Shown: piece by piece, positions 1-64,000 of the stretch | How the letters are laid out: every line of letters begins with the position of its first letter | How positions within the stretch are numbered: position 1 is the stretch's first letter | Origin: Candidatus Coatesbacteria bacterium | GTDB lineage: Bacteria > JAFGND01 | Assembly (NCBI GenBank): GCA_016927185.1 | Contig: JAFGND010000035.1 | Span: 11,887 to 75,886 of the forward strand | DNA: 64,000 nt | Direction of reading: 5' to 3' | The notes under the pieces: generated by a model | Told to the model about the DNA's origin: nothing | What the model saw: only the letters and a program-made list of their open reading frames with translations | Databases searched by the model: none | Made by a program: the position numbers and the translations under genes

Positions 1-429
1 AAGCATTTTGGAAGGAAAGTTTTTGTTCATAGAAAAGGTGCAACAAGAGCATTACCAGCTTTTCACGAAGACTTGCCCATACAATTCAGGGAAACAGGTC
101 ATCCTGTGTTAATGCCAGGAAGTATGGGAACTTCAAGCTATATATTAGTAGGAGTTGAAGGATCTTTGAGAAAATCAATTGGTTCATGCGCTCATGGAGC
201 TGGCAGGTTGATGTCAAGAAAGAGGGCGAAGCAGACAATAAATCAAAATAAGCTAGTTAATGAATTGAAACAGAAAGGAATAGAACTGAAGACTCCTTCA
301 TTGAAGGGAACTCTTGATGAAGCTCCTGAAGCATATAAGGATATTGAAGAAGTCGTAGAAATCTGTATTCTAGCTGGATTAGTAAAACCGGTTGCAAGGA
401 TGATGCCTGTTCTTGTAATAAAAGGATGA
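1..429 (+). CDS. rtcB: RNA-splicing ligase RtcB, C-terminal fragment; the 5' end lies outside the window
   Basis: The reading frame is open from nt 1. Its translation (KHFGRKVFVHRKGATRALPAF...SCAHGAGR...EAPEAYKDIEEVV...PVLVIKG) matches the conserved RtcB C-terminus, including the HGAGR motif. The track ORF 73..429 is only the part downstream of an internal TTG. Confidence 0.8.
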   Translation, partial: KHFGRKVFVHRKGATRALPAFHEDLPIQFRETGHPVLMPGSMGTSSYILVGVEGSLRKSIGSCAHGAGRLMSRKRAKQTINQNKLVNELKQKGIELKTPSLKGTLDEAPEAYKDIEEVVEICILAGLVKPVARMMPVLVIKG

Positions 430-567
430 AAGCATAAGAATTCAATTCAAAGACATTGATTAATAATAATCTTACCTGCAAATCTTTAAAATGCTTATTA
501 TGAGCACATTAGCACAAACATAATTCAAAAAAAGCTTGCTAGAAATGTCTGAAAATCATACTGTGTT

Positions 568-1419
568 ATGAAAATGAGAAAGATATCTAATGTTGTCGGG
601 AAATGTAGATTCCTGGTCTTGGTTTTAATTTTTATTGGCATATTGAATGCCCAAAAACCTTTAAACAATGATATTATAAGAGAACTGGAGAAAAGCAGCT
701 CTAAAGGGCTAAAAACCAGGACAACCAATAAAACTCACCCAAAGAATAATGTAAAAGAAAAATCAAGGATTAAAAAAACAAAAAAGAGGATTTCAAAGAA
801 GAACAAAATAAAAAGAAGAAATAAATGGAAAAAGAAAAAAAGAATAAAGAAAAAACTACCTTTCAAAGCTTTCAAGAAAACTGCTTCAGGGGCACTAGGG
901 CAGCCATTTAGAGGCAGATTAGCAGTCAATTATAAACTAAGACCTTCAAGGAATTATATCATAAAGAATCCTGAAAGACATTTCAATTATGGAACAAGAT
1001 GGTTGATTTCTACAATTGTTACTGCTTCTGCAAGATATAAAAGATCATTGGGAAAATCATTTACCAGAATTGTAGTTGGAGATTTATCGAAAAAAGGTGG
1101 AGGACCTTTGGGAGGACATAATAGTCACCAAAATGGACTTGATGTAGATATAGGGATACCCGCAAAAGGACTTCATTTGAAGGGTTTCACCAGTCTTCCA
1201 AACTCAAGAATTGATATGAGAAAGACTTTGTTATTACTAAAAAGCTTTATAGATACTGGAAGAGTACAAGTAATATTCATTGATTCAGGAATAAAAGCTG
1301 GTTTGTATAAATATATAAATGATAATGGTTTAACGCGTTACAAGAAGTATCTTAATAAGTTATATCATGAGCCCGGTCACAGAGATCATATGCACGTAAG
1401 ACTAAGAAATCCGGGTTAG
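568..1419 (+). CDS. mepA: Penicillin-insensitive murein endopeptidase (MepA, peptidase M74-like) with a signal peptide and a Lys-rich low-complexity insert
   Basis: The N-terminus is hydrophobic. The motifs GGHNSHQNGLDVDIG and HEPGHRDHMHVRL resemble the MepA metal-binding signatures. A K/R-rich tract (KKTKKRISKKNKIKRRNKWKKKKRIKKK) is encoded by an A-rich DNA stretch at ~760-860. Confidence 0.5.
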   Translation: MKMRKISNVVGKCRFLVLVLIFIGILNAQKPLNNDIIRELEKSSSKGLKTRTTNKTHPKNNVKEKSRIKKTKKRISKKNKIKRRNKWKKKKRIKKKLPFKAFKKTASGALGQPFRGRLAVNYKLRPSRNYIIKNPERHFNYGTRWLISTIVTASARYKRSLGKSFTRIVVGDLSKKGGGPLGGHNSHQNGLDVDIGIPAKGLHLKGFTSLPNSRIDMRKTLLLLKSFIDTGRVQVIFIDSGIKAGLYKYINDNGLTRYKKYLNKLYHEPGHRDHMHVRLRNPG

Positions 1420-1433
1420 AACATTTATAAAAT

Positions 1434-3392
1434 GTGACTTATTCAAACAGTAATTTAATAATACTTCTATCATCCATAAGAAGGTTTCAGGAACAGATAA
1501 ATATTCTTGGTAATTCTCTGGGATTTGAAGTTAAAACTATCTCGGAAATTAACCAGCTATTCTCACTTCTCAAGACTACTGCAACGAAATTGATATTTCT
1601 TGAAAGTGAGATGGTTGAAGATAATTGGTTTGACATACTTCCATTCATTGCAGATCAGGATGTAATATTGATCGGTAAGCCATCCATTAATATTGGAGGA
1701 ACTTGGGAAATATGGGAGAAGAATTTAGAACCAGATAGAATTTATCAATATCTAAAGCAGCATTTAAATTATATCGAAACCAAGAAATCAAAGAAATACC
1801 TGGATCTGATTTTTGAAAATGCGAGAGATTCAATAGTTTTTACAGAACTCGAATCCAAGAAATTATATGTGTTGAGCAGAACAAGCACAAGTTTGTTAGG
1901 ATGGACTAAGGAAGAACTTGAGAATGCTGATTCTGAAAAATTTCTTGCTTCAGTTCATCCAGAAGATAGAGATATTATAATAGATGCGAGAATAAGGATA
2001 AATGAAATTCTTGCAAGGAGATATAAAACAGGTTTCTCAGTAACATACAGGATTTTTTCAAGAAATTTCAAGAAAGATAAAACCAATGAATATATATGGA
2101 TAAATAACATTGTCTCACCTGTTTATTCAGAAGATGGAAATCCTGCAGGTTATTTACAGATTTCAAGAGATGTCACTGAGGAAATTGGCAGAAGAATTGA
2201 GATCGATACGCACAGAAATTTAGTACAGACAATGATGGATGCATTACCGGTTGGAATAGTCTTGCTAGACAGTAAAGGAAAATTGATAAGCTGGAATGCG
2301 AGTTTTTCGAATGTTTCTGAGCTAAAACCAAGAATAAATGCCAGTTTTTTTAACTGTATTGGAATAAATCCTCAAAATATACTTGATGCGAATGAACTTA
2401 AAAGAATCCTTGAAATAATTGAAAATCCTGATTCATTAACAACAAGCAAGGAGTTTCATTTCTCTATACCATTTATTGACAGTGAAAAAGAGGAAAAGAA
2501 TTTATGCATGACTCTTTATCCTGTGAATAAACAAATCCTTGTGGTTATAAAGGATGAAACAAGAGAAGTAAAGCAGCAGAAAGCTACTGAAATGCAGAAA
2601 GCACTTCTTATAGAAAGCCAGAGACTGGCATCAGTGGGAGAAATGGCAGCAGGAATAGCACATGAAATGAAACAACCATTGAATGTTGTCAGATTGAATG
2701 TTCAATTGCTTATGAGATTAATAGAAAAAGGGGAAAGGCTTGAAGATCATACTAAGGATATTTTAAATGCTATAGAACAATCAGTATTAGTACTTTCTTC
2801 AATCATTGATAGCGTAAGAAAACTGACAATTAATAGTACTAATTTGATTTCTGATAATATAGAACAACCATTGAGAATTGTTCATGTCAATGATGTATGT
2901 AATGAAATCTTGAATATAATGAACAGGCAATTGAAACAACAACTTATAGAACTAGAGATAAAAATCGAAGAAGATCTAGCTGTATATGTAGTAGCTGGCA
3001 TTCTAGAACAAATACTTACCAATCTTATATTGAATGCAAGGGATGCACTTTTAAATGTGTCACCATCAAAAAGAAAACTCAAGATTACAGCATGTAAATG
3101 CAACGAGAGTTATCTCGCTTCAGTAAGAACTGCTGATATAATTGGAACAGATTATGCCTTAATAACGGTTACGGATACTGGAAGTGGTATTTCAGAGAGA
3201 ATTCGCGACAAGGTATTCCTTCCCTTCTTTTCAACAAAAGATCCAGCCAAGGGAGCAGGTCTTGGTTTATCAATATCATATAAATTAGCTAAGGATAATG
3301 GTGGAGATTTATGGTTTGAAACAGGAAGCTCATACACAGCATTCTATCTCATTTTGCCACTAGCAATTCTGAAGCAGCAAGTATCTATTTGA
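1434..3392 (+). CDS. Sensor histidine kinase with N-terminal receiver-like region, PAS domains, HisKA and HATPase_c
   Basis: H-box AAGIAHEMKQPLNVV. ATPase G-boxes DTGSGISERIRDKVFLPFFSTK and GAGLGLSISYKLAKDNGG. The start codon is GTG in the track and no cognate response regulator is adjacent. Confidence 0.7.
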   Translation: MTYSNSNLIILLSSIRRFQEQINILGNSLGFEVKTISEINQLFSLLKTTATKLIFLESEMVEDNWFDILPFIADQDVILIGKPSINIGGTWEIWEKNLEPDRIYQYLKQHLNYIETKKSKKYLDLIFENARDSIVFTELESKKLYVLSRTSTSLLGWTKEELENADSEKFLASVHPEDRDIIIDARIRINEILARRYKTGFSVTYRIFSRNFKKDKTNEYIWINNIVSPVYSEDGNPAGYLQISRDVTEEIGRRIEIDTHRNLVQTMMDALPVGIVLLDSKGKLISWNASFSNVSELKPRINASFFNCIGINPQNILDANELKRILEIIENPDSLTTSKEFHFSIPFIDSEKEEKNLCMTLYPVNKQILVVIKDETREVKQQKATEMQKALLIESQRLASVGEMAAGIAHEMKQPLNVVRLNVQLLMRLIEKGERLEDHTKDILNAIEQSVLVLSSIIDSVRKLTINSTNLISDNIEQPLRIVHVNDVCNEILNIMNRQLKQQLIELEIKIEEDLAVYVVAGILEQILTNLILNARDALLNVSPSKRKLKITACKCNESYLASVRTADIIGTDYALITVTDTGSGISERIRDKVFLPFFSTKDPAKGAGLGLSISYKLAKDNGGDLWFETGSSYTAFYLILPLAILKQQVSI

Positions 3393-4182
3393 AAGATAAT
3401 GCTTTATTAATAAAAGAAACACCATTTTCATAAAGTAATTCTGCAGTATATTCCAATTCTTTTTCAATAATTTCTGCGATTTTTCTTACAACCAGAGATA
3501 CAGCATAAGGTTCATTCCTTTTCCCCCTGAAAGGATTTGGGGTCAGGAATGGACAATCAGTTTCTACCAGTATTTTTTCTTCAGAGATCTCCTTGATAAG
3601 CTCATTTAGTTTATTATTTTTATAGGTTATATTTCCTGCAAATGAGATGAAGTAATCCATGGACAGACCTGTTTCTAAAAGATTCAAATCGCCCTGGAAA
3701 CAATGTAAAATTCCCCAATGAGGATATTTCTTAAGCAAACTACTCATCTCTTTTCCAGCATCCCTGCAATGGATGATAACAGGTAATTTTTTTTGTCTTG
3801 CAAACTCAAGCTGTTCTATGAAAGATCTTTCTTGATCGGTTTTTGGAGAAAGATTCCTGTAGAAATCAAGACCTATTTCTCCAATCGCTATCATTTTTTC
3901 TTGCTGCAAGAAATTCTCGAGTGTACTTAACCATGAGGATTTGAATTCACTTGCTTCATGTGGGTGTAATCCTGCAGAGCCATAAATTCGCTCAAATTGC
4001 TTTGTCAGGAATACAGTATTTAATGATGTTTGAAAATTGAAACCAATATTTATAAATAGATTCTTTTCATTAGCTGAGTATTTCTCATAAACACTTATCC
4101 TGTCATCATTAAAATCATCCAGATCAAGATGACCATGTGTATCAAACAACGGGAAGCTATCGTTCCATTTTATATCAAGCAT
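3385..4182 (-). CDS. tatD: TatD-family metal-dependent hydrolase
   Basis: Translation MLDIKWNDSFPLFDTHGHLDLDD contains the TatD DTHxHLD motif. I place the start at the ATG at 4182 (MLDIKW), 2 nt after the GT4 stop. The track's longer ORF to 4254 would overlap the upstream gene. Confidence 0.65.
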   Translation of the reverse strand: MLDIKWNDSFPLFDTHGHLDLDDFNDDRISVYEKYSANEKNLFINIGFNFQTSLNTVFLTKQFERIYGSAGLHPHEASEFKSSWLSTLENFLQQEKMIAIGEIGLDFYRNLSPKTDQERSFIEQLEFARQKKLPVIIHCRDAGKEMSSLLKKYPHWGILHCFQGDLNLLETGLSMDYFISFAGNITYKNNKLNELIKEISEEKILVETDCPFLTPNPFRGKRNEPYAVSLVVRKIAEIIEKELEYTAELLYENGVSFINKALSFK

Positions 4183-4184
4183 TT

Positions 4185-5294
4185 TCACTCCAAAGATCTG
4201 TAAATTCCAATATGCTCTTTTGCCGCTTTTTCCCAGTTGAATTTTCTTACCCATTCAATTCCGTTTTTTACAAGTAAATCCTTTTTTTCTTTAGATGTTA
4301 GTAACTCATTGATGCATTCTGCTAGTTCCTCATGCTTTCCTGTCTGGAAATACAAGGCTCCGTTTCCTCCCGCTTCTCTTAGAGACGAATTATTACAGGT
4401 AATAACTGGACAACCGCATGACATAGATTCTATTACAGGTAAACCAAATCCTTCGTAAATAGAAGGAAAAACCAACATTTCAGAACTATTATATAAATTA
4501 AGCAAATCTTCTTTATTCACTACATTCAATAGCATTATTCTAGATCTTTCCTTGCTTTTTTCAAGATAATCAAGAATCTCTTTCGATTTCCAACCAATAC
4601 CTCCAACGCAGATAAGCAAAAGATCATGTTTTTCTGAAATAACTTCAAAAGCTTTAAAAAGAGTCTTATGATCTTTTCTTGGTTCTATTTTCCCTACATG
4701 CAGTAAAAAAGGTTTTTCTATATTCCATTTCTCTTTTATAAATTGTCTTGCTGATTTCCTGTCTATTATTCTATAGAAGCTGTCTAATCCATAATTGACT
4801 ACGAAAATCCTGCTTTCAGATTCAGGCATTAGTTCAATAAGATCATTTTTAGTAGAAACTGAAGGGGTGATTATGATTGAAGCTCTATTCCAGATCTTTC
4901 TGTAATTAGAATAAATTCTTGAAATCCTCTTTGAAGATGTCTCAGGATAATGGATAAATGCTATATCATGAATAGTCACTATTGTTTTTATTTTTTGTGA
5001 TGGTGGAACAAAGAAATTGGTATTATGGTAAATTTGTCTGTTAACTGTAAAGCAATCTAGTTCGGGTTTGTTGAAAAATGACCAGTATCTGTAGAAGGGA
5101 TAAGCGGGAAAAGGAATACGTTTTTTTGAGAATTCTTCTTCAGTTCCTGAGGATTCAAATTTTCTGCCAAAATATAAAAAGGATAGTTCTTCTGAGGACA
5201 GCTGCTTCATCAACTCTCTTTGAAGACTTCCAGTATATATTGCTATACCTGTATCAGGATCCTGAAGAGGCGTAATGTCAAGTACAAGATTCAC
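4185..5294 (-). CDS. Glycosyltransferase family 4 (GT-B fold)
   Basis: C-terminal signature FPSIYEGFGLPVIESMSCGCPVI, which matches the E-x7-E / EGFG pattern of GT4 enzymes. Confidence 0.75.
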   Translation of the reverse strand: MNLVLDITPLQDPDTGIAIYTGSLQRELMKQLSSEELSFLYFGRKFESSGTEEEFSKKRIPFPAYPFYRYWSFFNKPELDCFTVNRQIYHNTNFFVPPSQKIKTIVTIHDIAFIHYPETSSKRISRIYSNYRKIWNRASIIITPSVSTKNDLIELMPESESRIFVVNYGLDSFYRIIDRKSARQFIKEKWNIEKPFLLHVGKIEPRKDHKTLFKAFEVISEKHDLLLICVGGIGWKSKEILDYLEKSKERSRIMLLNVVNKEDLLNLYNSSEMLVFPSIYEGFGLPVIESMSCGCPVITCNNSSLREAGGNGALYFQTGKHEELAECINELLTSKEKKDLLVKNGIEWVRKFNWEKAAKEHIGIYRSLE

Positions 5295-6199
5295 AATAAA
5301 CCTTCTTTTTGTGCAGCTTCTAATCCTTTTTTATGGTGATAATTCAACAAGCCTCTATATGCAAAAAAAAGAAACCAGTTTCTCTTTGTTTTATTCTTTG
5401 CAAATCTGAACCATAAATTAATCGTATATTTATTGAAAAACAGCGTTTTAGCAGATTTTTGAGTATCAAGATTAAGGAATTGACTTGTTTCAGGATGTAA
5501 ATGGGATAAAAAAGCAGCATAATAACCTCCATCAACTAGTCTTTTGCAGAAGTCTCCCAGTACAGGTTTATGTATATGACTAACTGATGCTTCTTTTGCA
5601 AAGACTATTTCTGGCGATTTCTTGCTCAAACGGAACGCCCATTCCGTGTCTTCATATATTGCTTTTTTAAACCGCTCATCCAGTAATCCAGCTTCAGCTA
5701 TTATTTCCTTATTAACTAGTAAATTGGAAGTACTTACTGCATAAAAGGGGATTGTCTTTCCTTCATATTTATCGAAATAATTCTGAACAGGAGACATCTT
5801 TTCCAGAAAATATGTAAAATTGTCTTTCAACCATTCTTCAGGATATTTTATGTTTCCCTGAATTATATCATACTTGTCAGCATAAATAAGCATTTTTTCC
5901 AGACAGTCTTTTTCTACAATGCAGTCGTCACCAAGAAACCAAAGTAATTTGTTTCTTGAACATTTTATACCATTATTTCTAGCTTTTGCTGGACTTTCTT
6001 TTTCTTGGGAGATAATTTTCAAGGGCAATTGATCCTCCCATTTATTTAGCTCATCGAATGTTTTTTCACAATAACCATCCATAACAACTATCACTTCATC
6101 CAAACCTGATTTCAGCGATTCTTTCAGGCTGGAGCAAAGATCAGATATTTTCTCTGCCCTGTTAAAAGTAGGGATTATTGCGCTTACGAGGTAGATAAT
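5291..6199 (-). CDS. Glycosyltransferase family 2; start codon uncertain
   Basis: The track ORF starts at TTG 6103 (MDEVIVVMDGY). The conserved GT2 N-terminus (VSAIIPTFNRAEKISDLCSSL) is encoded in frame upstream, with no ATG, GTG or TTG before the in-frame stop at 6227-6229. The gene therefore probably initiates at ATT or ATC (6199 or 6196) and overlaps the 3' end of the LpxL-like gene. Confidence 0.55.
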   Translation of the reverse strand: MIYLVSAIIPTFNRAEKISDLCSSLKESLKSGLDEVIVVMDGYCEKTFDELNKWEDQLPLKIISQEKESPAKARNNGIKCSRNKLLWFLGDDCIVEKDCLEKMLIYADKYDIIQGNIKYPEEWLKDNFTYFLEKMSPVQNYFDKYEGKTIPFYAVSTSNLLVNKEIIAEAGLLDERFKKAIYEDTEWAFRLSKKSPEIVFAKEASVSHIHKPVLGDFCKRLVDGGYYAAFLSHLHPETSQFLNLDTQKSAKTLFFNKYTINLWFRFAKNKTKRNWFLFFAYRGLLNYHHKKGLEAAQKEGLL

Positions 6200-7113
6200 T
6201 CCCTCCAGTTTTTTATAAGTGGAGTTTCATCAAAGGGAGCTCTTTTTATAGATTCATATAGAAAAGGTATATACTGCTCTGGATACATTTCTATATAACT
6301 TGCCAGTATATTATTGAAATCCTGAAGAGGAGTCTCTTTATCAAGTTTCTTATGGATGACGAGTTTATATGTTTTGCCGTTACGTATCACGAAACATGGA
6401 AGAATAGGACTGTTAGTGAATTTTGAAATACTTTCCACTCCTTTTGAGATATTCAGAACTAGATTTCCTATTTTTGTCTCTATCCATTTATTTCCTGCTC
6501 TTCCATCAAAGGCAAAGACTACTATTTCTCCATTTCTTAATACTTCAATAACCGGTCTTATGAAATTATCTATATATATGAAATTTGCTGGAAGTTTTTT
6601 CTCATAACTGTCTTTAAGATTCATAATAGTTCTATCAATTAAACCGATCTTCCTTTTTACAAGATGGTGCCATGTATATGGTCTGGCAGCCAATTGGTTT
6701 ATCTTGATATCCCTGTAGCCCAATATTGGCATTATACCCTGGTTGAATCCAAAATGAGCACATAGTAGTATGCAACCTGATTTGCTTTTAATGATTTCTG
6801 TCAGATTTTTTTCCCCCTCCACTTCAGTTCTATTCAGAATATTTTCTTTATTATATTTGGGATATCGAAAAAACTCGAGAGTGTCCCAGATTTTATTCCT
6901 GTATGCCTTGAATCCATTCTTTGTATGAAAATCCTGTTCTTTATCTGGGAAAATCGCTTCTGAAATCCTGCAATAGTTTTTAAATGCATTTCCTTTAAAG
7001 TTTGAAGCTATTTTGCTAACAAAATCAGCGAAAGCAAATCCAATAGATAGAGGAGTATTTTGTACAAGGAATCTGAAAGGGAACCAGAAAAGTAATAATA
7101 TCAACTTTTTCAT
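6184..7113 (-). CDS. Lipid A biosynthesis lauroyl/myristoyl acyltransferase family (LpxL/HtrB-like)
   Basis: N-terminal membrane anchor followed by an LPLAT-like core (LLCAHFGFNQG ... FAFDGRAGN), ~309 aa. Its start overlaps the tsaB stop by 4 nt. Confidence 0.5.
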   Translation of the reverse strand: MKKLILLLFWFPFRFLVQNTPLSIGFAFADFVSKIASNFKGNAFKNYCRISEAIFPDKEQDFHTKNGFKAYRNKIWDTLEFFRYPKYNKENILNRTEVEGEKNLTEIIKSKSGCILLCAHFGFNQGIMPILGYRDIKINQLAARPYTWHHLVKRKIGLIDRTIMNLKDSYEKKLPANFIYIDNFIRPVIEVLRNGEIVVFAFDGRAGNKWIETKIGNLVLNISKGVESISKFTNSPILPCFVIRNGKTYKLVIHKKLDKETPLQDFNNILASYIEMYPEQYIPFLYESIKRAPFDETPLIKNWRELSTS

Positions 7114-7787
7114 ACTTTCTTTGGATTTCCTGGAATCACTGCATCTGCATCTCTCAGATACATTGGGTAAACTAGCGAAGGTTTTTTATTGTTTTTAATC
7201 TCCCTGAATGCCATTTTTCCTAAACTGCAGGATATATTACTTACTTCCATTCTGTATATGCAATGCTTGAGATTTGTTTTTATTATGTTATAATGATAGT
7301 CTATTTCATTACCAATAATTAATGTCTCTTTGTCAATGTACCTGACAAGATACTCAGCATTTAACACTGTTGGTTTAAGAATTTCTTCTCCTTTTTCATC
7401 ATATACAGATGCATAAATCTGACCTTTTCTTGCATTAATTACTGGGATCTTTATTAAAGGAAGATTGAGAAAATTCATTACTATTACCTCAAGAGTATTG
7501 AATGCATATAAAGGAATCATCAATCCTTTTGCCAGAGCATAGGAAATTGACATTCCTATTCTGATCCCAGTGAAAGTACCAGGCCCTTTACAAACAGCAA
7601 GAAAATTGATGTCGGTTATATTGTAACCAAGGGAATCAATAAGATACTTGATATAAACTACAAGATTTTCAGATTTCATTTTTTTTATTGAATAATTTAA
7701 GGATGCTATGCAGTTTCCATTTTCCAACAAGGAGATCCCAGAACAATTAGTTGCAGAATCTATTGCTAATAATAATACTTCTTCCAT
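7110..7787 (-). CDS. tsaB: tRNA threonylcarbamoyladenosine biosynthesis protein TsaB (YeaZ-like)
   Basis: Translation MEEVLLLAIDSATNCSGISLLENG ... GPGTFTGIRIGMS. I place the start at the ATG at 7787, the standard TsaB N-terminus. The track's longer ORF to 7823 is less likely. Confidence 0.65.
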   Translation of the reverse strand: MEEVLLLAIDSATNCSGISLLENGNCIASLNYSIKKMKSENLVVYIKYLIDSLGYNITDINFLAVCKGPGTFTGIRIGMSISYALAKGLMIPLYAFNTLEVIVMNFLNLPLIKIPVINARKGQIYASVYDEKGEEILKPTVLNAEYLVRYIDKETLIIGNEIDYHYNIIKTNLKHCIYRMEVSNISCSLGKMAFREIKNNKKPSLVYPMYLRDADAVIPGNPKKV

Positions 7788-7883
7788 CAAAGTGAAAAGG
7801 CTTTTTGAGTAAAGTTTTGTCAAGAGGCTAATTTACTTGACATAAACCATATATAGACTTGGAGTATAGCAAGTATTGATAAT

Positions 7884-9623
7884 ATGGAACTAGATAATTG
7901 TATTGTTTCTTATGGTGGTTTGAAAGAAAATCCCAGTTTGCACGTAAACATTACTGCAGTAGAACCATTGAAGCATTTCTTCAAGAGGCTTGAGGTCCTT
8001 GATTATGGAACAATGTATATGGCTAAGAAACCTGCTAATGATAATTATATCGAATTAATGAAGCAATTCAAGGATTACTATCTGCTGGAATATATATATG
8101 AAAATCTTCTTTATCCTTCTTCCTTACTTCAGGCACACAAAAACATGAAATTTTCAATGATATTTCTAAGCGATGATGATTGGCAATTTCATATTTATTC
8201 AAGATTTCTGGGACATTATTATAATCTTTGCTTGACTACTTATGAATGGAGACTGAAGGATTTCAAGAGAGCCGGTTTAAATGCTTATCACATGCAATGG
8301 GCAGGAAACCAGAATGTTTACAGGAAAATGGATCTTGAAAAGGAATTTGATGTTACATTTATAGGTTCTATTTATGGTCAAAGATACGAAATTATAAAGT
8401 ATCTTATTAATAATGGTGTCAAGTTAAGAATATTCGGGATAAAACCCAGGCAGCAGGATTTGCTTGATTATTGGGGAGGTTATGTTTCAACAGAGGAATC
8501 TATAGAAATAATTAACAAATCCAAAATAAATCTGAGTTTTTTGTCAGCAAGTGTAAAGGAATATACTTCCATAAAACTCAGGCTTTTCGAAATCCCTGTC
8601 TCAGGAGGTTTTCAGATCTGTGATGACTATGAATATGTATACAAGTATTTCAAGAAAGACAAGGAAATCATAACTTTTACGGACAAAAAAGATCTTCTAA
8701 ACAAGATAAAGTTATATTTGCAAAATAGCAGGAAGAGAGACTTAATTTCAGAAAGAGCTTATAAAAGAGCAATTAGTGAACATACCTGGGAAAAGAGATA
8801 CAAAGGATTATTTGATTATATTAATGTTAATAATGAATTGCATAGAAAGGTTATCAAACCTCCAATCTCTTTTTCAAAAATACTGGTTTTTTATAATCTA
8901 AATATGCAGAATCGTCCAAATTATATAACCTTGAAAGCAATTGAATCGCAAATACTTAAGCCATACCAGATTTATTACTACAATCAGGGAAATGCGGTTA
9001 ACTGCCCGGCAAACTGGAAAGAGATATTTGACAAAGAAGAAATGAAAGATATAATAGAAGGAAATGAATATGATTATCTGACCTTTATTAAGGATGAAAC
9101 TCATATGGAACCAGAAAAGATTTGTTTCCAGGCTTATGCACTTGATCTAGACAGGGAAGAAAATATTGAAATTAATTTTGCAAGTTGGGGGCTTTACAGG
9201 AAAAATCATGGAGAAATCGCTTCCTATCTGCTAAGAGAACAAAGAGATTACAGAAATGAAGAAAACCTGGTATGGAAATCAGTCTTTCCGGATTGCGTTA
9301 TGGTATCGAAAAACAAGGCTTCAAAGGAAAGCGAATTAATTACTGAATGGCTTTTAAAGGGTGATGATAATTGGGTGAAGTACATTTTTTCAGATAAAAA
9401 AAACTATAGATATATTGATATACTTGTATCTCTGGTCTGGATTCCTGATAGATGGGCTTTTGAATTATTTGATAGTTATGGAAAAGACTATGCTAACTAC
9501 CTGATAAAAAGTGGAATCTTGCTTTTAAACAAATCTTTCTATAGAAGGTTGCTTTTAAAAGATGCTGATTTCAGAAGCTATAGTAAAGAGATTGTGAGAG
9601 CAATCAAGCGGAGGATTATTTAA
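7884..9623 (+). CDS. CgeB-like (DUF3880 plus GT1-type) glycosyltransferase-family protein with a ~250-aa C-terminal domain of unknown function
   Basis: The N-terminal 330 aa resemble spore-maturation CgeB / Glyco_trans_1_2 proteins (FIGSIYGQRYEIIKYL ... FEIPVSGGFQICDDY). The C-terminal half has no motif I recognise. Confidence 0.45.
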   Translation: MELDNCIVSYGGLKENPSLHVNITAVEPLKHFFKRLEVLDYGTMYMAKKPANDNYIELMKQFKDYYLLEYIYENLLYPSSLLQAHKNMKFSMIFLSDDDWQFHIYSRFLGHYYNLCLTTYEWRLKDFKRAGLNAYHMQWAGNQNVYRKMDLEKEFDVTFIGSIYGQRYEIIKYLINNGVKLRIFGIKPRQQDLLDYWGGYVSTEESIEIINKSKINLSFLSASVKEYTSIKLRLFEIPVSGGFQICDDYEYVYKYFKKDKEIITFTDKKDLLNKIKLYLQNSRKRDLISERAYKRAISEHTWEKRYKGLFDYINVNNELHRKVIKPPISFSKILVFYNLNMQNRPNYITLKAIESQILKPYQIYYYNQGNAVNCPANWKEIFDKEEMKDIIEGNEYDYLTFIKDETHMEPEKICFQAYALDLDREENIEINFASWGLYRKNHGEIASYLLREQRDYRNEENLVWKSVFPDCVMVSKNKASKESELITEWLLKGDDNWVKYIFSDKKNYRYIDILVSLVWIPDRWAFELFDSYGKDYANYLIKSGILLLNKSFYRRLLLKDADFRSYSKEIVRAIKRRII

Positions 9624-11672
9624 TTGATTGTTACCTTGATAATCATATTACTGTTTTTTAGTTATAATAACTTGTTCGCATATGTAGGACCTGGAGCCGG
9701 TTTTGCGTTTGTTGGCAGTTTTTTCATATTATTTATAAGTCTTTTTATTGCATTTCTTGCTTTATTATCTTTGCCATTGAGACTTCTATTTAAGAGGATT
9801 TTTGGAAAGCGATTGGTAAAAAAACCAAGATTCAAGAAGATAATAATAATAGGTTTTGATGGTATGGACTATGGCTTGACAAGTGACTGGATTGAAAAGG
9901 GATATCTTCCTCACCTCAAAGAAATAGCTGATAAAGGGAGTTATCTTCCACTCAGGACAACAACTCCTTCCATCAGTCCTGTCGCATGGTCATCGTTTCA
10001 GACTGGAGTACATCCAGCAAAGCACAATATATTCGATTTCTTGGCAAGAAATCCTCAGAAATACGAGATTGATTTATCATCTGCAAGAGTTTTCAGTCCT
10101 TCGAAACACTTTAAAATAGGGAAGTATAGAATCCCCAGGAATAAAGGTGGAGTAAGATTACTGAGAGGTTCCAAACCATTCTGGATTTATCTGGGAGAAC
10201 ATGGAATATTAAGCCAGATTATAAGAGTTCCAATTACATTTCCTCCAGAATCTTTTGCTGGAATGTCTCTTTCAGCAATGTGTACTCCTGATATTTTGGG
10301 GACACAGGGAACATTCTATTATTGTTTTGAAGAAGAAGAAGGATTAGAATATGGGAGATCGCTTAGAGTAAGAAGGGATAATAACAAGGTTTCTTTCTTG
10401 CTGGAAGGGCCTCAGAATCCTTTTTCTGATAACGGAGATATCCTGAAAGTCCCAGTAAGTCTGATTCTTGGAACGAAGAATGCTGATATGCATATCAACG
10501 GAGTCTCATATAAACTTGAAATCAATAAGTATTCTGAATGGATAAGAATTAATTTCAAGATGCCTTTTGGAAAGAAATTTTCAGGTATTGCTCTTTTTTA
10601 CTTGATTTCAGTAAAGCCATTCAAGATGTATATTTCTCCAATTCAGATTGATCCTGAAAATCCTGTTTTACCTATATCTGCCCCATTGTACTATTCTAGC
10701 TATATAGCCAAGAAGAATGGTCTTTTTTCAACGCTAGGATTAGCAGAAGACACATGGGGATTAGAGAGTGGCATTTTGACTGAAGAAGCATTCTGTAATC
10801 AAGTCCAGATAATTCATGAAGAGAGAAAGAAGATGTTCTTTGACGCTCTTGATAAGAAACATGATGGACTGGTTTGTTGCGTATTTGATTTTACTGACAG
10901 ATTACAGCATACTTTCTTCAGATATATTGATGAATCGCATCCTCAATTCAGGGAAAGCAAAATCAATGTAATACTTGAATCCTATAAAGAAGCCGATAAA
11001 ATAGTTGGAAATGTCATAAAGCATGAGAATAAAGACACTCTCATCATGATAATTTCCGATCATGGATTCAAGAGTTTCAGAAGATGTGTTGATATAAACA
11101 GATGGTTATCTGATCAAGGATACCTGGTTTTGAAAGAAGCTGAAAGCAAGAGTGAATATCTGCAAAATATTGACTGGGAAAAAACAAGAGCGTATGCATT
11201 TGGATTATCAGGTTTATATATAAATCTCGAAGGAAGAGAAGGAAAGGGGACAGTAAAAAAAGAAGAATATTACATATTGAGACAGGAAATAAAAAACAAA
11301 CTTGAGAAACTTATGGATAAAGAGAAAGAGTGTTACGCAATAAAAGAAGCTATACTGCCAGATGATATTTACAAAGGTCCTTACATTAAGAATGCTCCGG
11401 ACATTATTATTGGATACAATGAAGGATATAGAATAAGCTGGACTTCTGTTGTAGGGGGAATTGGCAAGAAAGTATTTGAAGATAATAACAAATATTGGTC
11501 TGGGGATCATTCAATTCATCCTGCCCTTGTAGACGGGGTATTTTTTTCAAGTAATGAATTGAATGCAGAGACAATTAAAATGATAGATATAGCTCCTATA
11601 ATCCTTGATTTATGGGGTATTAAAATACCTGATTATATGGATGGAGAAGTGCTAAGTTTTAAGGAGAAATGA
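9624..11672 (+). CDS. Membrane-anchored alkaline-phosphatase-superfamily enzyme (type I phosphodiesterase / nucleotide pyrophosphatase-like)
   Basis: Two N-terminal TM helices, then IIIGFDGMDYG ... TTPSISPVAWSSFQTG ... IISDHGF, which are typical metal-binding motifs of the AP / phosphodiesterase fold. Confidence 0.55.
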   Translation: MIVTLIIILLFFSYNNLFAYVGPGAGFAFVGSFFILFISLFIAFLALLSLPLRLLFKRIFGKRLVKKPRFKKIIIIGFDGMDYGLTSDWIEKGYLPHLKEIADKGSYLPLRTTTPSISPVAWSSFQTGVHPAKHNIFDFLARNPQKYEIDLSSARVFSPSKHFKIGKYRIPRNKGGVRLLRGSKPFWIYLGEHGILSQIIRVPITFPPESFAGMSLSAMCTPDILGTQGTFYYCFEEEEGLEYGRSLRVRRDNNKVSFLLEGPQNPFSDNGDILKVPVSLILGTKNADMHINGVSYKLEINKYSEWIRINFKMPFGKKFSGIALFYLISVKPFKMYISPIQIDPENPVLPISAPLYYSSYIAKKNGLFSTLGLAEDTWGLESGILTEEAFCNQVQIIHEERKKMFFDALDKKHDGLVCCVFDFTDRLQHTFFRYIDESHPQFRESKINVILESYKEADKIVGNVIKHENKDTLIMIISDHGFKSFRRCVDINRWLSDQGYLVLKEAESKSEYLQNIDWEKTRAYAFGLSGLYINLEGREGKGTVKKEEYYILRQEIKNKLEKLMDKEKECYAIKEAILPDDIYKGPYIKNAPDIIIGYNEGYRISWTSVVGGIGKKVFEDNNKYWSGDHSIHPALVDGVFFSSNELNAETIKMIDIAPIILDLWGIKIPDYMDGEVLSFKEK

Positions 11673-13087
11673 TGAATTGCCTTCTCGTTTTATTGTTGTC
11701 TTCTTTCCTTATTAATGAAACAGAATGGTCACCATTAATAGATATCAGCCAGGGATGGTTCGAAAACTCATTACCAACAGCAATATCTGCTAATTCTGAC
11801 ACAGTATGGACTTTTTTTCAGGAGATGTATAATGTACAGTCTTCTGGTGATGTTTTTGGAATTACTTATACTGTTGAAGATGTTTTAGGACAAAAACAGA
11901 ATATAAGCAGGAAGGAAGATAGGTATAATGGACATGCAATAGGTTGTATTGATGATTTAAACAGGATATGGGTTGTATGGAATGAGAATTACAATTATAT
12001 GACTTCTATCCATGGAAAATATAGAGATGGAGGAAACTGGAGTAGTGACATAAAAATCTCAGGAGATAATATAAAATGCTGGTGGCCTTATGCACAGATA
12101 GATTCCACGAAAAGACTTAATATAATCTACTGTAACGATTTTTCCAGTACAATCCAGAATATAGTACTTGTAACATATAAATCCACAGAAGGTTTTAGTA
12201 ATCCTTTGTTCATATCAAATGAATCATATTATGATCATGATCCTTCATTGACACCAGGTAATAATGGAAAAGTAATGATAGCATGGGAAAGGCATTTTGA
12301 TTCTGATAATTGCAAAATTTTGTACTCTATAGGTGAAAAGGAAGCTTTCTCTATACCCGACACGATAGCAGAAGCTCCTTCCGGAATAAAAGATTGTGAG
12401 GTTGATATAAGTTATTACAAGGGAAGATATCATGCTTTCTGGACAAGAATGAATAATGCAGGTGAACAATATTTGCTATGGAGTAATCTGGATCCCCAGA
12501 CAGCCAAATGGACAAATCCCCAGAGAATTGATGATGGCTACAAGGAACAGAGAGCAAAATCACTAAACAGTTCATATTCTGGAAGGCTTTATGTTGCTTA
12601 TACAATTATTGAAAATGACAGGGCTTATAGAAGAATTGCAGTTAAATATTATGATGGAGAACAATGGTCTAACAGAGAATTTTTGACTGAAGAAGATAAA
12701 ACTTGTGATCATGTATATTTAACTAATTGGGGAAATTCAATATGGGCAGTATTCTGTCATCTTGAAAATAATAATAGCAGGATTTATGCAAGATATCTCA
12801 AGCAGAACGCTTCTTTCAATAAAAAAAGGATAATTAAGGCTGAAAAATCCCCTTGTACAATTTTATTTGAAAATCCAGTCAGAAGAAACTCACATATTAA
12901 TCTGGAATCAGTGAATGATGGGAGAATGATAATAATTGATTTGAATGGGAAAGTAAAGGAAAGTATTTATCTTGCAAAAGGTAAATCAAGAATTAGATGC
13001 AATTTATCAAGTGGTGTTTATTATTTTGTTTTTGAAAGCTCAGGAAGTGCTATCAAGACAGTAAAAAAAGCTGTTGTTATAGAGTAG
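11669..13087 (+). CDS. Secreted BNR/Asp-box-like beta-propeller protein with a T9SS C-terminal sorting domain
   Basis: Signal peptide. Several S-x-D-x-G-x-x-W-like repeats (KYRDGGNWS, YYDGEQWS). The C-terminal ~80 aa (IIDLNGKVKESIYLAKGKSRIRCNLSSGVYYFVFESSGSAIKTVKKAVVIE) has the T9SS CTD pattern. Confidence 0.5.
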   Translation: MMNCLLVLLLSSFLINETEWSPLIDISQGWFENSLPTAISANSDTVWTFFQEMYNVQSSGDVFGITYTVEDVLGQKQNISRKEDRYNGHAIGCIDDLNRIWVVWNENYNYMTSIHGKYRDGGNWSSDIKISGDNIKCWWPYAQIDSTKRLNIIYCNDFSSTIQNIVLVTYKSTEGFSNPLFISNESYYDHDPSLTPGNNGKVMIAWERHFDSDNCKILYSIGEKEAFSIPDTIAEAPSGIKDCEVDISYYKGRYHAFWTRMNNAGEQYLLWSNLDPQTAKWTNPQRIDDGYKEQRAKSLNSSYSGRLYVAYTIIENDRAYRRIAVKYYDGEQWSNREFLTEEDKTCDHVYLTNWGNSIWAVFCHLENNNSRIYARYLKQNASFNKKRIIKAEKSPCTILFENPVRRNSHINLESVNDGRMIIIDLNGKVKESIYLAKGKSRIRCNLSSGVYYFVFESSGSAIKTVKKAVVIE

Positions 13088-13214
13088 GTTTTTCACTGAA
13101 AGCATACAACATAATCCTGAATAAAATTCATAACCATCTTCAAATTACTTGACAAATTGACGTTTAAAATTCGCAAAAGCATGAAAAATCCCAATCAGAT
13201 TTAGGGAGGTTATT

Positions 13215-14660
13215 ATGTTTTCTGATACCATCAACAAGAGTGATTTATTATTCAAGGGATTGGTAGCATCTTTTCAGGATATTGCACTGCAAGGACTAGG
13301 CAAGGTTGCAAGTCATCACAGTGGAAAGATAGAGATAAATCTTGATGAAGCTTCATATGCCATAGATACATTAACAATGCTTCAGGAAAAAACAGTTAAT
13401 AATTTAAAGGAGGAGGAAGCCAGAGAACTTAATTCCCTGATTCACTATCTCAGAATGAATTATCTTGATGTATTGAAAGAAAACCAGAAGGATTCTGGAA
13501 ATAGCAGGAATTCTGAAGATACCAAACCTAACAATACAAATAATACTGAGAAGAAAGAGAATGAAATGAAAAGAACTCCATTTTATAAATTTCATAAGGA
13601 GATGGGAGGCAAACTGGTTCCGTTTGCTGGATTTGAGATGCCAGTCCAGTATGAAGGCATAAATCAGGAGCATTTGCATGTAAGAAATAAGGTTGGTGTT
13701 TTTGATGTTTCGCATATGGGTGAATTCTATATAAAAGGGGAGGATGCAGAGAAATTTGTTTCATATATTACCTGTAACAATCCTGAAGAGCTGGGTCCCC
13801 ATGGTGTCCAATATAGCGCATTTACAATGCCTCATAGTGGTCTGGTTGATGACCTGCTTGTATATAAAAGATCAGATGGCTTTCTTCTGGTTGTAAATGC
13901 AGCTAACATAGATAAAGACTGGCAATGGGTAAACAAGCAGAAAGATGGTTTTAAGGTAGAACTGGAAAATATAAGTGATAAAACAGCACAACTTGCTATC
14001 CAGGGACCTTTAGCTGAACCATTGACTGAAAAACTTACTGGATTAAAACTAACTGAAGTTCCTTTCTATGAATCTCGGGATTTCAAGATGTATGGCGAGA
14101 ACGTACTTCTTTCAAGAACTGGTTATACGGGCGAAGATGGATTTGAACTGTATTTCTCTCCTGAAATTGCAGATAAAGTATGGAGTGATTTATTTGAGGC
14201 AGGGAAGGAGTTTAATCTGAAACCGATAGGTCTAGGTGCAAGGGATTCCCTAAGACTTGAGATGAAATACTGTCTTTATGGGCATGATATTGACGAGACA
14301 ACATCTCCACTGGAAGCTGGTCTTGGGTGGATTGTCAAGCTTGATAAAGGTGATTTCATAGGCAAGGAAGTCCTGCTGAAGCAGAAAGATGAGAAACCAA
14401 AAAGGAAGCTTGTCTGCATCACAATGCTGGATAAGGCAATTCCAAGACAGCATTACAAGATTCTGTCGGTTATCAAGGAGGATATAGGTGAGGTTACAAG
14501 TGGCATAATGTCTCCTTCGCTTAACAAAGGCATAGCACTAGGTTATGTAAAGACTGAGTATTCAAAAATCGGTAATAAGGTTTTAATAGAAATAAGGGAT
14601 AAGCATTTTGAAGCGGAAATTGTAAAACCGCCATTTTGGAAAAGTGGATCACATAAGTAA
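13215..14660 (+). CDS. gcvT: Glycine cleavage system T protein (aminomethyltransferase) with an unusual 117-aa N-terminal extension
   Basis: The GcvT core begins at M118 (13566: MKRTPFYKFHKEMGGKLVPFAGFEMPVQYEG...). The ORF is open from ATG 13215, which is preceded by a strong Shine-Dalgarno sequence (GGGAGG-5nt-ATG). Confidence 0.8.
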   Translation: MFSDTINKSDLLFKGLVASFQDIALQGLGKVASHHSGKIEINLDEASYAIDTLTMLQEKTVNNLKEEEARELNSLIHYLRMNYLDVLKENQKDSGNSRNSEDTKPNNTNNTEKKENEMKRTPFYKFHKEMGGKLVPFAGFEMPVQYEGINQEHLHVRNKVGVFDVSHMGEFYIKGEDAEKFVSYITCNNPEELGPHGVQYSAFTMPHSGLVDDLLVYKRSDGFLLVVNAANIDKDWQWVNKQKDGFKVELENISDKTAQLAIQGPLAEPLTEKLTGLKLTEVPFYESRDFKMYGENVLLSRTGYTGEDGFELYFSPEIADKVWSDLFEAGKEFNLKPIGLGARDSLRLEMKYCLYGHDIDETTSPLEAGLGWIVKLDKGDFIGKEVLLKQKDEKPKRKLVCITMLDKAIPRQHYKILSVIKEDIGEVTSGIMSPSLNKGIALGYVKTEYSKIGNKVLIEIRDKHFEAEIVKPPFWKSGSHK

Positions 14661-14671
14661 AGGAGTAAAAC

Positions 14672-15073
14672 ATGGGTTATTCGATTCCTGATAATCTTAA
14701 GTATGCAAAATCACATGAATGGGTAAAGGTTGATGGAAATATTGTCACAGTTGGAATAACTGATTATGCACAACATGAGCTTGATAGTATTCAGTTTGTC
14801 GAGTTTCCTGGAATAGGTGAGGAAATTGAAGCTGGTGAAGTACTTGGGGCTGTTGAAGCAGTCAAGGCAGCTGAAGATCTAATTTGTCCAGTTTCCGGAA
14901 AAGTAGTTGAAATAAATGAAGTACTGGAAGAAGAAGGAAGTGCAATACATAAAGATCCTTATGGAGCTGGCTGGCTTGTAAAGCTTGAATGTGATCCTTC
15001 TTTACTGGTAAAAGAGCTCAAGGAACATATGAATGCAACACAATATAAGGATTTTATTGAAAAAGAAAGCTAG
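14672..15073 (+). CDS. gcvH: Glycine cleavage system H protein (lipoyl carrier)
   Basis: Translation HEWVKVDGNIVTVGITDYAQ ... GAVEAVKAAEDLICPVSG contains the lipoyl-lysine motif. Confidence 0.85.
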   Translation: MGYSIPDNLKYAKSHEWVKVDGNIVTVGITDYAQHELDSIQFVEFPGIGEEIEAGEVLGAVEAVKAAEDLICPVSGKVVEINEVLEEEGSAIHKDPYGAGWLVKLECDPSLLVKELKEHMNATQYKDFIEKES

Positions 15074-15093
15074 GAATTAGGGAGCGATCGATA

Positions 15094-15519
15094 ATGCTGG
15101 GTTATTTATTGATCGCTCTTTCTGTTATTTCATGGGGATTATGGGGATTTACTGGGAAGCTTGCCACCAGACATAATAATGCCCTGGTAATAACTGCAAT
15201 CACAAGTATACTTTCCCCTCTTGCAAGTATCGTCTTATATATTCTTATTAAAACAAAAGGGATTGAAATAAACATTACAGGCAGATCCTTTCTACTGATT
15301 GGATTGACCGCCTTGATGGGGATATTCGGAAGTATTTTTTTCTATATGGCACTGCAGAAAACTCAGCTGTCAGTCGTCATAGCTCTTACAGCTTTATATC
15401 CAGTTATAACAGTACTTCTTGCGATAATTTTCCTGAAAGAACCGTTTCCATTCTATAAATGGATCGGTCTTTTCATAATAATAATAGGAGCTATCCTTGT
15501 AACTTGGGAACATCAATAA
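15094..15519 (+). CDS. Small EamA/DMT-superfamily membrane protein (single EamA domain, 4-5 TM)
   Basis: Hydrophobic 141-aa protein with an EamA-like profile (LYPVITVLLAIIFLKEP). Confidence 0.45.
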   Translation: MLGYLLIALSVISWGLWGFTGKLATRHNNALVITAITSILSPLASIVLYILIKTKGIEINITGRSFLLIGLTALMGIFGSIFFYMALQKTQLSVVIALTALYPVITVLLAIIFLKEPFPFYKWIGLFIIIIGAILVTWEHQ

Positions 15520-15932
15520 AGTTACGTCCTCACCACATTCTTTGTCTTCACGGCTTCAAGGGACTTGGGTATAGTGAAGATTTCATAAAACAGATGCAGG
15601 AAATATCTGACAAGATAAAAAGAGAAAGACATGTAAAAATATCTTTCATATTTGATTTAGATATCTTGTGTCATTCCTGTACAGAAGACAACAGGAAGGC
15701 ATGTCTGCAACAGAATTCGCTCTCCAGGCTAATAGATAAAAGGCTCAAGAAGAAACTGAAAGGACTTCTCAGAAGAGAAACCAGCTTGACTTTTTTTCTT
15801 GAGAAACTTTATAAAACTATATCTGCAAGAAAAATGGATTATATTTGCAGAGGTTGTGAGTGGAAAAAATTCGGATATTGCAGGGAAGGATATTTGAAGA
15901 AGAGGTTGATGCTAGAAAAGGAGATCACTTAG
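15459..15932 (+). CDS. DUF1284-like Cys-rich protein
   Basis: Contains the LRPHHILCLHGFKGLGYSEDF motif typical of DUF1284, plus CxxC pairs. The true start may be TTG 15504 rather than ATG 15459, which overlaps the upstream gene by 61 nt. Confidence 0.4.
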   Translation: MDRSFHNNNRSYPCNLGTSIKLRPHHILCLHGFKGLGYSEDFIKQMQEISDKIKRERHVKISFIFDLDILCHSCTEDNRKACLQQNSLSRLIDKRLKKKLKGLLRRETSLTFFLEKLYKTISARKMDYICRGCEWKKFGYCREGYLKKRLMLEKEIT

Positions 15933-15933
15933 A

Positions 15934-17388
15934 GTGGTGAAATTTTACATTTGTATAGTTATTTTTTTATCTTCTGATGTTTTATTTTGCTCAATATGGC
16001 CTGTCTGGAGAGGGAATACTCAAAGAAATGGTTTCATGCCTTTACCAGCTATAGATAATCCTGTTTTAAAATGGGATCGAGATCTAGGTTATAGAAAATC
16101 ATCAATAGATATTAATAAGAGGATTTACACTTATGATGATGAAAACCTATTAAATTATGACTATAATGGAAACTGTAATTGGAAAGAAAAAAGAGACACT
16201 TCCGCAGTGATTGAATTTATAATGGCGGATAGTCTATATGCTTTGAGTTATCTTAGTTATAGCGGTACTAGTTATATTTCCAAATTGCTTGTTTATAATC
16301 CTGATCATGAAATACTCTGGAAAGATGGATTTTCAGGAGAAGCATCTTATGAGCTAATGTATTTTAATACTATATTAAGGAATAGAAATATTTGGGTAGT
16401 AGGCATTGTCAATTCACAGGACTTATATGAAGAGGGAATTATTTGTGCTTACAAGGATTCAGGAGAAAAAATTTGGAGTATTTGCTTTTTTGGATGTTTT
16501 AAAACTGGTGGAAATTCTAATCTTGAATGTATGTCTATCGATAAAAATAATACTGTATATATTGCTTTATGCATTGACAGGTATTCTGAGAAAAGACTGA
16601 TTTATGCTGTAGATAATGGGAGAATTGTTTGGCAAAAGGATTATGGCGAAAATGTAGTATTATTTGATGCTCCAGTTCTTGATGATAGTAATGAAGAAAC
16701 GTATGTTTATTTGACTTATAATGAATTGGAAAATAATAAGACTCTTCTTCAATGTATAAATGGATTTAATGCGAATATTCTATGGAATTTTGAGAGAGAA
16801 TTTTGTAATGAACCTCTACCACCTGCAATAGGAAAATCAGGTAATATCTACATTCCTGATGTTACTTTTTTATCTAAAACTAACAAATTAGGTGAGAAAA
16901 TCTCTGAAAAAGTATTAGCAGATACTATTATATCACCCCCTGTAATAGATGAAGATGAGAACATATATATAGTTACGAAAGAAAAAGTTATATCATTTGA
17001 TTTGAATTTTAAAGAAAGATGGGAATTATCAATTGATGGTTTTAGGAGAGGAGTTAATATAAAGCTAGGAGAAGGTAAAACAATATTTGTTGGTAATCTC
17101 TGTTGCATCAGAGATAAAACTGGCATAGAAGTATCATATCCCAAATCCTACTCTCTACCAATAAAGATATCTCTGTCTTGTTCCCCAAATCCTTTCAGGG
17201 ATAAACTGAAGATAGATTTACAGTCGTCATCTGATGAAGATCTGAAGATTTACGATATCACCGGAAGGTTGTTGCTGAACAAGAGCTTTTCAAAAGGCAA
17301 GCACAGTTTTGTCTGGAAAGCATCTACCAGCGGAGTTTTCATAATAAAATTCGGAAAGGAAGTGAAAAAAGCTGTCAGGTTAGAATAG
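15934..17388 (+). CDS. Secreted PQQ-like beta-propeller repeat protein with a T9SS C-terminal sorting domain
   Basis: Signal peptide. PQQ/BamB-like repeats (IYAVDNGRIVWQKDYGE). C-terminal CTD KIYDITGRLLLNKSFSKGKHSFVWKASTSGVFIIKFGKEVKKAVRLE. Confidence 0.5.
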   Translation: MVKFYICIVIFLSSDVLFCSIWPVWRGNTQRNGFMPLPAIDNPVLKWDRDLGYRKSSIDINKRIYTYDDENLLNYDYNGNCNWKEKRDTSAVIEFIMADSLYALSYLSYSGTSYISKLLVYNPDHEILWKDGFSGEASYELMYFNTILRNRNIWVVGIVNSQDLYEEGIICAYKDSGEKIWSICFFGCFKTGGNSNLECMSIDKNNTVYIALCIDRYSEKRLIYAVDNGRIVWQKDYGENVVLFDAPVLDDSNEETYVYLTYNELENNKTLLQCINGFNANILWNFEREFCNEPLPPAIGKSGNIYIPDVTFLSKTNKLGEKISEKVLADTIISPPVIDEDENIYIVTKEKVISFDLNFKERWELSIDGFRRGVNIKLGEGKTIFVGNLCCIRDKTGIEVSYPKSYSLPIKISLSCSPNPFRDKLKIDLQSSSDEDLKIYDITGRLLLNKSFSKGKHSFVWKASTSGVFIIKFGKEVKKAVRLE

Positions 17389-17394
17389 ACTTAT

Positions 17395-19470
17395 TTATAA
17401 GCCTATTTTATCAGAAACTTCCCTCATTCCCTGAAGAGCAATGCCTACGAACTCATCTAGCTTCAATCCAGCTTTTTCGCATTCCATAATGGTTTCACGG
17501 GAAACATTTCTTGCAAAATCCTTCTTGTTCATCCTTTTCGTAACACTCTTTACCTCAACACTCGCCACTTTCCTGTCAGGATATACAAGGGCAGTTGCAA
17601 ATATAAGACCTGTTATTGTTTCTCCTGCCGCAAGAAGATACTCCAGCCTGTTTTTTCTTGAAGGCAGATTCAGTCCTTCAGCATTGTGGGAAAGTATAAG
17701 ACTGATTATATCTTCTGAGAATCCCTCTTTTTTCAGAATCTCTGCTGTTCCTAATCCATGATTATCAGGTTCCTTGTTTGTCTCGAAGTCCAAATCATGC
17801 AGAAGTCCAAGGATAAACCATTTGGTCTCGTCCTGTTTCAGATATCTTGCAAGTGCTTTCATTACACCAGCACTTGATATGCAATGGTTCTTCAGGTTTT
17901 CTGAAAAAACATACTTGTTGAAAATTTCCCAGGCTTTTTCCAGCGAAATATCAAGATTTTCAAGGGATGGTATTTTCATTGGATCTTCTTCTGAAGATTT
18001 CTGCAAATTTTCTTTTTGAAGAGGCTTCATTAACGGGAAAAGAATGACATCCCTCAGATTTTCGCAGTTTGCAAGTAGTGCAACAAACCTGTCTATTCCC
18101 ATCCCCCAACCTGAAACAGGTGGTAGTCCAGTTTCCAGACACTTGATGAAATCATCATCCATATCTAGTGCGTCTTCATCTCCTTCTGTGCGAAGTTTTG
18201 CCTGGATTTCAAGCCGCTGCTTCTGATCAACAGGATCAATTAGCTCGCTGTAAGCATTAACTATTTCCCAGGAGTTGGCAATCAGCTGGAATCTGTCAGC
18301 GACATCAGGAATTAAATCATTTCTTCTTGCAAGCGGTGAAAGATCTATCGGATGATAAATAAGGAATGTTGGCTGAATGAGAGATGGTCTTACCACCTGT
18401 TTGTAAAGCTGGTCAATTAAAGAACCTCTTCCCAGTTTATCAGAGTCTTCAATAGTCAATCCCTTGCTTTTTATTGCATCCCCGAGTGATTTTGTGTCAG
18501 GATAATCATTGATATCAAGATCAACCCTTGATTTAATAAGCTCCTGGAAAGACTGTCTCTTCCATACTCCTGAAAAATCAAGAACATTATTCTTGAAAGT
18601 CAATGAAAGTGAACCTGTTACTTCTTTTATTACATGTTTCACTAATTTTTCAGTGAAATTCATATTGTCCTCAAAATCCCAGTAGGCACAATAATATTCG
18701 AGCATGGTGAAATCCTGAAGGTGGCTTGCATCGATGCCTTCATTCCTGAAAACCCTTGCTACTTCATAAACCTTGTCATAACCTCCTGCAATGCACCTCT
18801 TGAGATAAGTTTCTGGAGCAATTCTCAGGAATACCTCCATATCAAGTGAGTTATGATGGGTTTTAAATGGTTTTGCGAGAGCTCCTGATTTCTGGGTAAC
18901 GAGAACTGGTGTATCGACTTCTTCAAAACCATTGCTATCAAGGAAATTCCTTATTGAGCGAATGATTTTAGTCCTGAGTTTGAAAACCTGCCTGCTTGCC
19001 GGATTCATTATCAAATCAAGATATCTGTATCTGTAGCAACTTTCAACGTCTGTTAATCCATGCCATTTCTCTGGAAGCGGATGAAGTGATTTTGAAAGCA
19101 GAATGAAATCTTTTGCAAGAACTGTTTTCTCTCCAGTTTTTGTTGTAAAGATATCTCCCTTTACTCCGATATGGTCCCCCACATCATATATTTTCCTTGC
19201 GTAGTCAAACTGCTCTTTCCCCAGAGAATTCTGTTCAATAGCTATCTGAATATTACCTTCCCAGTCAGTTAGCTTGAGAAAGCTTAGTTTACCGAAATCC
19301 CTTGATGCAGTTATTCTTCCTGCAACAGAGACATCTTTTGTATCATCAGGAAGATTGGATGCTTCTTTCAGATTATAGGTTCTTTCAAAACGTGCTTTAT
19401 ATACTTTCTCGTTATATCCCTTCATTATTTCAATCTTGGATAATCTGCTATCTCTTTCTGAAAAAGACAC
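17395..19470 (-). CDS. lysS: Lysyl-tRNA synthetase (class II) fused to a C-terminal YqeK-like HD-domain phosphohydrolase module
   Basis: Residues 1-485 form a canonical LysRS (anticodon-binding OB fold, class II motifs FRNEGID, GLPPVSGWGMGIDR). Residues ~490-691 carry an HD-domain signature (NHCISSAGVMKALARYL ... ILGLLHDLD ... HGLGTAEIL ... ILSHN) that resembles the YqeK Ap4A-hydrolase family. Confidence 0.8.
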   Translation of the reverse strand: MSFSERDSRLSKIEIMKGYNEKVYKARFERTYNLKEASNLPDDTKDVSVAGRITASRDFGKLSFLKLTDWEGNIQIAIEQNSLGKEQFDYARKIYDVGDHIGVKGDIFTTKTGEKTVLAKDFILLSKSLHPLPEKWHGLTDVESCYRYRYLDLIMNPASRQVFKLRTKIIRSIRNFLDSNGFEEVDTPVLVTQKSGALAKPFKTHHNSLDMEVFLRIAPETYLKRCIAGGYDKVYEVARVFRNEGIDASHLQDFTMLEYYCAYWDFEDNMNFTEKLVKHVIKEVTGSLSLTFKNNVLDFSGVWKRQSFQELIKSRVDLDINDYPDTKSLGDAIKSKGLTIEDSDKLGRGSLIDQLYKQVVRPSLIQPTFLIYHPIDLSPLARRNDLIPDVADRFQLIANSWEIVNAYSELIDPVDQKQRLEIQAKLRTEGDEDALDMDDDFIKCLETGLPPVSGWGMGIDRFVALLANCENLRDVILFPLMKPLQKENLQKSSEEDPMKIPSLENLDISLEKAWEIFNKYVFSENLKNHCISSAGVMKALARYLKQDETKWFILGLLHDLDFETNKEPDNHGLGTAEILKKEGFSEDIISLILSHNAEGLNLPSRKNRLEYLLAAGETITGLIFATALVYPDRKVASVEVKSVTKRMNKKDFARNVSRETIMECEKAGLKLDEFVGIALQGMREVSDKIGL

Positions 19471-19589
19471 TTATACCTCCTGTTAACTGGAACCACTTCC
19501 AGTTATTTTGGCTTTTTAGACAAGGTAATAAATAAACTCTTGAAATCTTTAACTTGTTATTAATTGATGGCTTAAAAAGGAAAAAAATA

Positions 19590-20711
19590 ATGAAGGAAAA
19601 ATGGAGTATTGTAGAATTAAAAATAATGAGAAGGGCACTTGTGTTAGCAAGAAAGGGATTATACGGTGCTCATCCAAATCCAATGGTTGGCTGCGTGATT
19701 GCCAAGAATGGCAGAATAATTTCTGAAGGATATCATAAGGAGTTTGGCTCTCTGCATGCTGAAATCATGGCAATCAACAAAGTGAAAGACAAATCCATGC
19801 TTGAAGATTCTGACTTGTTTCTTACTCTTGAACCTTGTACGCATATTGGCAAACAACCACCCTGCATTGATACCATAAGACAAATAAGATGGAGAAATAT
19901 ATATATTGCATCAGAGGATTGTGACAAAAGAGTTTGTGGAGAAGGGATCAAGATCCTCAGGAAAGATGGTTTTAGCGTCAGATTTGGACTGCTTGAGGAA
20001 GAAGCAATAAATCTAAACAAGGTTTTTTTCACTTTCAAGATACAGAAGAGACCTTTCATTACTCTCAAGGCAGCTGTTTCAACAAACGGTTTTCTTGCAT
20101 GGAAAGATGGACATTCGAAATGGTTGTCATGCGAAAAATCATTGATTGAGGCACATAAGCTGCGTGCAGAAGCAGATGGAATATTGGTTGGAAGGGAAAC
20201 TGTGCAAAATGATAATCCAGAGCTGACAACAAGGTTATTCAAGGGACGTTCTCCCAAGCGATTTATTATCGACAGAAGGAATAAGCTTTCCCTCAAATAC
20301 AAAGTATTCGAGCAAAAATCACCTGTAACGTATTATATTACTACTAAAAGAAATCTGCATAAAGAAGCACAGTTGGCAAAAAATGGACACAAAATGATTA
20401 TCCTTAACGAATCTAATAATAAGATAAACATGGAAGAATTGATGTTCAAATTGCATGAACTTGATATTTCACACCTGCTTGTCGAAGGAGGAGGAAAAAC
20501 AATTAGCGAGTTCATCAATAACTCCTTATTTGACAAGCTTATTTTATGTGTCACTCCTTTCATATTACCGCAAGGAAGAGGTTTTGCTTTTTTCAATGAA
20601 AGTAATACCTCTCATCCTAGTCTGGCATTAAAGCTTATTTTCCAAAAAAATATCGGGCAAGATTTATGGCTTGAGTACCAGCTTTTAAAAGAACCTTACG
20701 AATTCGCCTAG
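19590..20711 (+). CDS. ribD: Bifunctional riboflavin biosynthesis protein RibD (deaminase/reductase)
   Basis: The CMP/dCMP-deaminase zinc motif HAEIMAI ... PCTHIGKQPPC, followed by a RibG reductase domain. I place the start at the ATG at 19590 (MKEKW). The track's TTG 19554 is an alternative. Confidence 0.75.
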   Translation: MKEKWSIVELKIMRRALVLARKGLYGAHPNPMVGCVIAKNGRIISEGYHKEFGSLHAEIMAINKVKDKSMLEDSDLFLTLEPCTHIGKQPPCIDTIRQIRWRNIYIASEDCDKRVCGEGIKILRKDGFSVRFGLLEEEAINLNKVFFTFKIQKRPFITLKAAVSTNGFLAWKDGHSKWLSCEKSLIEAHKLRAEADGILVGRETVQNDNPELTTRLFKGRSPKRFIIDRRNKLSLKYKVFEQKSPVTYYITTKRNLHKEAQLAKNGHKMIILNESNNKINMEELMFKLHELDISHLLVEGGGKTISEFINNSLFDKLILCVTPFILPQGRGFAFFNESNTSHPSLALKLIFQKNIGQDLWLEYQLLKEPYEFA

Positions 20712-21518
20712 ATTTCTTCTTTCAGGAATTGTTTTTGTTTCATCTGGATAACCCAGGGGAGTTATTGTTGCTATAAAGTGATGTGCAGGGATGTTCAGGA
20801 CTGTTTTTGCCTCATCTCTGTCCATTGCACCAATCCAGCAGGTTCCTAATCCATGATTATAGGCAGCCAGGATAAAATGATAAGCAGCTATAGCTCCATC
20901 CTGTTCAATTCGTTTTGTCTTGTCAGTATCTATGCATACTGCAACAGCACATGGAGCTTTTGCAATTGGAGCACTGCTTGATTCTCTCAATGATGCAAGA
21001 AGTGATAACACTTCAGGATTTCGTATGACTATATAATAAAACGACTGACAGTTTCTTGAAGTTGGAGAAAACCTGCATACATCAAAAATCCTATTCAATA
21101 AATCGTTCGAAATATCATTCTTTTTGAATTTCCTTATACTCCTTCTCTTGATTAGAGCTTCATCTATAATCTGATAACTGATAATGGGAGAAAGAAAAGT
21201 CTGAAATTCAATTGTTCTTCCTTCAGGATCTTGTGCAAAAAAATTATAGATATTATACTTCTCATTTATCTTGGGAGATGAAGTAGAAATAGTCTTATAT
21301 TTCTCATATAAAGAATCAACTTGAGTTTGTTCATCATAAAAGAATGTAATAATTCCTTGTTTGTCTATTTCATCTCTTTCACAAAATCCAAGGAGCATAT
21401 TGCCATGCTTCAGGATTGTACATTCCGCTTGTTTCAGCCAGACTTTCATGCCAATACTGAGATAAAAATCTCTTATCATGTTGAGATTTTTTGTTTTTAA
21501 GAAAACAATACCTGACAT
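20685..21518 (-). CDS. Fusion of a glyoxalase/VOC-like N-terminal domain with a nitroreductase-family domain
   Basis: The C-terminal half has nitroreductase motifs (RRSIRKFKKNDI ... SPTSRNCQSFYYIVI ... GLGTCWIG). The N-terminal ~110 aa are VOC-like. Confidence 0.5.
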   Translation of the reverse strand: MSGIVFLKTKNLNMIRDFYLSIGMKVWLKQAECTILKHGNMLLGFCERDEIDKQGIITFFYDEQTQVDSLYEKYKTISTSSPKINEKYNIYNFFAQDPEGRTIEFQTFLSPIISYQIIDEALIKRRSIRKFKKNDISNDLLNRIFDVCRFSPTSRNCQSFYYIVIRNPEVLSLLASLRESSSAPIAKAPCAVAVCIDTDKTKRIEQDGAIAAYHFILAAYNHGLGTCWIGAMDRDEAKTVLNIPAHHFIATITPLGYPDETKTIPERRNLGEFVRFF

Positions 21519-22400
21519 TTAAACCTCCTTGTTAAGCAATACATATTCATCTCTATATAATGGTAAAGCCCTATGAAAAAACTCATTCAAATCTATCCAT
21601 GAATTAACGATAAGGTCAGATTCATTAATCAGTACTTTGTCACTTCCTTTTATGGAAATTCTTAGTGAATTTTCTTTTCCAACCGCCTGCAAACCCCATT
21701 TAAAAAAAGATAAATCCTCTCTTGAATCACCAATCAAAATAAGATGGTTCTTGCTATGGATCTTTAACAGATAATTATGAATTTCTTTTACTTTATCCTC
21801 ACCCGTCAATATCTTTGGAGCTGAATTAATTGGATTTGCAATGCCTTTGACTTTTATATTGTGTGTTCCCAAAAGAGTTGCATATTGTTCTATTATTGGT
21901 TGAATTGTCTTGGATACTATTATTCCAGAAAAGTTATTCTGGGAAAGAGTTATAAATGTTTCCACAACTCCCGGATATATCCATCTTGTTATATTTTCAA
22001 GAGCATCATCAACAGTTTTCTCAGGGATTTTTGTAAGAATCTTGCTGAATTCCTCTATAAGGAATATATCTAGCTTCTTCCTTTTCTTGTTTGATATCAA
22101 TGAATCATCAATTCCAAGTTTTGTCCTGAATCTCCAGATTTCTTCTTTCAAAAACATATTAAGACAGCTTGAGTAAAATGAAAACCATTTTCCAGGAAAA
22201 ACAATTAATGGAAAAACAAGAAGCAATATCAAATCACTGTTTGAATAGCCATGAGTCAAGAAGGGAATAAAGCTTTTATGGATTGTTCCATCCAAATCAC
22301 TTATCCAGATGCCTTCACCAGACCATTTTGATAATCTGTCATATATTTCAGATATATCCTTTTTCCATATTAATCCCTTGAGTTTCTTCAACCTTTTCAT
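21519..22400 (-). CDS. HAD-superfamily hydrolase
   Basis: Motif I ISDLDGT and motif IV ILIGDSRED. Confidence 0.55.
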   Translation of the reverse strand: MKRLKKLKGLIWKKDISEIYDRLSKWSGEGIWISDLDGTIHKSFIPFLTHGYSNSDLILLLVFPLIVFPGKWFSFYSSCLNMFLKEEIWRFRTKLGIDDSLISNKKRKKLDIFLIEEFSKILTKIPEKTVDDALENITRWIYPGVVETFITLSQNNFSGIIVSKTIQPIIEQYATLLGTHNIKVKGIANPINSAPKILTGEDKVKEIHNYLLKIHSKNHLILIGDSREDLSFFKWGLQAVGKENSLRISIKGSDKVLINESDLIVNSWIDLNEFFHRALPLYRDEYVLLNKEV

Positions 22401-22637
22401 ATTAAGAAAGTATAGTTTCTATCTTCAAGCAAGATAGTCAAGCAAAAGTTTCTTGAAACAAGTTTAGTCTGCAAACCTAAGAACTCAGAATTCAAAGAAA
22501 ACAAATGAATCTTTGGGGGAGGGGATTCAGTTTTAAATATTTGCCAAGTTATGCTATATTATATTGCTGAATTGGTTCCTGTAAGTTTGCCTTAATGCTA
22601 CTTGACATATCCCTGTGTAATAAATTACCTGTTACAA

Positions 22638-23549
22638 ATGAGTATTGGAGAAATCTTTCAAGATAATAATAGTAACTATGCTTTGATTCCACTAAATTTG
22701 AGAATAGACAGTCCTTTAATAGTCAATACATTAATAGATAAGACATTTAGTGAAATATTTGATGAAAACAAGCCTTATAGAGGATTAGTATTTGGTGAAA
22801 GCAGAAAAATAAAAGAACTTCCATTCAAGGAGATTAATTATATTAAAGAAGTATATATTTCCAAAGGTTCTTCAAGATCAGATACAATAAGTAAAACAGA
22901 AAAGAAAGCAGGTAATTTAAAGACTCTAGCATATTTTCAGGTTTATAAAGACTGGAAGCAGTTCAAGAGAATGAATAAGAATTTCCTGCTATCTATTTCT
23001 GATAAAGTACCGTATTTCATAGCCTTGAATTCTGAAAAGAGAATAATCAGGATTTTCAAGATAAAGAAAGACAAACTGGTTTCAGGATATGGTCCAATAA
23101 TAATAACTTCAGAGGAAATCAGCAGGACTGGTTTCAAGATAATCAGATTGAAAGAGAAATCTTATCTTTTTATCAAATCCGAACTCCCTGATACAAAAGA
23201 AAGAATGTATGTAACCAAAATAAATATATTGAGAACTGAAACCAAGGAAACTATGTTTTATTCTTCAGTCAAAAACAAAACCCCTGAAACAGTGGATTCT
23301 CTTGTAATAAAGATAGATGATAATTTTATTGTAATTTTAGGAGAAAAAAAGGATCTTCTATCAGACCAGATTGACAAACCGCTTATAATGAAAAATGATC
23401 AGATTTTTGCCCCTTATGGCAAATGGATTGCATTCAGTCTTTCTGCAATAATAGATCTGGATAGTAATTTCAAGAAGATAGAGGAAGCTGCCAGGATGGA
23501 CTGGATTAGAATTGGCAGTTTTTTCGAAAAGCTTCTTGCTAAAAGTTAA
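22638..23549 (+). CDS. Hypothetical protein
   Basis: The ORF has no motif I recognise. The track's TTG start (22602) lies inside a TTGACA promoter-like hexamer, so the ATG at 22638 is the more plausible start. Confidence 0.35.
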   Translation: MSIGEIFQDNNSNYALIPLNLRIDSPLIVNTLIDKTFSEIFDENKPYRGLVFGESRKIKELPFKEINYIKEVYISKGSSRSDTISKTEKKAGNLKTLAYFQVYKDWKQFKRMNKNFLLSISDKVPYFIALNSEKRIIRIFKIKKDKLVSGYGPIIITSEEISRTGFKIIRLKEKSYLFIKSELPDTKERMYVTKINILRTETKETMFYSSVKNKTPETVDSLVIKIDDNFIVILGEKKDLLSDQIDKPLIMKNDQIFAPYGKWIAFSLSAIIDLDSNFKKIEEAARMDWIRIGSFFEKLLAKS

Positions 23550-25573
23550 TCAGCCGTTTTCTTTTGATTAACTTGATATATACTTACTTGATCCCCACCA
23601 TTTTGATGTGATAGCTTTAATGCTAGCTCAGCACATCTCAATAATTCGGTTATGGATAAATCCTTCATGTATGTTGTAACACCTGCACTTGCAGTCAAGG
23701 TTATTGTGGAATCTTCTGTTTCAAAAAGGTTATCTCTTATAGCTTCTATAAGATGGATAGCAACTGATTTTGCATCAAGGATTTTGGTTTTCTCCAGAAT
23801 AACGGCAAAAGTTGTTCCCTGGTATCTTGCTGCAAAATCCTCATTCCTGATATTTTTCCTTATCAGTCTTCCTATTTGCATAAGAATTCTATCCATTGTA
23901 TGCCTTTTATATGCATTAAGATCCAGTGAAACTTCATCGATTCCAATCAGAATTAATGAGAATGCCTCGGTAGAGATTTCTCCCTGAGAAACAAGATTAT
24001 GGAGTTTTTCTCTAAAGTGTCTATAAATTGCCAAACCAGTCAAACCATCCACTGTTGCTAATTTCATTAGTTTTGCGCTTGTCAATGCAAATACTATCTC
24101 TTTGTATATACCATCAATAATCTTTTTATCAGTTGAAGAAAATTCCTGATGATGCTTTTTATAACCTAAAACAAGAAATCCGAAAGGCTCATCGTCTTTT
24201 CTTAGCAAAGATAGCATAAGTTCTTTTCTTATGGTAGGTCCCACCTGCAGAAGATTATCTGTAAAAATAGTATTTGTTTCCCTGAAGGTTTTTTCCATTC
24301 TGAAAGAATCTCTAAGAAGGTTTTGAAGCAAGATAACTAGATTAGGTGGAATTTTTTTCTGAATCAAGGCTTTAAATGAATTGCTGGTTTCTTCATATAT
24401 CCATAGCTCTGCCGATTCTATTTCCAGATTTGAACATAATGCATGAATAATCTCAGTAGCGACACTTTCCAGATCGAGTCTTGAACCAATTATCTTTGCC
24501 AACTCATTGTGAATATTCATCTCAACTACCTGTGTCTTTAGAGTCCTGTATTGTATTATATTTTGCATTATTATTCCAATAGAGGAGGCAAAAGAAGAAA
24601 GAGCAGCTTGTGCTTCAGGGGATATGGATTTGAATTTTTTGTCAACAAGGTCTGCTGTTATAATTGCATAAGGTTCATCATCAATGAAAATAGGTGCTGT
24701 CAAATATTCTACGGATCTGTTTATATCAAATCTCCTTTTATAAAATTCGCTGAGCGTTTCGTTTTTTGATACTAGTATTGCTGTTCTGCCTGCAATTGCT
24801 GATTTTGTATAAGTATCCCAATCAAGGAGTATAGGAGTTGCCCTGAAGAACTCAGCTAATTTGTATGCATGGTTGCTACCTGGCCAATAAATATTATGAA
24901 ACTTCAAGGAATTATCATTAATAATAAACAACAAAGCTCTTGAAAAACCTAGCCTTTCAACAATATAACTGGTTAATTGTCCCTGTACGTCTTCCAGACT
25001 ACTGTCAAGGCGAAATCTGTTTGAAATTTCAATGAGAGTTGATAAATGAAGAATGTGCTCATAATAATGTTCCTGTTGCTCTTTTTCAATCAAACTCATA
25101 TCAGCTGTATTAAGCCCTTTATTTGTATCTATTTCCTTTACAAGGAGGTTAATTTTATCTGCGAGATTTTTGTTTTCTTCCTCAAGTTTTATAAATTCAC
25201 ACATTTCTTTTAAAACCATCATGGAAGTGAAAATTAAATAATTACTGTTATTCAAGAAATTTTCTGTATTTATCTTCAGGATATATCCTCTACCAAGAGT
25301 TTCTGGAAGCTCATCAGATTTTTCACTAAACAGAAATACAAAATAAGGAGTAAACTTGAAATTAGAAAGCCAATCTTTGAGTTCAGTTTCATTATCAGTA
25401 AAAATAAGCATGAAATTGTACCGCTTGATCTTCCTGATGATACTTTTATTTTTTGAGAATGAAATGTCAATTTGAGGTGCTAAATCTGGTATTGAAGAAA
25501 TAATCCTTGAAGCTGAATCACTTGATAAATTAGTAATAAATGTAAAATTTTCTAGGCATTCCATATTGAGCAT
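23546..25573 (-). CDS. GAF-domain signalling protein with a degenerate GGDEF (diguanylate-cyclase-like) domain
   Basis: The C-terminal GGDEF-domain profile is present (ATVDGLTGLAIYRHFREKL ... IGIDEVSLDLNAYKRH). The active-site GG(D/E)EF is replaced by RYQGTTF, so it is probably catalytically inactive. GAF-like regions lie upstream. Confidence 0.6.
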   Translation of the reverse strand: MLNMECLENFTFITNLSSDSASRIISSIPDLAPQIDISFSKNKSIIRKIKRYNFMLIFTDNETELKDWLSNFKFTPYFVFLFSEKSDELPETLGRGYILKINTENFLNNSNYLIFTSMMVLKEMCEFIKLEEENKNLADKINLLVKEIDTNKGLNTADMSLIEKEQQEHYYEHILHLSTLIEISNRFRLDSSLEDVQGQLTSYIVERLGFSRALLFIINDNSLKFHNIYWPGSNHAYKLAEFFRATPILLDWDTYTKSAIAGRTAILVSKNETLSEFYKRRFDINRSVEYLTAPIFIDDEPYAIITADLVDKKFKSISPEAQAALSSFASSIGIIMQNIIQYRTLKTQVVEMNIHNELAKIIGSRLDLESVATEIIHALCSNLEIESAELWIYEETSNSFKALIQKKIPPNLVILLQNLLRDSFRMEKTFRETNTIFTDNLLQVGPTIRKELMLSLLRKDDEPFGFLVLGYKKHHQEFSSTDKKIIDGIYKEIVFALTSAKLMKLATVDGLTGLAIYRHFREKLHNLVSQGEISTEAFSLILIGIDEVSLDLNAYKRHTMDRILMQIGRLIRKNIRNEDFAARYQGTTFAVILEKTKILDAKSVAIHLIEAIRDNLFETEDSTITLTASAGVTTYMKDLSITELLRCAELALKLSHQNGGDQVSIYQVNQKKTAD

Positions 25574-26721
25574 AACACCAATGTTTGATTGTGAAGCAAG
25601 TTGATTCCATAATCATTATTTTTCTTGAAAGGACCAAATTCTGCGAAAGTAAAGAAGCCTGCTATAGGAACATCTTCTGAAATAAACTCTCTTATATAAT
25701 TCAGTTCAAATGCCAAATCACATCCAAGTATAGCCTTTCTTGCACCACAAGAAAAGTAAAAAACTATCTCAGGTGATTTGGAGAAATGAGTTGTCTTTTT
25801 CATATATTCTGATACATCCCTTAACACTTCCATTTTATTAGCTTTGCTTACTCTCACGAAAGAGGTTTCAGGAGGTACATCACCTGCAAGTTTCAAACTG
25901 CCATCTTCCAGTATATGCATGGCAGCTCTTAATATGTAATCAAAATTATCTTTCTGATAAAGAGCTAGAGGATAAAATCCCAAATGCTGCTTAGGGATGT
26001 CCTTACCTAATATCTGTCTGTAAAAATCCTGAATAGTTAATCCATCTTTCAAAGTACTTACAATATTACCTTCATATTTTTCCAGATAACCTTCAGAACC
26101 TATCGGTTTCCATCCTTGTATAATATCAATATTAAATTCAAATGTTCCAGCTAATAGCAACAAGACAACTCCATTACTGTAACACGACCAGTTGTAAAAT
26201 TGATAAGCTTCTTTGAAATCAAGATTGTCTCCAGTTGTTCCTCCCGTTATAGGTGTTTTCCCTTTAAGTATATCATCTATTCCTTTCAGTACTGCAGAAC
26301 CATTTCCTCTGAAACCGTCACTATGAAGAATTCCCAAGATAGGTTTTGCCTTTTCAAGAGACTTCAGAGCAGAAAGTGCTGCATTGATCCCAGCTTCATA
26401 TGAATTTTCACCGACACCTTCAGAAAAACCAACTCCAAATTTCATTCCATTACTTAAAAAACCTATAAGAAGAATTGTTGAATCCTGGCATCCTTCCTGA
26501 GAGACAATTCCATAACCAGTTCCTCCAATTAAAGGAATGGTCTCATCTTCAAAGACGGACAAAATTCCATCGAATACTTCATTATAATCATATTTTACAG
26601 TTCCATATAGAATTAATAAATCAGGACGTTTCTTCTTAAGGTCTTCTCTTACTTTTTCTGCAACTGATACTCCAGCCTTGAAAGCATTAAAAAGACTTGA
26701 AGTTGAATATGATACTTCCAT
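25552..26721 (-). CDS. FIST-domain (FIST_N/FIST_C) sensory protein
   Basis: ~389 aa with the typical FIST architecture. It overlaps the downstream GGDEF-like gene by 22 nt. Confidence 0.5.
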   Translation of the reverse strand: MEVSYSTSSLFNAFKAGVSVAEKVREDLKKKRPDLLILYGTVKYDYNEVFDGILSVFEDETIPLIGGTGYGIVSQEGCQDSTILLIGFLSNGMKFGVGFSEGVGENSYEAGINAALSALKSLEKAKPILGILHSDGFRGNGSAVLKGIDDILKGKTPITGGTTGDNLDFKEAYQFYNWSCYSNGVVLLLLAGTFEFNIDIIQGWKPIGSEGYLEKYEGNIVSTLKDGLTIQDFYRQILGKDIPKQHLGFYPLALYQKDNFDYILRAAMHILEDGSLKLAGDVPPETSFVRVSKANKMEVLRDVSEYMKKTTHFSKSPEIVFYFSCGARKAILGCDLAFELNYIREFISEDVPIAGFFTFAEFGPFKKNNDYGINLLHNQTLVLCSIWNA

Positions 26722-26813
26722 ATTTCTTAATTTCGTTGAATTCCTTTGATTTAGATTTATTTAGTGTTATAATTTGTCAAGCAAAGAAAACTTCCAGAGA
26801 AAAGAAAATGAAA

Positions 26814-27548
26814 TTAGAATTTTCCTCTATATGAAAGCTGCAGACTCCTGTTCCAGGGTTTATTATTTGCTTCAAGCAGGTTGCGGAATTCGATAGATAA
26901 TGATGCAGAAGGAGAAAGCAGAATTCCGAACTCCATATTCCAATATCCATCTTTATTATTTTCAGGTTTGTCTTCATTTACTGCGAAATGATATTCTGTA
27001 GTAAACAAGAAAGCTCCTATCTCTTTTTCCAGTCCAAATGATGGACTAATTCCTTTTTTCCCTTCCTGCAATACATATATCAATCCACCATGTATGGCAT
27101 TATTTCCAATTAGTTTAAAGGATTTACTTACTATCCCATAGAAGTTATTTGGATAGTGCCTGTTGCCTGTATAACCACCCTGTCCAAGTAAGTCAAATCC
27201 ATTTGAATCGTACCCTAAAGAAACTGCAGGAGTCATGCCTTTTTCAGGAAGAAGCTGAGCCTTGACAAATACTTCAGGCCATTCACCCCAATCTGGATCT
27301 CCTGATCCTATAACACCTCCAGCTCTATAAGAGACACCCATGGAAAAAATTTCATTCAAGCCGATACCCACTCCAACAAATGTACCTCCTCCAGGATAAG
27401 CAAGCAACAAAGCCTCATAAGATCCTTTGCCATAACCTCCTGCTGTTGGTAAATCAACCAATCTTATTGGATTAGGCCATGTTCTGTTTTTTTCAGCATA
27501 AAGATTTAAAGACACAACAAAAAGAATTATAATAATCAATTTACTCAT
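26814..27548 (-). CDS. Small outer-membrane beta-barrel protein (signal peptide, C-terminal Phe)
   Basis: The N-terminal signal MSKLIIIILFVVSLNLYA. Amphipathic beta-strands alternate throughout, and the protein ends ...LQLSYRGKF. Its size (244 aa) is comparable to PorT-type T9SS barrel proteins, but no specific assignment is possible. Confidence 0.45.
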   Translation of the reverse strand: MSKLIIIILFVVSLNLYAEKNRTWPNPIRLVDLPTAGGYGKGSYEALLLAYPGGGTFVGVGIGLNEIFSMGVSYRAGGVIGSGDPDWGEWPEVFVKAQLLPEKGMTPAVSLGYDSNGFDLLGQGGYTGNRHYPNNFYGIVSKSFKLIGNNAIHGGLIYVLQEGKKGISPSFGLEKEIGAFLFTTEYHFAVNEDKPENNKDGYWNMEFGILLSPSASLSIEFRNLLEANNKPWNRSLQLSYRGKF

Positions 27549-27550
27549 TT

Positions 27551-30500
27551 CTACTCCTTACTATTCGCATTTTTCCCTTTAAAGACTGCACTATTTTTTC
27601 CAAGAAGTTTTTCCAGCTTTTGTTTCAATTCATTACTAGGATCTATCTTGAGATTCTTTGTTCTTACAAAATATTTATCACCTTTTTCTGTTATTATCTG
27701 GAATACGACTGGTATTTTTCCTTTGAACTCCTTGCATATTGCTTCAATTCTATCCAGCCAAATGTCTTCCAGCCCTAATGTATCCATTTTTATTAAAAGA
27801 GTTTTAACAAGATTCTTTACTGCATCTTCAAAAGGGAATATTTTATCAGCTTTAACTTGAAATAAATCACCATTATTATCTGCTTTTTTTGATATTTTTC
27901 CTTCAATGAAAACCAGCGTATGATTTTCAAGCAAGTTCTTATATTCTTCATATATTTTAGGCATTATTATCAATTCTACTGAACCTGTTAGATCTTCAAT
28001 TCTGCAGAATGCCATTTGTTCATATTTTTTCGTGATATGTGTCTTTTTTTCAAGGATAATCCCTCCAATGCCAACCTTGCTTTCATTAGGAAGAATATTA
28101 ATATCTTTAATCAGGTTAGGAATTATATTATTAAAGTCACATTCATGCTTTACCAAAGGATGGCCTGATAAATAGAAACCTATAACTGAAAGCTCTTCAG
28201 CCAATTCAGTATGTTCATCCCAGGAAGGATAATCAGGCATAATAAATGTAGTCAGTTTTTCTCTAGTGTTTTCCAATACATCATTGAATAAATCTTCCTG
28301 GGGTGATTTTTTATCTTCCTGAGCAGATTGTCCATATTTCAATATATTGTCAACCGAGGCTAGCATTTGAGCCCTGTTTTTTGAGAAACAGTCAAATGCT
28401 CCTGCCTTGATGAGACTTTCCAAAGCTCGCTTATTTATTACTCTGGTATTGACATTTGATACAAAATGAAGCAAATCATTGAATTTTGTTACTTTTTCCC
28501 TGTCTCTTACCAATTCCTCCATAGCCGATAAGCCTACATTTTTAATGGCAGCAAGACCAAATCTTATTCTATTATCTTGTACTTTAAATTCAGGTTTGCT
28601 TTCATTAATATCAGGAGGCAAAACCTCTATCCCTGTTGCCTTGATTTCCTGCATTATTATAGCCATTTTTTCAAAATTACCTATTTCTGATGTAATATGT
28701 GCTGCCCAGAATTCATGAGGATAGTGAGTTTTCAAGTAAGCTGTTTGATAACTTAAAAGAGCATATGCTGCTGAATGTGATTTGTTGAAACCATAACTTG
28801 CAAATGCTTCAATATCATTCCATATTTTTTCAGCCAATTCTTTTTCAATATGCTTAATTTTCTTGCATCCTTCAGTGAATTGTGTTTTAAATTTTATCAT
28901 TAAATCATGTTTTTTCTTACCCATTGCTTTTCTCAGGTTGTCTGCTTCAGCCATGCTGAATCCCGCAAATTTATTGGCAATCAGGATGATATGCTCTTGA
29001 TAAAGCATTATGCCAAGACAGTCTTTAAGGATTCCCTCTAAATCCGGATGATCATATACTATTTTTTCATGTCCATGTTTCCTTGCAATATAGTCATCTA
29101 TTCTTAGCATTGGACCAGGTCTATACAAAGCAATAGCAGCTATCAGATCGTCAAAAATATCTGGCTGCATTCTTCTGAGAAGATTTTGCATCCCAGATGA
29201 TTCAAGCTGAAATACTCCTATTGTTTCTCCTCTTGAAATAAGCTCATAGGTTTTGGGATCATCAAGAGGCAATTCATCAATATTTACCGGTTCCTTGCCA
29301 TTCTCTTCAATATTTTTTAAAGTATTTTCAATTACTGTTAGTGTTTTCAAACCCAGGCAGTCTAATTTCAGCAGCCCTATTTTTTCTGCCGAAACTCCAT
29401 CAAACTGAGTAATCCAGTCCTCAGCACTCTTATCGCCACTTCTTGCAAGGGGAATATAATCAGTAATATTACCTGGAGCAATAATAATACCTGCAGCATG
29501 CTTGCTTGAATGCCTTACTAATCCTTCAATTTTGCGTGCGAAATTTATAGCTTCTTTCCATTTATCATTACTCTCATATATAGACTTGAATTCAAGCGAC
29601 TCTTTCAAAGCATCTTCAATAGTCTCATTAACTGTTTCTGGAACTGCCTTGGCTATTTTATCTGCATCAGATAAAGATATCTTCAATACCCGACAAACAT
29701 CTCTTATTGCCTGTTTTGCTTTAAGATAACTGAATGTTATTATTGAAGCAACACTATCCTTGCCATACTTTTCTACAAGGTATTCAATGGCATTCGATCG
29801 TTTCTGATCCCCAAAATCCAGATCTATATCTGGCATTGATATTCTGGAAGGATTAAGAAATCTCTCAAAAAGAAGATTATATTTTAAGGGATTGAGTTGG
29901 GTTATACCAAGCGTATAGGATACAAGAGATCCAACAACACTTCCTCTTCCAGGTCCTACCGGGACTCCCCTCATTTTTGCGTTTTCCACCAGGTCTGATA
30001 CAATAAGAAAATAACCTGCAAAATCCATTTTCTCTATGGTCTTAAGCTCAGTATTAATTCTCTCTTCTATTTCTCTGGTTATATTATCGAATTTTTTATG
30101 AAGTCCAGTTTTAACTTTCATTTCAAGATATGCGTTCTCATCTTTTCCATACTCAGGAGGCAACTGAAAAGTAGGTAACTTGTAGTCCTTATTTATACTT
30201 ATATGACATCTTCTTGCAATTTCAGATGTAATTTTCAAGGATTGTGAATCTTTTCCAAAGAGTTTTTCCATTTCTTCGGTACTCTTGAAATAGATTTCAT
30301 TTGATGAAAATCTCATCCTGTTCGGGTCATCATAATCTTTTCCAGTCTGAACACATAACAAGATATCATGTGCTTTAGCATCTTCTTTTTTCAAGTAATG
30401 GGAATCATTGGTTACTACTGTTTGTATTCCAAGATGTTCAGCTAAACTGATTAATTTATCAAGCACTATTTCTTCATCTGCAATGAAGTGATTTTGCAGT

Positions 30501-31018
30501 TCTATGAAATAATTATCCTTGCCAAACAATTTTAACCAGAATTTTGCTCTTTCTTCAGCCTCTGCTTCCTTGCCTTCCAGAAGAAGCTGAGGTATTTCAC
30601 CTTTAAGGCATCCAGAAAGAGCAATAATCCCCTTGCTATATTTACCAAGCAGATCTGGATTTGTTCTTGGTCTATAGTAAAAAGCATCCTTGTCAAAAGC
30701 AAGTGATGATATCTTCAAGAGGTTAGAAAAGCCTGTATTATTTTCTGCAAGTAATGTCATATGATAATAATTAACATCTTGTTTCTTGCTGAAATCATTA
30801 TCAGGGCATACATAGGCTTCATAACCTATTACAGGATGTATATCATGAGCAACCATTGTGTCATAGAATTCTATGACACCATAAAGATTGCCATGATCAG
30901 TAATTGCGCATGAATGCTGATTATGCTTTTGAACTAACTTTGCAAGTTCATCAATTCTGCATGCACCATCTAATATCGAATATTGAGTATGATTATGTAA
31001 ATGTACAAATCCAGTCAT
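27551..31018 (-). CDS. dnaE: DNA polymerase III alpha subunit
   Basis: N-terminal PHP domain (MTGFVHLHNHTQYSILDGA), polymerase core and OB fold. Total length is 1155 aa. Confidence 0.9.
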   Translation of the reverse strand: MTGFVHLHNHTQYSILDGACRIDELAKLVQKHNQHSCAITDHGNLYGVIEFYDTMVAHDIHPVIGYEAYVCPDNDFSKKQDVNYYHMTLLAENNTGFSNLLKISSLAFDKDAFYYRPRTNPDLLGKYSKGIIALSGCLKGEIPQLLLEGKEAEAEERAKFWLKLFGKDNYFIELQNHFIADEEIVLDKLISLAEHLGIQTVVTNDSHYLKKEDAKAHDILLCVQTGKDYDDPNRMRFSSNEIYFKSTEEMEKLFGKDSQSLKITSEIARRCHISINKDYKLPTFQLPPEYGKDENAYLEMKVKTGLHKKFDNITREIEERINTELKTIEKMDFAGYFLIVSDLVENAKMRGVPVGPGRGSVVGSLVSYTLGITQLNPLKYNLLFERFLNPSRISMPDIDLDFGDQKRSNAIEYLVEKYGKDSVASIITFSYLKAKQAIRDVCRVLKISLSDADKIAKAVPETVNETIEDALKESLEFKSIYESNDKWKEAINFARKIEGLVRHSSKHAAGIIIAPGNITDYIPLARSGDKSAEDWITQFDGVSAEKIGLLKLDCLGLKTLTVIENTLKNIEENGKEPVNIDELPLDDPKTYELISRGETIGVFQLESSGMQNLLRRMQPDIFDDLIAAIALYRPGPMLRIDDYIARKHGHEKIVYDHPDLEGILKDCLGIMLYQEHIILIANKFAGFSMAEADNLRKAMGKKKHDLMIKFKTQFTEGCKKIKHIEKELAEKIWNDIEAFASYGFNKSHSAAYALLSYQTAYLKTHYPHEFWAAHITSEIGNFEKMAIIMQEIKATGIEVLPPDINESKPEFKVQDNRIRFGLAAIKNVGLSAMEELVRDREKVTKFNDLLHFVSNVNTRVINKRALESLIKAGAFDCFSKNRAQMLASVDNILKYGQSAQEDKKSPQEDLFNDVLENTREKLTTFIMPDYPSWDEHTELAEELSVIGFYLSGHPLVKHECDFNNIIPNLIKDINILPNESKVGIGGIILEKKTHITKKYEQMAFCRIEDLTGSVELIIMPKIYEEYKNLLENHTLVFIEGKISKKADNNGDLFQVKADKIFPFEDAVKNLVKTLLIKMDTLGLEDIWLDRIEAICKEFKGKIPVVFQIITEKGDKYFVRTKNLKIDPSNELKQKLEKLLGKNSAVFKGKNANSKE

Positions 31019-31019
31019 A

Positions 31020-31712
31020 TTATTCCTTCAATATAACACATTTATGTTTTGATTTTGCAACTTCCGCCATATCATTTAATTCTTTTGAGGTATATGGGGT
31101 AAGCTGCTTGAAATAATCTTCTTTTGAATTCCTGGGATAGAATTGCTGTAGAGAATATTTGACTTTGGAAGGTAAATATTGAACAATATCAGCAATATCG
31201 GTTTTCTCTACAAGAAATGGTACACAAGTTGTTCTGAATTCAGCTTTTTCTTTCATTGATCCGATAACTTCTATGCTTTTAAGTATATCGAATTTATTAA
31301 TTTCTGTTTTTGTGGCTAATTCATACTTACTGAAACTTGTCTTTATGTCCATTGAAATCCATTCTACTAAACGTGATTCAACTATTCTGCTTAATATATC
31401 CGGTTTACTCCCATTTGTATCCAACTTTATCTTAATGCCCATTTCTTTTAATTCATATATAAATTCTATTATGTCATCATTAATAGTTGGCTCACCACCT
31501 GAGATAACTATTCCATCAATGAATGATTTTCTTTCTGAAATCCTGTCCTTGATTTCAGCTAGTTTAAAACCTGGTATGTCTGTGCTTTCAAGAAGATAGG
31601 AATTATGGCAGAAACCACAATTCCAGTTGCAGCCCTTCAAGAACAAAACAGTAGAAATGCTAGCCGGCAGGTCTACCAGGCTTGTCCATACTATTCCTGA
31701 TATAAGTGGCAA
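31020..31712 (-). CDS. nrdG: Anaerobic ribonucleoside-triphosphate reductase activating protein (radical SAM)
   Basis: Translation SLVDLPASISTVLFLKGCNWNCGFCHN contains CxxxCxxC. The TTG start directly abuts the TAA of the upstream small ORF. Confidence 0.8.
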   Translation of the reverse strand: MPLISGIVWTSLVDLPASISTVLFLKGCNWNCGFCHNSYLLESTDIPGFKLAEIKDRISERKSFIDGIVISGGEPTINDDIIEFIYELKEMGIKIKLDTNGSKPDILSRIVESRLVEWISMDIKTSFSKYELATKTEINKFDILKSIEVIGSMKEKAEFRTTCVPFLVEKTDIADIVQYLPSKVKYSLQQFYPRNSKEDYFKQLTPYTSKELNDMAEVAKSKHKCVILKE

Positions 31713-31862
31713 TTAGCTGACGTCTTCTAGTTCTTTTTTTCCAATTGTAGCGTAAATATGTCTTTCATGGAATTCTTCTTTCTTTGCTGAATTCCATTGA
31801 TCTATCGGTCTAAAATATCCAACTATTCTTGAGTATACTTCACAAGGTATTCTCTTTTGCAT
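31713..31862 (-). CDS. 49-aa stand-alone glycyl-radical module of class III RNR (NrdD C-terminal fragment encoded as a separate ORF)
   Basis: Translation MQKRIPCEVYSRIVGYFRPIDQWNSAKKEEFHERHIYATIGKKELEDVS contains the NrdD glycyl-radical signature R-x-x-G-Y and the conserved N-x-x-K-x-E-E tail. The ATG is preceded by AGAGGAG 5 nt upstream. The ORF lies 15 nt after the nrdD stop and is separated from it by two in-frame stops. Confidence 0.5.
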   Translation of the reverse strand: MQKRIPCEVYSRIVGYFRPIDQWNSAKKEEFHERHIYATIGKKELEDVS

Positions 31863-31877
31863 CTATGCTCCTCTCTT

Positions 31878-33935
31878 TTATCCCACTTCAATTCCATAAA
31901 AATCAAGTTCTTCTTTAGAATGTTCATAAGGACAGAATTCAAATTCACCAGAAATATAACCATGTACAGGACATATACTGAAAGTTGGTGTTAATGTGAA
32001 ATAGGGTAAATGAAATTGCTCTGCTATTCTTCTAACAAGAAGTTTACAGGTATTCAGATCATTTACTCTTTCACCAAGAAATGCATGAAAAACAGTACCT
32101 CCAGTATATAATGATTGAAGCTTCTCCTGATGGCGTAATGACTGGAAAAGATCCTTATTCGAGTTTACTGGCAGATGTGTCGAATTAGTATAGTATGGAT
32201 GGTTTTTGCCAGCTGTCTTTATATTGTTGTATTTTTCAATATCCTTGTTTGCAAGCCTGTAGCTTGTTCCTTCTGCAGGAGTAGCCTCAAGGTTTAAAAG
32301 AATTCCATTTTCTTTTTGAATGTTGTTAAGCTTATTTTTTAAAAAATCCAGGGTTTTTTCTGCCAATGACAAACCATTTGTAGTTTCAATACTTTCATTT
32401 ATAAGGTTCAAGCAGGCTTCATTCATTCCAATTATTCCAATAGTGGAAAAATGATTATTCCAGTATGTTTTATCTCTTGAGCATATATTCCTCAGATAAA
32501 ACCTGGAATATGGATACAGACCTTGCTGTGTAAAGTTTTCCAGTAATTTTCTTTTGATTTTCAAGGAATCCACCGCTAATTCAATATGTGCCGAAAGCTT
32601 TTGAAAGAAACCTTCCTCACTTGTAGATGTATAAGCTGCTCTTGGTAAATTGATAGTAACAACACCTATTGATCCTGTTAAAGGATTTGCACCAAATAAG
32701 CCTCCTCCTCGCCTTAGGCTATCATCAGAATTTTCATCAACAAGTCGTAAGGATCTTTTCCTGAGTTCCCTGTTATCGAGTCTGAGTCTGCAACACATGC
32801 TTCTTGCATCTTCAGGATGCATGTCACTGTTTATGAAATTTGAGAAATATGGAATGCCATATTTTGCAGTCATTTCCCATACAAGATCAAGGTTTTTGTT
32901 ATCCCAATCAAAATCTTTTGTTATATTATAGGTAGGAATTGGAAATGTGAAGATTCTCCCTTTTGCATCACCCTGCATCATAACTTCTGCGAATGCTCTA
33001 TTTATCATATCCATTTCGTTCTGGAAAGCTGCATATGTTTTATCCTGGGGCTTTCCTCCAATAATAACAGCCATATTTTTTAAATAGGATGGACATACAA
33101 GATCGAATGTGATGTTTGTAAATGGTGTTTGAAAACCAACTCTTGTAGGTACATTAAGGTTAAAAATGAACTCCTGCATTCCCTGAACAACATCTCTGTA
33201 ATCTAGCTTGTCATAATATATGAATGGTGCCAGCAGGGTGTCAAAATTTGAAAAAGCTTGTGCTCCTGCAGCTTCTCCTTGTAATGTATAAAAGAAATTC
33301 ACTATTTGTCCAAGCAAGCTGCAATAATGTTTTGCTGGACCGCTTTCTATTTTTCCAGAAACTCCCTTCAAACCATTCATTATCAAATCAAGCAAATCCC
33401 AGCCACAACAATAAACTGATAACTGACCTAAATCATGTATATGGAAGTCTCCAGTTTGATGAGCTTCTCTTATTTCTGGGGGATAAACTTTCTCCAGCCA
33501 GTAATTAGAAGAAATTATTGAAGTAACAAAGTTATTTAATCCCTGGAGAGAATAACCCATATTAGAGTTTTCTTTCACACGCCAGTCCACTTGATTCAAG
33601 TAATTATCCACTAATCCAAGTGTATCGTCGAAAAGAGCTTTTGTGTTCCTGAGTGTTTCATGCTGTGCTCTATAAATGATATAGGCTTTTGCAACATCAG
33701 CTAGTCCCTCATTTATCAACATCTTTTCGACTAAATCCTGAACATTTTCCACAGTTGGAACTCTATTGTCTTTATAAATGACTCCTAGTATAGAAACTAC
33801 CTGACTTGATATTTTTTTTGCAGTTTCCATATCTTCTTTGCCTATTGCTTTCGTTGCTTTATATATTGCCTGAGTAATTTTTTCTTGATTGAAATCGGCA
33901 AGGGATCCATCTCGTTTACGAATCTGCCTGATCAT
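31878..33935 (-). CDS. nrdD: Anaerobic ribonucleoside-triphosphate reductase, large part (ATP-cone plus catalytic barrel), lacking the glycyl-radical tail
   Basis: ATP-cone MIRQIRKRDGSLADF. NrdD motifs CCRLRLDNRELRKR...GGGLFGANPLTGSIGVVTINLPR. The protein ends in a zinc-ribbon-like CPVHGY...CPYEH with no RxxGY. I place the start at the ATG at 33935. The track starts at an upstream TTG at 33965. Confidence 0.85.
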   Translation of the reverse strand: MIRQIRKRDGSLADFNQEKITQAIYKATKAIGKEDMETAKKISSQVVSILGVIYKDNRVPTVENVQDLVEKMLINEGLADVAKAYIIYRAQHETLRNTKALFDDTLGLVDNYLNQVDWRVKENSNMGYSLQGLNNFVTSIISSNYWLEKVYPPEIREAHQTGDFHIHDLGQLSVYCCGWDLLDLIMNGLKGVSGKIESGPAKHYCSLLGQIVNFFYTLQGEAAGAQAFSNFDTLLAPFIYYDKLDYRDVVQGMQEFIFNLNVPTRVGFQTPFTNITFDLVCPSYLKNMAVIIGGKPQDKTYAAFQNEMDMINRAFAEVMMQGDAKGRIFTFPIPTYNITKDFDWDNKNLDLVWEMTAKYGIPYFSNFINSDMHPEDARSMCCRLRLDNRELRKRSLRLVDENSDDSLRRGGGLFGANPLTGSIGVVTINLPRAAYTSTSEEGFFQKLSAHIELAVDSLKIKRKLLENFTQQGLYPYSRFYLRNICSRDKTYWNNHFSTIGIIGMNEACLNLINESIETTNGLSLAEKTLDFLKNKLNNIQKENGILLNLEATPAEGTSYRLANKDIEKYNNIKTAGKNHPYYTNSTHLPVNSNKDLFQSLRHQEKLQSLYTGGTVFHAFLGERVNDLNTCKLLVRRIAEQFHLPYFTLTPTFSICPVHGYISGEFEFCPYEHSKEELDFYGIEVG

Positions 33936-34177
33936 GCCCCATTTCCCCCTCTTTTGCAAAAACAAGCTTATAATTCCAAAAGAAATTTAGGTTTTTGCAT
34001 AAAACATGAAGGCAGGTTTGCTTCTCTTAAGACCATCTGTCAAGCAAAAAACGAAAAAAAATCTTCAAAATGTTAACGAATGTTATTAGGAAAGAATCTC
34101 TCTGTGCAATTAAAGAGATGGTGAACATGAATATATTGTAACACTATAATATTCAAGAATATATAAGAAAAGATAAC

Positions 34178-34897
34178 TTATTTATCAGCAGGTATCCCCT
34201 TTAATAACTTCATGATTTCAATATGGTTATTTACTTTTGCATAATCAAAAGCAGATAATCCACTCTTGTCTTTGAGTTTAATATCAGCTCCGTATTTGAT
34301 TAGCAATCCTGCAACTTTAGTGAATCCATTCTCACAGGCAATCATGAGAGTTGTTATACCTTCATTATCTTTTGCATTTATTTCAGCTTTGTTTTCAAGC
34401 AGAATTCTTACTATTTGAAAATTCCTGGCTGCAAGCATTAATGGAGTAGTACCATCATTTAATTTATGATTTACTGATGCTCCTTTCCTTATAAGAAGTT
34501 TAACTGCTTCTGTATGTTCATGGAGAATGGCAGACATCAATGGGGTGCCACCTCCAAGGTATTCCTTTTTGTTTACATCAGCTCCTTTTTTTGTGAGTAA
34601 CTCTATAATCTTTAATTCACCATTTGTACATGCTATAAGAAGTGGTGTACGTCCATCTTTGCTTGGTAAGTCAACTCTGGCTCCTTTTTCTACAAGCAAA
34701 ACAGCAATTTCAACAAACCCAAAACCTGATGCATAAGTTAAAGCACAAAATCCCATTTCATCAGAAGCTTCAGGATTGGCACCTTTTTGAAGGAGGGTTT
34801 TCACTGTTTCTATTTTATTCATCTTTACAGCTTCAAGTAATTCATTATCTAGAGGAGATGTGGAAAGCAGATAAATAAAGAGCATGCTTATATACAT
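34178..34897 (-). CDS. Secreted ankyrin-repeat protein (about 6 ANK repeats)
   Basis: Repeated G-x-TPL-x-A ... LL-x-GA-xVN ankyrin consensus, and an N-terminal hydrophobic signal. Confidence 0.7.
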   Translation of the reverse strand: MYISMLFIYLLSTSPLDNELLEAVKMNKIETVKTLLQKGANPEASDEMGFCALTYASGFGFVEIAVLLVEKGARVDLPSKDGRTPLLIACTNGELKIIELLTKKGADVNKKEYLGGGTPLMSAILHEHTEAVKLLIRKGASVNHKLNDGTTPLMLAARNFQIVRILLENKAEINAKDNEGITTLMIACENGFTKVAGLLIKYGADIKLKDKSGLSAFDYAKVNNHIEIMKLLKGIPADK

Positions 34898-35053
34898 TTA
34901 TTAAATCCTTGATAAAATGAAAAGGGAAGAACAATATCATATTACTATATGTCAATCAATTTTATATTACTTTTTCTTGACTATATTTGCTAAAATAGAA
35001 AACTGTTTACAGTTAGTTGATTTATTACAAACAATATAATAAGAGAGGGATTT

Positions 35054-36781
35054 ATGGATGACCAGAAACCTGTGAAAATGACAACAGCAGGAAAAATAAT
35101 TATTCTTTTTGTAATTGTTGCTATTGTTCTTGTTGGATTATATCTTGCCAGGAATATCATTTTCCCGAAATCATCACAAACATTATCTAAAGTGGATATG
35201 GACAAGTTCAAGAAAATGGAAGTTGAAAAGGTAAGTCCTCAAGGAATAACTACTGTTTCAGAATATAGTTATGTTCCAAGTTCAATCTTACCTCCTGTCA
35301 AGGGAACATCCAATTATAAATGGGACTCCAAGGAAAAAATAGTCAAATTCCCGATAAATGTCTGGATCGGCTGGCTTCCAATTGTTGCGGCTAATCATGG
35401 TTTCAAGGCAAACAAAGAATCGATTTTTTATCAGAAATATGGCTTCCAGGTTGAATTAACACTGATAGACAATCCCATTACCGCAAGGGATGCATTTGCA
35501 AGTGGTGAGACACATGTTTTATGGGGAACTCTTGATATGATGGTTTTATTTACGCCAGAACTCATGAAAGATTCTAGAACTGCCCCTAGAATATTTCAGC
35601 AAATAGACTGGTCTAATGGTGGAGATGGAATAGTATCAAGGGAAACCATAACCAGCATTAACGACTTGAAAGGAAGAACAATTGTTTTAGCCCAGAATTC
35701 TCCTTCAGAATATTTCTTATATAATTTATTGATATTTAGTGGTATCCAGCCTTCTGCGATCAAACCCAAGTATACTACTGACGCTTTCCAGGCAGCAACA
35801 GCTTTTGTTGCAGAACCTAGTATTGATGCATGTGTATCATGGGCTCCAGATATATATAATATAGAAAAGAAGGTTAAGGGGACAAAGATATTAACAACAA
35901 CCTCTCAAGCAAACAGAGTAATTGCAGATGTATGGGCAATGAGGGCAGATTTTGCAAGAGATCATCCTGAAGTGGCTAAAGGATTGGTTGCTGGTATATT
36001 CTATGCAATGGATCAACTGAAAGATCCTGTTTTCCTGGATAAGGCAATGAAATGGATGGCTACAGGATATAAAATGAAACCTGAAGAAATCAAAGGAATG
36101 CTCAATGATGCTCATTCCACTAACTTTGCCGAGAACAAGGATTTCTTCTTGAACAGAAATAATCCAACAAATTTTGAAAACACATGGAACAATATAACAT
36201 TGGTGTACAAGGAATTGAACAGGATTAAAGGGGATGTTACATTTGACAAGGTCATGGATTTCTCCATAATTCAACAGCTTGACAAAGATGGAATATTTAA
36301 GCACCAGAAAGACGAATATGTTACCAAACATGTATCAACATCTTACAGCAAACTCCAGGCAGAAAAACCTCTTCTCGTTCAGACAATAAGAATAAGCTTT
36401 TATCCTAATTCAGCAAATATTCATGAACCTCAGCATGATGAATTCGGCAAGCCTGTTGCTGATACAAAGTATGATCCTGAGGCTGATAAGATAATAGAGA
36501 CAGTAGGAAGACTTGCAAAGCAATATGACAGAGCTACAATACTTATTACTGGGCATACTGATAGTTCAATGAAGGGAACAGTCAATCCTATACTTGTACA
36601 GAAGTTGTCAGATGACAGAGCTAAAGCAGTAAAAGAAGCTCTCATAAAGAAATACAAATTTCCACCTGAGAAATTTGTTACAAAAGGATTGGGTTGGGAT
36701 CAACCTTCCAATCCTAATGATCCTCTTAATCAACCATTAAACAGAAGAGTAGAAATCTCAGTTTATCCAGCTGAACAATAA
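35054..36781 (+). CDS. Membrane-anchored ABC substrate-binding protein (NMT1/SsuA-like, NitT/TauT family) fused to a C-terminal OmpA-like peptidoglycan-binding domain
   Basis: An N-terminal TM helix. The central SBP has an SsuA/NMT1-like fold. The C-terminal ~110 aa (ILITGHTDSSMKGTVNPILVQKLSDDRAKAVKEALIKK ... NRRVEISV) match the OmpA/MotB C-domain pattern. The stop overlaps the permease start. Confidence 0.55.
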   Translation: MDDQKPVKMTTAGKIIILFVIVAIVLVGLYLARNIIFPKSSQTLSKVDMDKFKKMEVEKVSPQGITTVSEYSYVPSSILPPVKGTSNYKWDSKEKIVKFPINVWIGWLPIVAANHGFKANKESIFYQKYGFQVELTLIDNPITARDAFASGETHVLWGTLDMMVLFTPELMKDSRTAPRIFQQIDWSNGGDGIVSRETITSINDLKGRTIVLAQNSPSEYFLYNLLIFSGIQPSAIKPKYTTDAFQAATAFVAEPSIDACVSWAPDIYNIEKKVKGTKILTTTSQANRVIADVWAMRADFARDHPEVAKGLVAGIFYAMDQLKDPVFLDKAMKWMATGYKMKPEEIKGMLNDAHSTNFAENKDFFLNRNNPTNFENTWNNITLVYKELNRIKGDVTFDKVMDFSIIQQLDKDGIFKHQKDEYVTKHVSTSYSKLQAEKPLLVQTIRISFYPNSANIHEPQHDEFGKPVADTKYDPEADKIIETVGRLAKQYDRATILITGHTDSSMKGTVNPILVQKLSDDRAKAVKEALIKKYKFPPEKFVTKGLGWDQPSNPNDPLNQPLNRRVEISVYPAEQ

Positions 36782-37578
36782 TGGCATATATTACGGGAAA
36801 TAGAACTTACTGGGAGCGTTTCCTATGGGGAATGCTCCCTTTTATTATAGTACTGATTGTATGGTTTATTTTAACGCTAGGTAAGAATCCTGAAGACAGA
36901 ATATTAAGCCCGATTATTCTTCCAAGTCCACAAGAAGTTGTAAGGAGCATACCTAGTTTGTGGTTTGACCGTGAACTTACAAGAAATGCAATATGGAGTC
37001 TCCAGCGAGTCTTTTTTGGTTTTATTTTTGCTGCTATAATTGCAATTCCATTAGGATTGACAATGGCAGCATTTGGACAGATAAGGGCATTAGGAGAGCC
37101 TTTGATTGCAGTCACTTCATATCTCCCTATTGCTGCATTAGTACCATTAACTATGAGCTGGTTTGGAATGGATGAAACTCAGAAAATCGCATTCCTGGCT
37201 CTTGCAACTTTTATCTATTTAGCTCCACTTTCTTTTACTTCAGCAATGAAAGTGGATCAGGTTTATGTAAACACAGCTTATACTTTGGGAGCTAATAGAT
37301 GGCAGGTTTTGTATAAAGTTTTATTCATGATTGCAGCAGGAGATCTTTTCGATAATCTCAGAATGGCATTTGGAGTTGGCTGGACATACATAATTTTAGC
37401 TGAAATGGTTAATCTTGGTAATGGACTGGGAAGTTTGATATTGATTAGTGAAAGAAGAGGTCCAAGAGAGCATATTTATCTTGTATTGCTTAGTATAATT
37501 TTAATTGCATTTATAATTGATTATATCTGGAAAATGATAGGTAATGTTATCTTCCCCTACAGAAATCTAAAAAAATGA
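36781..37578 (+). CDS. ABC transporter permease (binding-protein-dependent, TauC/SsuC-like)
   Basis: 6-TM protein with the EAA-like loop of NitT/TauT permeases. Translationally coupled to both flanking genes. Confidence 0.75.
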   Translation: MAYITGNRTYWERFLWGMLPFIIVLIVWFILTLGKNPEDRILSPIILPSPQEVVRSIPSLWFDRELTRNAIWSLQRVFFGFIFAAIIAIPLGLTMAAFGQIRALGEPLIAVTSYLPIAALVPLTMSWFGMDETQKIAFLALATFIYLAPLSFTSAMKVDQVYVNTAYTLGANRWQVLYKVLFMIAAGDLFDNLRMAFGVGWTYIILAEMVNLGNGLGSLILISERRGPREHIYLVLLSIILIAFIIDYIWKMIGNVIFPYRNLKK

Positions 37579-38657
37579 TTATGAATGAAATAGAGAAGAA
37601 AGCTAATGAGCTTATGAAAAATGATACTCTCTTCAGGGAAGCAATTATCAAAATAGGAGATTCAAAAACCAGAGCAAAAGGTCAATCAGATCTTAATGCA
37701 TGGATAGATCAAACCAGGAATGTAAAAGATGCTGTAGAAATATCAGATTGGCTTTTCCCTGATAATTATAGAATATTAATAGATAATTATATGAATAAAA
37801 CAGAAAACAGGGAATGCATACAATCAACCTCAGAAATCGATGAAAAACCTCTTTCAATATGTATGGAAGCCAGGAATCTGGGAATGACTTTCGGGATTGG
37901 CACAAAGAAGGAATTCCGGGCTTTATATGATGTTAGCTTTGCTATAACTGATGTTCCTGACATTGGAGAATTAATATCTATAGTAGGACCTTCAGGATGT
38001 GGAAAATCAACATTACTAAATATTATTGCTGGTTTTGATGGGTATGTTCCACCAACTGAAGGAGAGCTGACAATACAGGGGAAATCAATAAAAGGTCCGG
38101 GTAAGGAAAGAGGAATGATTTTTCAGAAGTATTCATCTTTTCCCCATCTTAATGTTGAACAGAATTTATTGTTTGGATTTGAGGTTAATGAGGATTTCAG
38201 GAATATCTCCAAAATGGAGAAAAATGAATTAGTTAAAGAATGGTTGAATAAAGTTGGGCTTTTTGAACACAGATTCAAATATCCTTCACAACTTTCAGGA
38301 GGTCAACAGCAAAGAGTTGCAATTGCAAGGACTTTAATCCTTAAGCCAAGATTCATCTTGATGGATGAACCATTTAGTGCTCTTGATGAGCCAACGAGAC
38401 TTGAAATGCAGGAATTGCTTGTTAATCTTTATTTTGAAATTCAACCTACAATACTTCTAGTAACACATAGTATAACCGAGGCAGTTTACTTATCTGATAG
38501 AGTTTGGTTGATGGGGGGAAAACCTGGAACCATAAAAAGTGTCTTCAATGATATTATACCGCCTGTCAAGGGAATCAAACCAATTGTAGTACAGGAAGAA
38601 GCAAAATTCAAGGATTCGGTCAAGAAAGTGATGGAAGAATTCAGGAAAATTGAATAA
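37575..38657 (+). CDS. ABC transporter ATP-binding protein with a ~95-aa N-terminal extension
   Basis: Walker A GPSGCGKST, signature LSGGQQQRVAIAR, Walker B ILMDEPFSALD. The first ~95 aa have no recognisable domain. Confidence 0.8.
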   Translation: MIMNEIEKKANELMKNDTLFREAIIKIGDSKTRAKGQSDLNAWIDQTRNVKDAVEISDWLFPDNYRILIDNYMNKTENRECIQSTSEIDEKPLSICMEARNLGMTFGIGTKKEFRALYDVSFAITDVPDIGELISIVGPSGCGKSTLLNIIAGFDGYVPPTEGELTIQGKSIKGPGKERGMIFQKYSSFPHLNVEQNLLFGFEVNEDFRNISKMEKNELVKEWLNKVGLFEHRFKYPSQLSGGQQQRVAIARTLILKPRFILMDEPFSALDEPTRLEMQELLVNLYFEIQPTILLVTHSITEAVYLSDRVWLMGGKPGTIKSVFNDIIPPVKGIKPIVVQEEAKFKDSVKKVMEEFRKIE

Positions 38658-38659
38658 AA

Positions 38660-39544
38660 ATGGGATTTAAGAAATATTTCAAGGCAGCATTTAGTGGCTG
38701 GTTACCTCTTCCAGGATTAGGATTATTTCCAGTAAACTGGGTGTTACTAACAATTGTTATGCTTCTGACAATAATTGGTTTTTTTGCTGGAGGTCCTCTT
38801 GCGGGTTTGGGAATTTTTCTGGTGGCATCAGGTATTGATATAGGTTTAGTCCTTGCTTTAACATTTAGCAGCGGTTTTCAAAGGTTTATTGATAATATGG
38901 AACTTATATCAAGTGAAGAGGAAGAAGAAAAACATGGCAAGCAAAAACTTGATATGATGTTAAGAGATCTTGATGATTATTCCAAAGTCAAATTCCTTGC
39001 CTTGAAAAATAAAATAGATGAAGTGGTAAGACTTTTCAATCAGCTTCATCCTGAAGCTCAGGACCTTGAATTATCAAAGGTAAGAGGTTTGAATACACTT
39101 CTTAATACTTATTATCAACTTCTGTTTTCAAGGCAGTTAATAAATAACAATATAAAACCAAAGGAAGAAGAAGATTTGAATTCACAGATAGAAGCTCTGG
39201 AAAGAAGAAACTTGAAAGAAAAATCTGAGAGAGTGAAAAAGAGTTTTCAGGGAAGACTTGAAATACTAAGAAAGAGAGCAGAAAAGATATCTCAGTTGAA
39301 TGAAGTAGCAAGGCTTGTAGAAAGTGAATTAAACAGGATTCTTGATCAAATTGAACTAATAAAAGCAGATGCATTAACTGCAAAAGACCCTGATACTTTT
39401 TCTCAAAGACTAGATGCTGTTTCTGCTGAATTCGAGACAAACTCTGAATGGGCTAAACAGCAATACCAGCTGCTTGATGATTTGAGTTCTCTGAACCTCC
39501 AATCCAATGATATTATAGGGATTGAGAAAAAGCAAAAAGAATGA
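38660..39544 (+). CDS. Membrane protein (3 N-terminal TM helices) with a long acidic coiled-coil cytoplasmic domain; function unknown
   Basis: Hydrophobic N-terminus (LPLPGLGLFPVNWVLLTIVMLLTIIGFFAGGPLAGLGIF...), then an EEEEE linker and heptad-rich sequence. Its start is 3 nt after the ATPase stop. Confidence 0.4.
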   Translation: MGFKKYFKAAFSGWLPLPGLGLFPVNWVLLTIVMLLTIIGFFAGGPLAGLGIFLVASGIDIGLVLALTFSSGFQRFIDNMELISSEEEEEKHGKQKLDMMLRDLDDYSKVKFLALKNKIDEVVRLFNQLHPEAQDLELSKVRGLNTLLNTYYQLLFSRQLINNNIKPKEEEDLNSQIEALERRNLKEKSERVKKSFQGRLEILRKRAEKISQLNEVARLVESELNRILDQIELIKADALTAKDPDTFSQRLDAVSAEFETNSEWAKQQYQLLDDLSSLNLQSNDIIGIEKKQKE

Positions 39545-40431
39545 TTTCAAAATTCCTGATTTATTTTAGAGCAATAAGAGGATTGGAACTTTTCTTGATG
39601 CTTGGATCTCCTGTTTTAGGATTGCTTTTTGCCAGGCAATCTGAGGGACACAAACATTTTCATATTCTTCATTACTTGATTTTTCTGGTCTCAACTTATT
39701 GCCTTGCAGGGCATGTTTATGCATATAATAGCTGGGCAGGTTTGAAAGCTGACTTGAAGGATAGAAGCAAAGAGAAGTTCCCCCTTATGGAAGGCAAAAT
39801 ATCTATAAAGGAGATGTATACTCTATCTTTCATATTACTTCTCACAGCTTTATTAGGTTACTTTGTATTAAACAAGCATCTTGTTATAGTATCCCTCATA
39901 AATGCATTATTATGGGTTTTGTATTGTGATCCTCGTATTTTGTTTAAGTCAAAACCTATTTTAGGTTCATTAATTCACTTTTTTGCAGGCATATTAAATT
40001 TCCTGCTTGGATATCTTTTCATTAAAAATCTTGATATGAATGGAATTTTGTTAGGATTATACTTTACCATAATTTTCGTTGGAGGTCATCTAAACCATGA
40101 AATTAGAGATTATGAAGCAGATAAAATAAACAATTATAAAACCAATGCAATATGCTGGGGGAAAAAGCTGATTTTTATTATGTCTTTTTCACTCTTTTCC
40201 TATTCAAATATTCATCTCATTTTGTTAGCAAAAAACAAAATTGTTGACATTAATATCATTGTCCCTTTGTTAATTTTATATCCTTTATATATATATTTCT
40301 CATATATAACTATGCGAGAAGGGTTAAAATTCCAGGAAATGGATAATTTCAGGAATAGATATAGAATATTATATGCATTATATGGAATTTACATGGCAGT
40401 TTATTTATTATATAAACAAGTAATAATATGA
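39541..40431 (+). CDS. Polytopic membrane protein, UbiA-prenyltransferase-like with divergent Asp-rich motifs
   Basis: ~9 predicted TM segments in 296 aa. The first motif is degenerate (YNSWAGLKADLKDRSKEKFPLMEG compared with UbiA NDxxDxxxD...RPL). The second motif (RDYEAD) is retained. It overlaps the upstream gene by 4 nt. Confidence 0.4.
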   Translation: MISKFLIYFRAIRGLELFLMLGSPVLGLLFARQSEGHKHFHILHYLIFLVSTYCLAGHVYAYNSWAGLKADLKDRSKEKFPLMEGKISIKEMYTLSFILLLTALLGYFVLNKHLVIVSLINALLWVLYCDPRILFKSKPILGSLIHFFAGILNFLLGYLFIKNLDMNGILLGLYFTIIFVGGHLNHEIRDYEADKINNYKTNAICWGKKLIFIMSFSLFSYSNIHLILLAKNKIVDINIIVPLLILYPLYIYFSYITMREGLKFQEMDNFRNRYRILYALYGIYMAVYLLYKQVII

Positions 40432-41408
40432 ACTACTTCTCTGCATTGCATAATTTATTTATTAAAAGAAACCCAATCTTGATATATCATAAACCAACTC
40501 TTTCATGTAATTGCAAATGTGAAACCTGTGATACTTGGAGCCTGGATGATGAGAATATAATGTCACTAGAAATGATTTTCAGGTTGCTGGAAGATGCAAG
40601 GAGATCTGGAATACAGAATTATACCGCCTGGGGGGGAGAACCTTTATTATACAGTGATCTGGACAAAATATTCTATCATACCAAAAAAATGGGAATGAAG
40701 AATTCGATTTGCACAAATGCCTACTTGCTTAAAGAAAAAACAAAGGAAATTGCTCCAAATCTGGATTTAGCTCTAATATCAATAGATGCAATAGGTGAGG
40801 ATCATGATAGAATAAGGGGAGTGGAAGGATTATATAAAAAAATACTTGAAGGACTGGAGGAGCTGAGAAAGTATAGCAAAGTAAGGATTAATATCTGGAC
40901 AACAATCAATCCTGTAAGCAGATATCAAATTGAAGAAATCTTGAAAGTTGCAGAATTCTACAAAGTAATAGTAGAGTTTTTCCCTATTGCTCCAATAGAA
41001 GGTTATAATGATAAGATGATACTAAAAAAAGAAGAATTGATAGATGTTTTCAAGGAAATCAAGAGCTTGAAGAATAAGGATTATCCTGTTGGAAATACTA
41101 ATTACTACCTGGATTTGGTTATAAACCAGAAACCTTTCAAATGCAATTTCCCTCTCATAAGTTTGTTCGTAAATCCTGATGGTACTATTTATACTTGTGA
41201 AGAAGGTGGAGCAAGGATAATAAAGAAGTGGGGCAAGTATCCTGAACTTACTTTAGCAAAGCTCTTATCAAGTAATGAATATCATGAAACTGTTAAAAAA
41301 ATGGAGAATTGCAATAAATGCTTCTTACCTTGCGTAGGAGAAACATCAGGATTCCTCCCCTTGCAAATAATCAGGAAAAAGATTTCCATATTGAATTTAT
41401 CAAGCTAA
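40428..41408 (+). CDS. Radical SAM enzyme of the MoaA/PqqE-like family with a C-terminal SPASM/twitch-type Cys cluster
   Basis: The CxxxCxxC motif SCNCKCETC near the N-terminus, GGEPLL, and C-terminal cysteines (C-x18-C ... CNKCFLPC). It overlaps the upstream gene by 4 nt. Confidence 0.65.
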   Translation: MNYFSALHNLFIKRNPILIYHKPTLSCNCKCETCDTWSLDDENIMSLEMIFRLLEDARRSGIQNYTAWGGEPLLYSDLDKIFYHTKKMGMKNSICTNAYLLKEKTKEIAPNLDLALISIDAIGEDHDRIRGVEGLYKKILEGLEELRKYSKVRINIWTTINPVSRYQIEEILKVAEFYKVIVEFFPIAPIEGYNDKMILKKEELIDVFKEIKSLKNKDYPVGNTNYYLDLVINQKPFKCNFPLISLFVNPDGTIYTCEEGGARIIKKWGKYPELTLAKLLSSNEYHETVKKMENCNKCFLPCVGETSGFLPLQIIRKKISILNLSS

Positions 41409-41506
41409 AATAATCTGATAAAGCAATACATTTTAGTTCATATTTTCTGATTGACAAGAAAAATTCAATCTATCAAATAAGTTTATAGTTATATTAGGAG
41501 GTAATA

Positions 41507-43360
41507 ATGAAAAGAGTAATATCAACTAGTCTTTTCTTTTTGTTCTTCTTATTTTTGATTGATTTGAAATTATTATCAGCGATAGATTGGGAACTTTACA
41601 AGACAAGAATTGATATCAAGAAAAACAATAAAAAATGGACTGCATGTGAAACAAGTATTTCAAGATTGCCAGAAGAAATCAGGGAATATTGTCTTGGGGG
41701 GATAAAAAGAAGTCCAATTGATTTGACAGATGGCAATGAATTTAAAAGTTCCGGGAAATTTCCTGAAAAATTTGACTGGAGAAATGTAAATGGAAGGAAC
41801 TTTACTACTCCAATAAAGGATCAGAAAAATTGTAAAGCTGACTGGGCATTTGCAACATTTGCTGCTGTTGAAACTCAGATAAAAATATTCCTTGATCAAG
41901 ACTTGATAATGCCTGATTTATCTGAGCAATACGTTGTTTCAACTACTTTTACTAAAGGAGATTGCTCTGGTTGTGGATTTTATGAACTAGCTGAATGGAT
42001 GAAAACAAATGGTGTTGTCTGGGAATCATGTTTTCCATACGAAGCAAGAAATGCCAACTGAAGTGAGAGATGCACTGACTGGGCTTACTGTCAGCAGACC
42101 ATTTCACAGTTAACAAGAGTTCCTTCAGCAAATAACAATTTTGATTTAATGAAGGAAGCAATTGCAACAAAGGGTCCTGTTTTTGCTATGATGAAGTTTT
42201 TTAATGATTTCCAGTATTACAAAGGTGGAATATATGAATGTAATGAGAATTCTGGATACTTAGGTTTGATATCTGTTTGTTTAATAGGTTATGACAATTA
42301 TAGTAATTGCTGGATAGGGAAAAACAGCTGGGGAACTGAATGGGGTGAAAAGGGCTATTTCAGATGTAGAATAGGAGGAGCCGATAGTTTAGGTAATTTA
42401 GGTCAAACATTTGTAGAAATAGCGGATGTAACAAATCATTTATGGTATATGACACCACTACCAGCAAGGTATTATGTTTCAGGTAAAAAAACCAATATTG
42501 AATGGCATAGTCTTGGTGTAAACAAGATCAATATCTACCTGTCAACTGATGGAGGCACTTCTTCTTCATGGACTGAAATCGTAAAAGACATGGATGCATC
42601 AAGTCAGACATATGAATGGATAATACCTGAAGTTGAATCCTCACAATGCAAGATAAAAATTATTGATAGTGAACATACAAGGGAAGGTTCTAAATGTTCA
42701 ATCGGGGCAGCTAAAACTGATGGAGTATTTGGAATAGGAAAAGAAAGATCTGTAAGATTGATTTATCCAAAAGGAGGAGAGACTTTTTATAATTCTCACA
42801 GATATTATATATATTGGGATTGTACCAAAAATGTTAGCAAGGTGAATATATATGGATCAACTGATGATGGTTCAACATGGCTTGAAGAAAAAGTCATAAG
42901 TAATGGAGAGGCACAAAAAAAATCCTTCTTATGGACTGTGGATACAAGGAAATTTCCTCCCACAACAAAAGGGAGAATGAAGATTACTGATACAGAATAT
43001 GAGATTGATGTAAATGATATTAATGATGATATATTTACTGTTTCAGATGAAATAATTGGATTCAACGATACAAAGCATAATAAGCATTTACCTGAAGAGC
43101 TTTCTTTGACAGCAGATCCAAATCCATGCAGAAACAGGTTATTGAATATAAGATTTTCTCTTCCTAAGAATACTTGCATAAGCATTAAAATAATTAATCT
43201 GATTGGAAAAACTGTCACAATAATTTTGGATAAAGAGAATTATGGAAAAGGGAATTATATAATCCACTGGCTTCCAATCAATCTAGCATCTGGTATTTAT
43301 TTCATAGAGATGAAATCAGAACAAAGAATATTGAATAAAAGTTTCTTGTTTGTAAAATAG
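41507..43360 (+). pseudogene. Secreted papain-like (C1) peptidase homologue with mutated catalytic dyad, interrupted by one in-frame TGA (42059-42061), plus a T9SS C-terminal domain
   Basis: Track ORFs 41507..42061 and 42149..43360 are in the same frame, separated only by a TGA. The joined translation aligns along the papain fold (DWR...TPIKDQ...CKADWAF ... FPYEARNAN*SERCTDWAYC ... KGPVF ... YYKGGIY ... NSWGTEWGEKGYFRC). The catalytic Cys is Asp (CKADW compared with CGSCW) and the catalytic His is Ile (LISVCLIGY). The C-terminus ends ...GIYFIEMKSEQRILNKSFLFVK, a T9SS CTD. Confidence 0.55.
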
Positions 43361-43372
43361 AATTAAAGATAT

Positions 43373-43395
43373 AATCAATAGATATTGATTTTTCA
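43373..43395 (+). terminator. Weak AT-only hairpin plus T-run after the papain-like gene
   Basis: AATCAATA-GA-TATTGATT is a perfect 8-bp inverted repeat, followed by TTTTC. Confidence 0.3.
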
Positions 43396-43482
43396 AATAA
43401 AAAATCGTTTATAACTTGACAAAGAAACTAAAGAAATATTCATTGCACTTAAATCTAGTAAGGGTTTGTCAAGGAGGGATAA

Positions 43483-44298
43483 ATGAAGGGATTAATTGCA
43501 GTTTTTTTAATATTGATACCTGCTTTACTAAATGCAACAATTAAATGCCCGAGCTGTAATACCGAGAATGATGATAATGCAAAACTATGCACAAAATGCG
43601 GCAAGTACTTGATTGTTGTTTTGAAAGTGACTAGTGATCCATATCATGCTGCAGTATATTTGAATGATAAATTATTAGGGTATACTCCCTTGACAGAGAC
43701 AATTCCAGTGGGATCATATAAACTGAGAATACAGAAAATGGGTTATGATGTAGTAAATCAAAATATTACAATAGCTTATCTCACTGAAGCAAAGTCAGTT
43801 AAAACAGAAAACAGGCATTTTACATTATTTGCTAAGAGAGACCCTAATATTAAACAAGGAAGGTTTTTCTTTGACTCACATCCTCAAAGAGCTGATGTGT
43901 TTGTTAATGGTTCAACAATTGGACAGACACCTGTAATGTCAGAAATGCTTAATCCTGGTAAATATAAAATAAGATATTTGCTGGAACCTTACAAAATATA
44001 TGAAGCTGAATATAGATTAGAAGCAGGGGTTGAAAAGGATGTTTTTCACAAACTATCAGAAGGTAAGGAAGGAAAAAGCAGTTTACCCAAAATCACTAGA
44101 TATGGTGGAATAGGGATAACAGTAGTTGGAGCAGGTTTTCTTATCCTTGCTCAAAGTTCATATAATAAATACAAGGATGCCAAGATACAAAGAGATATAG
44201 ATGATTACTGGGATAAAACAAAACTCTACTCGACATTCAGTTATGTATGTATTGGCTTGGGAATAAGCTCAACAGGCATCTCATTTATTGTAAAGTAA
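43483..44298 (+). CDS. Zinc-ribbon plus double PEGA-domain membrane protein
   Basis: CPSCN...CTKCG ribbon, two PEGA-like segments (AAVYLNDKLLGYTPL, ADVFVNGSTIGQTPV) and a C-terminal TM helix. Its end is 24 nt upstream of the giant gene, whose start carries an AGGAGG Shine-Dalgarno sequence. Confidence 0.55.
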   Translation: MKGLIAVFLILIPALLNATIKCPSCNTENDDNAKLCTKCGKYLIVVLKVTSDPYHAAVYLNDKLLGYTPLTETIPVGSYKLRIQKMGYDVVNQNITIAYLTEAKSVKTENRHFTLFAKRDPNIKQGRFFFDSHPQRADVFVNGSTIGQTPVMSEMLNPGKYKIRYLLEPYKIYEAEYRLEAGVEKDVFHKLSEGKEGKSSLPKITRYGGIGITVVGAGFLILAQSSYNKYKDAKIQRDIDDYWDKTKLYSTFSYVCIGLGISSTGISFIVK

Positions 44299-44322
44299 TT
44301 TCAGGGATATAAAGGAGGAGAT

Positions 44323-47300
44323 ATGAATTTGCCCAAACGTTCTGTTGCTTGGGTAATTTTGCTTTTCAGTTTAGCATTTGTTATTACTTGTGCAAGAGAT
44401 AATCCTTTTGATGAAAATGGAGATAGTTACAAAGGTCCTTATGATGTACCAAAACTTGAAACACCTGCCAATGGGGCTACACTTGAGAGGAATTCTACTA
44501 CTTTAACATGGAAACTGAATAATCCTTCTGGCATGAAAGTCAGATATGAAGTATATCTTGGTACTGATGGAAATTTATATAAAGCTAATCAAGGCTTTCT
44601 CGATAGTACATATTTTCAAGTCAGTAATTTGGAGCCTGATGAGAAATATAGATGGCAGATAGTTGCTATAAGCGAAAGAGAAACTAATGAGAAAAGTGAT
44701 ATTTGGGAATTCACAAGCGGAAGACAAGCAGAAAATCAATCTCCGATTATTGAAATTACAAATCCAGGGGATCATGATGCATATGCAGTAACATATTTTG
44801 ATATAAGCTGGTACAGCGATGATCCTGATGGAGATACTTGTACTGTTACATTGAAGTATGATAAAGACAAGAATCCAAACAATGGATTTGAAGGAACTAT
44901 AATCGAGAATTATCCTGACAGGAAAGAATATAGATGGGATGTATCAAGTGTTCCTGAAGGGGGTTATTATATATACGCATTGATTGATGATGGAAAAAGC
45001 ACGAGATCCATAAGACCTGTAACAATCAATAATATTAAATCTCAAAATGTAAATTTGAAAAGTAATCTTAATAAAAAGGAAGTTGTTAATGAAATAAATG
45101 TCTTGAAGGATGGAAATGTAAGTAACCTTAACTATAAAAGAGGTAAACTCAATCCAACCAGAGCAATCCTAACACCTAAAAACAATACTGGTAATATTTC
45201 AACAGATATTAAAACCCCTGATAAAATTGGACTTACTGGAGAAAACTACAGTAATTCAAAGGTTATTGTTGACAGATCCAACAAGAATCACCCTCCAAAT
45301 CCACCTTATAATCCAAATCCCCGCGATGGATCAAGTAATAATGCTTTACAGCAGAGCTTGAGGTGGGATTGTGAAGATCCTGATGGGAATGATCTGACAT
45401 ATGATATTTTCTTTGGAAGAGAAGGGGATATGGTTAAGGTAGCTGACAAAGTACCTAATAAGAATTATGAAACTCAGAAACTTACCAAATCTACATCTTA
45501 TAAATGGCAAATTATTGCCTTTGATTCAAGAGGAGATTCAACTATTGGAAGAGTATGGACTTTTACTACAACAAATGCAGATTTTGAAGCATATGATCCT
45601 GATCCAGAAAATAATGCAATAGGTATTCCTCTTGATAAGTTTGTTTCATGGGATTGCAATGACATGAATGCAACATTTGATGTTTATATTGGAACTTCCC
45701 AGAATCCACAACGTCAATCAAGAAGACAATCGGATAAGGAATACGATCCAGTACTGGAACCGGATACAACTTATTACTGGAAAATAGTATCATTCTCTTC
45801 TGGAGATAGCATTACAGGACCATTATGGAGTTTCAGGACAAAAAGAGCCAATAATCATCCTCCTAATCCTCCTTATGATCCAGATCCCGAGAATAACGCT
45901 ACAGATATTCCATTGAACAAGGCAATGACATGGAAGTGTGAAGATCCAGACTCATTTGAAATGGGAGGTCTTCTTGGACAATCTTTGAGAAAAAACAGAA
46001 GGTATTTGAACAATGATCTTGATCAGAGAGATTCACTCTGGTATTCCGTTTATTTTGGAACAACATCCAATCCAGAATATGTCGGGAAAGTGGAAATAGC
46101 ATTTTACAAACCTCCTGAGGATCTTTCTTCAAATACAAAATATTATTGGAGAATAGTAGCGCATGATTCTCAAGGAGATTCTGCTAGTGGATCACTATGG
46201 AATTTTACAACAGGGACTCAGCGGGAATTATGGATAAGGGTAACAAAACCACCTGCTGGTGGAGCTGAAGCAGATTCATTATATACAATAGAATGGGAAT
46301 ATGATGCTCCAGGAAGTTCTTCTCCAAAAGTCAGCTTATATTATGATACTGATTCTACTCAAAACGCTAATGAAGTTTTAATAAAAGAAAATATACTGGC
46401 TCAGGATAAAGCTTATACATGGAATTGCAAGGAAATACCTGAGGGTTCATATTATATTCTGGCAATAATTGATGATGGCTTGATGAAGACAAGCAGATAC
46501 TATCTTAAGAAATCAAGTATCATAGATATAACAAAACCTATTAAAAAGCTTTTGAAGCCAGAAACTTCATTTGATTATTCTGATGGAGCTCTTAAATTAC
46601 AGCATTATACAAAACCGGGAATAACAATAACTCAACCTCCTGCAGAAGGGGCAACTGCTGATTCTGTCTATAGAATTGAATGGACATATAACACATATGA
46701 AGGAACTTCCCCAATTGTATATCTCTATACGGATAATGATTCAATTCCTGGAGGAGAAGTCCTGATACAAGCTGCTATCCCTACAGATAGTTTAGGATAT
46801 ACTTGGAATTGTGATTCTATGCCTAATGGCTCATGGTATATTAAAGGGGTGATTGATGACAGGCATACTGGAAAAACAACCAGGATTATCTTCAAATTGC
46901 ATAACAACGTGGCAAGACCTGATACTACTTATGACTATTCAGACGGAAAATTGACTATTGATCATGGTTATTATACACCTCCAACAATAACAGTTACAGA
47001 TCCTCCCGAAGAAGGGGCAACTGCTGACAGTACATATACAATAAAGTGGAATTTTTCAGCTAGCCAGGAAACCTCACCAGTTGTAGATCTTTATTATGAT
47101 AGTGATAATCAAAGGAACGGAAATGAAGTATTAATTCAAACAGAAATTCCTGCAGATAGTCTTGAGTATGAATGGGATTTGACAGGTCTTTCAGAAGGAT
47201 CATATTATGTATTGGCAGTAATTGATGATAAACATACTTCTTCATTCAAGTACTTACCAAAGAGGTTTATAGCAAAACCAGATTCTTCATTTGACTATTC

Positions 47301-49344
47301 TGATGGAACATTAACTGTTAGACGCTATACTCCACCTAATATCACTATAACAAGACCTCCCGCTCAGGGAGCAACAGCAGATACTTCTTATACGATAGAA
47401 TGGACTTATTCATCTTATCAAGGTACTTCCCCGATAGTCAATCTTTATACTGATAATGATGTATCTCCTGGAGGAGAGGTTTTAATAAGAGGTTCTATTC
47501 CTGCTGAAGAACTACTTTATACATGGAAATGTGATAGTATGCCCAATGGATCGTGGTATATCAAGGGAGTAATAGATGATGGATATACTAAGAAAACCTT
47601 TATATTGAATAAGACGAGTAAGTTTTTCAATTTCAGTCAGATTGTCAATAATATTGCCAGACCTGATACTGCTCATGATTACTCAGATGGTAGATTGACA
47701 ATAGATCATTACTATTATACGCCTCCAACTATTACAATAACGGCACCTCCAGCAGATAATGATACAGCTGATGCTTCTTATACAATAAGATGGAATTATT
47801 CTGCTTCGCAAGGAATGGAACCTGTAGTGGATTTATATTATGATTCAGATAATGTAAGAAATGGCAATGAGACCTTGATATCTTCAGGTATTCCTGCAGC
47901 TGATATCTCTTATGACTGGAATATCTCAAGTATGACAGAAGGAGATTATTACATTTTAGGTGTTATAGATGATGGTTATTCTAAATCAAGTAAATACTTG
48001 ATGAAAAACAGAATTGCCAGACCAGATAGTTCATTGGATTATTCTGATGGAACTTTGACTATTCTGCATTATATGCCTCCATCAATCATGGTAACAAGAC
48101 CTCCTGCTCAAGGGGATAGTGCGGATCTCAGCTACAGGATTGAATGGAATTATACCTCATTTCAGGGGACTACTCCAGTAGTGAATCTCTATACTGATAA
48201 TGATAGATCTCCTGGGGGAGAGATACTGATTGCAAGTAATATTCCTGCAGCAAATCTTAATTATACCTGGTCTTGTGATTCAATGCCAGAATGTGAGATT
48301 TATATAAAAGCTGTGATAGATGACCAGAGAACTACTAGTTTTACCAGGAAATTAACTGATGAAAATGGAGTTATTAGTTTCAATGCTTTATTTGAAGGTT
48401 TCATAAAACATCCTGATACAGCTTATGACTATTCAGATGGTACTCTTGAAATAATTCATGCTGGAATGAAAAGAATGTTTACGGGACATACTGATGAAGT
48501 CTATTCAGTAAGCATAAGTTCTGATAGATTATATTTCATGTCAGCAAGTTTAGACCGGACAGCAAGGTATTGGAGAATTTCTGACGGTTCAACAATAAGA
48601 AGTATATCTCATCCTGATGCAGTGTTAAGTGTTTGCATAAGCAAGGATGGAAATTTTGCATTAACTGGTTGTGCAGATGATTCTCTGAGATATTGGGAAT
48701 TATCGACAGGAAACCTGATAAGGACTTTTGGAGGAGATAACGGAAATGTTCTTTCTGTCGATATAAGCTCAAATGATCTTTATGCGGTTTCAGGCAATCA
48801 GAATAACAATGCTTCTTATTGGGATTTATCTACTGGTACGCTTATAAGGGATTTCACTGGTGGGCATACTTCTTATGTTAATCAGGCGAGATTCAGTTCA
48901 GATAGCAATTATATTATCACGGGTGGAGAAGACAATAGAATATGTCATTGGCAGGTGTCAAATGGTTCTCTCCTTGGAACTATGACTGGACATTCTCAAC
49001 CAGTTAATTCTGTCTTCTTGACAAGTGATAATATGTATGCATTATCAGGAAGTCAGGATAACACAGTAGGTTATTGGAATATATCCACTTATACAAATAT
49101 GAATTACTTCACAGGTCATACAAATTCGGTAAATTCAGTTTTTGTAACACCTAACAATAGATTTGTTCTTTCTGGCAGTAGTGATAACAGCTTGAGGTAT
49201 ATAGAAATATCTTCAGGAAACACTGTGAGAACTTTCACAAATCACACTGCTGCAGTCAATTCTGTTGAGATTAGTAATGATGGTAAATATGCTATATCTG
49301 GAAGTTCAGATAATACGATAATTTACTGGCGTTTACCATTTTAA
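44323..49344 (+). CDS. Giant (1673 aa) cell-surface lipoprotein: FN3-like modules, about seven ~115-aa tandem repeats and a C-terminal 7-bladed WD40 beta-propeller
   Basis: Lipoprotein-type signal (LAFVITC). Three HPPNPPY(N/D)P(N/D)P-prefixed FN3-like modules. Repeats carry the (A/K)RPD(T/S)xxDYSDGxLTIxHYxxPPxITxTxPPAxGATADxxYTIxWxY...SPxVxLYxDxDN...GxEVLI...YxWxCDSMPNGSWYIKGVIDD motif. The C-terminus has WD40 blades (GHTDEVYSVSISSD ... SGSSDNTIIYWRL). There is no T9SS CTD. Confidence 0.7.
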   Translation: MNLPKRSVAWVILLFSLAFVITCARDNPFDENGDSYKGPYDVPKLETPANGATLERNSTTLTWKLNNPSGMKVRYEVYLGTDGNLYKANQGFLDSTYFQVSNLEPDEKYRWQIVAISERETNEKSDIWEFTSGRQAENQSPIIEITNPGDHDAYAVTYFDISWYSDDPDGDTCTVTLKYDKDKNPNNGFEGTIIENYPDRKEYRWDVSSVPEGGYYIYALIDDGKSTRSIRPVTINNIKSQNVNLKSNLNKKEVVNEINVLKDGNVSNLNYKRGKLNPTRAILTPKNNTGNISTDIKTPDKIGLTGENYSNSKVIVDRSNKNHPPNPPYNPNPRDGSSNNALQQSLRWDCEDPDGNDLTYDIFFGREGDMVKVADKVPNKNYETQKLTKSTSYKWQIIAFDSRGDSTIGRVWTFTTTNADFEAYDPDPENNAIGIPLDKFVSWDCNDMNATFDVYIGTSQNPQRQSRRQSDKEYDPVLEPDTTYYWKIVSFSSGDSITGPLWSFRTKRANNHPPNPPYDPDPENNATDIPLNKAMTWKCEDPDSFEMGGLLGQSLRKNRRYLNNDLDQRDSLWYSVYFGTTSNPEYVGKVEIAFYKPPEDLSSNTKYYWRIVAHDSQGDSASGSLWNFTTGTQRELWIRVTKPPAGGAEADSLYTIEWEYDAPGSSSPKVSLYYDTDSTQNANEVLIKENILAQDKAYTWNCKEIPEGSYYILAIIDDGLMKTSRYYLKKSSIIDITKPIKKLLKPETSFDYSDGALKLQHYTKPGITITQPPAEGATADSVYRIEWTYNTYEGTSPIVYLYTDNDSIPGGEVLIQAAIPTDSLGYTWNCDSMPNGSWYIKGVIDDRHTGKTTRIIFKLHNNVARPDTTYDYSDGKLTIDHGYYTPPTITVTDPPEEGATADSTYTIKWNFSASQETSPVVDLYYDSDNQRNGNEVLIQTEIPADSLEYEWDLTGLSEGSYYVLAVIDDKHTSSFKYLPKRFIAKPDSSFDYSDGTLTVRRYTPPNITITRPPAQGATADTSYTIEWTYSSYQGTSPIVNLYTDNDVSPGGEVLIRGSIPAEELLYTWKCDSMPNGSWYIKGVIDDGYTKKTFILNKTSKFFNFSQIVNNIARPDTAHDYSDGRLTIDHYYYTPPTITITAPPADNDTADASYTIRWNYSASQGMEPVVDLYYDSDNVRNGNETLISSGIPAADISYDWNISSMTEGDYYILGVIDDGYSKSSKYLMKNRIARPDSSLDYSDGTLTILHYMPPSIMVTRPPAQGDSADLSYRIEWNYTSFQGTTPVVNLYTDNDRSPGGEILIASNIPAANLNYTWSCDSMPECEIYIKAVIDDQRTTSFTRKLTDENGVISFNALFEGFIKHPDTAYDYSDGTLEIIHAGMKRMFTGHTDEVYSVSISSDRLYFMSASLDRTARYWRISDGSTIRSISHPDAVLSVCISKDGNFALTGCADDSLRYWELSTGNLIRTFGGDNGNVLSVDISSNDLYAVSGNQNNNASYWDLSTGTLIRDFTGGHTSYVNQARFSSDSNYIITGGEDNRICHWQVSNGSLLGTMTGHSQPVNSVFLTSDNMYALSGSQDNTVGYWNISTYTNMNYFTGHTNSVNSVFVTPNNRFVLSGSSDNSLRYIEISSGNTVRTFTNHTAAVNSVEISNDGKYAISGSSDNTIIYWRLPF
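46240..48460 (+). repeat. Coding tandem repeat array (about seven diverged ~345-bp units) inside the giant lipoprotein gene
   Basis: A periodic ~115-aa protein motif is visible by eye in the translation (aa ~640-1380). Units are roughly 40-60 percent identical, so they are not recent exact duplicates. Confidence 0.5.
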
Positions 49345-49349
49345 TTAAT

Positions 49350-49382
49350 AGTCAGCAGGGATAACTGCTGACTATGCTTTTT
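49350..49382 (+). terminator. Rho-independent terminator of the giant lipoprotein gene
   Basis: Perfect 9-bp stem AGTCAGCAG / CTGCTGACT with loop GGATAA, followed by ATGCTTTTTACG. It lies 6 nt after the TAA. Confidence 0.7.
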
Positions 49383-49476
49383 ACGAAATTTTTCAGTAAT
49401 TGTGTTTTATTAAAGCAATTTCCCTTTTGGATTGACAAAAAGAGGACTCTATAGCAAGGCAACACAGAATTGACCT

Positions 49477-50394
49477 TTGAACAGGAATGGAATGCGTGCA
49501 GTAAAAGACATTCTTTTATACTACTGTCCCAGGATAGATACAGCACTTAATGAGATATTAGCTATTCCTCCTTCTGAGGAGTTGAATTATCTATATGAGA
49601 GCATGAAATATAGTGTTATGGCTGGTGGAAAGAGGCTGAGACCTATTTTATCGCTTTTATCATATCTAAGCTTAAACAAAAAAGAAGAAGAGAAATATAT
49701 ACCACTTCTTTGCAGTCTTGAATTAGCTCATACTTATTCCCTGATACATGATGATCTTCCATCAATGGATAATGATGATTTAAGGCGTGGAAAAGCAACT
49801 AATCATAAGGTATTTGGAGAAGGCAATGCAATTCTGGCTGGTGATGGGCTGTTAACTCTTGCATTCGAGAATATTGTAAGAAGTGGATGGAAAGCCGGAT
49901 TAAAAGACAGATGTATATTGAATATTATTATATGTTTTTCTGAAGCAATTGGTCCTGATGGTATGGTTGGTGGACAATCAATGGATCTGGCAAGTGAAAA
50001 CAAAATTATAAATGATTTGGATGTTATTAAATCTATACATCTTAACAAAACTGCAAAATTCCTGTCCGCAGCCTCTGTTATAGGAGGCTTGATAGGAGAT
50101 GCTAATGAAGAACAATTGGAAGCTTTGAGAAAATACGGGGAGAAAATTGGTCTAGCTTTTCAAATTATTGATGATATTCTTGATTTAATAGGAGATGAAA
50201 AGACTATTGGAAAGCCAATAAAATCGGACATTAACAAAAACAAAGCAACATATCCTTCAATAGCAGGTTTGGATGAAAGCAGAAAATTGGCATCTATTGA
50301 GATTCAACAGGCAAAACAAGCACTTACTTTACTGCCAGGAGATACTGGTGATTTGGTTTCATTAGCTGATTTCATTTTGGAAAGATCAAAATAA
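49477..50394 (+). CDS. ispA: Polyprenyl diphosphate synthase (farnesyl/geranylgeranyl diphosphate synthase)
   Basis: FARM LIHDDLPSMDNDDLRRG and SARM FQIIDDILD motifs. Confidence 0.8.
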   Translation: MNRNGMRAVKDILLYYCPRIDTALNEILAIPPSEELNYLYESMKYSVMAGGKRLRPILSLLSYLSLNKKEEEKYIPLLCSLELAHTYSLIHDDLPSMDNDDLRRGKATNHKVFGEGNAILAGDGLLTLAFENIVRSGWKAGLKDRCILNIIICFSEAIGPDGMVGGQSMDLASENKIINDLDVIKSIHLNKTAKFLSAASVIGGLIGDANEEQLEALRKYGEKIGLAFQIIDDILDLIGDEKTIGKPIKSDINKNKATYPSIAGLDESRKLASIEIQQAKQALTLLPGDTGDLVSLADFILERSK

Positions 50395-50402
50395 CAGGAG
50401 AC

Positions 50403-52292
50403 ATGGTGGAGAATATCAACTATGAGAAAATTGGTTTCCAGGCGGGATTAGAAATTCATCAGCAGTTACTCACAGATTTAAAGCTTTTCTGTCATTGTCC
50501 TTCATATATCACGAATGAAAAATGTGATGCAGAGATTGTAAGACATATGCGTCCAACTCTTTCAGAATTAGGTGAATATGATGGAACTGCACTAATGGAA
50601 TTTAAGACAAAAAAGAGAATAACCTATCAGCTTTACCATAAATATACATGTACATATGAGATGGATGACACACCTCCATTTCTTCTCAATCAACAAGCTC
50701 TTGATATTGCATTAGAAATAGCAGTTTTACTGGGGTGCTCTATAGTGGATGAAATCCATATTATAAGAAAACAATACCTTGATGGATCAATCCCTACCGG
50801 ATTTCAGAGAACAGCAATAATAGGAGTTGAAGGCTCAATACCATACAGGAACAAGAATATAAGGATAATACAATTGGGTTTGGAAGAAGATTCATGCAGA
50901 GAAGTAAAAGATGTTGGACATGATATAGTATTCAAGACTGATAGATTGGGAATTCCACTAATAGAAACAGTTACATATCCTGATATGTTGACTCCAAAAG
51001 AAGCAGGAGAAGTTGCTGCTTTAATAGGTGATATTGTAAGAGTGACACAAAAGGTTAGAAGAGGCATTGGAAGTGTCAGACAGGATGTTAATGTCAGTGT
51101 TAATGGTGGAACAAGAGTGGAAATAAAAGGAGTGCCAAGAGTAGGTTTAATTCCTGAATTGACACACAATGAAGCAATAAGACAAGTAAATCTTCTTTCC
51201 ATTAGAGATAAACTGCTTTCAACTGGTATTAATTCAATTGCTTTCCAGACATTCAATATCCCTCCAAACTTAAGAAAAGCAAATGGATTTAAGATTTTCT
51301 TCAAGGAAGATGATTCAGTAAAAGGGATCAAACTTAATGGTTTAAAGGAAACACTTGAGAAGCCCACACAGCCTGGTCTCAGATTCAGGGACGAATTATC
51401 TGGAAGAGTAAAAGTCATAGCTTGCCTTGATAGAAAACCTAATATAATGACTGAAGCAGATCTGAGATCTTATAATATAACCGAGGATGTAATAAAGCAA
51501 TTGAAGGAACTCATGCAAATAAGTGACAGAGATGGTTTTGTAATAATCTGGGGTCCTAAAACTGATGTTGAAACAGGTATAAATGAAATCGTCATTAGAT
51601 GTGAAGAGTTGCTTAAAGGCATTCCCAGGGAAACAAGGCAAGCATTGAACAACGGTAATACTGATTTTGAAAGAATTTTACCAGGACCTGACAGGATGTA
51701 TCCTGATACTGATCTGCCTCCAACAGTAATAAGCGAAGAAAGACTTAATAGAATTATTACCAATTTACCGGAACTTCCCTGGGCAAGGAGGAAATATCTG
51801 AGAGATCTTAGATTGCCTAATCATATGGTGGATTTACTAGTTTGTTCAATTTGGATGCCAGTTTTCAAAAAAATAGTAGAAGAGCTAGATATTAATCCGA
51901 TCCTGGTTGGGGTAGTTATTACTGAAATGCTAAAGAATTTAAAACGAAAAGGTTACGATACTAAAAACATAACCTCTGAAATGCTTTTTAATATTTTTGC
52001 ATCATATAAGGAAAAAGCTTTCAGTAAGGAAGCAATCCCGTTAATTCTATTGGAGTTTTGTCAGAAAAATCTGACCTTAAAAACAGTACTTGATAATTTG
52101 GGAATACAAATTGTATCAATAAATCTTGTTAAGATAATAATAAAAGATATCCTCGATAATGATACAAGGAATTACAAAGGAGATAACAGGAAGAAACTAG
52201 ATCATTTAATGGGAGAAGTAATGCAAAAGGTGAGGGGAAGAATAGATGGATCTATAGTATATAGATTGCTGGAGGGAGCTATTTATACCTAA
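50403..52292 (+). CDS. gatE: Archaeal-type glutamyl-tRNA(Gln) amidotransferase subunit E homologue (GatE-like)
   Basis: The N-terminus YEKIGFQAGLEIHQQL...LFCHCPS...RPTLSELGEYD...DDTPP...DGSIPTGFQRTAIIG matches the GatB/GatE cradle domain. A ~200-aa insertion (AspRS-like insertion domain) gives a total of 629 aa, typical of GatE and not of the ~480-aa GatB. The C-terminus is a GatB/YqeY-like helical tail (KLDHLMGEVMQKVRGRIDG). Confidence 0.55.
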   Translation: MVENINYEKIGFQAGLEIHQQLLTDLKLFCHCPSYITNEKCDAEIVRHMRPTLSELGEYDGTALMEFKTKKRITYQLYHKYTCTYEMDDTPPFLLNQQALDIALEIAVLLGCSIVDEIHIIRKQYLDGSIPTGFQRTAIIGVEGSIPYRNKNIRIIQLGLEEDSCREVKDVGHDIVFKTDRLGIPLIETVTYPDMLTPKEAGEVAALIGDIVRVTQKVRRGIGSVRQDVNVSVNGGTRVEIKGVPRVGLIPELTHNEAIRQVNLLSIRDKLLSTGINSIAFQTFNIPPNLRKANGFKIFFKEDDSVKGIKLNGLKETLEKPTQPGLRFRDELSGRVKVIACLDRKPNIMTEADLRSYNITEDVIKQLKELMQISDRDGFVIIWGPKTDVETGINEIVIRCEELLKGIPRETRQALNNGNTDFERILPGPDRMYPDTDLPPTVISEERLNRIITNLPELPWARRKYLRDLRLPNHMVDLLVCSIWMPVFKKIVEELDINPILVGVVITEMLKNLKRKGYDTKNITSEMLFNIFASYKEKAFSKEAIPLILLEFCQKNLTLKTVLDNLGIQIVSINLVKIIIKDILDNDTRNYKGDNRKKLDHLMGEVMQKVRGRIDGSIVYRLLEGAIYT

Positions 52293-53188
52293 TGAATATA
52301 ATTGTAGCAGTTGTAATATTTTTATCCGGAATTCTATATGCTTCTGAAGATATAGTTTTAAAGAATATCCTTAAAAAAGAAGTATCAGGCTATCAGGGTA
52401 TAGTAGGTATTTACTATAAAAATCTTAAAACAAGGAGTACAGTTGAAATAAATGCAAATACTCAATTTCCTGCAGCCAGCATAATTAAAATACCTGTAAT
52501 GATTGCCGCATTTGAAAAAATTAACAAGGGACAGGTGCAAAGAGACAAAAAAGTTACTATTACGAAAAAAGATGTAATTGGGGGAAGCGGTATTTTATAT
52601 AAACAAAGAAATCATGCTGTAGGTCAAGAACGCACTATACTTGATTTGATTACTTTAATGATAATCCTGTCTGATAATATGGCAACAAACAAGATAGTCA
52701 GGATTATAAGCAGGAATTATGTGAATTATATCTGTACAAAATATGGTTTATATAATACGAAAATGAATAGAATGATTTTGGATTTTGCTGCAAGAAATAG
52801 AGGCAGAGAAAACTGGACAACACCTAAAGATATGGGAAAAGCACTGGAGCTGATTCATTATAACAAAGTCTGCAATAGTAATATTTCGAGAGAAATGATG
52901 AGCATCTTGCTGCAACAAAAGATAAGAGGCAGGCTTCCTGGATTATTACCTGCTGGAACTCCAGTAGCTAACAAAACAGGAACTGAGAATTCAATTGTAG
53001 GTGATGTTGGAATTATTTACTCGCCTAAAGGTCCATATTTATGCTGCATTTTAATAAAAGGATTCCCTATAAACAGGTCTGGAAAAGCAAAAAGACAAAT
53101 TGCTGAATTATCCAAAATTATATATGATTACGTGATACAGGAGAAGAATAAATCTAATAAAGAGAACTCACAACTTATAAAGCATTAA
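52292..53188 (+). CDS. Secreted class A beta-lactamase-like serine hydrolase
   Basis: Signal peptide. SxxK (ASIIK), SDN (ILSDNMATN) and KTG (NKTGTE) motifs. The start overlaps the gatE-like stop (TAATG). Confidence 0.6.
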   Translation: MNIIVAVVIFLSGILYASEDIVLKNILKKEVSGYQGIVGIYYKNLKTRSTVEINANTQFPAASIIKIPVMIAAFEKINKGQVQRDKKVTITKKDVIGGSGILYKQRNHAVGQERTILDLITLMIILSDNMATNKIVRIISRNYVNYICTKYGLYNTKMNRMILDFAARNRGRENWTTPKDMGKALELIHYNKVCNSNISREMMSILLQQKIRGRLPGLLPAGTPVANKTGTENSIVGDVGIIYSPKGPYLCCILIKGFPINRSGKAKRQIAELSKIIYDYVIQEKNKSNKENSQLIKH

Positions 53189-53201
53189 AAAAGAGGTAAA
53201 G

Positions 53202-54938
53202 ATGCCTGAATTTCATGATGGTATAGAATTAACAAAGCAAGGAAATACTCATAAGGAAGCTGGTGAATATGAAGAAGCTATCTCTCTATATTTGCAAGCC
53301 AGAGAGAAGCAACCCGATTATCCTGAAAGTTACTATAGTTTAGCACAAACTTATGAAATATTGGGTGAATATGATAAGGCAATTGAAGAATTTCAGAAAA
53401 CAATAGCAATAAAATCTGATCACAGGGAAGCTTATTGGAATCTGGCAGATTTGTTTCTTTTTTTAGGCAGAAATGATGATGCTGAGCAGGTATTACTAAA
53501 GCAAGTCAAGGTGAGGTCTGGATCAATTGAAGCAAAAATGGGTCTGGCTAATTTTTATAAAGAGCAGAATAAATTACAGAAGGCGATTGATACTTATACA
53601 GAGGCAGCTGCTCTTTGGTCTGAAGAAGACGAGCCTTTTCTCAGGCTTGGTTCAACATATATTGATATGGGGCAGATCCAATCGGCTCTTGCAATTTATA
53701 ATGATTTATTAAGCAGAAGACCTGAATCAATAAATATTAGATTGGCATTGGCAAGAGCATATATTCTTGATAAATCTTATGATAAAGCAAGAAAAGAATG
53801 TGGTATTGTTCCAACTATAGTTGATTCTGAAACAGGAAAGAATGTTGCCAGTAATTTACAGATTGTTGAAGCTGAGCAAATTTTGGCTGAAATTCTGGTT
53901 TCGGAAGAGCAACTTGATGATGCAATAAATCAATACAAGAAAGTACTTGAACTCAATCCCAATTCTGCAAAAGCTTACAAGGGACTGGGTAATGTTTATA
54001 TCGCTTTGGAAATAGTGGATCAGGCAGTAGAAATGTATGAGAAATCATTCGAACTAGATCAGAAAGATGTAGAAGTCTGCTGCAATCTAGGGGAATTCTA
54101 TTATGCATTCCAGAAGTATAATGAAGCAGTTGACAAACTGCAGCATGCTCTTGAACTTAATCCAAATCATCCAAGGGTTCTATATGATCTCGGTAATATA
54201 CATTATGACAGACAGGAATATGACCAGGCTATAGAATACTATAATAGAGCTCTGCGAGCTAAAAATACCCGTCTGGCTTTGATTTCAGTTGCTCTTGGAG
54301 CAATATACACTGAATTGGATAGATATGACGAAGCAATTACTCTTTTTGAGAAAGCACTTGAAGTAGACACAAGATGTGAAGAAGCCGTAATTGGTCTTGG
54401 TTCAATATATATAGGACAGAATGAATGGAAAAAAGCAACTGATTTGTATCAGAAATACTTGAATATCATCCCGTATAATCCACAATTATGGAATGATTTA
54501 GGGGTAGTATTCATTTCTACAAAGAAGTTTCAGAGGGCAGAGAAATGCTTCAAAACTGCCATAGAACTTGAACCAAGTTACTCCAGAGCGTGGAACAATC
54601 TTATACAAACATATTTCTATCAGAACCAGCTTGAAAAAGTGATTTCAACAGTAGATGAATACCATAAGATAGGTAGAGACAGATCTGATCTGTTGAGCAT
54701 ACAAGCAGCAGCCCTGATTACAAAAGGTGATTTCCTGAGTGCAGAGAAGATATTGCTTAAAGCCTTGAAAAGAGAGCCCAAAGAGGTTATTGCATGGAGG
54801 AATTTAGCTGTATTATACACCAGATGGGGAAAATATGATAAAGTTGTTAGTACATTGCAGGCACTTGAGAAAATTGAACCATATTTCAAGAATAATATTA
54901 GAAGGAGAATAGCTTTATTTAGGAAGATTATTAGTTAA
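53202..54938 (+). CDS. TPR-repeat protein (about 12 or more TPR units)
   Basis: Recurrent W-LG-Y-A-F-P consensus throughout, 578 aa. Confidence 0.7.
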   Translation: MPEFHDGIELTKQGNTHKEAGEYEEAISLYLQAREKQPDYPESYYSLAQTYEILGEYDKAIEEFQKTIAIKSDHREAYWNLADLFLFLGRNDDAEQVLLKQVKVRSGSIEAKMGLANFYKEQNKLQKAIDTYTEAAALWSEEDEPFLRLGSTYIDMGQIQSALAIYNDLLSRRPESINIRLALARAYILDKSYDKARKECGIVPTIVDSETGKNVASNLQIVEAEQILAEILVSEEQLDDAINQYKKVLELNPNSAKAYKGLGNVYIALEIVDQAVEMYEKSFELDQKDVEVCCNLGEFYYAFQKYNEAVDKLQHALELNPNHPRVLYDLGNIHYDRQEYDQAIEYYNRALRAKNTRLALISVALGAIYTELDRYDEAITLFEKALEVDTRCEEAVIGLGSIYIGQNEWKKATDLYQKYLNIIPYNPQLWNDLGVVFISTKKFQRAEKCFKTAIELEPSYSRAWNNLIQTYFYQNQLEKVISTVDEYHKIGRDRSDLLSIQAAALITKGDFLSAEKILLKALKREPKEVIAWRNLAVLYTRWGKYDKVVSTLQALEKIEPYFKNNIRRRIALFRKIIS

Positions 54939-54948
54939 GGAGGAAAAA

Positions 54949-55944
54949 GTGAAAGCAAAATGGATATATCCTTTAATAATGATTGTTTTTATGACATCAT
55001 GCTATGAGAATTCAACAACAGACACTGGGATTCCTCCTGGAAATATCACATTGAATAATGCAACAGATATAAAAGCAAGGGAAGCTAAACTGACATGGAC
55101 AAAAAGCAAGGGTGGTGGTTTCCAGAACTATCAGTTATATAGAGGAAACTCATCAGGAATAGATATTGATAATGATCTAGTTGGTATATTCTTTGACAGA
55201 GATACAACTGAATTTATTGATTCCAATCTATATCCTGAAACGAAGTATTATTATAAAATGCTTGTATCTGACGGAATAGGGAATACAGTATGGAGTAACG
55301 AAATATCATTAACAACTGCCAAAGATGATTCAGGAGGTAATGATTATACATCCATTTATGAGATACAGTTTACAGAGGATAGTTCAGGGGATTCTCCCTT
55401 GAAAGATCAGGTAGTTACAACTACCGGTATAGTAACTGCCAATTTCTCTGATGTTTCAGGGCATCAGTATATTTTTATAGGTGAAAAACCAGGAGGTCCA
55501 TGGAGAGGTCTTTGCATTTTTTCCAGGAATGCTTCGGAATATGATTGTGCAGAAGGTGATAGTATTGTTGTAAAAGGACAAGTACAAGAATTTAATAACT
55601 TTACTGAAATGAGTAATATTGAGGAGTTCACAGTAATAGAACAAGGGCACAGCATTCCTTTTTCACAGGTAACAACAGGTCAGATAAATGCAAGCAGTAG
55701 TGACGCAGAAAAGTACGAGAGTGTCCTGGTGACTACAGGACAAGTGACAGTAGTCAATCCTGATATGGGTTACGGAGAATTTTCAATTTCAGATGGAAGT
55801 GGAGAAACTATTGTTAACGATTATTTTCAGTTCTCATATACTCCTGTAAAAGATGATGTTTTGAATTATGTAAGGGGAGTTGTTGATTATAGTTACAGTG
55901 CTTATAAGATAGAACCAAGATCTGATGATGATATAGGCAAATAG
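54949..55944 (+). CDS. Lipoprotein with an FN3-like domain
   Basis: Lipobox FMTSC. The FN3-like segment is NITLNNATDIKAREAKLTWT...YQLYRG...ETKYYYKMLVSD. Confidence 0.45.
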   Translation: MKAKWIYPLIMIVFMTSCYENSTTDTGIPPGNITLNNATDIKAREAKLTWTKSKGGGFQNYQLYRGNSSGIDIDNDLVGIFFDRDTTEFIDSNLYPETKYYYKMLVSDGIGNTVWSNEISLTTAKDDSGGNDYTSIYEIQFTEDSSGDSPLKDQVVTTTGIVTANFSDVSGHQYIFIGEKPGGPWRGLCIFSRNASEYDCAEGDSIVVKGQVQEFNNFTEMSNIEEFTVIEQGHSIPFSQVTTGQINASSSDAEKYESVLVTTGQVTVVNPDMGYGEFSISDGSGETIVNDYFQFSYTPVKDDVLNYVRGVVDYSYSAYKIEPRSDDDIGK

Positions 55945-55945
55945 A

Positions 55946-56881
55946 GTGTTAATTCAACTCAAGTATCTTATTCAGGAAATGCGTCCAAAGCAATGGACAA
56001 AGAACCTTTTCATTTTTGCAGCTGCCATGTTTACGAGAAAACTTGATGATATAAATATTCTTAAATCTCTAGGAATTGGTTTTTTTGTATTTTGTATGAT
56101 TTCAGGAGTAATATATATAATCAATGACTGGATGGATAAAGAAAAGGACAAATTGCATCCTGAAAAACGCTATAGACCAATTGCTTCAGGACTTTTAAAT
56201 TCTCATTTTGCATTAGTTTCTTCAATATTGATTGCTGTTTTCAGCATTTGCCTTGCATGGATAACATTATCTCGATTAACTGTTTATGTTATTTTTTCAT
56301 ATTTATTAATTAATCTGCTATATTCTTTCTGGTTGAAGCATATCGTAATTGTGGATATAAACAATATAGCAATAGGATTTGTTCTCAGAGTATTGGGAGG
56401 AGTTGTCATCCTGAAGAAATTTACTCCAGCTATTGAGGCAAGCCCATGGTTATTACTCTGCACTTATTTTCTGGCATTGTTTCTTGCAGCTGCCAAGAGA
56501 AGGCATGAATTGCTATATATAGATTCTGGAGTAAATCACAGGAAATCATTGAAAGATTATAGTGAGGAGTTAATAGATTCGATTCTTTCAGTAGCTGCTT
56601 CAGCATCAATAATTTGCTATTCATTGTATACTGTTTTTATTGAATTCGCATTTCCAAAATTGAAATCCTCTCCAGAACCAATACATAATTTGTATTTTAC
56701 CGTTCCCTTGGTAGTAGTTGCCATTCTGAGGTATAAATTCCTGATTTTCAATAGACAAGAAGGAGGATCTCCTGAAAAAGTTCTTCTTACTGACAGGCCT
56801 CTGCAACTGGTTATATTTATCTGGGTACTTATGGTTGTAGGACTCGCTTACATGCAACCTTATGTCCAGGAAATGGAGTAA
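55946..56881 (+). CDS. UbiA-family decaprenyl-phosphate phosphoribosyltransferase-like protein (DPPR synthase homologue)
   Basis: Translation RPKQWTKNLFIFAA ... INDWMDKEKDKLHPEKRYRPIASG closely parallels the actinobacterial Rv3806c-type motif (RPRQWVKN ... NDxxDxxxDxxHPxKxxRPIAxG). The start may be GTG 55946 or ATG 55979. Confidence 0.55.
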   Translation: MLIQLKYLIQEMRPKQWTKNLFIFAAAMFTRKLDDINILKSLGIGFFVFCMISGVIYIINDWMDKEKDKLHPEKRYRPIASGLLNSHFALVSSILIAVFSICLAWITLSRLTVYVIFSYLLINLLYSFWLKHIVIVDINNIAIGFVLRVLGGVVILKKFTPAIEASPWLLLCTYFLALFLAAAKRRHELLYIDSGVNHRKSLKDYSEELIDSILSVAASASIICYSLYTVFIEFAFPKLKSSPEPIHNLYFTVPLVVVAILRYKFLIFNRQEGGSPEKVLLTDRPLQLVIFIWVLMVVGLAYMQPYVQEME

Positions 56882-56911
56882 AGGTTTTTAACAAGAGAAG
56901 GTTTCTCGATT

Positions 56912-57745
56912 TTGAAAATAATTAGAGAGATTAATGAAATTAGAAGGATTTGCAGAGACAAGAAGTCTTTAGGCTTTGTTCCTACAATGGGAGCTCTTCA
57001 CAAAGGTCATTTGAGTCTTGTTGAAACTTTACAAAAAGACTGCTATCCAATTGTTATGAGCATATTTGTTAATCCAAAGCAATTCGGCAAAAATGAGGAT
57101 TTTGCCAAATATCCCAGAGATCTTGAAATTGACATCAAACTGGCAGAAGAAGCCAAAGTAGATATGCTATTCATACCTTCTGAAGAAGATCTTTACCCAG
57201 ATGATTACAGAACCTATATAGATGTAGAAGAATTATCTGACAAGTTGTGTGGAAAATCAAGGAAAGGTCATTTTAAAGGTGTCACTACAATTGTATTGAA
57301 GCTGTTTAATTTAATAAAACCCAAAGTGGCTGCATTTGGTTGGAAAGATGCTCAACAAGGCATAATATTGAAACAAATGGTCAAGGATCTTAATTTAGAT
57401 GTAGAAATAAGAATGTGTGATATATTGAGAGATAGTGATGGTTTAGCTCTTTCCAGCAGAAACAACTATTTATCGAACGAGGAAAGAAAGAATGCTCTTT
57501 CAATTTCCCAAGCTTTGCAATTATCTTCAAAAATGTTTGCTTCAGGAGTGAGAGATTTTTCAGTTATAAAGAAAAAACTTGTTGAACATTTCAATAGTTT
57601 CAGTAATACTAATATAGAATATATAGAAGCTTTCAGGATAGAGAATCTTCAAGAGACAGATTTTCTTGAAAAAGGAGTTATAATTGCAATAGCTGCCAAA
57701 GTAGGGAAAACAAGATTGATTGATAATTGGCGGATAGGCGAGTAA
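56912..57745 (+). CDS. panC: Pantoate--beta-alanine ligase
   Basis: Translation SLGFVPTMGALHKGHLSLVE plus the rest of the PanC fold. The start codon is TTG. Confidence 0.85.
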   Translation: MKIIREINEIRRICRDKKSLGFVPTMGALHKGHLSLVETLQKDCYPIVMSIFVNPKQFGKNEDFAKYPRDLEIDIKLAEEAKVDMLFIPSEEDLYPDDYRTYIDVEELSDKLCGKSRKGHFKGVTTIVLKLFNLIKPKVAAFGWKDAQQGIILKQMVKDLNLDVEIRMCDILRDSDGLALSSRNNYLSNEERKNALSISQALQLSSKMFASGVRDFSVIKKKLVEHFNSFSNTNIEYIEAFRIENLQETDFLEKGVIIAIAAKVGKTRLIDNWRIGE

Positions 57746-57906
57746 CAGTTTTTATTGATACTCAAATAGAACATAAATTTATATCAGAGGTAATGAGTTT
57801 AATTTACTTAAGAAGATTGTCATGATAAATAAATGTTTTGTTTAGGATTGACAAAAAAACTATTTTTTCATGAATTTGACAATCTAAATTTAAATATGCA
57901 ATTGAT

Positions 57907-57921
57907 AGGAGGTTAACTATA
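57907..57921 (+). promoter_or_regulatory. infC translation-initiation region: Shine-Dalgarno AGGAGG plus the non-canonical ATA start
   Basis: AGGAGG (57907-57912), a 6-nt spacer and an in-frame ATA (57919). The conserved IF3 N-terminal residues (KKEKTPSVRINEQILASEVRV) are encoded upstream of the track's GTG start. Confidence 0.6.
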
Positions 57922-58509
57922 CTAAAGAAAGAAAAAACGCCTTCAGTAAGAATTAATGAGCAAATTCTTGCGAGTGAAGTAAGAGTGATTGATCCGGATG
58001 GAAATCAAATAGGTATCTTATCAGTTCCCGACGCAATATTAAAAGCAAATGAATTCGGGATGGATTTGGTGGAAATTTCTCCTACTGCAAATCCTCCAGT
58101 TTGCAAGATAGTTGATTTTGGAAAATATAAGTATTTGTTGAGCAAGAAGTCTAAAGAAGCTAAGAAAAAACAGCATGTCTTTACTTTGAAGGAAATACAA
58201 CTCAGGCCTCATACTGATAATCATGATTATGATTTCAAAATTAAACATGCAAGAGAGTTTTTAAGTCATCATCACAAGGTTAAGATTTTAGTAAGATTCA
58301 GAGGTCGAGAACTTGTATATAAGGATAATGGAGAGGAACTTATAGGAAAAGCTGTTGAAGATCTGTCTGATATAGCAATTATTGAGACACCGATAAAATT
58401 CGAAGGTAAAAACCTAATTGTAATACTGAGCCCAAGACCAAGGAGTGGAAAACATGCCAAAAATGAAGACAAACAGGAGTACGAAGAAAAGATTGAGGAA
58501 GACAGCTAG
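57919..58509 (+). CDS. infC: Translation initiation factor IF-3, with a probable ATA start codon
   Basis: Translation INEQILASEVRVIDPDGNQIGILSVPDAILKANEFGMDLVEISPTANPPVCKIVDFGKYKY is canonical IF3. Atypical AUU or AUA starts are an established autoregulatory feature of infC. An 18-aa acidic C-terminal tail overlaps rpmI. Confidence 0.75.
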   Translation: MLKKEKTPSVRINEQILASEVRVIDPDGNQIGILSVPDAILKANEFGMDLVEISPTANPPVCKIVDFGKYKYLLSKKSKEAKKKQHVFTLKEIQLRPHTDNHDYDFKIKHAREFLSHHHKVKILVRFRGRELVYKDNGEELIGKAVEDLSDIAIIETPIKFEGKNLIVILSPRPRSGKHAKNEDKQEYEEKIEEDS

Positions 58510-58651
58510 TGGGCATTTGAAGCGCTGGAAAGCATATGAAAACCACTTGAGAACTTCTAAATCCAGAAAAAGGATAAGAAACTTGAGAAAATCAGAATTG
58601 GTTTCAGAAGCTGATTTTGAAAAAATGTCAACACTAGTGCCATATTTGTAA
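58454..58651 (+). CDS. rpmI: 50S ribosomal protein L35
   Basis: Translation [32 protein letters not shown]. The ATG at 58454 has an AGGAGTGGA Shine-Dalgarno sequence. It overlaps the infC 3' end by 56 nt in another frame. Confidence 0.85.
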
Positions 58652-58668
58652 AAATAAAAGGAGATAAA

Positions 58669-59043
58669 ATGCCACGAGCAATTAGTAGTCCAGTTAAAAA
58701 TCATAGACTGAAAAGAATAAAGAAACTTGCCAAAGGCTACTGGGGTGCAAAAAAGAAATTAAACAGGACGGTACAAGAAGCAGTACTTAGAGCACAAAGG
58801 TTTAGTCATTATGACAGGAAGAGAAAGAAAAGTGATTTCAGAAGGCTTTGGATAATGAGGATTAATGCGGCAGCTCGTATTTATGGTCTTTCTTATTCCC
58901 AGTTTATGGGAGGATTGGCAAAAGCTTCAATCGATCTGGATAGGAAAATACTTGCTGAAATTGCTGTTTCTGAGACAAAAGTATTTGAGGAATTGGCAAA
59001 CAAAGCCAAGGAAGCTTTAAATCAAACCTCAAATAAGGTGTAA
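58669..59043 (+). CDS. rplT: 50S ribosomal protein L20
   Basis: Translation [54 protein letters not shown]. Confidence 0.9.
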
Positions 59044-59048
59044 GAAAA

Positions 59049-59327
59049 ATGGATGATCTACCCAATCTGGAGCTTTTGCAGGAAAGGGTGGAATTGCTGG
59101 TAAAACAAATGGAACAATTGCAGGAAGAAAATATACTGCTTCGCCAGAAAATAATTCACTGCCTTAAGAATAATAATGAACTTACCAGTGAGAATACAAT
59201 ACTTGAGAATAAAATAAAGCAAGTGGAAGATCTGGAAAAAAGGGAGGAAATATTAAAAAAACGCTTGCAAAATATACTAGAAAAAATTAGAAAGGTAGAG
59301 AATGTTTACAAGGAGTTAGGAACTTAA
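59049..59327 (+). CDS. Small coiled-coil protein, possibly ZapB-like
   Basis: 92 aa, entirely heptad-repeat (LQERVELLVKQMEQLQEENILLRQK...). It sits immediately upstream of zapA. Confidence 0.35.
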   Translation: MDDLPNLELLQERVELLVKQMEQLQEENILLRQKIIHCLKNNNELTSENTILENKIKQVEDLEKREEILKKRLQNILEKIRKVENVYKELGT

Positions 59328-59330
59328 CTT

Positions 59331-59648
59331 ATGTCGAACAAAGTAAAAGTAACGGTTTATGGCACTGAGTACAATATTACCAGTGATGCTGATCCAGAAC
59401 ATATTTTAAGAATAGCCAAATACGTAGACCAACAAATGAAGAGAACTAGCGGATTAGTATCCTTTACTTCAACAACAAAGATTGCAATACTAACAGCTTT
59501 GAACATTGCCGATGAGTTGTATAGAGAAAAACTGCAGAACAGACATACTGCAAATGATCTTAATGAGAGAATTGGGATGATGGTTAAGAGTTTGGATGAC
59601 ATTTTAGAGAAATCTTCAACAAAAGAACCGATAAAGAAGAAGAAATGA
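59331..59648 (+). CDS. zapA: Cell division protein ZapA
   Basis: 105 aa. Translation KVTVYGTEYNITSDADPEHILRIAKYVDQQMKRT...ILTALNIADELY matches the ZapA family profile. Confidence 0.65.
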   Translation: MSNKVKVTVYGTEYNITSDADPEHILRIAKYVDQQMKRTSGLVSFTSTTKIAILTALNIADELYREKLQNRHTANDLNERIGMMVKSLDDILEKSSTKEPIKKKK

Positions 59649-59651
59649 TTT

Positions 59652-59836
59652 ATCCCTGCAGTGTTTGTGATGTTTCGGGTAATATTGAGATAACAGTTTG
59701 AAACTTGGGGATCTTTAAGTTTATATCTGTAGTGTTGAACCCTTTGTAAGGGATTACTGAACAGATAGACGGATACCCACCTGAGGTTTAGGTTTCAAAT
59801 TTCCGAACACACGGCACACGCGGGGATTTCTTTTGA
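59652..59836 (+). ncRNA. Candidate structured ncRNA (6S/SsrS-like?) between zapA and rny
   Basis: The 197-nt non-coding gap contains a 5' arm ATCCCTGCAGTGTTTGTGATGTTTCGG (59652-) and a 3' arm CCGAACACACGGCACACGCGGGGAT (-59827). These can form an imperfect ~20-bp closing helix (8 bp, 4 bp, 3 bp and 5 bp segments). The 3' arm is followed by TTCTTTTG. An internal helix AGTTTGAAACT/GGTTTCAAATT and a CCCTT-TGT-AAGGG hairpin are also present. Confidence 0.3.
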
Positions 59837-59845
59837 AAGGATTAA

Positions 59846-61396
59846 GTGGAATATATATATTATTTGATATCAGGGATAATTGGAGTTATTATTGGTTGTC
59901 TGGGCATATACTTCTATAATCATTTAAAGATTCAGGGAACAAAAAATCAAATTGCATTAATGAAGCAGGAAGCTGAAAGGGATCTCCAATCCAAGGAAAG
60001 AGACTATCTGCTAGAAGTTAAGGAAAAATGGTTTGCTGAAAAGGATATGCTGGAGAAAAAAATATTCAAGGAAAAAGAAAATTTACAAAATCTTGAAAAA
60101 TCACTTTTGCAGCAGCAATCAAAAATCGAAAGGAAGCAGGATTTCCTGAATAGAGATAGAGAGCAAATTTCCAAGAAAGAGAAGGAAATCAATTCCTTAA
60201 CAAAGAAACTCAAGGAAGAGGAAGCTAGATATCAAACTCTAATAAATCAGGCTTTAGCCAGACTAGAAGAAATATCCAATTTAAATCAAGAACAAGCCAA
60301 GAAGCTTCTGTTAGCTGATCTTGAAAATGAAGTCAGAAGGAATTCTGCTGATATGGAGAAGAGAATCATTGAAACAGCAAAAACAAATGCAGAAAGAGAA
60401 GCAAAGAATATTATTACATTTGCAATTCAAAGATGCAGCAGTGAGCAGGTAACTGAAACCACAGTTAGTGTTATCAGCCTTCCAAGCGAAGAAATGAAAG
60501 GGCGAATAATTGGAAGGGAAGGAAGAAATATTAGAGCATTTGAAAAAGCATCTGGAGTTAATGTTATTATTGATGATACGCCTGAGGCAATAACATTAAG
60601 TGCTTTTGATCCGGTAAGAAGGGAAATCGCAAGGCTTTCAATGGAAAAATTGATACAAGATGGAAGAATTCATCCTGCAAGAATAGAGGAAGTAGTCAAG
60701 AAGATAACTGAACAAATGGAAGTCAATCTTAAAGAAAAAGGTGAAGAAGCATGTTTTGAACTTGGTATAAGCAAGATCAATCCTTATATAGTTCGATTAT
60801 TAGGGAAACTCCATTACAGAACAAGTTATGGTCAAAACTGCTTATCACATTCAAAAGAAGTTGCATATCTATGTGGTTTTATGGCAGGAGAACTTGGATT
60901 GGATATAAATCTTTCTAAAAGAGCGGGATTGCTTCACGATATAGGTAAGGCAGTTGATTTAGAAATGGAGGGAACTCACGCAATAATAGGGAGTATACTG
61001 GCAAAAAAACATGATGAATCTAACAGTATTGTAAATGCAATCGCTTCTCACCATGAAGAAGAACCGCCTCTAATTGCTGAAGCAGTCTTGGTTCAGGCAG
61101 CTGATGCAATAAGCAGTGCAAGACCTGGAGCAAGAAGAGAAACTCTTGAATCATATATCAAGAGACTGACTCAGCTGGAAGATCTGGCGGAGAATTTCAA
61201 GGGAGTTGAAAAAGCATATGCAATTCAAGCAGGGAGAGAGTTAAGAATAATAGTCAAAAACGAAGATCTTGATGAAGCAGAGACATTCGTTTTAGCATCT
61301 ACAGTTGCAAGAAAAATTGAGGAACAGCTTGAATATCCGGGGCAGATAAAAGTCACCGTAATCAGGGAAATAAGAGCTGTTGATATTGCAAAATAA
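59846..61396 (+). CDS. rny: Ribonuclease Y
   Basis: N-terminal TM helix, a coiled coil, a KH domain ([26 protein letters not shown]) and an HD domain (LLHDIGKA). The start codon is GTG. Confidence 0.85.
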
Positions 61397-62229
61397 TGCG
61401 ATTACTTTTTATAGGCGATATAATAGGGAAACCTGGCAGAGAAGTTGTTGCTAATGTTCTTCCCAAACTAGTTTCTGAATATTCATTAGACTTGGTTGTC
61501 GCAAATGGAGAAAATCTTGCTGGTGGTTTTGGCATAACAAGAAACCTCTATGGCAAGCTTCTACATTATGGAGTGGATATAGTAACTTCAGGTAATCATA
61601 TATTTGACAGACAGGATGCAAGCGATCTTCTGGAAAAAGAAAACAGAATATTGAGACCAGCTAATTATCCTTCGGAAGTTCCAGGAAAAGGTTTCATTTT
61701 ATACCAGTCAATCAAGAAAGCTGATCTGAAGAAAGCAGCAGTTGTTAATTTAATCGGTAGAGTATATATGAATACATCAGAGTGTCCATTCAGGATCATG
61801 AAAGAATTGCTACCTTTGTTACAAGAGAACACAAGAATCATAATTGTTGATTTTCACGCTGAAGCTACAGCTGAGAAACAAGCTATGGGTTTTTTTCTTG
61901 ATGGATGGGTAAGCATTGTTATTGGCACACATACTCATGTACAGACAGCTGATGAAAGGATACTACCTAAAGGGACAGGATTTATTACAGATGTAGGAAT
62001 GACAGGTCCTTTTGATTCAGTTATAGGTATGCGCAAAGAAGGAAGCATAAAAAAGTTCATAACAGGCATGCCAGTCAGGTATAAAATTGCATCAGAGGAT
62101 CTCAGATTTAATGGCTTGATTGCTGAAATAGATGATGAAACAGGAAAATGCTTGAGTTTAAGCAGACTGAATTTCATATATGAGGGTCCTAAAATTTGTC
62201 TTTCTGGAGATAAAGATGATGAAGATTGA
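61396..62229 (+). CDS. ymdB: YmdB-family metallophosphoesterase (2',3'-cyclic-nucleotide 2'-phosphodiesterase, TIGR00282-like)
   Basis: Translation [18 protein letters not shown]...VANGENLAGGFGIT...IVDFHAEATAEKQAMG...GTHTHVQTADERILPKGTGFITDVGMTGP. The start overlaps the rny stop (TAATG), as in the Firmicutes rny-ymdB pair. Confidence 0.8.
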   Translation: MRLLFIGDIIGKPGREVVANVLPKLVSEYSLDLVVANGENLAGGFGITRNLYGKLLHYGVDIVTSGNHIFDRQDASDLLEKENRILRPANYPSEVPGKGFILYQSIKKADLKKAAVVNLIGRVYMNTSECPFRIMKELLPLLQENTRIIIVDFHAEATAEKQAMGFFLDGWVSIVIGTHTHVQTADERILPKGTGFITDVGMTGPFDSVIGMRKEGSIKKFITGMPVRYKIASEDLRFNGLIAEIDDETGKCLSLSRLNFIYEGPKICLSGDKDDED

Positions 62230-63109
62230 ACTTATGAATAAAATGATATTGGCAAAACCGGTAGTCAATATTCTTAAAGAGCATATATGTAATAGATTGA
62301 GCAGTATCTCATTCAAGCCGAAATTGACAGTAATATTTTGTGGAGATGATGAAGCAAGCTCAGTATATGTTGGCAAGAAAGAGATAGCTTGTAGTAAGCT
62401 TGGTATTGAATCATGCACTTTAAAACCGCAAGCTAATCAATCTGAGATTTTGAATTTGATAGACCAGCTTAATTCAGATCCTGCAATAAACGGGATATTA
62501 GTGCAACTCCCTCTTCCATCAGGTGTTGATGCTGATTTGGTTTTAGACAGGATTTCTCCATTGAAAGATGTTGATGGTTTTCATCCTGCTAATAGTGGTC
62601 TCTTGAATCAGGGAAGACCTAGATTCATTCCCTGTACACCTTTAGGAATAAGCTTTTTACTGCAAGCTTATGGAATAAAAACATCTGGAAAAAGAGCAGT
62701 CGTGCTAGGTAGAAGTAATATTGTAGGAAAACCATTATTTTCATTGTTATCATCCAAAGCAGACTATGGTAACGCAAGTGTAACATTATGTCACTCCTAT
62801 AGCAGGGATTTGAAGGAGATCTGCAAGGAAGCGGATATTTTATTCGCTGCAATCGGGAAACCAGCTTTAGTAACAGAAGAATTCGTAAAGGAAGGCTCAT
62901 TCGTAATAGATGTTGGAATTCATAGATTGGAAGAAGGAAAGATAATAGGAGATGTCTGTTTTGAACGTGTACATCCTGTTGTTGAAGGGATAACTCCAGT
63001 TCCAAAGGGAGTTGGTCCAATGACAATTTACTGTCTTATGTATAATACTGTAAAAGCAGCATATTTGCAGAATAATTTAGATTTTGAAGAACTATATTTT
63101 AAAAACTGA
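62216..63109 (+). CDS. folD: Bifunctional methylenetetrahydrofolate dehydrogenase/cyclohydrolase
   Basis: Translation GILVQLPLPSGVDADLVLDRISPLKDVDGFHPANSGLL ... VVLGRSNIVGKPL ... PVPKGVGPMT. The start is the ATG at 62216 or 62234. Confidence 0.85.
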   Translation: MMKIELMNKMILAKPVVNILKEHICNRLSSISFKPKLTVIFCGDDEASSVYVGKKEIACSKLGIESCTLKPQANQSEILNLIDQLNSDPAINGILVQLPLPSGVDADLVLDRISPLKDVDGFHPANSGLLNQGRPRFIPCTPLGISFLLQAYGIKTSGKRAVVLGRSNIVGKPLFSLLSSKADYGNASVTLCHSYSRDLKEICKEADILFAAIGKPALVTEEFVKEGSFVIDVGIHRLEEGKIIGDVCFERVHPVVEGITPVPKGVGPMTIYCLMYNTVKAAYLQNNLDFEELYFKN

Positions 63110-63937
63110 TTTCAAGTCATTTATGATATCATTACGTCCTCCAAGAGAATTCAGTTTCATTTGTAGATCCTTTTTAATGATTTTTTTCCTCTTGTTTAAT
63201 GATTTCGGCATGGTAGGATGTTCTTCACCTCTAATGTCTGTATGTACATGTCTTTTATAGATCTGGTTATAGCCGCAAAGCTCTGGAAATTCATTCTCTA
63301 TTTTCCATAATAGATGCATCAGCATCCATCTATCTTTCTTGTTTATCTTTTCATCGCCATTTATATCAATGAAATATCTTCCAGGATTACTTTCCTTGCA
63401 GATATATATATCTGCTGCTTTTCCGAATTGATGCATGGAGAATTTTGTCCTGTTTCCTATTTCATAATTTTCCTTTAAACTACGATATCCACTTGAAATG
63501 TATATTCCAGCAGCAGGATTAAGTTTTTTTATATACAAATAGAGAATCTCCATCTTGAGAACTAGTGCAGGATCAAGGAGTATTCCCTTGTTTTCTGATC
63601 TTGTTTTTTCGCAAAAGTTTTTCAACATGAAATGTGGAGATACTTTTTCTATTCTGGTCTTTTCATTAAGCAATAGCAGACTGTCTGGTTTAATGAATTC
63701 ATGGTTCTTATCTGCTTTCGGAAATCTGGTTTCATTTCCTGTCTTTGGAATCTGGTTTAAATTATCTTGTATTCTTTTTAGTATTATCTGCAGGATTTCT
63801 TTTCTATCTGAAACATGGCTGAACTCAGCAGGTTTAAGAATAACAACACAAAATTCCTTGAATCTTATCGATTTACTAGAATTGCTATTACAATTAGTAA
63901 AAAGCATCAAAAATATGACCAGCAAATACCGATGCAT
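63092..63937 (-). CDS. Peptidase M15-like (DUF882/YcbK-type) peptidoglycan hydrolase lipoprotein
   Basis: Lipobox LFTNC. The motif SGYRSLKENYEIGNRTKFSMHQFGKAADIY matches the M15A zinc-binding signature (SxHxxGxAxD). Its 3' end overlaps the folD 3' end by 18 nt. Confidence 0.5.
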   Translation of the reverse strand: MHRYLLVIFLMLFTNCNSNSSKSIRFKEFCVVILKPAEFSHVSDRKEILQIILKRIQDNLNQIPKTGNETRFPKADKNHEFIKPDSLLLLNEKTRIEKVSPHFMLKNFCEKTRSENKGILLDPALVLKMEILYLYIKKLNPAAGIYISSGYRSLKENYEIGNRTKFSMHQFGKAADIYICKESNPGRYFIDINGDEKINKKDRWMLMHLLWKIENEFPELCGYNQIYKRHVHTDIRGEEHPTMPKSLNKRKKIIKKDLQMKLNSLGGRNDIINDLKSVFKI

Positions 63938-64000
63938 TAAAGGAAGTTATACAGTTAGTAGACAACTAATCGAGGGTTATTTATCTTCCTTTACAAAAGT

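What the first reader, a model, noticed from the sequence alone, without database searches (positions are those of the whole stretch)
17395..19470. Lysyl-tRNA synthetase fused to a YqeK-like HD-domain phosphohydrolase
The ORF is about 190 aa longer than canonical LysRS. The extension carries H...HD...H...H motifs that align to the YqeK family of HD-domain Ap4A hydrolases (GVM, LHDLD, HGLGTAEIL). LysRS is the main cellular source of Ap4A. Covalently coupling the synthetase to an Ap4A-degrading HD domain would be a logical but, to my knowledge, unusual way to control this alarmone.
Basis: partly seen in the sequence, partly recalled or inferred. Interest (0 to 1): 0.55.

Follow-up and report, generated by a model that had tools for sequence, protein, structure and literature searches.

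The report
Lysyl-tRNA synthetase with tethered HD hydrolase
This gene really does encode a normal lysyl-tRNA synthetase joined by a floppy linker to an intact metal-dependent HD phosphohydrolase; the same fusion recurs in many uncultured bacteria, but the hydrolase belongs to an unstudied family only distantly related to the known Ap4A-degrading enzyme YqeK, so its substrate is still a guess.

Summary
ORF 17395-19470 (-) encodes 691 aa: a complete class IIb LysRS (aa 1-483), an unstructured linker of about 26 aa, and a 182-aa HD domain. It is not an artefact. An identical protein is in GenBank (Candidatus Coatesbacteria MAG, named only "lysine--tRNA ligase"). At least 120 protein clusters at 90 % identity, from Spirochaetota, Planctomycetota, Patescibacteria and others, share the architecture, and the two halves co-diverge.

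The HD part belongs to a large uncharacterised family of mostly stand-alone proteins of about 184 aa, with no solved structure. It keeps a two-metal ligand set (H, HD, H, H, E).

"YqeK-like" is only partly right. Profile-profile homology to YqeK is real (95.5 %) but covers only the N-terminal half. The YqeK model is not matched, the YqeK phosphate-binding residues R18/K54/R133 are absent, and two cultured bacteria carry both YqeK and this family.

Best reading (about 0.4): a tethered, catalytically active nucleotide phosphohydrolase that removes a LysRS by-product such as Ap4A/ApnN. A tRNA- or RNA-end-directed role, or hydrolysis of another nucleotide signal, remains open. The finding is moderately interesting: an undescribed but common synthetase variant that offers a functional lead to an orphan HD family.

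The parts
17395..19470 (-). Whole ORF, 691 aa plus stop: a LysRS-linker-HD fusion protein.
   Evidence: Single ORF. It is 100 % identical over its full length to GenBank protein P0121, 'lysine--tRNA ligase [Candidatus Coatesbacteria bacterium]'.
19096..19332 (-). OB-fold anticodon-binding domain (aa 47-125).
   Evidence: PF01336, E = 1.6e-13. Coordinates checked by translation.
18028..19044 (-). Class II catalytic core (aa 143-481), with motif 2 FRNEG (18736-18750) and motif 3 GWGMGIDR (18088-18111).
   Evidence: PF00152, E = 5.4e-78. The lysS models score above their cut-offs. R242, N243, E244, G454, G456, G458 and R461 are invariant in 51 fusions. Translations checked.
17944..18021 (-). Flexible linker (aa 484-509, LQKENLQKSSEEDPMKIPSLENLDIS).
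   Evidence: Coil in the full-length model, with pLDDT below 50 at 486-494. In 120 orthologues its length varies from 18 to 83 aa and its sequence is not conserved. Met498 is not conserved and has no SD-like motif before it.
17398..17943 (-). HD/HDIG phosphohydrolase domain (aa 510-691), all-helical.
17884..17886 (-). His529, the first metal ligand (aligns with YqeK H21).
   Evidence: Invariant in A1. It is H in 113 of 120 fusions and Q in 7. Aligned by hhalign.
17788..17799 (-). His558-Asp559-Leu-Asp561: the HD doublet plus a family-specific invariant Asp. The lysine of the YqeK/HDIG 'HDxxK' motif is absent.
   Evidence: The YqeK K54/K62 role comes from PMC13627108 and PMC11857287.
17758..17760 (-). 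His571, the third His ligand (aligns with YqeK H83).
   Evidence: Invariant in 120 of 120 fusions. Aligned by hhalign.
17683..17688 (-). His595-Asn596, the fourth His ligand (aligns with YqeK H109).
   Evidence: H is invariant in 120 of 120 fusions and N is present in 114. Aligned by hhalign.
17620..17622 (-). Glu617 in the GETITGL motif, the presumed last acidic ligand (YqeK has Asp127 in ADYIEPxR).
   Evidence: It is E in 119 of 120 fusions and D in 1. It is D in the homologues from cultured Clostridia and Coriobacteriia. Its role as a ligand is inferred from spacing, not shown.

Best explanation
Shown:
- The gene encodes a complete, catalytically intact class IIb lysyl-tRNA synthetase.
- Its C-terminus carries a 182-aa HD-superfamily domain on a disordered, length-variable linker.
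- That domain has a full two-metal-type ligand set (H529; H558-D559; H571; H595; E617).
- The domain is a member of a large, uncharacterised, mostly stand-alone family of about 184 aa.
- The fusion is an old gene, maintained by selection, and spread over several bacterial phyla.

Inferred:
- The HD module is an active phosphodiesterase or pyrophosphohydrolase working on a small nucleotide rather than on protein or on tRNA as a whole.
- Tethering it to LysRS places it next to the site where lysyl-adenylate reacts with ATP or other NTPs when tRNA is scarce.
- It would therefore destroy dinucleoside polyphosphates (Ap4A, Ap3A, Ap4N, perhaps p4A) as they are made, limiting alarmone build-up.
- It would do this with substrate-binding residues different from those of YqeK.
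- The identity of the substrate is the weakest step.
For: Architecture and reality of the fusion.
- 120 of the 120 best full-length hits are 676-747 aa and cover 96-100 % of the query.
- 10 GTDB genomes and 3 metagenome contigs hold the fusion in frame.
- The LysRS motifs are invariant.

Catalytic competence of the HD domain:
- All eight checked positions are kept in 106 of 120 fusions, and H558, D561, H571 and H595 in all 120.
- The same residues are invariant in the stand-alone proteins.

Kinship with a proven Ap4A hydrolase:
- hhalign to YqeK gives 95.5 % probability, with four ligand motifs in register and an identical 29-residue H-to-HD spacing (PMC11857287; PMC13627108).
- YqeK proteins are the only HD-type PDB sequences reached by the family profile.

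Small-molecule enzyme rather than RNA binder:
- The module is acidic (pI about 5.7, net charge -1 to -12 in 32 of 33 sequences), like YqeK.
- The linker is flexible and varies from 18 to 83 aa.

Logic of the fusion:
- LysRS is the main Ap4A source (PMC13627108, PMC7705103).
- LysRS is the only recurrent fusion partner of the family, accounting for at least 19 of the 150 best representatives.
- One variant inserts a HAD phosphatase between LysRS and HD (P0322), which fits nucleotide catabolism.
- The phyla carrying the fusion are not among those listed for ApaH or YqeK (PMC7705103, PMC10148737).
- As an analogy, YqeK itself sits beside or fused to the adenylyltransferase NadD.
Against: - No activity was measured.
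- The domain fails the curated YqeK model.
- The residues with which YqeK grips the tetraphosphate (R18, K54, R133) are not conserved or not alignable (PMC13627108).
- The C-terminal half, which forms the YqeK nucleotide pocket, does not align.
- The nearest curated HMMs are the HD tail of an archaeal tRNA methyltransferase fusion, TIGR00295, and RNase Y.
- Acetoanaerobium noterae and Collinsella aerofaciens each carry both yqeK and a signature-bearing member of this family on one replicon, so the two are not simply interchangeable.
- Stand-alone members are never next to lysS: 0 of 70 unfused lysS loci, and lysS does not appear among the recurrent neighbours in 74 stand-alone loci.
- Seven fusions have Q...HN in place of H...HD, which suggests the domain can be kept without the canonical first metal site.
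Confidence: 0.4

Rival explanations
1. The HD module is directed at tRNA or an RNA end. It would act either as a 2',3'-cyclic phosphodiesterase/phosphatase that heals the tRNA 3' end before aminoacylation, as does the HD domain of bacterial CCA-adding enzymes (my own knowledge, not tested here), or as a helper in tRNA acceptor-arm handling.
For: - The best curated matches of the family are the HD tail of the archaeal Trm56 tRNA-methyltransferase fusion (NF009343; 32 of 33 members, best E = 1.4e-10) and RNase Y (33 of 33 members, 1.7e-7). Both score better than YqeK (2.7e-4).
- The C-terminal half has a conserved basic stretch, KRMKKKDFAR..R.
- One variant inserts DUF2000 between LysRS and HD (P0319). 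I recall DUF2000 as having a peptidyl-tRNA-hydrolase-like fold, but this is unverified: there was no PDB sequence hit.
Against: - The module is acidic overall, unlike typical appended tRNA-binding domains.
- The GlyRS HD has lost its HD doublet (Ser393-Lys394; PMC8464048), whereas this one keeps every ligand.
- Most family members are stand-alone, with no recurrent tRNA-related neighbours.
- The linker length is highly variable, which argues against a fixed geometry relative to bound tRNA.
Confidence: 0.2
2. The HD module hydrolyses a different nucleotide signal (c-di-AMP, c-di-GMP, (p)ppGpp/(p)ppApp, 2',3'-cNMP). The fusion would then couple translation status to that signalling pathway rather than to Ap4A.
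For: - The two-metal ligand set is common to these enzymes.
- Co-occurrence with YqeK in the same genomes fits a non-Ap4A substrate.
Against: - No sequence-level match to any of these families.
- The domain lacks the GYP motif, the HDxxK lysine, and the 7TM module of PgpH.
- There is no known biochemical link between LysRS and these nucleotides.
Confidence: 0.15
3. The HD module is mainly a ligand-sensing or regulatory, non-catalytic domain that modulates LysRS activity.
For: - Seven fusions (P0223, P0225, P0230, P0232, P0233, P0237, P0238) carry paired Q and N substitutions at the first His and at the Asp of the HD doublet, yet retain the domain.
- There is a precedent: the degenerate HD domain in GlyRS beta affects the second step of aminoacylation (PMC8464048).
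Against: - 113 of 120 fusions and all 33 aligned family members keep both the first His and the HD Asp, and 106 of 120 fusions keep all eight checked positions.
- The same family exists overwhelmingly as a stand-alone protein, with no partner to regulate.
Confidence: 0.1
4. The fusion is an assembly, frame or gene-calling artefact that joins two separate genes.
For: - The window comes from a metagenome-assembled genome.
- A Met (residue 498) lies near the position where the stand-alone homologues start.
Against: - The ORF is continuous and an identical protein is in GenBank.
- At least 120 independent clusters from many samples and phyla share the architecture at 44-67 % identity.
- In-frame fusions occur in 10 GTDB genomes and 3 metagenome contigs.
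- The LysRS-core groups and the HD groups co-diverge.
- Met498 is not conserved and has no SD-like motif before it.
Confidence: 0.01

Closest known systems
YqeK (COG1713, TIGR00488), the symmetrical Ap4A/Ap4N hydrolase of Firmicutes and some other phyla.
   Same: - HD fold and similar size (about 185-195 aa), and both are acidic.
- Two-metal ligand pattern H / HD / H / H / acidic, with four motifs in register and the same 29-residue H-to-HD spacing (PMC11857287; PMC13627108).
- Both are associated with an adenylyl-transferring enzyme: NadD for YqeK and LysRS here.
   Different: - It fails the curated YqeK model.
- Homology covers only the N-terminal half.
- It lacks R18, K54 (HDxxK), R133 (ADYIEPxR) and HTTG.
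- The family signatures are instead HDxD, HN, GETITGL and KRMKKKDFAR.
- There is a 19-residue deletion between HD and the third His.
- The last ligand is Glu in this subfamily.
- It co-occurs with YqeK in two cultured genomes.
The uncharacterised stand-alone 'HDIG domain-containing metalloprotein' family of about 184 aa. Its archaeal relatives are TIGR00295 and the HD tail of the Trm56 fusion, NF009343.
   Same: This is the family the domain belongs to: 50-56 % identity over the full length, with identical invariant residues. The family has 331 representatives at E <= 1e-30 and 2,122 at E <= 1e-10 at the 50 % clustering level.
   Different: - Here the domain is fused to LysRS; most members are free-standing (74 of 77 metagenome loci).
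- There is no characterised member and no solved structure.
- The TIGR00295 and NF009343 cut-offs are not reached.
The HD domain of the bacterial heterotetrameric GlyRS beta-subunit.
   Different: The GlyRS domain is internal, has lost the HD doublet (Ser393-Lys394), and is proposed to serve tRNA acceptor-arm binding (PMC8464048). The LysRS-appended domain is C-terminal on a flexible linker and keeps all its ligands.
LysX (NF002821), the mycobacterial LysRS-MprF fusion.
   Same: It is a LysRS covalently joined to an enzyme that consumes a LysRS product, which is a precedent for product coupling by fusion. The LysRS core matches the LysX model over positions 624-1100.
   Different: The partner there is a membrane lysyl-phosphatidylglycerol synthase that uses Lys-tRNA. 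Here the partner is a soluble HD hydrolase, and the score is far below the LysX cut-off (465 against 742).
PgpH and HD-GYP cyclic-dinucleotide phosphodiesterases.
   Different: Sequence identity is only 12-13 %. The domain has no GYP motif, no HDxxK lysine and no membrane or receiver module.

Membership tests
Class IIb lysyl-tRNA synthetase (LysS) | Scores above the curated cut-off of the lysS models. | tested here: met
   NF001756 scores 568 bits (cut-off 468) and TIGR00499 scores 517.9 bits (cut-off 427.6), over aa 19-483.
Class IIb lysyl-tRNA synthetase (LysS) | An OB anticodon-binding domain plus a class II core with motifs 2 and 3. | tested here: met
   PF01336 at 47-125 and PF00152 at 143-481. 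FRNEG and GWGMGIDR are present and invariant in 51 fusions.
HD superfamily (PF01966) / HDIG (TIGR00277) | Profile score above cut-off and H...HD...D/E metal ligands. | tested here: met
   PF01966 scores 31.9 bits (cut-off 22) and TIGR00277 scores 35.1 bits (cut-off 27.6). The ligands are invariant.
HD superfamily (PF01966) / HDIG (TIGR00277) | An all-helical HD fold. | tested here: met
YqeK Ap4A hydrolase (TIGR00488 / COG1713) | Scores at the curated family model. | tested here: not met
   The window domain does not hit at E <= 10. 22 of 33 family members give only weak hits, the best at 2.7e-4.
YqeK Ap4A hydrolase (TIGR00488 / COG1713) | Binuclear ligands H21, H50, D51, H83, H109 and D127. 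| tested here: inconclusive
   The first five ligands align. The sixth lies outside the alignable region, where a Glu (E617) sits at similar spacing.
YqeK Ap4A hydrolase (TIGR00488 / COG1713) | Tetraphosphate-binding residues R18, K54 and R133, and the C-terminal adenine pocket (L164, Y172, T175), per PMC13627108. | tested here: not met
   R18 corresponds to Leu, K54 to Phe/Val, and the region from R133 onward is not alignable.
YqeK Ap4A hydrolase (TIGR00488 / COG1713) | The nadD-yqeK-rsfS gene context. | tested here: not met
   All five YqeK loci have that context. None of the HD-family loci do.
YqeK Ap4A hydrolase (TIGR00488 / COG1713) | Symmetrical hydrolysis of Ap4A to 2 ADP. | not testable with these tools
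   Requires an enzyme assay.
TIGR00295 / Trm56-associated HD (NF009343) | Scores above the curated cut-off. | tested here: not met
   TIGR00295 scores 30.6 bits (cut-off 172) and NF009343 scores 24.7 bits (cut-off 434). The matches do span the whole HD part, however.
GlyRS-beta-type degenerate HD (tRNA acceptor-arm binder) | A lost HD doublet and an internal position in a tRNA-binding subunit. | tested here: not met
   The HD doublet and all His ligands are retained. The domain is C-terminal on a flexible linker. Compare PMC8464048.

The most novel reading that the evidence does not exclude
The 184-aa HD family (signatures H...HDxD...H...HN...GE/DTxTG) is a third, so far unrecognised family of bacterial dinucleoside-polyphosphate (Ap4A/ApnN or p4A) hydrolases, beside ApaH and YqeK. 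It would serve phyla such as Bacteroidota, Spirochaetota, Planctomycetota, Patescibacteria and Coatesbacteria. The recurrent LysRS fusion is the Rosetta stone that reveals this function: an aminoacyl-tRNA synthetase that carries its own alarmone-destroying domain.
Probability: 0.3. Interest if true: 0.75.

Novelty: new variant of a known kind. Interest (0 to 1): 0.5.

Why it matters
Ap4A is a long-debated bacterial stress nucleotide. Its degradation is understood only for ApaH (beta- and gamma-proteobacteria), YqeK (Firmicutes and a few other groups) and some Nudix enzymes.

A LysRS that carries an intact hydrolase on a tether, maintained across several phyla, would be a direct and easily testable case of producer and destroyer in one polypeptide.

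It would also give a first functional handle on an orphan HD family that has thousands of members and no structure. Even if the substrate turns out to be something else, such as a tRNA end or another nucleotide, this would be the first aminoacyl-tRNA synthetase known to carry a catalytically competent HD domain.

Tried and rejected
1. Artefact. Rejected by the comparative data.

2. YqeK membership. Rejected.

3. Stand-alone HD genes next to lysS as supporting gene-neighbourhood evidence. None found in 70 unfused lysS loci, and lysS was not among the recurrent neighbours in 74 stand-alone loci.

4. Separate expression of the HD part from internal Met498. The Met is not conserved, there is no SD-like motif, and promoter-like sites occur at the chance rate.

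5. One fusion event or several. The NJ trees of the HD domains and of the LysRS cores have very short backbone branches and no support values. They show only co-divergence within groups and a patchy fused state, so this is unresolved.

6. Direct sequence search of the tail against the PDB found nothing relevant.

7. The last large-database search, seeded with a 49-aa YqeK fragment, returned only fragments. YqeK sequences were instead taken from chromosome-scale 'plasmid' records.

8. The AFDB fold library was unavailable.

9. The DUF2000 insert gave no PDB or NCBIfam match, so its remembered similarity to peptidyl-tRNA hydrolase could not be checked.

10. A look-up of P0121's contig found nothing on record.

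11. No riboswitch, T-box or tRNA lies near the gene.

12. Literature searches for a LysRS-HD fusion, COG2316, Trm56 plus HD, and DUF2000 found nothing. Minazzato et al. 2020 is not held in the library.
Full report
**Observation**

The window has a single uninterrupted ORF at 17395..19470 on the minus strand: GTG start, 691 aa.
- Pfam places an OB anticodon-binding domain at aa 47-125, a class II synthetase core at 143-481 and an HD domain at 528-600.
- NCBIfam puts aa 19-483 above the curated cut-offs of two lysS models. The tail is above the cut-off of the HDIG domain model.
- Translations of the individual codons confirm motif 2 (FRNEG), motif 3 (GWGMGIDR), H529, HDLD 558-561, H571, HN 595-596 and E617.
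- GC content is even across the junction.
- The plus-strand ORFs that overlap the gene were not examined further.
- No riboswitch, T-box or tRNA gene lies nearby.
- The gene is flanked by a divergent ribD and a convergent gene for a T9SS-sorted beta-propeller protein, with no functional link visible.

**Not an artefact**

- The protein is 100 % identical over its full length to a GenBank entry from a Candidatus Coatesbacteria MAG, named simply "lysine--tRNA ligase". NCBI places that group among the candidate phyla, as Candidatus Coatesiibacteriota.
- All 120 best full-length hits in the 5.8-billion-protein collection are 676-747 aa, cover 96-100 % of the query at 44-67 % identity, and mostly carry precomputed HD plus synthetase Pfam hits. 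Where named, they come from Spirochaetota, Planctomycetota, Patescibacteria and Exilispira.
- In GTDB species representatives, 10 of the 80 best lysS loci are fused in frame. Three of 77 metagenome loci found with the HD profile are fused too.
- In an alignment of 51 fusions, the LysRS catalytic residues and the HD ligands are both invariant.
- Neighbour-joining trees of the two halves give the same groups (for example sets of 19, 2 and 11 proteins), so the halves have diverged together.
- Two unfused Spirochaetales LysRS nest among fused ones, and four fused genes lie among unfused lineages. The character has therefore been gained or lost more than once, but the backbone is unresolved.

**What the C-terminal domain is**

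- Searched alone, the tail finds more than 4,500 proteins. Nearly all are stand-alone proteins of about 184 aa at 50-56 % identity, annotated only as HD or HDIG domain proteins.
- An exhaustive HMM search counts 331 representatives at E <= 1e-30 and 2,122 at E <= 1e-10 at the 50 % clustering level.
- The family invariants are H34, H63-D64, D66, H76, H100-N101, R110, E122-x-x-T-G, P136, R151, F157 and R163 (domain numbering; add 495 for protein numbering).
- The AlphaFold model is confident (pLDDT 93.7, pTM 0.91) and all-helical.
- No solved structure belongs to the family by sequence.

**The YqeK question**

- The family profile reaches only YqeK proteins among HD-type PDB sequences (8JJA at 4e-4, 2OGI at 0.011), and only across the H...HD segment.
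- I built a YqeK alignment from five annotated genes, all in the nadD-yqeK-rsfS context. hhalign gives 95.5 % probability (E = 1.5e-8) over about 90 columns. It aligns H34, H63-D64, H76 and H100 with YqeK H21, H50-D51, H83 and H109, which are five of the six metal ligands defined crystallographically (PMC13627108; PMC11857287).
- The alignment ends there.
- The residues with which YqeK binds the tetraphosphate (R18, K54, R133) correspond to Leu, to Phe/Val, and to an unalignable region. The YqeK invariants HTTG and ADYIEPxR are absent (PMC13627108).
- The curated YqeK model is not matched by the window domain. It is matched only weakly by 22 of 33 family members (best 2.7e-4), behind the HD tail of an archaeal Trm56 fusion (1.4e-10), TIGR00295 (4.7e-8) and RNase Y (1.7e-7).
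- Signature-bearing members of the family co-occur with annotated or detectable yqeK on the same replicon in Acetoanaerobium noterae and Collinsella aerofaciens.
- The domain is thus a homologue with the same kind of metal centre, but it is not a YqeK.

**Anatomy of the fusion**

- The full-length model (pLDDT 87.8, pTM 0.70) has confident LysRS and HD parts joined by a coil at 484-509, with pLDDT below 50 at 486-494.
- In 120 orthologues the linker is 18-83 aa long and unconserved.
- Met498 in the linker is not conserved and has no SD-like motif before it.
- The HD module is acidic (pI about 5.7), like YqeK.
- Of 120 fusions, 106 keep all eight checked positions. Seven have a paired Q...HN change at the first His and at the HD Asp.
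- LysRS is the only recurrent fusion partner of the family. Rare variants insert a HAD-IA hydrolase (P0322, 918 aa) or DUF2000 (P0319) between the two parts. AMMECR1, FtsY and beta-propeller partners each occur once.

**Context of the stand-alone genes**

- None lies within 6 kb of 70 unfused lysS genes.
- In one lineage the gene follows a molybdenum-cofactor cluster (MoeA, MoaA, MoaC, MOSC-MoaB/Mog) and precedes a GNAT gene and divIC. This was seen in 10 of 47 loci with enough upstream sequence, where the HDs are 58-91 % identical to each other. Two such proteins are named Bacteroidales or come from contigs with T9SS genes.
- Elsewhere the contexts differ.

**Interpretation**

The conserved two-metal centre, the acidic character, the free-standing majority and the flexible tether all point to an autonomous small-molecule phosphohydrolase recruited to LysRS.

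The most economical substrate class is the dinucleoside polyphosphates that LysRS makes from lysyl-adenylate (PMC13627108, PMC7705103). It is also consistent with the fact that the phyla concerned are not listed as carriers of ApaH or YqeK (PMC7705103, PMC10148737).

Against it stand the missing YqeK substrate-binding residues, the co-occurrence with YqeK, the lack of any lysS neighbourhood signal, and the closer profile similarity to HD domains attached to RNA-acting enzymes. I put this reading at about 0.4.

The alternatives are:
- a tRNA- or RNA-end-directed activity, at about 0.2. The GlyRS-beta HD is the only precedent of an HD domain in a synthetase, but it is degenerate (PMC8464048).
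- another nucleotide signal, at about 0.15.
- a mainly regulatory role, at about 0.1.

**Novelty**

Searches of the held literature found no description of a LysRS-HD fusion or of this HD family. The proteins are in public databases under the plain name lysine--tRNA ligase.

It is a new variant of known kinds (a synthetase with an appended domain, and an HD hydrolase). It is not a new category, and it is not rare.

Noticed in passing
L081 2012-6555; L085/L086 1248-5555; L091, L093, L098, L099, L104, L110, L119, L121, L128, L144, L146, L155: The stand-alone HD gene sits directly downstream, on the same strand, of a molybdenum-cofactor cluster (MoeA, MoaA, MoaC, MOSC+MoaB/Mog; L081 also has an inorganic pyrophosphatase). 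It is often followed by a 171-aa GNAT acetyltransferase and divIC. In Paraclostridium (L177) a modA gene lies two genes away. This could be lineage synteny or a functional link to another adenylyl-transferring step.
   Followed up: partly
P0322 (918 aa) and P0319 (491 aa, N-terminally truncated): Triple-domain variants: LysRS-HAD-IA hydrolase-HD and LysRS-DUF2000-HD. The inserted domains sit where the linker is in the window protein.
   Followed up: partly
P0223, P0225, P0230, P0232, P0233, P0237, P0238 (724-739 aa; one named Planctomycetota): A subgroup of LysRS-HD fusions has a paired substitution, Q for the first His and N for the Asp of the HD doublet, while keeping the other ligands. This suggests a changed or lost first metal site.
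   Followed up: no
P0287 (370 aa), P0330 (628 aa), P0304 (555 aa): Single examples of other architectures in the same HD family: AMMECR1-HD, HD-FtsY (SRP54 GTPase), and PQQ-like beta-propeller-HD.
   Followed up: no
window 41507-42061 and 42149-43360 (+): A papain-family peptidase (Peptidase_C1) with a T9SS sorting tail appears split into two adjacent ORFs, covering profile positions 2-96 and 127-205. This may be a frameshift, a pseudogene or a sequencing error.
   Followed up: no
window 59650-59830 (+): A 6S/SsrS RNA gene (Rfam RF00013, 59.4 bits, full length). It is the only Rfam match in the window, and no tRNA genes occur in the 64 kb.
   Followed up: no
window 13215-14660 (+): The glycine-cleavage T protein carries an N-terminal DUF1844 domain (aa 13-84) ahead of GCV_T, which is an unusual extension.
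   Followed up: no
window 19484-19505 (+): A 9-bp hairpin followed by a T-run lies in the 83-bp gap between the lysS-HD start and the divergent ribD. It is the only terminator-like site in the region, which is no more than the 1.8 expected by chance.
   Followed up: no
PLSDB records NZ_CP154629.1 (2.63 Mb), NZ_CP030101.1 (2.9 Mb), NZ_CP093325.1 (5.5 Mb) and others: Several records labelled 'plasmid' are chromosome-sized and carry housekeeping operons such as nadD-yqeK-rsfS. They were useful here as a source of YqeK sequences, but they are a labelling problem in the collection.
   Followed up: no

What the first reader, a model, noticed from the sequence alone, without database searches (positions are those of the whole stretch)
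35054..41408. Translationally coupled six-gene operon pairing an ABC importer with a divergent UbiA-like protein and a SPASM-type radical SAM enzyme
Six co-directional genes have stop/start overlaps or 0-3 nt gaps (36781/36781, 37575-37578, 38657/38660, 39541-39544, 40428-40431). They encode a TM-anchored NMT1/SsuA-type substrate-binding protein fused to an OmpA-like domain, a permease, an ATPase with a 95-aa N-terminal extension, a 3-TM coiled-coil protein, a UbiA-like membrane protein whose first Asp-rich motif is degenerate, and a MoaA/PqqE-like radical SAM enzyme with extra C-terminal cysteines. I cannot map this combination onto a described pathway. The menaquinone, heme o and ether-lipid routes each use UbiA plus radical SAM chemistry but with different enzymes. 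It may be an uptake-plus-modification module for a small aromatic or isoprenoid compound, or a membrane-lipid modification. A secreted pseudo-protease with a T9SS CTD follows 98 nt downstream.
Basis: partly seen in the sequence, partly recalled or inferred. Interest (0 to 1): 0.7.

Follow-up and report, generated by a model that had tools for sequence, protein, structure and literature searches.

The report
ABC importer module abutting UbiA–radical-SAM pair
The six tightly packed genes are real, but in every related locus recovered they occur as two separate units: a four-gene ABC importer with a cell-wall-anchored binding protein, and an uncharacterised pair of a UbiA-type membrane transferase and a radical SAM enzyme that probably modifies an isoprenoid lipid.

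Summary
Observation confirmed. Six co-directional ORFs sit at exactly the stated coordinates, with -1, -4, +2, -4 and -4 nt junctions. Only the first gene has a Shine-Dalgarno sequence. The source is a Candidatus Coatesbacteria MAG.

No related locus I recovered holds all six genes; they occur as two modules.

(A) SBP(NMT1)-OmpA, permease, N-extended ATPase and the TM/coiled-coil gene 4 recur together in L093-L094. There the proteins are 45%, 40%, 51% and 25% identical to ours. A PspA gene lies upstream and no UbiA or rSAM gene is present. The SBP-OmpA fusion is a large family (195 cluster representatives at E<=1e-30).

(B) The UbiA-like/rSAM pair recurs with overlapping junctions in L012 and L038. 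In L012 a geranylgeranyl-reductase-family gene follows it. However, 51 of 53 metagenomic relatives of the rSAM have no UbiA gene within 5 kb.

Tight junctions are the norm in this genome (14 of 31 elsewhere in the window), so they say little about shared function.

The UbiA fold is confirmed, closest to archaeal DGGGP synthase. Its degenerate first Asp motif (NSWAGLKAD) is conserved within its clade. The rSAM is not MoaA. It is nearest the uncharacterised PTO1314 family and HpnH, and all ten of its cysteines are family-invariant.

The function of the pair is unknown. It most likely modifies an isoprenoid lipid. Interest is moderate.

The parts
35042..35050 (+). Shine-Dalgarno sequence (AGAGAGGGA) of gene 1. 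It is the only SD-like sequence in the six-gene run.
   Evidence: Read directly from the sequence. The leader and cluster contain no Rfam element.
35054..36781 (+). Module A, gene 1: substrate-binding protein of the NitT/TauT (NMT1/SsuA) type. It has one N-terminal TM/signal-anchor segment (residues 14-32) and a C-terminal OmpA-like peptidoglycan-binding domain (GHTD...LSDDRAKAV).
   Evidence: Pfam NMT1_2, NMT1 and OmpA all pass their cut-offs. Nearest solved structures are taurine-binding TauA (41 bits) and OmpA-like domains. Motifs and TM segment. The fusion family has 195 cluster representatives at E<=1e-30, many of 510-607 aa spanning both domains.
36781..37578 (+). Module A, gene 2: ABC importer permease with 6 predicted TM segments.
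   Evidence: BPD_transp_1 51.3 bits. Nearest NCBIfam models are SaoP (112 bits) and TauC (104 bits), both below cut-off. 40% identical to the permease in L093.
36812..36839 (+). Strong hairpin (12-bp stem, 7 G-C pairs) followed by TTTTATTATA, lying 31 nt inside the permease ORF just after the SBP stop codon. It may be an attenuator that sets the SBP:permease expression ratio.
   Evidence: Consensus scan only. Function is inferred, not shown.
37575..38657 (+). Module A, gene 3: ABC ATPase with intact Walker A (GPSGCGKS), signature (LSGG), Walker B (ILMDEP) and H-loop (VTHS). It carries an N-terminal extension of about 100 aa.
   Evidence: ABC_tran 108 bits, domain from residue 131. Motifs. 51% identical to the L093 ATPase, which also has an extension of about 100 aa that is unrelated in sequence.
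38660..39544 (+). Module A, gene 4: membrane-anchored (2-3 TM) all-helical coiled-coil protein of unknown function. It belongs with the ABC genes, not with the UbiA-like gene.
   Evidence: No Pfam, NCBIfam or PHROG match. AF2 model: helical, pLDDT 63; no Foldseek hit in PDB better than E = 0.07. A collinear homolog in L093 (25% identity over 231 aa, pairwise E = 5e-12) has the same size, the same position and the same 4-nt overlap with the ATPase stop, and no UbiA or rSAM gene follows it.
39541..40431 (+). Module B, gene 5: UbiA-superfamily intramembrane transferase. The first Asp-rich motif is reduced to N63-x7-D71(-x2-D74) (NSWAGLKADLKD). The second motif is intact (GHLNHEIRD190YEAD194K).
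   Evidence: PF01040 83.2 bits. AF2 pLDDT 86.8; Foldseek top hits are DGGGP synthase 7bpu/6m31 and AfUbiA 4tq3, TM 0.71-0.76. Motif conservation.
40428..41408 (+). Module B, gene 6: radical SAM enzyme with a C27-x-C29-x-C31-x2-C34 motif and a SPASM/DUF3463-like C-terminal domain (C239-x12-G-x4-C257, C295-x2-C298-x3-C302). All 10 of its cysteines are invariant across the family.
   Evidence: PF04055 73.7 bits; DUF3463 30.1 and SPASM 20.0 are both just below cut-off. TIGR03961 PTO1314 149.9 bits against a 306 cut-off; HpnH 74.2 against 225. Invariant columns. Cys positions.

Best explanation
The six genes are probably co-transcribed and translationally coupled in this Coatesbacteria genome. They are nevertheless a juxtaposition of two evolutionarily independent modules, not a dedicated six-step system.

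Module A (35054-39544) is a NitT/TauT-family ABC importer. Its binding protein is held at the inner membrane by an N-terminal anchor and tied to peptidoglycan by a C-terminal OmpA-like domain. It works with a permease, an ATPase with a variable N-terminal extension, and a conserved membrane-anchored coiled-coil accessory protein (gene 4). The substrate is unknown; by family it should be a small polar or anionic solute of the sulfonate, nitrate, taurine or urea-related kind. Relatives lie next to PspA, TelA and vWA genes, which hints at a role in envelope stress. That link is an inference.

Module B (39541-41408) is a two-gene unit. A UbiA-fold intramembrane transferase, closest to archaeal DGGGP synthase and AfUbiA, binds a polyprenyl (di)phosphate substrate in the membrane. 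A SPASM/DUF3463-type radical SAM enzyme, nearest the uncharacterised PTO1314 family and adenosylhopane synthase HpnH, then carries out radical chemistry on that isoprenoid product. The likely chemistry is C-C bond formation or addition to a double bond.

Shown here: the folds, the motifs, the independence of the modules, and the recurrence of the pair. Inferred: the isoprenoid substrate, the order of the reactions, and any metabolic link between the two modules.
For: Module A without module B.
- L093 and L094 carry PspA, then SBP-OmpA (45% identity), permease (40%), N-extended ATPase (51%) and a 297-aa gene-4 homolog (25% identity, E = 5e-12, 4-nt overlap with the ATPase stop). An AAA ATPase and, in L093, a PMT-type glycosyltransferase follow; no UbiA or rSAM gene is present. 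L095 ends inside the gene after the SBP.
- L089-L091 show SBP-OmpA followed by a permease.
- A Vibrio plasmid carries an SBP-OmpA (25%), ATPase (41%) and permease (28%) alongside TelA, vWA and a second SBP-OmpA.
- The fusion family is large.

Module B as a unit.
- L012: a UbiA C-terminal fragment (36% identity over 44 aa, matching exactly the end of our gene 5) overlaps by 4 nt an rSAM that is 48% identical to ours. A TIGR02032 geranylgeranyl-reductase-family gene follows.
- L038: a UbiA-like gene overlaps by 1 nt an rSAM 39% identical to ours.
- The contig carrying P0038 (UbiA-like, 57% identical) has overlapping genes on both sides, but no DNA was available.
- In an NJ tree, the window rSAM, P0002, P0003 and the L012 rSAM form one clade.
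- In the wider UbiA subfamily, an rSAM or B12-rSAM gene is adjacent in L024, L027, L029, L030, L032 and L033.

Support for an isoprenoid substrate.
- GGR-family genes lie next to the pair in L012 and next to the UbiA-like gene in L011.
- The closest characterised full-length relative of the rSAM is HpnH.
- The UbiA-like model matches DGGGP synthase best.

Tight junctions are generic in this genome.
Against: In this genome the two modules are physically fused. The gene 4 stop overlaps the UbiA start (ATGA), there is no internal SD, and no terminator lies between them. A lineage-specific functional link therefore cannot be excluded.

Only one independent long-contig lineage (L093/L094) shows module A's downstream end. 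The closest relatives (55-91% identity) sit on contigs of 1-1.6 kb that do not reach across the module boundary.

Module B is itself weakly conserved. Of 53 rSAM relatives, 51 have no UbiA gene within 5 kb, and the 44%-identical UbiA-like gene has no rSAM neighbour.

No substrate or product has been shown for either module. No GGPP-specific or lipid-backbone gene lies in the cluster, and the FPP synthase at 49477-50394 is 8 kb away.
Confidence: 0.65

Rival explanations
1. All six genes form one dedicated system. The ABC importer takes up a small aromatic or isoprenoid-related precursor. The UbiA-like enzyme prenylates it and the rSAM then modifies it. Gene 4 acts as a scaffold.
For: The genes form a contiguous, overlapping, co-directional run with a single SD at gene 1 and a 98-nt gap plus a fresh SD only after gene 6. 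No strong terminator lies between genes 4 and 5.
Against: No locus among roughly 85 examined combines the two gene sets. Gene 4 travels with the ABC genes in L093. Tight junctions join unrelated genes throughout this window. NitT/TauT binding proteins are known for small polar solutes rather than lipophilic ones; this point rests on family knowledge and was not tested here.
Confidence: 0.15
2. Module B is a bacterial version of the archaeal ether-lipid branch. In this reading it is a DGGGP-synthase-like prenyltransferase plus a Tes/Grs/Gms-like lipid-tail radical SAM (with GGR in some genomes), and it makes archaeal-type or membrane-spanning isoprenoid lipids.
For: The best structural matches of the UbiA-like model are DGGGP synthases (TM 0.72-0.76). 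A GGR-family gene follows the pair in L012. The nearest named rSAM family, PTO1314, is named after a locus of the archaeon Picrophilus torridus; that origin is from my own knowledge and was not tested here. Several rSAM relatives lie on archaeal-looking contigs (L066, L071, L072). Archaeal lipid tails are built by rSAM enzymes (PMC13459092; bioRxiv 10.1101/2025.10.20.683597).
Against: DGGGPS models score 27 bits against a 296 cut-off. The Tes model is not among the window rSAM's top 25 matches, and GDGT-MAS scores only 31 bits. Two of the three Asp residues in the first, Mg/diphosphate-binding motif are missing. The part of the window I annotated contains no GGGP synthase or G1P dehydrogenase, and a lipid A acyltransferase points to an ordinary diderm envelope.
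Confidence: 0.1
3. The UbiA-like protein is a polyprenyl-phosphate glycosyl/phosphoribosyl-type transferase, like DPPR synthase. It would make a lipid-linked donor for envelope glycan modification, and the rSAM would tailor the transferred group.
For: Members of the same UbiA subfamily sit next to large polytopic or GT-C-type membrane proteins: PMT_2+TPR and 569/812-aa proteins in L038, YfhO in L042, DUF6077 plus MBOAT in L007/L025/L031/L034, and a ~570-600-aa protein (about 10 TM in the two members checked) in 9 loci. The DPPR phosphoribosyltransferase 8j8j is among the significant fold matches.
Against: No such membrane protein lies next to the pair in the window. DPPR-transferase models score only 22 bits. 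The window already encodes a much better DPPR-transferase-like paralogue at 55946-56881 (233.8 bits).
Confidence: 0.07
4. The rSAM is ordinary MoaA, or a SPASM peptide (RiPP) maturase, and its position next to the UbiA-like gene is incidental.
For: Sources annotate relatives as 'Molybdenum cofactor biosynthesis enzyme' or 'MoaA/NifB/PqqE/SkfB family'. Peptide-maturase models give matches of 41-49 bits. Most relatives are stand-alone genes.
Against: MoaA models score 53-58 bits against cut-offs of 231-325, and no moaC or moaE gene is in any context. I noticed no precursor-peptide ORF, leader peptidase or exporter next to the gene, but I ran no dedicated small-ORF search. The full-length matches are to PTO1314 and HpnH. 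The pair recurs with overlapping junctions in three independent loci (window, L012 and L038).
Confidence: 0.03

Closest known systems
NitT/TauT-family ABC importers (TauABC, SsuABC, NrtABCD, urea-carboxylase-associated Uca transporter)
   Same: The window has an NMT1/SsuA-type binding protein, a BPD_transp_1 permease and an ATPase whose best models are the nitrate and taurine transporter ATPases (186 bits each). The gene order is SBP, permease, ATPase.
   Different: The SBP is membrane-anchored and fused to an OmpA-like peptidoglycan-binding domain. The ATPase has an N-terminal extension of about 100 aa. A conserved TM/coiled-coil fourth gene is attached. No equivalog cut-off is reached, so the substrate cannot be assigned.
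Archaeal DGGGP synthase and AfUbiA (UbiA superfamily; PDB 6m31, 7bpu, 4tq3)
   Same: The fold matches (TM 0.71-0.76) and so do the best sequence hits in PDB (47 bits). The second Asp-rich motif and the invariant basic residues K136, R271 and R275 are conserved within the clade.
   Different: The first motif, NDxxDxxxD, is reduced to N-S-W-A-G-L-K-A-D. This N-x3-G-x3-D form is shared by most of a broad, phylogenetically scattered subfamily that also has a GHLxHE signature before the second motif. DGGGPS family models are far below cut-off.
HpnH, adenosylhopane synthase (TIGR03470/DUF3463), which acts after squalene-hopene cyclase
   Same: HpnH is the closest experimentally characterised full-length relative of the rSAM (74 bits; 21-26% identity over more than 90% of the length). 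It shares the DUF3463-type Cys-rich C-terminal domain and acts on an isoprenoid double bond (mechanism from PMC13459092).
   Different: The score is far below the HpnH cut-off of 225. No hopanoid genes (shc, hpnG) are nearby. The window rSAM has extra invariant cysteines, C29 and C95. Its partner is a UbiA-type transferase, not a cyclase.
PTO1314-family radical SAM proteins (TIGR03961; hypothetical equivalog, function unknown)
   Same: This is the best-scoring named family for the window protein (149.9 bits) and for its relatives P0004 (107.5) and P0006 (121.1), matched over the full length.
   Different: All scores are well below the 306-bit cut-off, so this is a sister group and not a member. 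The family itself has no known function, and my full-text search found no paper mentioning it.

Membership tests
UbiA prenyltransferase superfamily (PF01040) | Profile score above the Pfam gathering threshold | tested here: met
   83.2 bits against a 34.2 cut-off, residues 37-252.
UbiA prenyltransferase superfamily (PF01040) | UbiA fold: a bundle of 8-9 TM helices around a central cavity | tested here: met
   AF2 pLDDT 86.8 and pTM 0.85. Foldseek against PDB returns 15 matches at E<=1e-3, all UbiA-family structures, with TM up to 0.76.
UbiA prenyltransferase superfamily (PF01040) | First Asp-rich motif NDxxDxxxD, which binds Mg2+ and diphosphate | tested here: not met
   The window has N63-S-W-A-G-L-K-A-D71, so only the N and the last D are kept. 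This form is conserved in P0038, P0039, P0040 and P0041. The canonical motif is kept in the more distant P0042, L007 and L038.
UbiA prenyltransferase superfamily (PF01040) | Second Asp-rich motif (DxxxD) | tested here: met
   E187-x2-D190-x3-D194, inside the invariant GH..D...D block.
DGGGP synthase (PRK12882/PRK12883) | Score above the NCBIfam equivalog cut-off | tested here: not met
   27.0 bits against a 296 cut-off.
Radical SAM superfamily (PF04055) | CxxxCxxC cluster motif and profile score above threshold | tested here: met
   C27-x3-C31-x2-C34; 73.7 bits against a 29.5 cut-off.
SPASM-domain radical SAM (PF13186) | Profile above threshold, and the seven-Cys pattern CX9-15GX4C ... CX2CX5CX3C ... 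C | tested here: inconclusive
   20.0 bits against a 21.5 cut-off. C239-x12-G252-x4-C257 fits the first element. The second element is C295-x2-C298-x3-C302, one Cys short. Seven non-core Cys are invariant in total when C29 and C95 are counted. Cluster content cannot be determined from sequence.
PTO1314 family rSAM (TIGR03961) | Score above the curated cut-off | tested here: not met
   149.9 bits against a 306.05 cut-off.
HpnH adenosyl-hopene transferase (TIGR03470) | Score above the cut-off, and a hopanoid gene context (shc, hpnG) | tested here: not met
   74.2 bits against a 225.05 cut-off. DUF3463 scores 30.1 against 31.3. No hopanoid gene appears in the window or in the contexts of relatives.
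MoaA GTP 3',8-cyclase (TIGR02666/TIGR02668) | Score above the cut-off, and a moaC/moaE context | tested here: not met
   55.6 and 58.3 bits against cut-offs of 284 and 325. No moa genes lie near any relative.
NitT/TauT-type ABC importer | NMT1/SsuA-type SBP, BPD_transp_1 permease and ABC_tran ATPase in one gene cluster | tested here: met
   All three Pfam domains pass their cut-offs. The same three genes recur together in L090 and L093.
NitT/TauT-type ABC importer | Assignment to a substrate-specific equivalog (TauA, SsuA, NrtA or the urea-associated SBP) | tested here: not met
   The best is TIGR03427 at 65.4 bits against a 333.9 cut-off; SsuA_fam scores 47.4 against 163.5. No riboswitch is present in the leader.
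OmpA-like peptidoglycan-binding domain (PF00691) | Profile above threshold, and the conserved D/R peptidoglycan-contact motif | tested here: met
   42.3 bits against a 27.2 cut-off; GHTD...LSDDRAKAV at residues 500-526. Actual binding to peptidoglycan cannot be tested here.

The most novel reading that the evidence does not exclude
The UbiA-like protein has lost most of its first Mg2+/diphosphate site. It would hold a polyprenyl substrate in the membrane for the partner rSAM, a sister of HpnH and the PTO1314 family. The rSAM would then form a new C-C bond on the isoprenoid, either by 5'-deoxyadenosyl addition as in HpnH or by tail cross-linking as in Tes or Gms. The product would be a so far undescribed class of modified isoprenoid lipid in candidate-phylum bacteria (Coatesbacteria and unidentified high-GC lineages). 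In Coatesbacteria this production would be coupled in expression to an envelope-tethered importer.
Probability: 0.15. Interest if true: 0.7.

Novelty: new variant of a known kind. Interest (0 to 1): 0.35.

Why it matters
If the UbiA-like/rSAM pair makes a modified isoprenoid lipid, it would extend radical-SAM lipid tailoring to poorly known bacterial phyla. So far that chemistry is known from hopanoids and archaeal tetraethers. It would also assign a function to two sizeable uncharacterised families: the N-x3-G-x3-D UbiA subfamily and the relatives of the PTO1314 rSAM family.

The work also defines a recurrent four-gene ABC importer. It has a peptidoglycan-tethered binding protein and a coiled-coil accessory protein, and it tends to lie near envelope-stress genes (PspA, TelA).

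For genome scanning there is a practical lesson. In compact genomes like this one, stop/start overlaps are too common to be read as evidence of a shared pathway.

Tried and rejected
- MoaA, PqqE or RiPP maturase identity for the rSAM: rejected on scores and on context.
- Futalosine pathway (MqnP with MqnC/E), heme O and chlorophyll routes: no supporting family scores for the window proteins and no matching context.
- Gene 4 as a TelA- or PspA-like protein. hhalign against the Vibrio TelA and the neighbouring 257-aa TM protein gave nothing. Pfam, NCBIfam, PHROGs, a PDB profile search and Foldseek gave nothing significant.
- A riboswitch or leader RNA that would reveal the transporter's ligand: none found.
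- Horizontal acquisition of module B judged from composition. The UbiA gene has GC 0.295, against 0.33-0.37 for its neighbours. That is expected for a Phe/Ile/Leu-rich membrane protein, and GC3 is not deviant, so this is not informative.
- Literature searches for PTO1314, TIGR03961 and DUF3463 found nothing. Searches combining UbiA, radical SAM and HpnH or GGR, and searches for SBP-OmpA fusions, described no matching system.
- Short contigs of the closest relatives were checked (the P0038 contig and L012). P0002, P0003, P0039 and P0043 are also on contigs of 1.1-1.4 kb. None can show the boundary between the modules.
- The AFDB Foldseek library was unavailable.
- A plasmid search with the UbiA-like protein found no match.

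Full report
**1. Observation**

The junctions are a 1-nt overlap (TAATG), a 4-nt overlap (ATGA), a 2-nt gap, and two more ATGA overlaps. Only gene 1 has a Shine-Dalgarno sequence (AGAGAGGGA); genes 2-6 have A/T-rich upstream sequence. The next gene, at 41507, follows a 98-nt gap and has its own AGGAGG. Co-transcription and translational coupling are therefore plausible. An identical copy of the rSAM protein (P0001) comes from a 75.9-kb contig of a Candidatus Coatesbacteria MAG.

**2. How much the tight spacing means**

In this 64-kb window, 19 of 36 co-directional junctions are overlaps or gaps of 3 nt or less. Fourteen of the 31 junctions outside the cluster are tight. They include unrelated pairs: GatB next to a beta-lactamase-like gene, DnaE next to a 244-aa ORF and then an NrdG-like activase, and a lipid A acyltransferase next to a TsaB-like gene. 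A run of five tight junctions is only mildly unusual. By itself it is weak evidence for a shared pathway.

**3. What each gene is**

- Gene 1 has one N-terminal TM segment, an NMT1/SsuA-type binding domain and an OmpA-like domain with an intact GHTD...LSDDRAKAV motif.
- Gene 2 is a six-TM BPD_transp_1 permease.
- Gene 3 is an ABC ATPase with all the canonical motifs and an N-terminal extension of about 100 aa.
- No substrate-specific NCBIfam cut-off is reached. The best SBP model, the urea-carboxylase-associated SBP, scores 65 bits against a 334 cut-off. No riboswitch lies in the leader.
- Gene 4 has 2-3 TM segments and a helical coiled-coil domain. It matches no family, and its AF2 model (pLDDT 63) has no significant fold match.
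- Gene 5 is a true UbiA-fold protein. Pfam scores 83 bits and the AF2 model has pLDDT 86.8. All 15 significant Foldseek hits are UbiA-family structures, led by DGGGP synthase and AfUbiA at TM 0.71-0.76.
- Gene 6 is a radical SAM enzyme. Its best named match is the uncharacterised PTO1314 family (150 bits against a 306 cut-off), followed by HpnH (74 bits against 225). MoaA models reach only 53-58 bits. Its best full-length hits among plasmids of cultured bacteria lie mainly in Burkholderiales, at 21-23% identity. The one I checked is 40% identical to a JGI-annotated HpnH.

**4. The first Asp motif**

In the window protein and its nearest relatives (P0038-P0041), the NDxxDxxxD motif is N-S/G-W/F-A/F-G-x-x-A/S-D. 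N63 and D71 are invariant, and D74 is present in five of six sequences. The more distant P0042 keeps NDWADYYHD.

Across 22 loci from GTDB species representatives, most members of this subfamily have N-x3-G-x3-D together with a characteristic GHLxHExxDxxxDK second motif. The loci span Bacteroidales, Delongbacteria, Bdellovibrionota, Spirochaetales, Verrucomicrobiota, Actinomycetes, Caldilineaceae, Vulcanimicrobiota and one Methanolobus. A minority keep ND.xD.

The degeneration is therefore a conserved trait of the subfamily, not decay. It implies an altered Mg2+/diphosphate site.

**5. The rSAM cysteines**

The window rSAM has exactly ten cysteines. All ten are invariant across the seven-sequence family alignment: C27, C29, C31, C34, C95, C239, C257, C295, C298 and C302. 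C239-x12-G-x4-C257 fits the first SPASM element. C295-x2-C298-x3-C302 is a shortened second element. At least one auxiliary cluster is likely, and two are possible. The SPASM profile itself scores just below threshold (20.0 against 21.5).

**6. Is the six-gene arrangement conserved? It is not.**

The rSAM:
- The rSAM has few close relatives in the word-indexed search of the 5.8-billion-protein database. Those at 36-39% identity are stand-alone genes, and the 39% ones are from WOR-3 and TA06 bacteria. In L001-L003 the gene lies between an M14 peptidase with a T9SS tail and a convergent gene that is uvrB in L001.
- A metagenome scan returned 53 loci at 26-40% identity. Only L038 has an adjacent UbiA gene, and L042 has one 5 kb away. 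The SBP-binding domain/permease set is absent from all of them.

The UbiA-like protein:
- At 44% identity (L005/L006) it is stand-alone.
- At 33% identity it lies next to a GGR-family flavoprotein (L011), or inside a DUF6077-UbiA-unknown-unknown-MBOAT cluster (L007).

The ABC genes:
- The SBP-OmpA fusion is a large family. Against 1.84 billion representatives there are 3,144 hits, 195 of them at E<=1e-30, and many are 510-607 aa long and cover both domains.
- In L093 and L094 the order is PspA, SBP-OmpA (45%), permease (40%), ATPase (51%, also N-extended), then a 297-aa protein. That protein overlaps the ATPase stop by 4 nt and is a collinear homolog of gene 4 (25% identity over 231 aa, E = 5e-12). 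An AAA ATPase comes next, then in L093 a PMT-type glycosyltransferase. No UbiA or rSAM gene is present.

Gene 4 therefore belongs to the transporter module.

**7. The pair as a unit**

- L012 comes from a high-GC organism and its rSAM is 48% identical to ours. The 53 codons upstream match precisely the C-terminus of our UbiA-like protein (FRxxYRxLY; 36% over 44 aa). They overlap the rSAM start by 4 nt. The gene overlapping the rSAM stop belongs to the geranylgeranyl reductase family (TIGR02032; 84.6 bits for a 155-aa fragment).
- L038 has a UbiA-like gene with a canonical NDIQDVEHD motif but the subfamily's GHLHHE...D...D signature. It overlaps by 1 nt an rSAM that is 39% identical to ours. 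The pair is flanked by large polytopic membrane proteins and a PMT_2+TPR glycosyltransferase.
- In an NJ tree, the window, P0002, P0003 and the L012 rSAM form one clade. L038 and L042 fall in the sister clade, together with members that have no UbiA neighbour.
- In the wider UbiA subfamily, a different and more generic rSAM of about 300 aa directly follows the UbiA-like gene in L024, L027, L029 and L033. B12-rSAM genes abut it in L030 and L032.

Association of this UbiA subfamily with radical SAM chemistry is thus a recurrent theme, although a loose one.

**8. Mechanistic reading**

Shown here: two modules, the folds, the motifs, and the recurrence of the pair.

Inferred:
- Module A imports a small polar solute. 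Its binding protein is tethered between the inner membrane and peptidoglycan. Gene 4 is an accessory or regulatory partner. Neighbours in relatives (PspA; TelA and vWA on a Vibrio plasmid) suggest a link with envelope stress.
- Module B acts on an isoprenoid. The UbiA-like enzyme binds a polyprenyl (di)phosphate. Its second Asp motif and invariant K136, R271 and R275 are conserved. The rSAM then modifies the product. By analogy with HpnH, this would be radical addition to a prenyl double bond. By analogy with Tes or Gms, it would be C-C coupling of lipid tails (PMC13459092). GGR-family neighbours in L012 and L011 fit a polyprenyl substrate.
- A competing idea is that the UbiA-like protein makes a polyprenyl-phosphate-linked donor for GT-C-type enzymes, as DPPR synthase does. 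The membrane-protein neighbours elsewhere support this, but the window context does not.

**9. Comparison with known systems**

Reviews and recent work on lipid-modifying rSAM enzymes list Tes, Grs, Gms, HpnH/J/P/R, the GDGT methylases and the desaturase Ted. None is a small non-B12 rSAM coupled to a UbiA-type transferase. The window proteins meet the superfamily definitions (UbiA, radical SAM, NitT/TauT ABC importer, OmpA). They fail every specific family cut-off I tested: DGGGPS, PTO1314, HpnH, MoaA, TauA, SsuA and the urea-associated SBP.

**10. Verdict**

The proposed single 'uptake-plus-modification' system is not supported by comparative context. The cluster is best read as two modules brought together in one transcription unit of a compact genome.

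What remains interesting is the uncharacterised UbiA-like/rSAM pair with its conserved, crippled first Asp motif. To a lesser degree, so is the four-gene importer with a peptidoglycan-tethered binding protein.

I rate novelty as a new variant of a known kind, and interest at 0.35.

The main uncertainty is coverage. The closest relatives (55-91% identity) sit on contigs too short to cross the module boundary. Only one independent lineage shows the downstream end of module A.

Noticed in passing
window 41507-43360 (TGA at 42059-42061): The two papain-family (Peptidase_C1) ORFs are one gene in a single reading frame, interrupted by a single in-frame TGA (...ARNAN*SERCTDW...). The protein continues into a Kre9/KNH Ig-like domain and a T9SS C-terminal sorting domain. 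The catalytic Cys position reads D (NCKADWAF) and the catalytic His also appears to be lost, so this is a pseudo-protease. The TGA could be a nonsense mutation, a sequencing error, or a recoded (Sec/Cys) codon, since it is one substitution away from TGT or TGC.
   Followed up: partly
window 36812-36839: A 12-bp stem (7 G-C pairs) followed by a T-run lies 31 nt inside the permease ORF, immediately after the SBP stop codon. It may be an intra-operon attenuator that raises SBP expression relative to the membrane components.
   Followed up: no
window 49477-50394 and 55946-56881: An FPP-synthase-like polyprenyl synthetase (NF045485, 331 bits) and a second UbiA paralogue lie 8 and 15 kb downstream. 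The paralogue is decaprenyl-phosphate phosphoribosyltransferase-like (233.8 bits against a 234 cut-off). It sits 1 nt after an fn3-domain gene.
   Followed up: partly
L024 about 1-10300, L027 3452-15173, L033 3472-11932: A large cluster is shared by a Delongbacteria MAG, a Bacteroidales MAG and a Methanolobus (archaeal) MAG. It contains several B12-binding radical SAM genes, a 450-aa ABC-type ATPase, a protein of about 220 aa, a polytopic membrane protein of about 575 aa (about 10 TM), the N-x3-G-x3-D UbiA-like gene, a 300-aa rSAM and a membrane protein of about 190 aa. It looks like an undescribed lipid or envelope biosynthetic cluster that may have been transferred between domains.
   Followed up: partly
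L092 (Vibrio penaeicida plasmid pIFO15640, locus 5443-15219): This cluster encodes a hypothetical protein, an ABC ATPase (41% identical to the window ATPase), an SBP-OmpA fusion, a vWA protein, a PstS-type SBP-OmpA fusion, a TM protein, a TelA 'toxic anion resistance' protein, a urea-type SBP and a permease. It suggests that OmpA-tethered binding proteins belong to a wider envelope-stress-associated system.
   Followed up: partly
L093 8778-9518 and 14235-18226: A PspA/IM30 gene lies directly upstream of the four-gene ABC module. A 576-aa AAA ATPase and a 752-aa PMT-family glycosyltransferase lie directly downstream.
   Followed up: no
L007, L025, L031, L034 (for example L007 49-7504): UbiA-subfamily members that keep the canonical ND.xD motif sit in a conserved cluster: DUF6077 (664 aa), the UbiA-like gene, one or two paralogous proteins of about 346 aa with no Pfam match, and an MBOAT acyltransferase. 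In L025 the MBOAT gene lies about 6 kb upstream on the opposite strand. The loci with a named source (L025, L031, L034) are Bacteroidales or Lentimicrobiaceae. This is probably an envelope polymer modification locus.
   Followed up: no
L063, L068, L069, L073 (95-aa ORF upstream of the rSAM, opposite strand): A small thioredoxin/glutaredoxin-like protein (CxxC; MKIKLFTHKGCAKCRRL...) is encoded divergently from the rSAM relative in four loci. It could be the enzyme's reductant partner.
   Followed up: no
window 31020-33965 (- strand) and 34178-34897 (- strand): An NrdD-like anaerobic ribonucleotide reductase and its small radical SAM activase lie just upstream. The activase sits 1 nt from the gene for DNA polymerase III alpha. 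An ankyrin-repeat protein is divergently oriented to the cluster.
   Followed up: no
window 44323-49344: This gene encodes a 1,673-aa secreted protein made of many repeats of about 100 aa (motifs such as 'DYSDGTL' and 'TPPxITIT'). It ends in a WD40 beta-propeller, which is an unusual architecture for a bacterial surface protein.
   Followed up: no

Follow-up and report, generated by a model that had tools for sequence, protein, structure and literature searches.

A bacterial gatE gene without an adjacent gatD, coupled to a beta-lactamase-fold hydrolase gene, in Candidatus Coatesbacteria

The gatE locus and its bacterial host

The stretch of DNA analysed here (termed the window; 64 kb from a Candidatus Coatesbacteria metagenome-assembled genome) contains a gene for Glu-tRNA(Gln) amidotransferase subunit E (GatE), whose product is 100% identical to MBN1232639.1, a protein that NCBI likewise names GatE and starts one codon later (GTG 50406; 628 aa). 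This gene belongs to an array of co-directional genes (Table 1), the first of which, encoding a prenyl diphosphate synthase, stops 8 nt upstream of gatE. The terminator-like hairpin that precedes the array probably marks the 5' boundary of the gatE transcription unit; no comparable site occurs between 49477 and 57745. Because the neighbours within the array (such as panC and the gene for a TPR protein) are functionally heterogeneous, gene order provides little functional signal. Elsewhere in the window, a selenocysteine reading of an in-frame TGA within a peptidase gene was considered and rejected (no SECIS family match; hairpin z-score -1.0).

Table 1. Features of the gatE region, in window coordinates.
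Feature	Position	Strand	Remarks
Terminator-like hairpin	49348..49375	+	11-bp stem then T run, after the upstream gene for a 1673-aa protein; strongest in 43000-60000
Farnesyl/geranylgeranyl diphosphate synthase (FPP synthase)	49477..50394	+	first gene of the array; PF00348 195 bits; NF045485 FPPsyn 331 vs 275
gatE, Glu-tRNA(Gln) amidotransferase subunit E	50403..52292	+	tRNA-dependent kinase/transamidase; 629 aa from ATG
Cradle-domain stretch with Mg2+-ligand codons	50457..50966	+	mapped via 123-sequence alignment
His19 codon	50457-50459	+	Mg2+ ligand
Glu161 codon	50883-50885	+	Mg2+ ligand
Glu188 codon	50964-50966	+	Mg2+ ligand
GatE-specific insertion domain	51201..51692	+	residues ~267-430; no counterpart in GatB models; aligns to 2d6f_C, 1zq1_C
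YqeY-like tail	51861..52277	+	residues 487-625; PF02637 (GatB_Yqey), 59.6 bits
Coupling junction	52271..52294	+	GGAGGGAG 52271-52278; gatE stop TAA 52290-52292; hydrolase ATG 52292-52294
Class A beta-lactamase-fold serine hydrolase (PBP-A/LRA-5-like)	52292..53188	+	298 aa; PF13354 202 bits
Rest of co-directional array	53202..57745	+	profile matches; intergenic gaps 1-30 nt
TPR protein gene	53202-54938	+	also after the hydrolase gene in the sister species L010
Fn3 protein gene	54949-55944	+	
UbiA-family decaprenyl-phosphate phosphoribosyltransferase-like protein gene	55946-56881	+	
PanC gene	56912-57745	+	

Immediately downstream, the stop codon of gatE and the start codon of a hydrolase gene share a single nucleotide (TAAtg, in the context acc TAA tg aat), and GGAGGGAG just upstream of this overlap resembles a Shine-Dalgarno motif. 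Both the motif and the overlap are identical in a sister species (L010; 85.7% nucleotide identity and the same gatE-hydrolase-TPR order), and an Ignavibacteriales locus (L011) has the same TAAtg overlap, there joining gatE to gatD. The hydrolase thus holds, in two species, the slot that gatD occupies in bacterial relatives.

The hydrolase itself (MBN1232640.1, named 'serine hydrolase' by NCBI) retains SxxK, SDN and KTG motifs (S63/K66, S127-D-N129 and K228-T-G230) that are invariant within a 16-sequence alignment; a conserved E-N in this alignment is the putative counterpart of Glu166/Asn170. It scores below the class A beta-lactamase cut-off (NF033103, 118.7 vs 200), its best PDB matches (92-98 bits) are LRA-5 (8eo5) and the PBP-A Tll2115 (2j7v), and no glutaminase family occurs either among its Pfam matches or among its 208 PDB matches. 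Its N-terminus consists of a hydrophobic, signal-like segment followed by acidic residues; since this arrangement, which implies export, is conserved within an 89% identical orthologue, the hydrolase is probably exported and is unlikely to be a cytoplasmic GatE partner. It is probably unrelated to GatE function. Its homologs are scattered among Armatimonadota, Firmicutes, Ignavibacteria and Margulisbacteria; among homologs whose genomic context was viewed, the 89% orthologue is the one gatE-linked copy seen.

The host is unmistakably a bacterium: the window encodes a lipid A acyltransferase, DNA polymerase III alpha, IF3, L20, RNase Y, ZapA, proteins with T9SS sorting domains and 6S RNA. The gatE gene is fully ameliorated to host composition (GC3 of 0.262 vs 0.259 for dnaE, with a GC content that also matches host genes), and the gene order FPP synthase-gatE-hydrolase recurs in a Logan assembly made independently (L006); together, the matching GC3 and the independently assembled gene order exclude an assembly chimera.

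Family identity and selective constraint

The product of the gene passes both GatE equivalog models (NF003107, 592 bits vs a cut-off of 456; TIGR00134, 533.8 vs 319.55), falls far below the cut-offs of all six GatB equivalog models (the best scoring 176.7 vs 338), and aligns over its full length to the archaeal chains 2d6f_C (389 bits) and 1zq1_C (386 bits). GatB models match it only at residues 95-266 and 431-624, and the Pfam GatB_N match is stretched over residues 14-448 (435 residues for 277 profile positions). A GatB identity was therefore rejected: every GatB cut-off is missed, the insertion is present, and neither an amidase nor GatC is encoded within the window. Residues His19, Glu161 and Glu188 correspond to His15, Glu157 and Glu184 of Methanothermobacter thermautotrophicus GatE--the Mg2+ ligands of the solved enzyme (PMC2330236)--and occupy columns that are invariant (122-123 of 123 sequences). 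In the solved structures, GatE alone harbours the kinase and transamidase site, and the YqeY-like tail reads the tRNA D-loop in both GatDE and GatCAB (PMC2330236).

Both open reading frames, on the plus strand, have the coordinates stated in a preliminary description of this DNA. That description had recognized a true GatE rather than a long GatB, and had noted both the 1-nt overlap with a secreted class A beta-lactamase-like gene, judged an unlikely partner, and the bacterial nature of the genome; each of these points is borne out. Its domain architecture (cradle, insertion and YqeY-like tail) also stands, except that the insertion comprises about 140-165 aa instead of the roughly 200 aa proposed.

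Patterns of conservation indicate that gatE is an intact gene kept by selection. The window GatE retains all 52 invariant positions and 144 of the 146 positions whose conservation reaches at least 97%; among the 179 columns conserved in 37 mutually divergent, gatD-linked GatEs, it deviates at 5, which ranks it 25th of 40, within the range of the linked proteins (0-8.2%). Its distance to the outgroup (1.30 vs 1.31 +/- 0.07 for the others) reveals no acceleration. Comparison with the sister species yields a dN/dS of 0.055 at a dS of 0.89 (208 codons from the 3' third of gatE), similar to the values for its neighbours (0.048 for the hydrolase gene and 0.044). The gene is thus under purifying selection and is not a decaying copy, and its chemistry is most likely ordinary. 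An apparent excess of departures shared between the unlinked GatEs (4 vs 0.9 expected for the window protein and that of locus L027) vanished upon thinning an oversampled group: the two then share 2 departures, and linked controls reach 3-4.

Missing gatD linkage and the distribution of GatDE

The one unusual feature of this gatE is its missing linkage to gatD. As the preliminary description had stated, the window--which extends 50 kb upstream and 11.7 kb downstream of gatE--is free of gatD: a tblastn search of it with two GatD proteins gave a best E of 0.5, and Pfam scans of all window ORFs of at least 100 aa found no asparaginase, amidase, GatB, GatC or GlnRS. Nor is gatD adjacent to gatE on the downstream side in the sister species. 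This is a real departure, because gatD adjoins gatE in 80 of 82 informative loci from relatives (9/9 earlier loci plus 71/73 informative metagenome loci), the gap within bacterial pairs having a median of 50 nt. The unlinked state is accordingly rare (about 3%); it recurs in one other bacterial lineage (L027/L035, the L035 contig being 1.85 Mb long). In a search for GatD homologs, each of the matches listed (the best 120) shares 79% identity or more with the query and none of them comes from Coatesbacteria, which is uninformative regarding absence.

In reviews, GatDE figures as a signature enzyme of archaea whose evolution went along with that of their A1-U72 tRNA-Gln (PMC2330236; PMC9499178). 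GatDE reads the first base pair of tRNA-Gln. No tRNA gene was found within the window; in two relatives (L020 and L016) a tRNA-Gln whose first base is A1 lies just downstream of gatE.

The premise that GatE belongs to archaeal GatDE only, on which the preliminary description relied, needs revision, since gatE-gatD pairs occur in clearly bacterial loci (L003, L007 and L011, with L027 also listed as a bacterial context) and since submitters have annotated GatD in at least seven bacterial lineages: Calditrichia, KSB1, Krumholzibacteriota, Aminicenantales, Bacteroidota, Ignavibacteriales and Kapaibacterium. The named GatDs of the first six of these lineages are about 80% identical to the GatD copy of a clearly bacterial locus. 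Judging from current sequence data, then, GatDE is not confined to archaea; a paper stating that it is common in bacterial phyla was not found in the literature searchable here.

Phylogenetically, the window GatE is a deep singleton, 49-55% identical to its nearest relatives in a database protein search, inside a clade that mixes bacterial and Thermoplasmatota-labelled sequences and that separates from Methanobacteria and Nanohaloarchaea outgroups in 100 of 100 neighbor-joining bootstraps. Within this clade its placement varies: it joins the P0101/P0111 subclade in 44% of bootstraps and is sister to all other members in 23%. A search of genome contigs with the window GatE recovered, in the collection scanned, only two distant Nanohaloarchaea loci. 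Around the genes of the divergent GatE group, Pfam searches yielded weak, domain-level evidence, a diphthamide synthase in locus L013. The window GatE is not an isolated archaeal import. Of the earlier suggestion that the gene had been transferred from archaea with gatD residing elsewhere, the second part is favoured; a simple, recent transfer from archaea lacks support, the gene being ameliorated and a deep singleton.

Interpretation and comparison with known systems

The reading that best accommodates these observations, with a probability of about 0.72, is that the window encodes a functional, canonical GatE of a widespread bacterial and Thermoplasmatota-labelled GatDE clade, with its gatD elsewhere in the genome. 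Such a protein would bind Glu-tRNA(Gln)--presumably the host's own--consume ATP, with Mg2+, to phosphorylate the glutamyl side chain, and then amidate the activated side chain to yield Gln-tRNA(Gln). Within the Coatesbacteria lineage the gatE-gatD linkage would have been broken, an unrelated exported hydrolase gene coming to occupy the gatD slot, and the glutaminase GatD would most likely be encoded elsewhere in the same genome.

Less likely by far is that GatD has been lost and that GatE works alone, using free ammonia (as in an ammonium-rich anoxic habitat) or a non-GatD ammonia donor. GatDE with a dead GatD is rescued by ammonium chloride, and both the filling of the gatD slot by another gene in two species and the lack of gatD within the window fit such a loss. 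So does the confinement of the kinase/transamidase site to GatE (PMC2330236). However, loss of GatD would free the GatD interface and tunnel entrance from constraint, so that excess departures would be expected where gatD-linked GatEs are conserved, and no such excess is seen; moreover, a GatD dimer forms the base of the a2b2 assembly in the solved enzyme (PMC2330236), and unlinked genes provide a simpler explanation. That GatD is truly gone and that GatE makes Gln-tRNA(Gln) with free ammonia or with a non-homologous amide hydrolase (for which the coupled hydrolase is the most provocative candidate) seems, if anything, less probable again.

Also improbable, and slightly more so, is the repurposing of GatE toward another aminoacyl-tRNA or substrate, independently of Gln-tRNA(Gln) synthesis, as the preliminary description had proposed in speaking of a repurposed paralogue. 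This could account for a singleton sequence (49-55% identical to anything else), for the unlinked gatD and for the isoprenoid and envelope genes with which gatE shares an operon; it is disfavoured because the Mg2+ ligands and the invariant positions are kept, the rate is not accelerated and dN/dS is low, to which may be added the intact tail and the 592-bit equivalog score.

It is very doubtful that the coupled hydrolase has taken over, in situ, the role of GatD as the glutaminase subunit. GlsA-type glutaminases share the beta-lactamase/PBP fold, and the hydrolase gene occupies the exact gatD position with the TAAtg overlap of L011, in two species, retaining intact motifs at a dN/dS of 0.048. 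Against this, its signal-like N-terminus implies export, LRA-5 and Tll2115 are the nearest proteins of solved structure with no match to a glutaminase, and, among its scattered homologs with a viewed context, none but the 89% orthologue was seen linked to gatE. Finally, an artefact in which mis-assembly or mis-binning put an archaeal fragment on a bacterial contig, as might be suspected from the Thermoplasmatota labels that some of the named GatEs closest to it carry, can be dismissed: bacterial genes on the same strand flank gatE at 8 nt and -1 nt, the same junctions recur in two independent assemblies from different runs (L006 and L010), and both GC and GC3 are host-like.

The preferred reading, a canonical GatE with an unlinked gatD, bears on broader questions. 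Current sequence data contain GatD/GatE pairs commonly in several bacterial phyla, in contrast to reviews that describe an archaea-only enzyme. Bacterial carriers of GatDE are natural experiments: they can reveal whether an archaeal-type tRNA-Gln is needed and whether GatDE coexists with or replaces GatCAB and GlnRS, and they bear on ancestry versus inter-domain transfer of the enzyme. The window gatE is a rarer case, in which a gene under strong selection has its gatD unlinked or possibly absent, and this configuration is where GatD-independent action could be sought; were GatD indeed lost, this would constitute a third kind of tRNA-dependent amidotransferase.

Relative to archaeal GatE (chain C of both 2D6F from M. 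thermautotrophicus and 1ZQ1 from Pyrococcus abyssi), the window protein has the same cradle, insertion and YqeY-like tail, has the three Mg2+ ligands in common and passes both equivalog HMMs; it differs in having a bacterial host, in lacking an adjacent gatD and in belonging to a distinct clade. With GatB of GatCAB it shares a paralogous cradle and YqeY tail and the same kinase/transamidase chemistry, but GatB lacks the insertion of roughly 140-165 aa, and no gatA or gatC lies nearby. The hydrolase resembles PBP-A (Tll2115) and LRA-5 in its SxxK, SDN and KTG motifs, its size and its N-terminal export-like segment, although the similarity is modest and the class A cut-off is not reached. The bacterial gatE-gatD pairs annotated in FCB-type and neighbouring phyla (among them L003, L007 and L011) share with the window a GatE clade, T9SS-type secreted proteins in a bacterial host and a tightly coupled gene downstream of gatE. 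The window GatE differs from theirs as a singleton with only 44-53% identity over BLAST segments (group means of 0.44-0.52 in the alignment), and the coupled gene, which in those loci is gatD, here encodes a beta-lactamase-fold hydrolase.

Identity of the GatE and its bacterial host

The two open reading frames lie exactly where the preliminary description had placed them, and the first encodes GatE by all sequence tests applied. Its product exceeds both equivalog cut-offs (592 bits against NCBIfam NF003107, cut-off 456; 533.8 bits against TIGR00134, cut-off 319.55), whereas the best model for the paralogous GatB scores 176.7 bits, below its cut-off of 338, so that the original claim of a true GatE stands. 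In phmmer comparisons, the match to M. thermautotrophicus GatE (2d6f_C) takes in residues 6-625 at 389 bits, and that to P. abyssi GatE (1zq1_C) residues 1-623 at 386 bits. Pfam GatB_Yqey covers residues 487-625, while GatB_N, a profile of 277 positions, extends across residues 14-448. The GatE-specific insertion is indeed present (residues ~267-430), but measures about 140-165 aa rather than the ~200 aa originally given. NCBI has the identical protein (100%) as MBN1232639.1, named GatE, from a Candidatus Coatesbacteria MAG; the gene thus already carries this name in GenBank and is a further example of a known family.

Features of the window and of related loci (L-numbers)
Feature	Location	Strand	Remarks
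gatE	50403-52292	+	629-aa ORF
Hydrolase gene	52292-53188	+	298-aa ORF
Terminator-like hairpin	49348-49375		strong; precedes gatE array
Giant secreted protein gene	44323-49344	+	1673 aa; immediately upstream of gatE operon; many Fn3-like modules, C-terminal WD40 beta-propeller
Peptidase_C1 (papain-family) gene	41507-43360	+	T9SS sorting tail; one in-frame TGA, 42059-42061 (…ARNAN*SERC…)
Lysyl-tRNA synthetase gene	17395-19470	-	bacterial-type (TIGR00499, 518 bits); extra C-terminal HD phosphohydrolase domain, residues 528-600
Glycine-cleavage T protein gene	13215-14660	+	fused N-terminal DUF1844 domain, residues 13-84
6S RNA (RF00013, 59.4 bits)	59331-59830	+	directly 3' of zapA, downstream of infC-rpmI-rplT
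gatE, no gatD within 6-10 kb either side	L027:6247-8187; L035:9980-11920
glnA adjoining gatD/gatE	L003:15245-16723; L004:11953-13257; L008:5005-6429; L009:8239-9753
tRNA-Gln(CUG)	L016:2474-2548; L020:3429-3502		65-145 nt 3' of gatE

The host is a bacterium, as first described: the window encodes lipid A acyltransferase, DNA polymerase III alpha, anaerobic ribonucleotide reductase, IF3, L20, RNase Y, ZapA, PanC, a bacterial-type LysRS, several T9SS sorting-domain proteins and 6S RNA. (The TGA within the Peptidase_C1 gene may reflect recoding, loss of gene function or an error in sequencing; no SECIS family matched, and the hairpin that follows it lacks significance, z = -1.0.) The order FPP synthase-gatE-hydrolase, with the same junctions, recurs in L006, an independent Logan assembly (run SRR13394437), and the GC3 of gatE (0.262) equals that of dnaE (0.259) and falls among its neighbours (0.24-0.28); gatE is thus no chimera and did not arrive recently, and an artefactual locus is scarcely credible.

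The downstream hydrolase

The gatE stop codon TAA and the ATG of the next gene have one base in common (…acc TAA tg aat…), confirming the 1-nt overlap noticed at the outset; 13-16 nt ahead of the ATG is a GGAGGGAG motif. The product is MBN1232640.1, which NCBI names 'serine hydrolase'; it scores 202 bits against PF13354, but is below the NCBIfam class A cut-off (118.7 versus 200). The SxxK, SDN and KTG motifs are invariant among its homologs, of which all but an 89% identical orthologue show at most 39% identity and belong to Armatimonadota, Firmicutes, Ignavibacteria and Margulisbacteria. Among solved structures, LRA-5 (8eo5) and the PBP-A protein Tll2115 (2j7v) match it best. The hydrophobic N-terminus of the hydrolase (MNIIVAVVIFLSGILYA|SED) is absent from many distant homologs but recurs in the orthologue (MSKIVIVIVFISGILCAAED). 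Since this segment is conserved and acidic residues come after it, a pattern known from exported proteins, the hydrolase is predicted to be exported.

The two genes belong to an array with intergenic gaps of 1-30 nt, in the order FPP synthase, gatE, hydrolase, TPR, Fn3, a UbiA-family phosphoribosyltransferase-like gene and panC; because this array is functionally heterogeneous, the coupling of gatE to the hydrolase tells little about function. The hydrolase does hold the slot usual for gatD, since in L011, from an Ignavibacteriales MAG, gatE runs into gatD through an identical TAAtg overlap; nevertheless, no glutaminase occurs among its 208 PDB matches, and that it serves as a substitute glutaminase is very improbable.

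Conservation of GatE and the whereabouts of GatD

Within GatDE, the GatE cradle binds the acceptor end of Glu-tRNA(Gln) while the tail domain reads the D-loop; GatE phosphorylates the gamma-carboxyl with ATP and Mg2+ and then amidates the intermediate using ammonia that arrives from GatD through a 40 Å tunnel (PMC2330236). The window GatE would bind, phosphorylate and amidate Glu-tRNA(Gln) in this established manner, and judging from its residues all GatE-side requirements are present. The Mg2+ ligands of M. thermautotrophicus GatE, His15, Glu157 and Glu184 (PMC2330236), correspond to His19, Glu161 and Glu188, all in invariant alignment columns. Moreover, all 52 invariant positions are unchanged in the protein, as are 144 of the 146 conserved at ≥97% (the exceptions being L>I and I>V), and its outgroup distance is 1.30 (other members, 1.31 ± 0.07). 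In a comparison with 37 gatD-linked representatives, all divergent from one another, the window GatE differs at 5 of 179 conserved columns (2.8%; rank 25 of 40; linked range 0-8.2%); an early hint that it and the other unlinked lineage had departures in common did not survive this control. A contig from run SRR21537128, 85.7% identical in nucleotides, has the same overlap, hydrolase (89%) and TPR gene, and carries the 3' 208 codons of gatE (91% amino acid identity). Over these codons the Nei-Gojobori dN/dS is 0.055 at dS 0.89, the two neighbours giving 0.048 and 0.044; that is, gatE is under strong purifying selection in the bacterial lineage, and gene order is kept across two species.

In agreement with the preliminary description, the window, which takes in 50 kb on the 5' side of gatE and 11.7 kb on its 3' side, holds no GatD-like gene: tblastn with two GatD proteins gave a best E of 0.5, and Pfam scans of all ORFs of at least 100 aa found no asparaginase, amidase (GatA), GatB, GatC or GlnRS. 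Elsewhere gatD adjoins gatE in all nine distinct loci fetched singly, distant Nanohaloarchaea included, and in 71 of 80 metagenome loci, where it is directly downstream on the same strand in 63 (median gap 50 nt), upstream and divergent in 7, and upstream on the same strand in 1. The other 9 mostly lack flanking sequence; only L027 and L035 (the latter on a 1.85 Mb contig), which form one bacterial lineage (Por_Secre_tail), show at least 6 kb on both sides yet no gatD. With about 2 of 82 informative loci unlinked, gatE without linked gatD is rare, yet not confined to the window. L027 and L035 also have in common an upstream HemN-like radical SAM gene and two unknowns.

Of the two alternatives first offered, a gatD encoded elsewhere in the genome is the most likely (probability roughly 0.7), and a GatE repurposed for another function is disfavoured, being less probable even than a GatE that works without GatD, on free ammonia or some other donor, which is itself unlikely.

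GatDE among bacteria

Reviews regard GatDE as archaea-only (PMC2330236, PMC9499178), no report of bacterial GatDE was found in the searchable literature since 2014 that mentions GatDE, and the genome papers on Caldithrix and Melioribacter are silent on it. Bacterial contexts of GatD/GatE loci, however, are seen at L003, L007, L011 and L027: gatE-gatD is flanked in L003 by a class A PBP, sigma-70, an M23 peptidase and a Por_Secre_tail protein; in L011 it lies among Por_Secre_tail, RND pump and ParE/RelB genes; and in L007 it stands among ClpB and GH2 genes, a context that is probably bacterial. The L003 GatD has at least 120 matches, with 79-99% identity among the matches listed, whose submitters' names include Calditrichia/Calditrichaeota, Caldithrix abyssi, KSB1, Krumholzibacteriota, Aminicenantales, Bacteroidota, Ignavibacteriales and Kapaibacterium (P0257-P0354). 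Thus the preliminary observation holds, as does part of its interpretation--a true bacterial GatE with no adjacent gatD--but its archaeal-only premise is outdated.

When GatEs from 90 loci are clustered, many groups have gatE>gatD on one strand, the largest (49 members) holding the Ignavibacteriales locus; one tight 11-member group has divergent gatD<>gatE and takes in all three Thermoplasmat*-labelled loci, together with diphthamide synthase (L013) and geranylgeranyl reductase (L012). The window GatE is a singleton, 49-55% identical to all others, inside a mixed bacterial/Thermoplasmat*-labelled clade (100/100 NJ bootstraps), where it joins the subclade of bacterial L003 and L007 in 44% of bootstraps and is sister to all others in 23%. 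The L009 record (CP070751.1, GCA_020348445.1) bears the label 'Thermoplasmata archaeon'; its one contig measures 5.16 Mb, large for such a label. Between the L003, L004, L007 and L009 lineages, GatD identity is 75-87% while GatE Kimura distances are 0.65-0.80; on these figures GatD, the glutaminase, has changed far less than GatE, which binds the tRNA. The glnA genes found beside gatD/gatE, which encode glutamine synthetase, put amide-donor synthesis next to the amidotransferase.

Bearing on GatDE specificity, two of only 9 tRNA genes in ~0.9 Mb of fetched loci are the tRNA-Gln genes of L016 and L020, both in the divergent, Thermoplasmatota-labelled GatE group. In canonical numbering, L020 has A1-U72 and A73, the archaeal identity read by GatDE, and L016 an A1·A72 mismatch; the bacterial U1-A72 is in neither. 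The interest of the window gene lies in its unlinked or possibly absent partner and in the wider, apparently undiscussed bacterial spread of GatDE.
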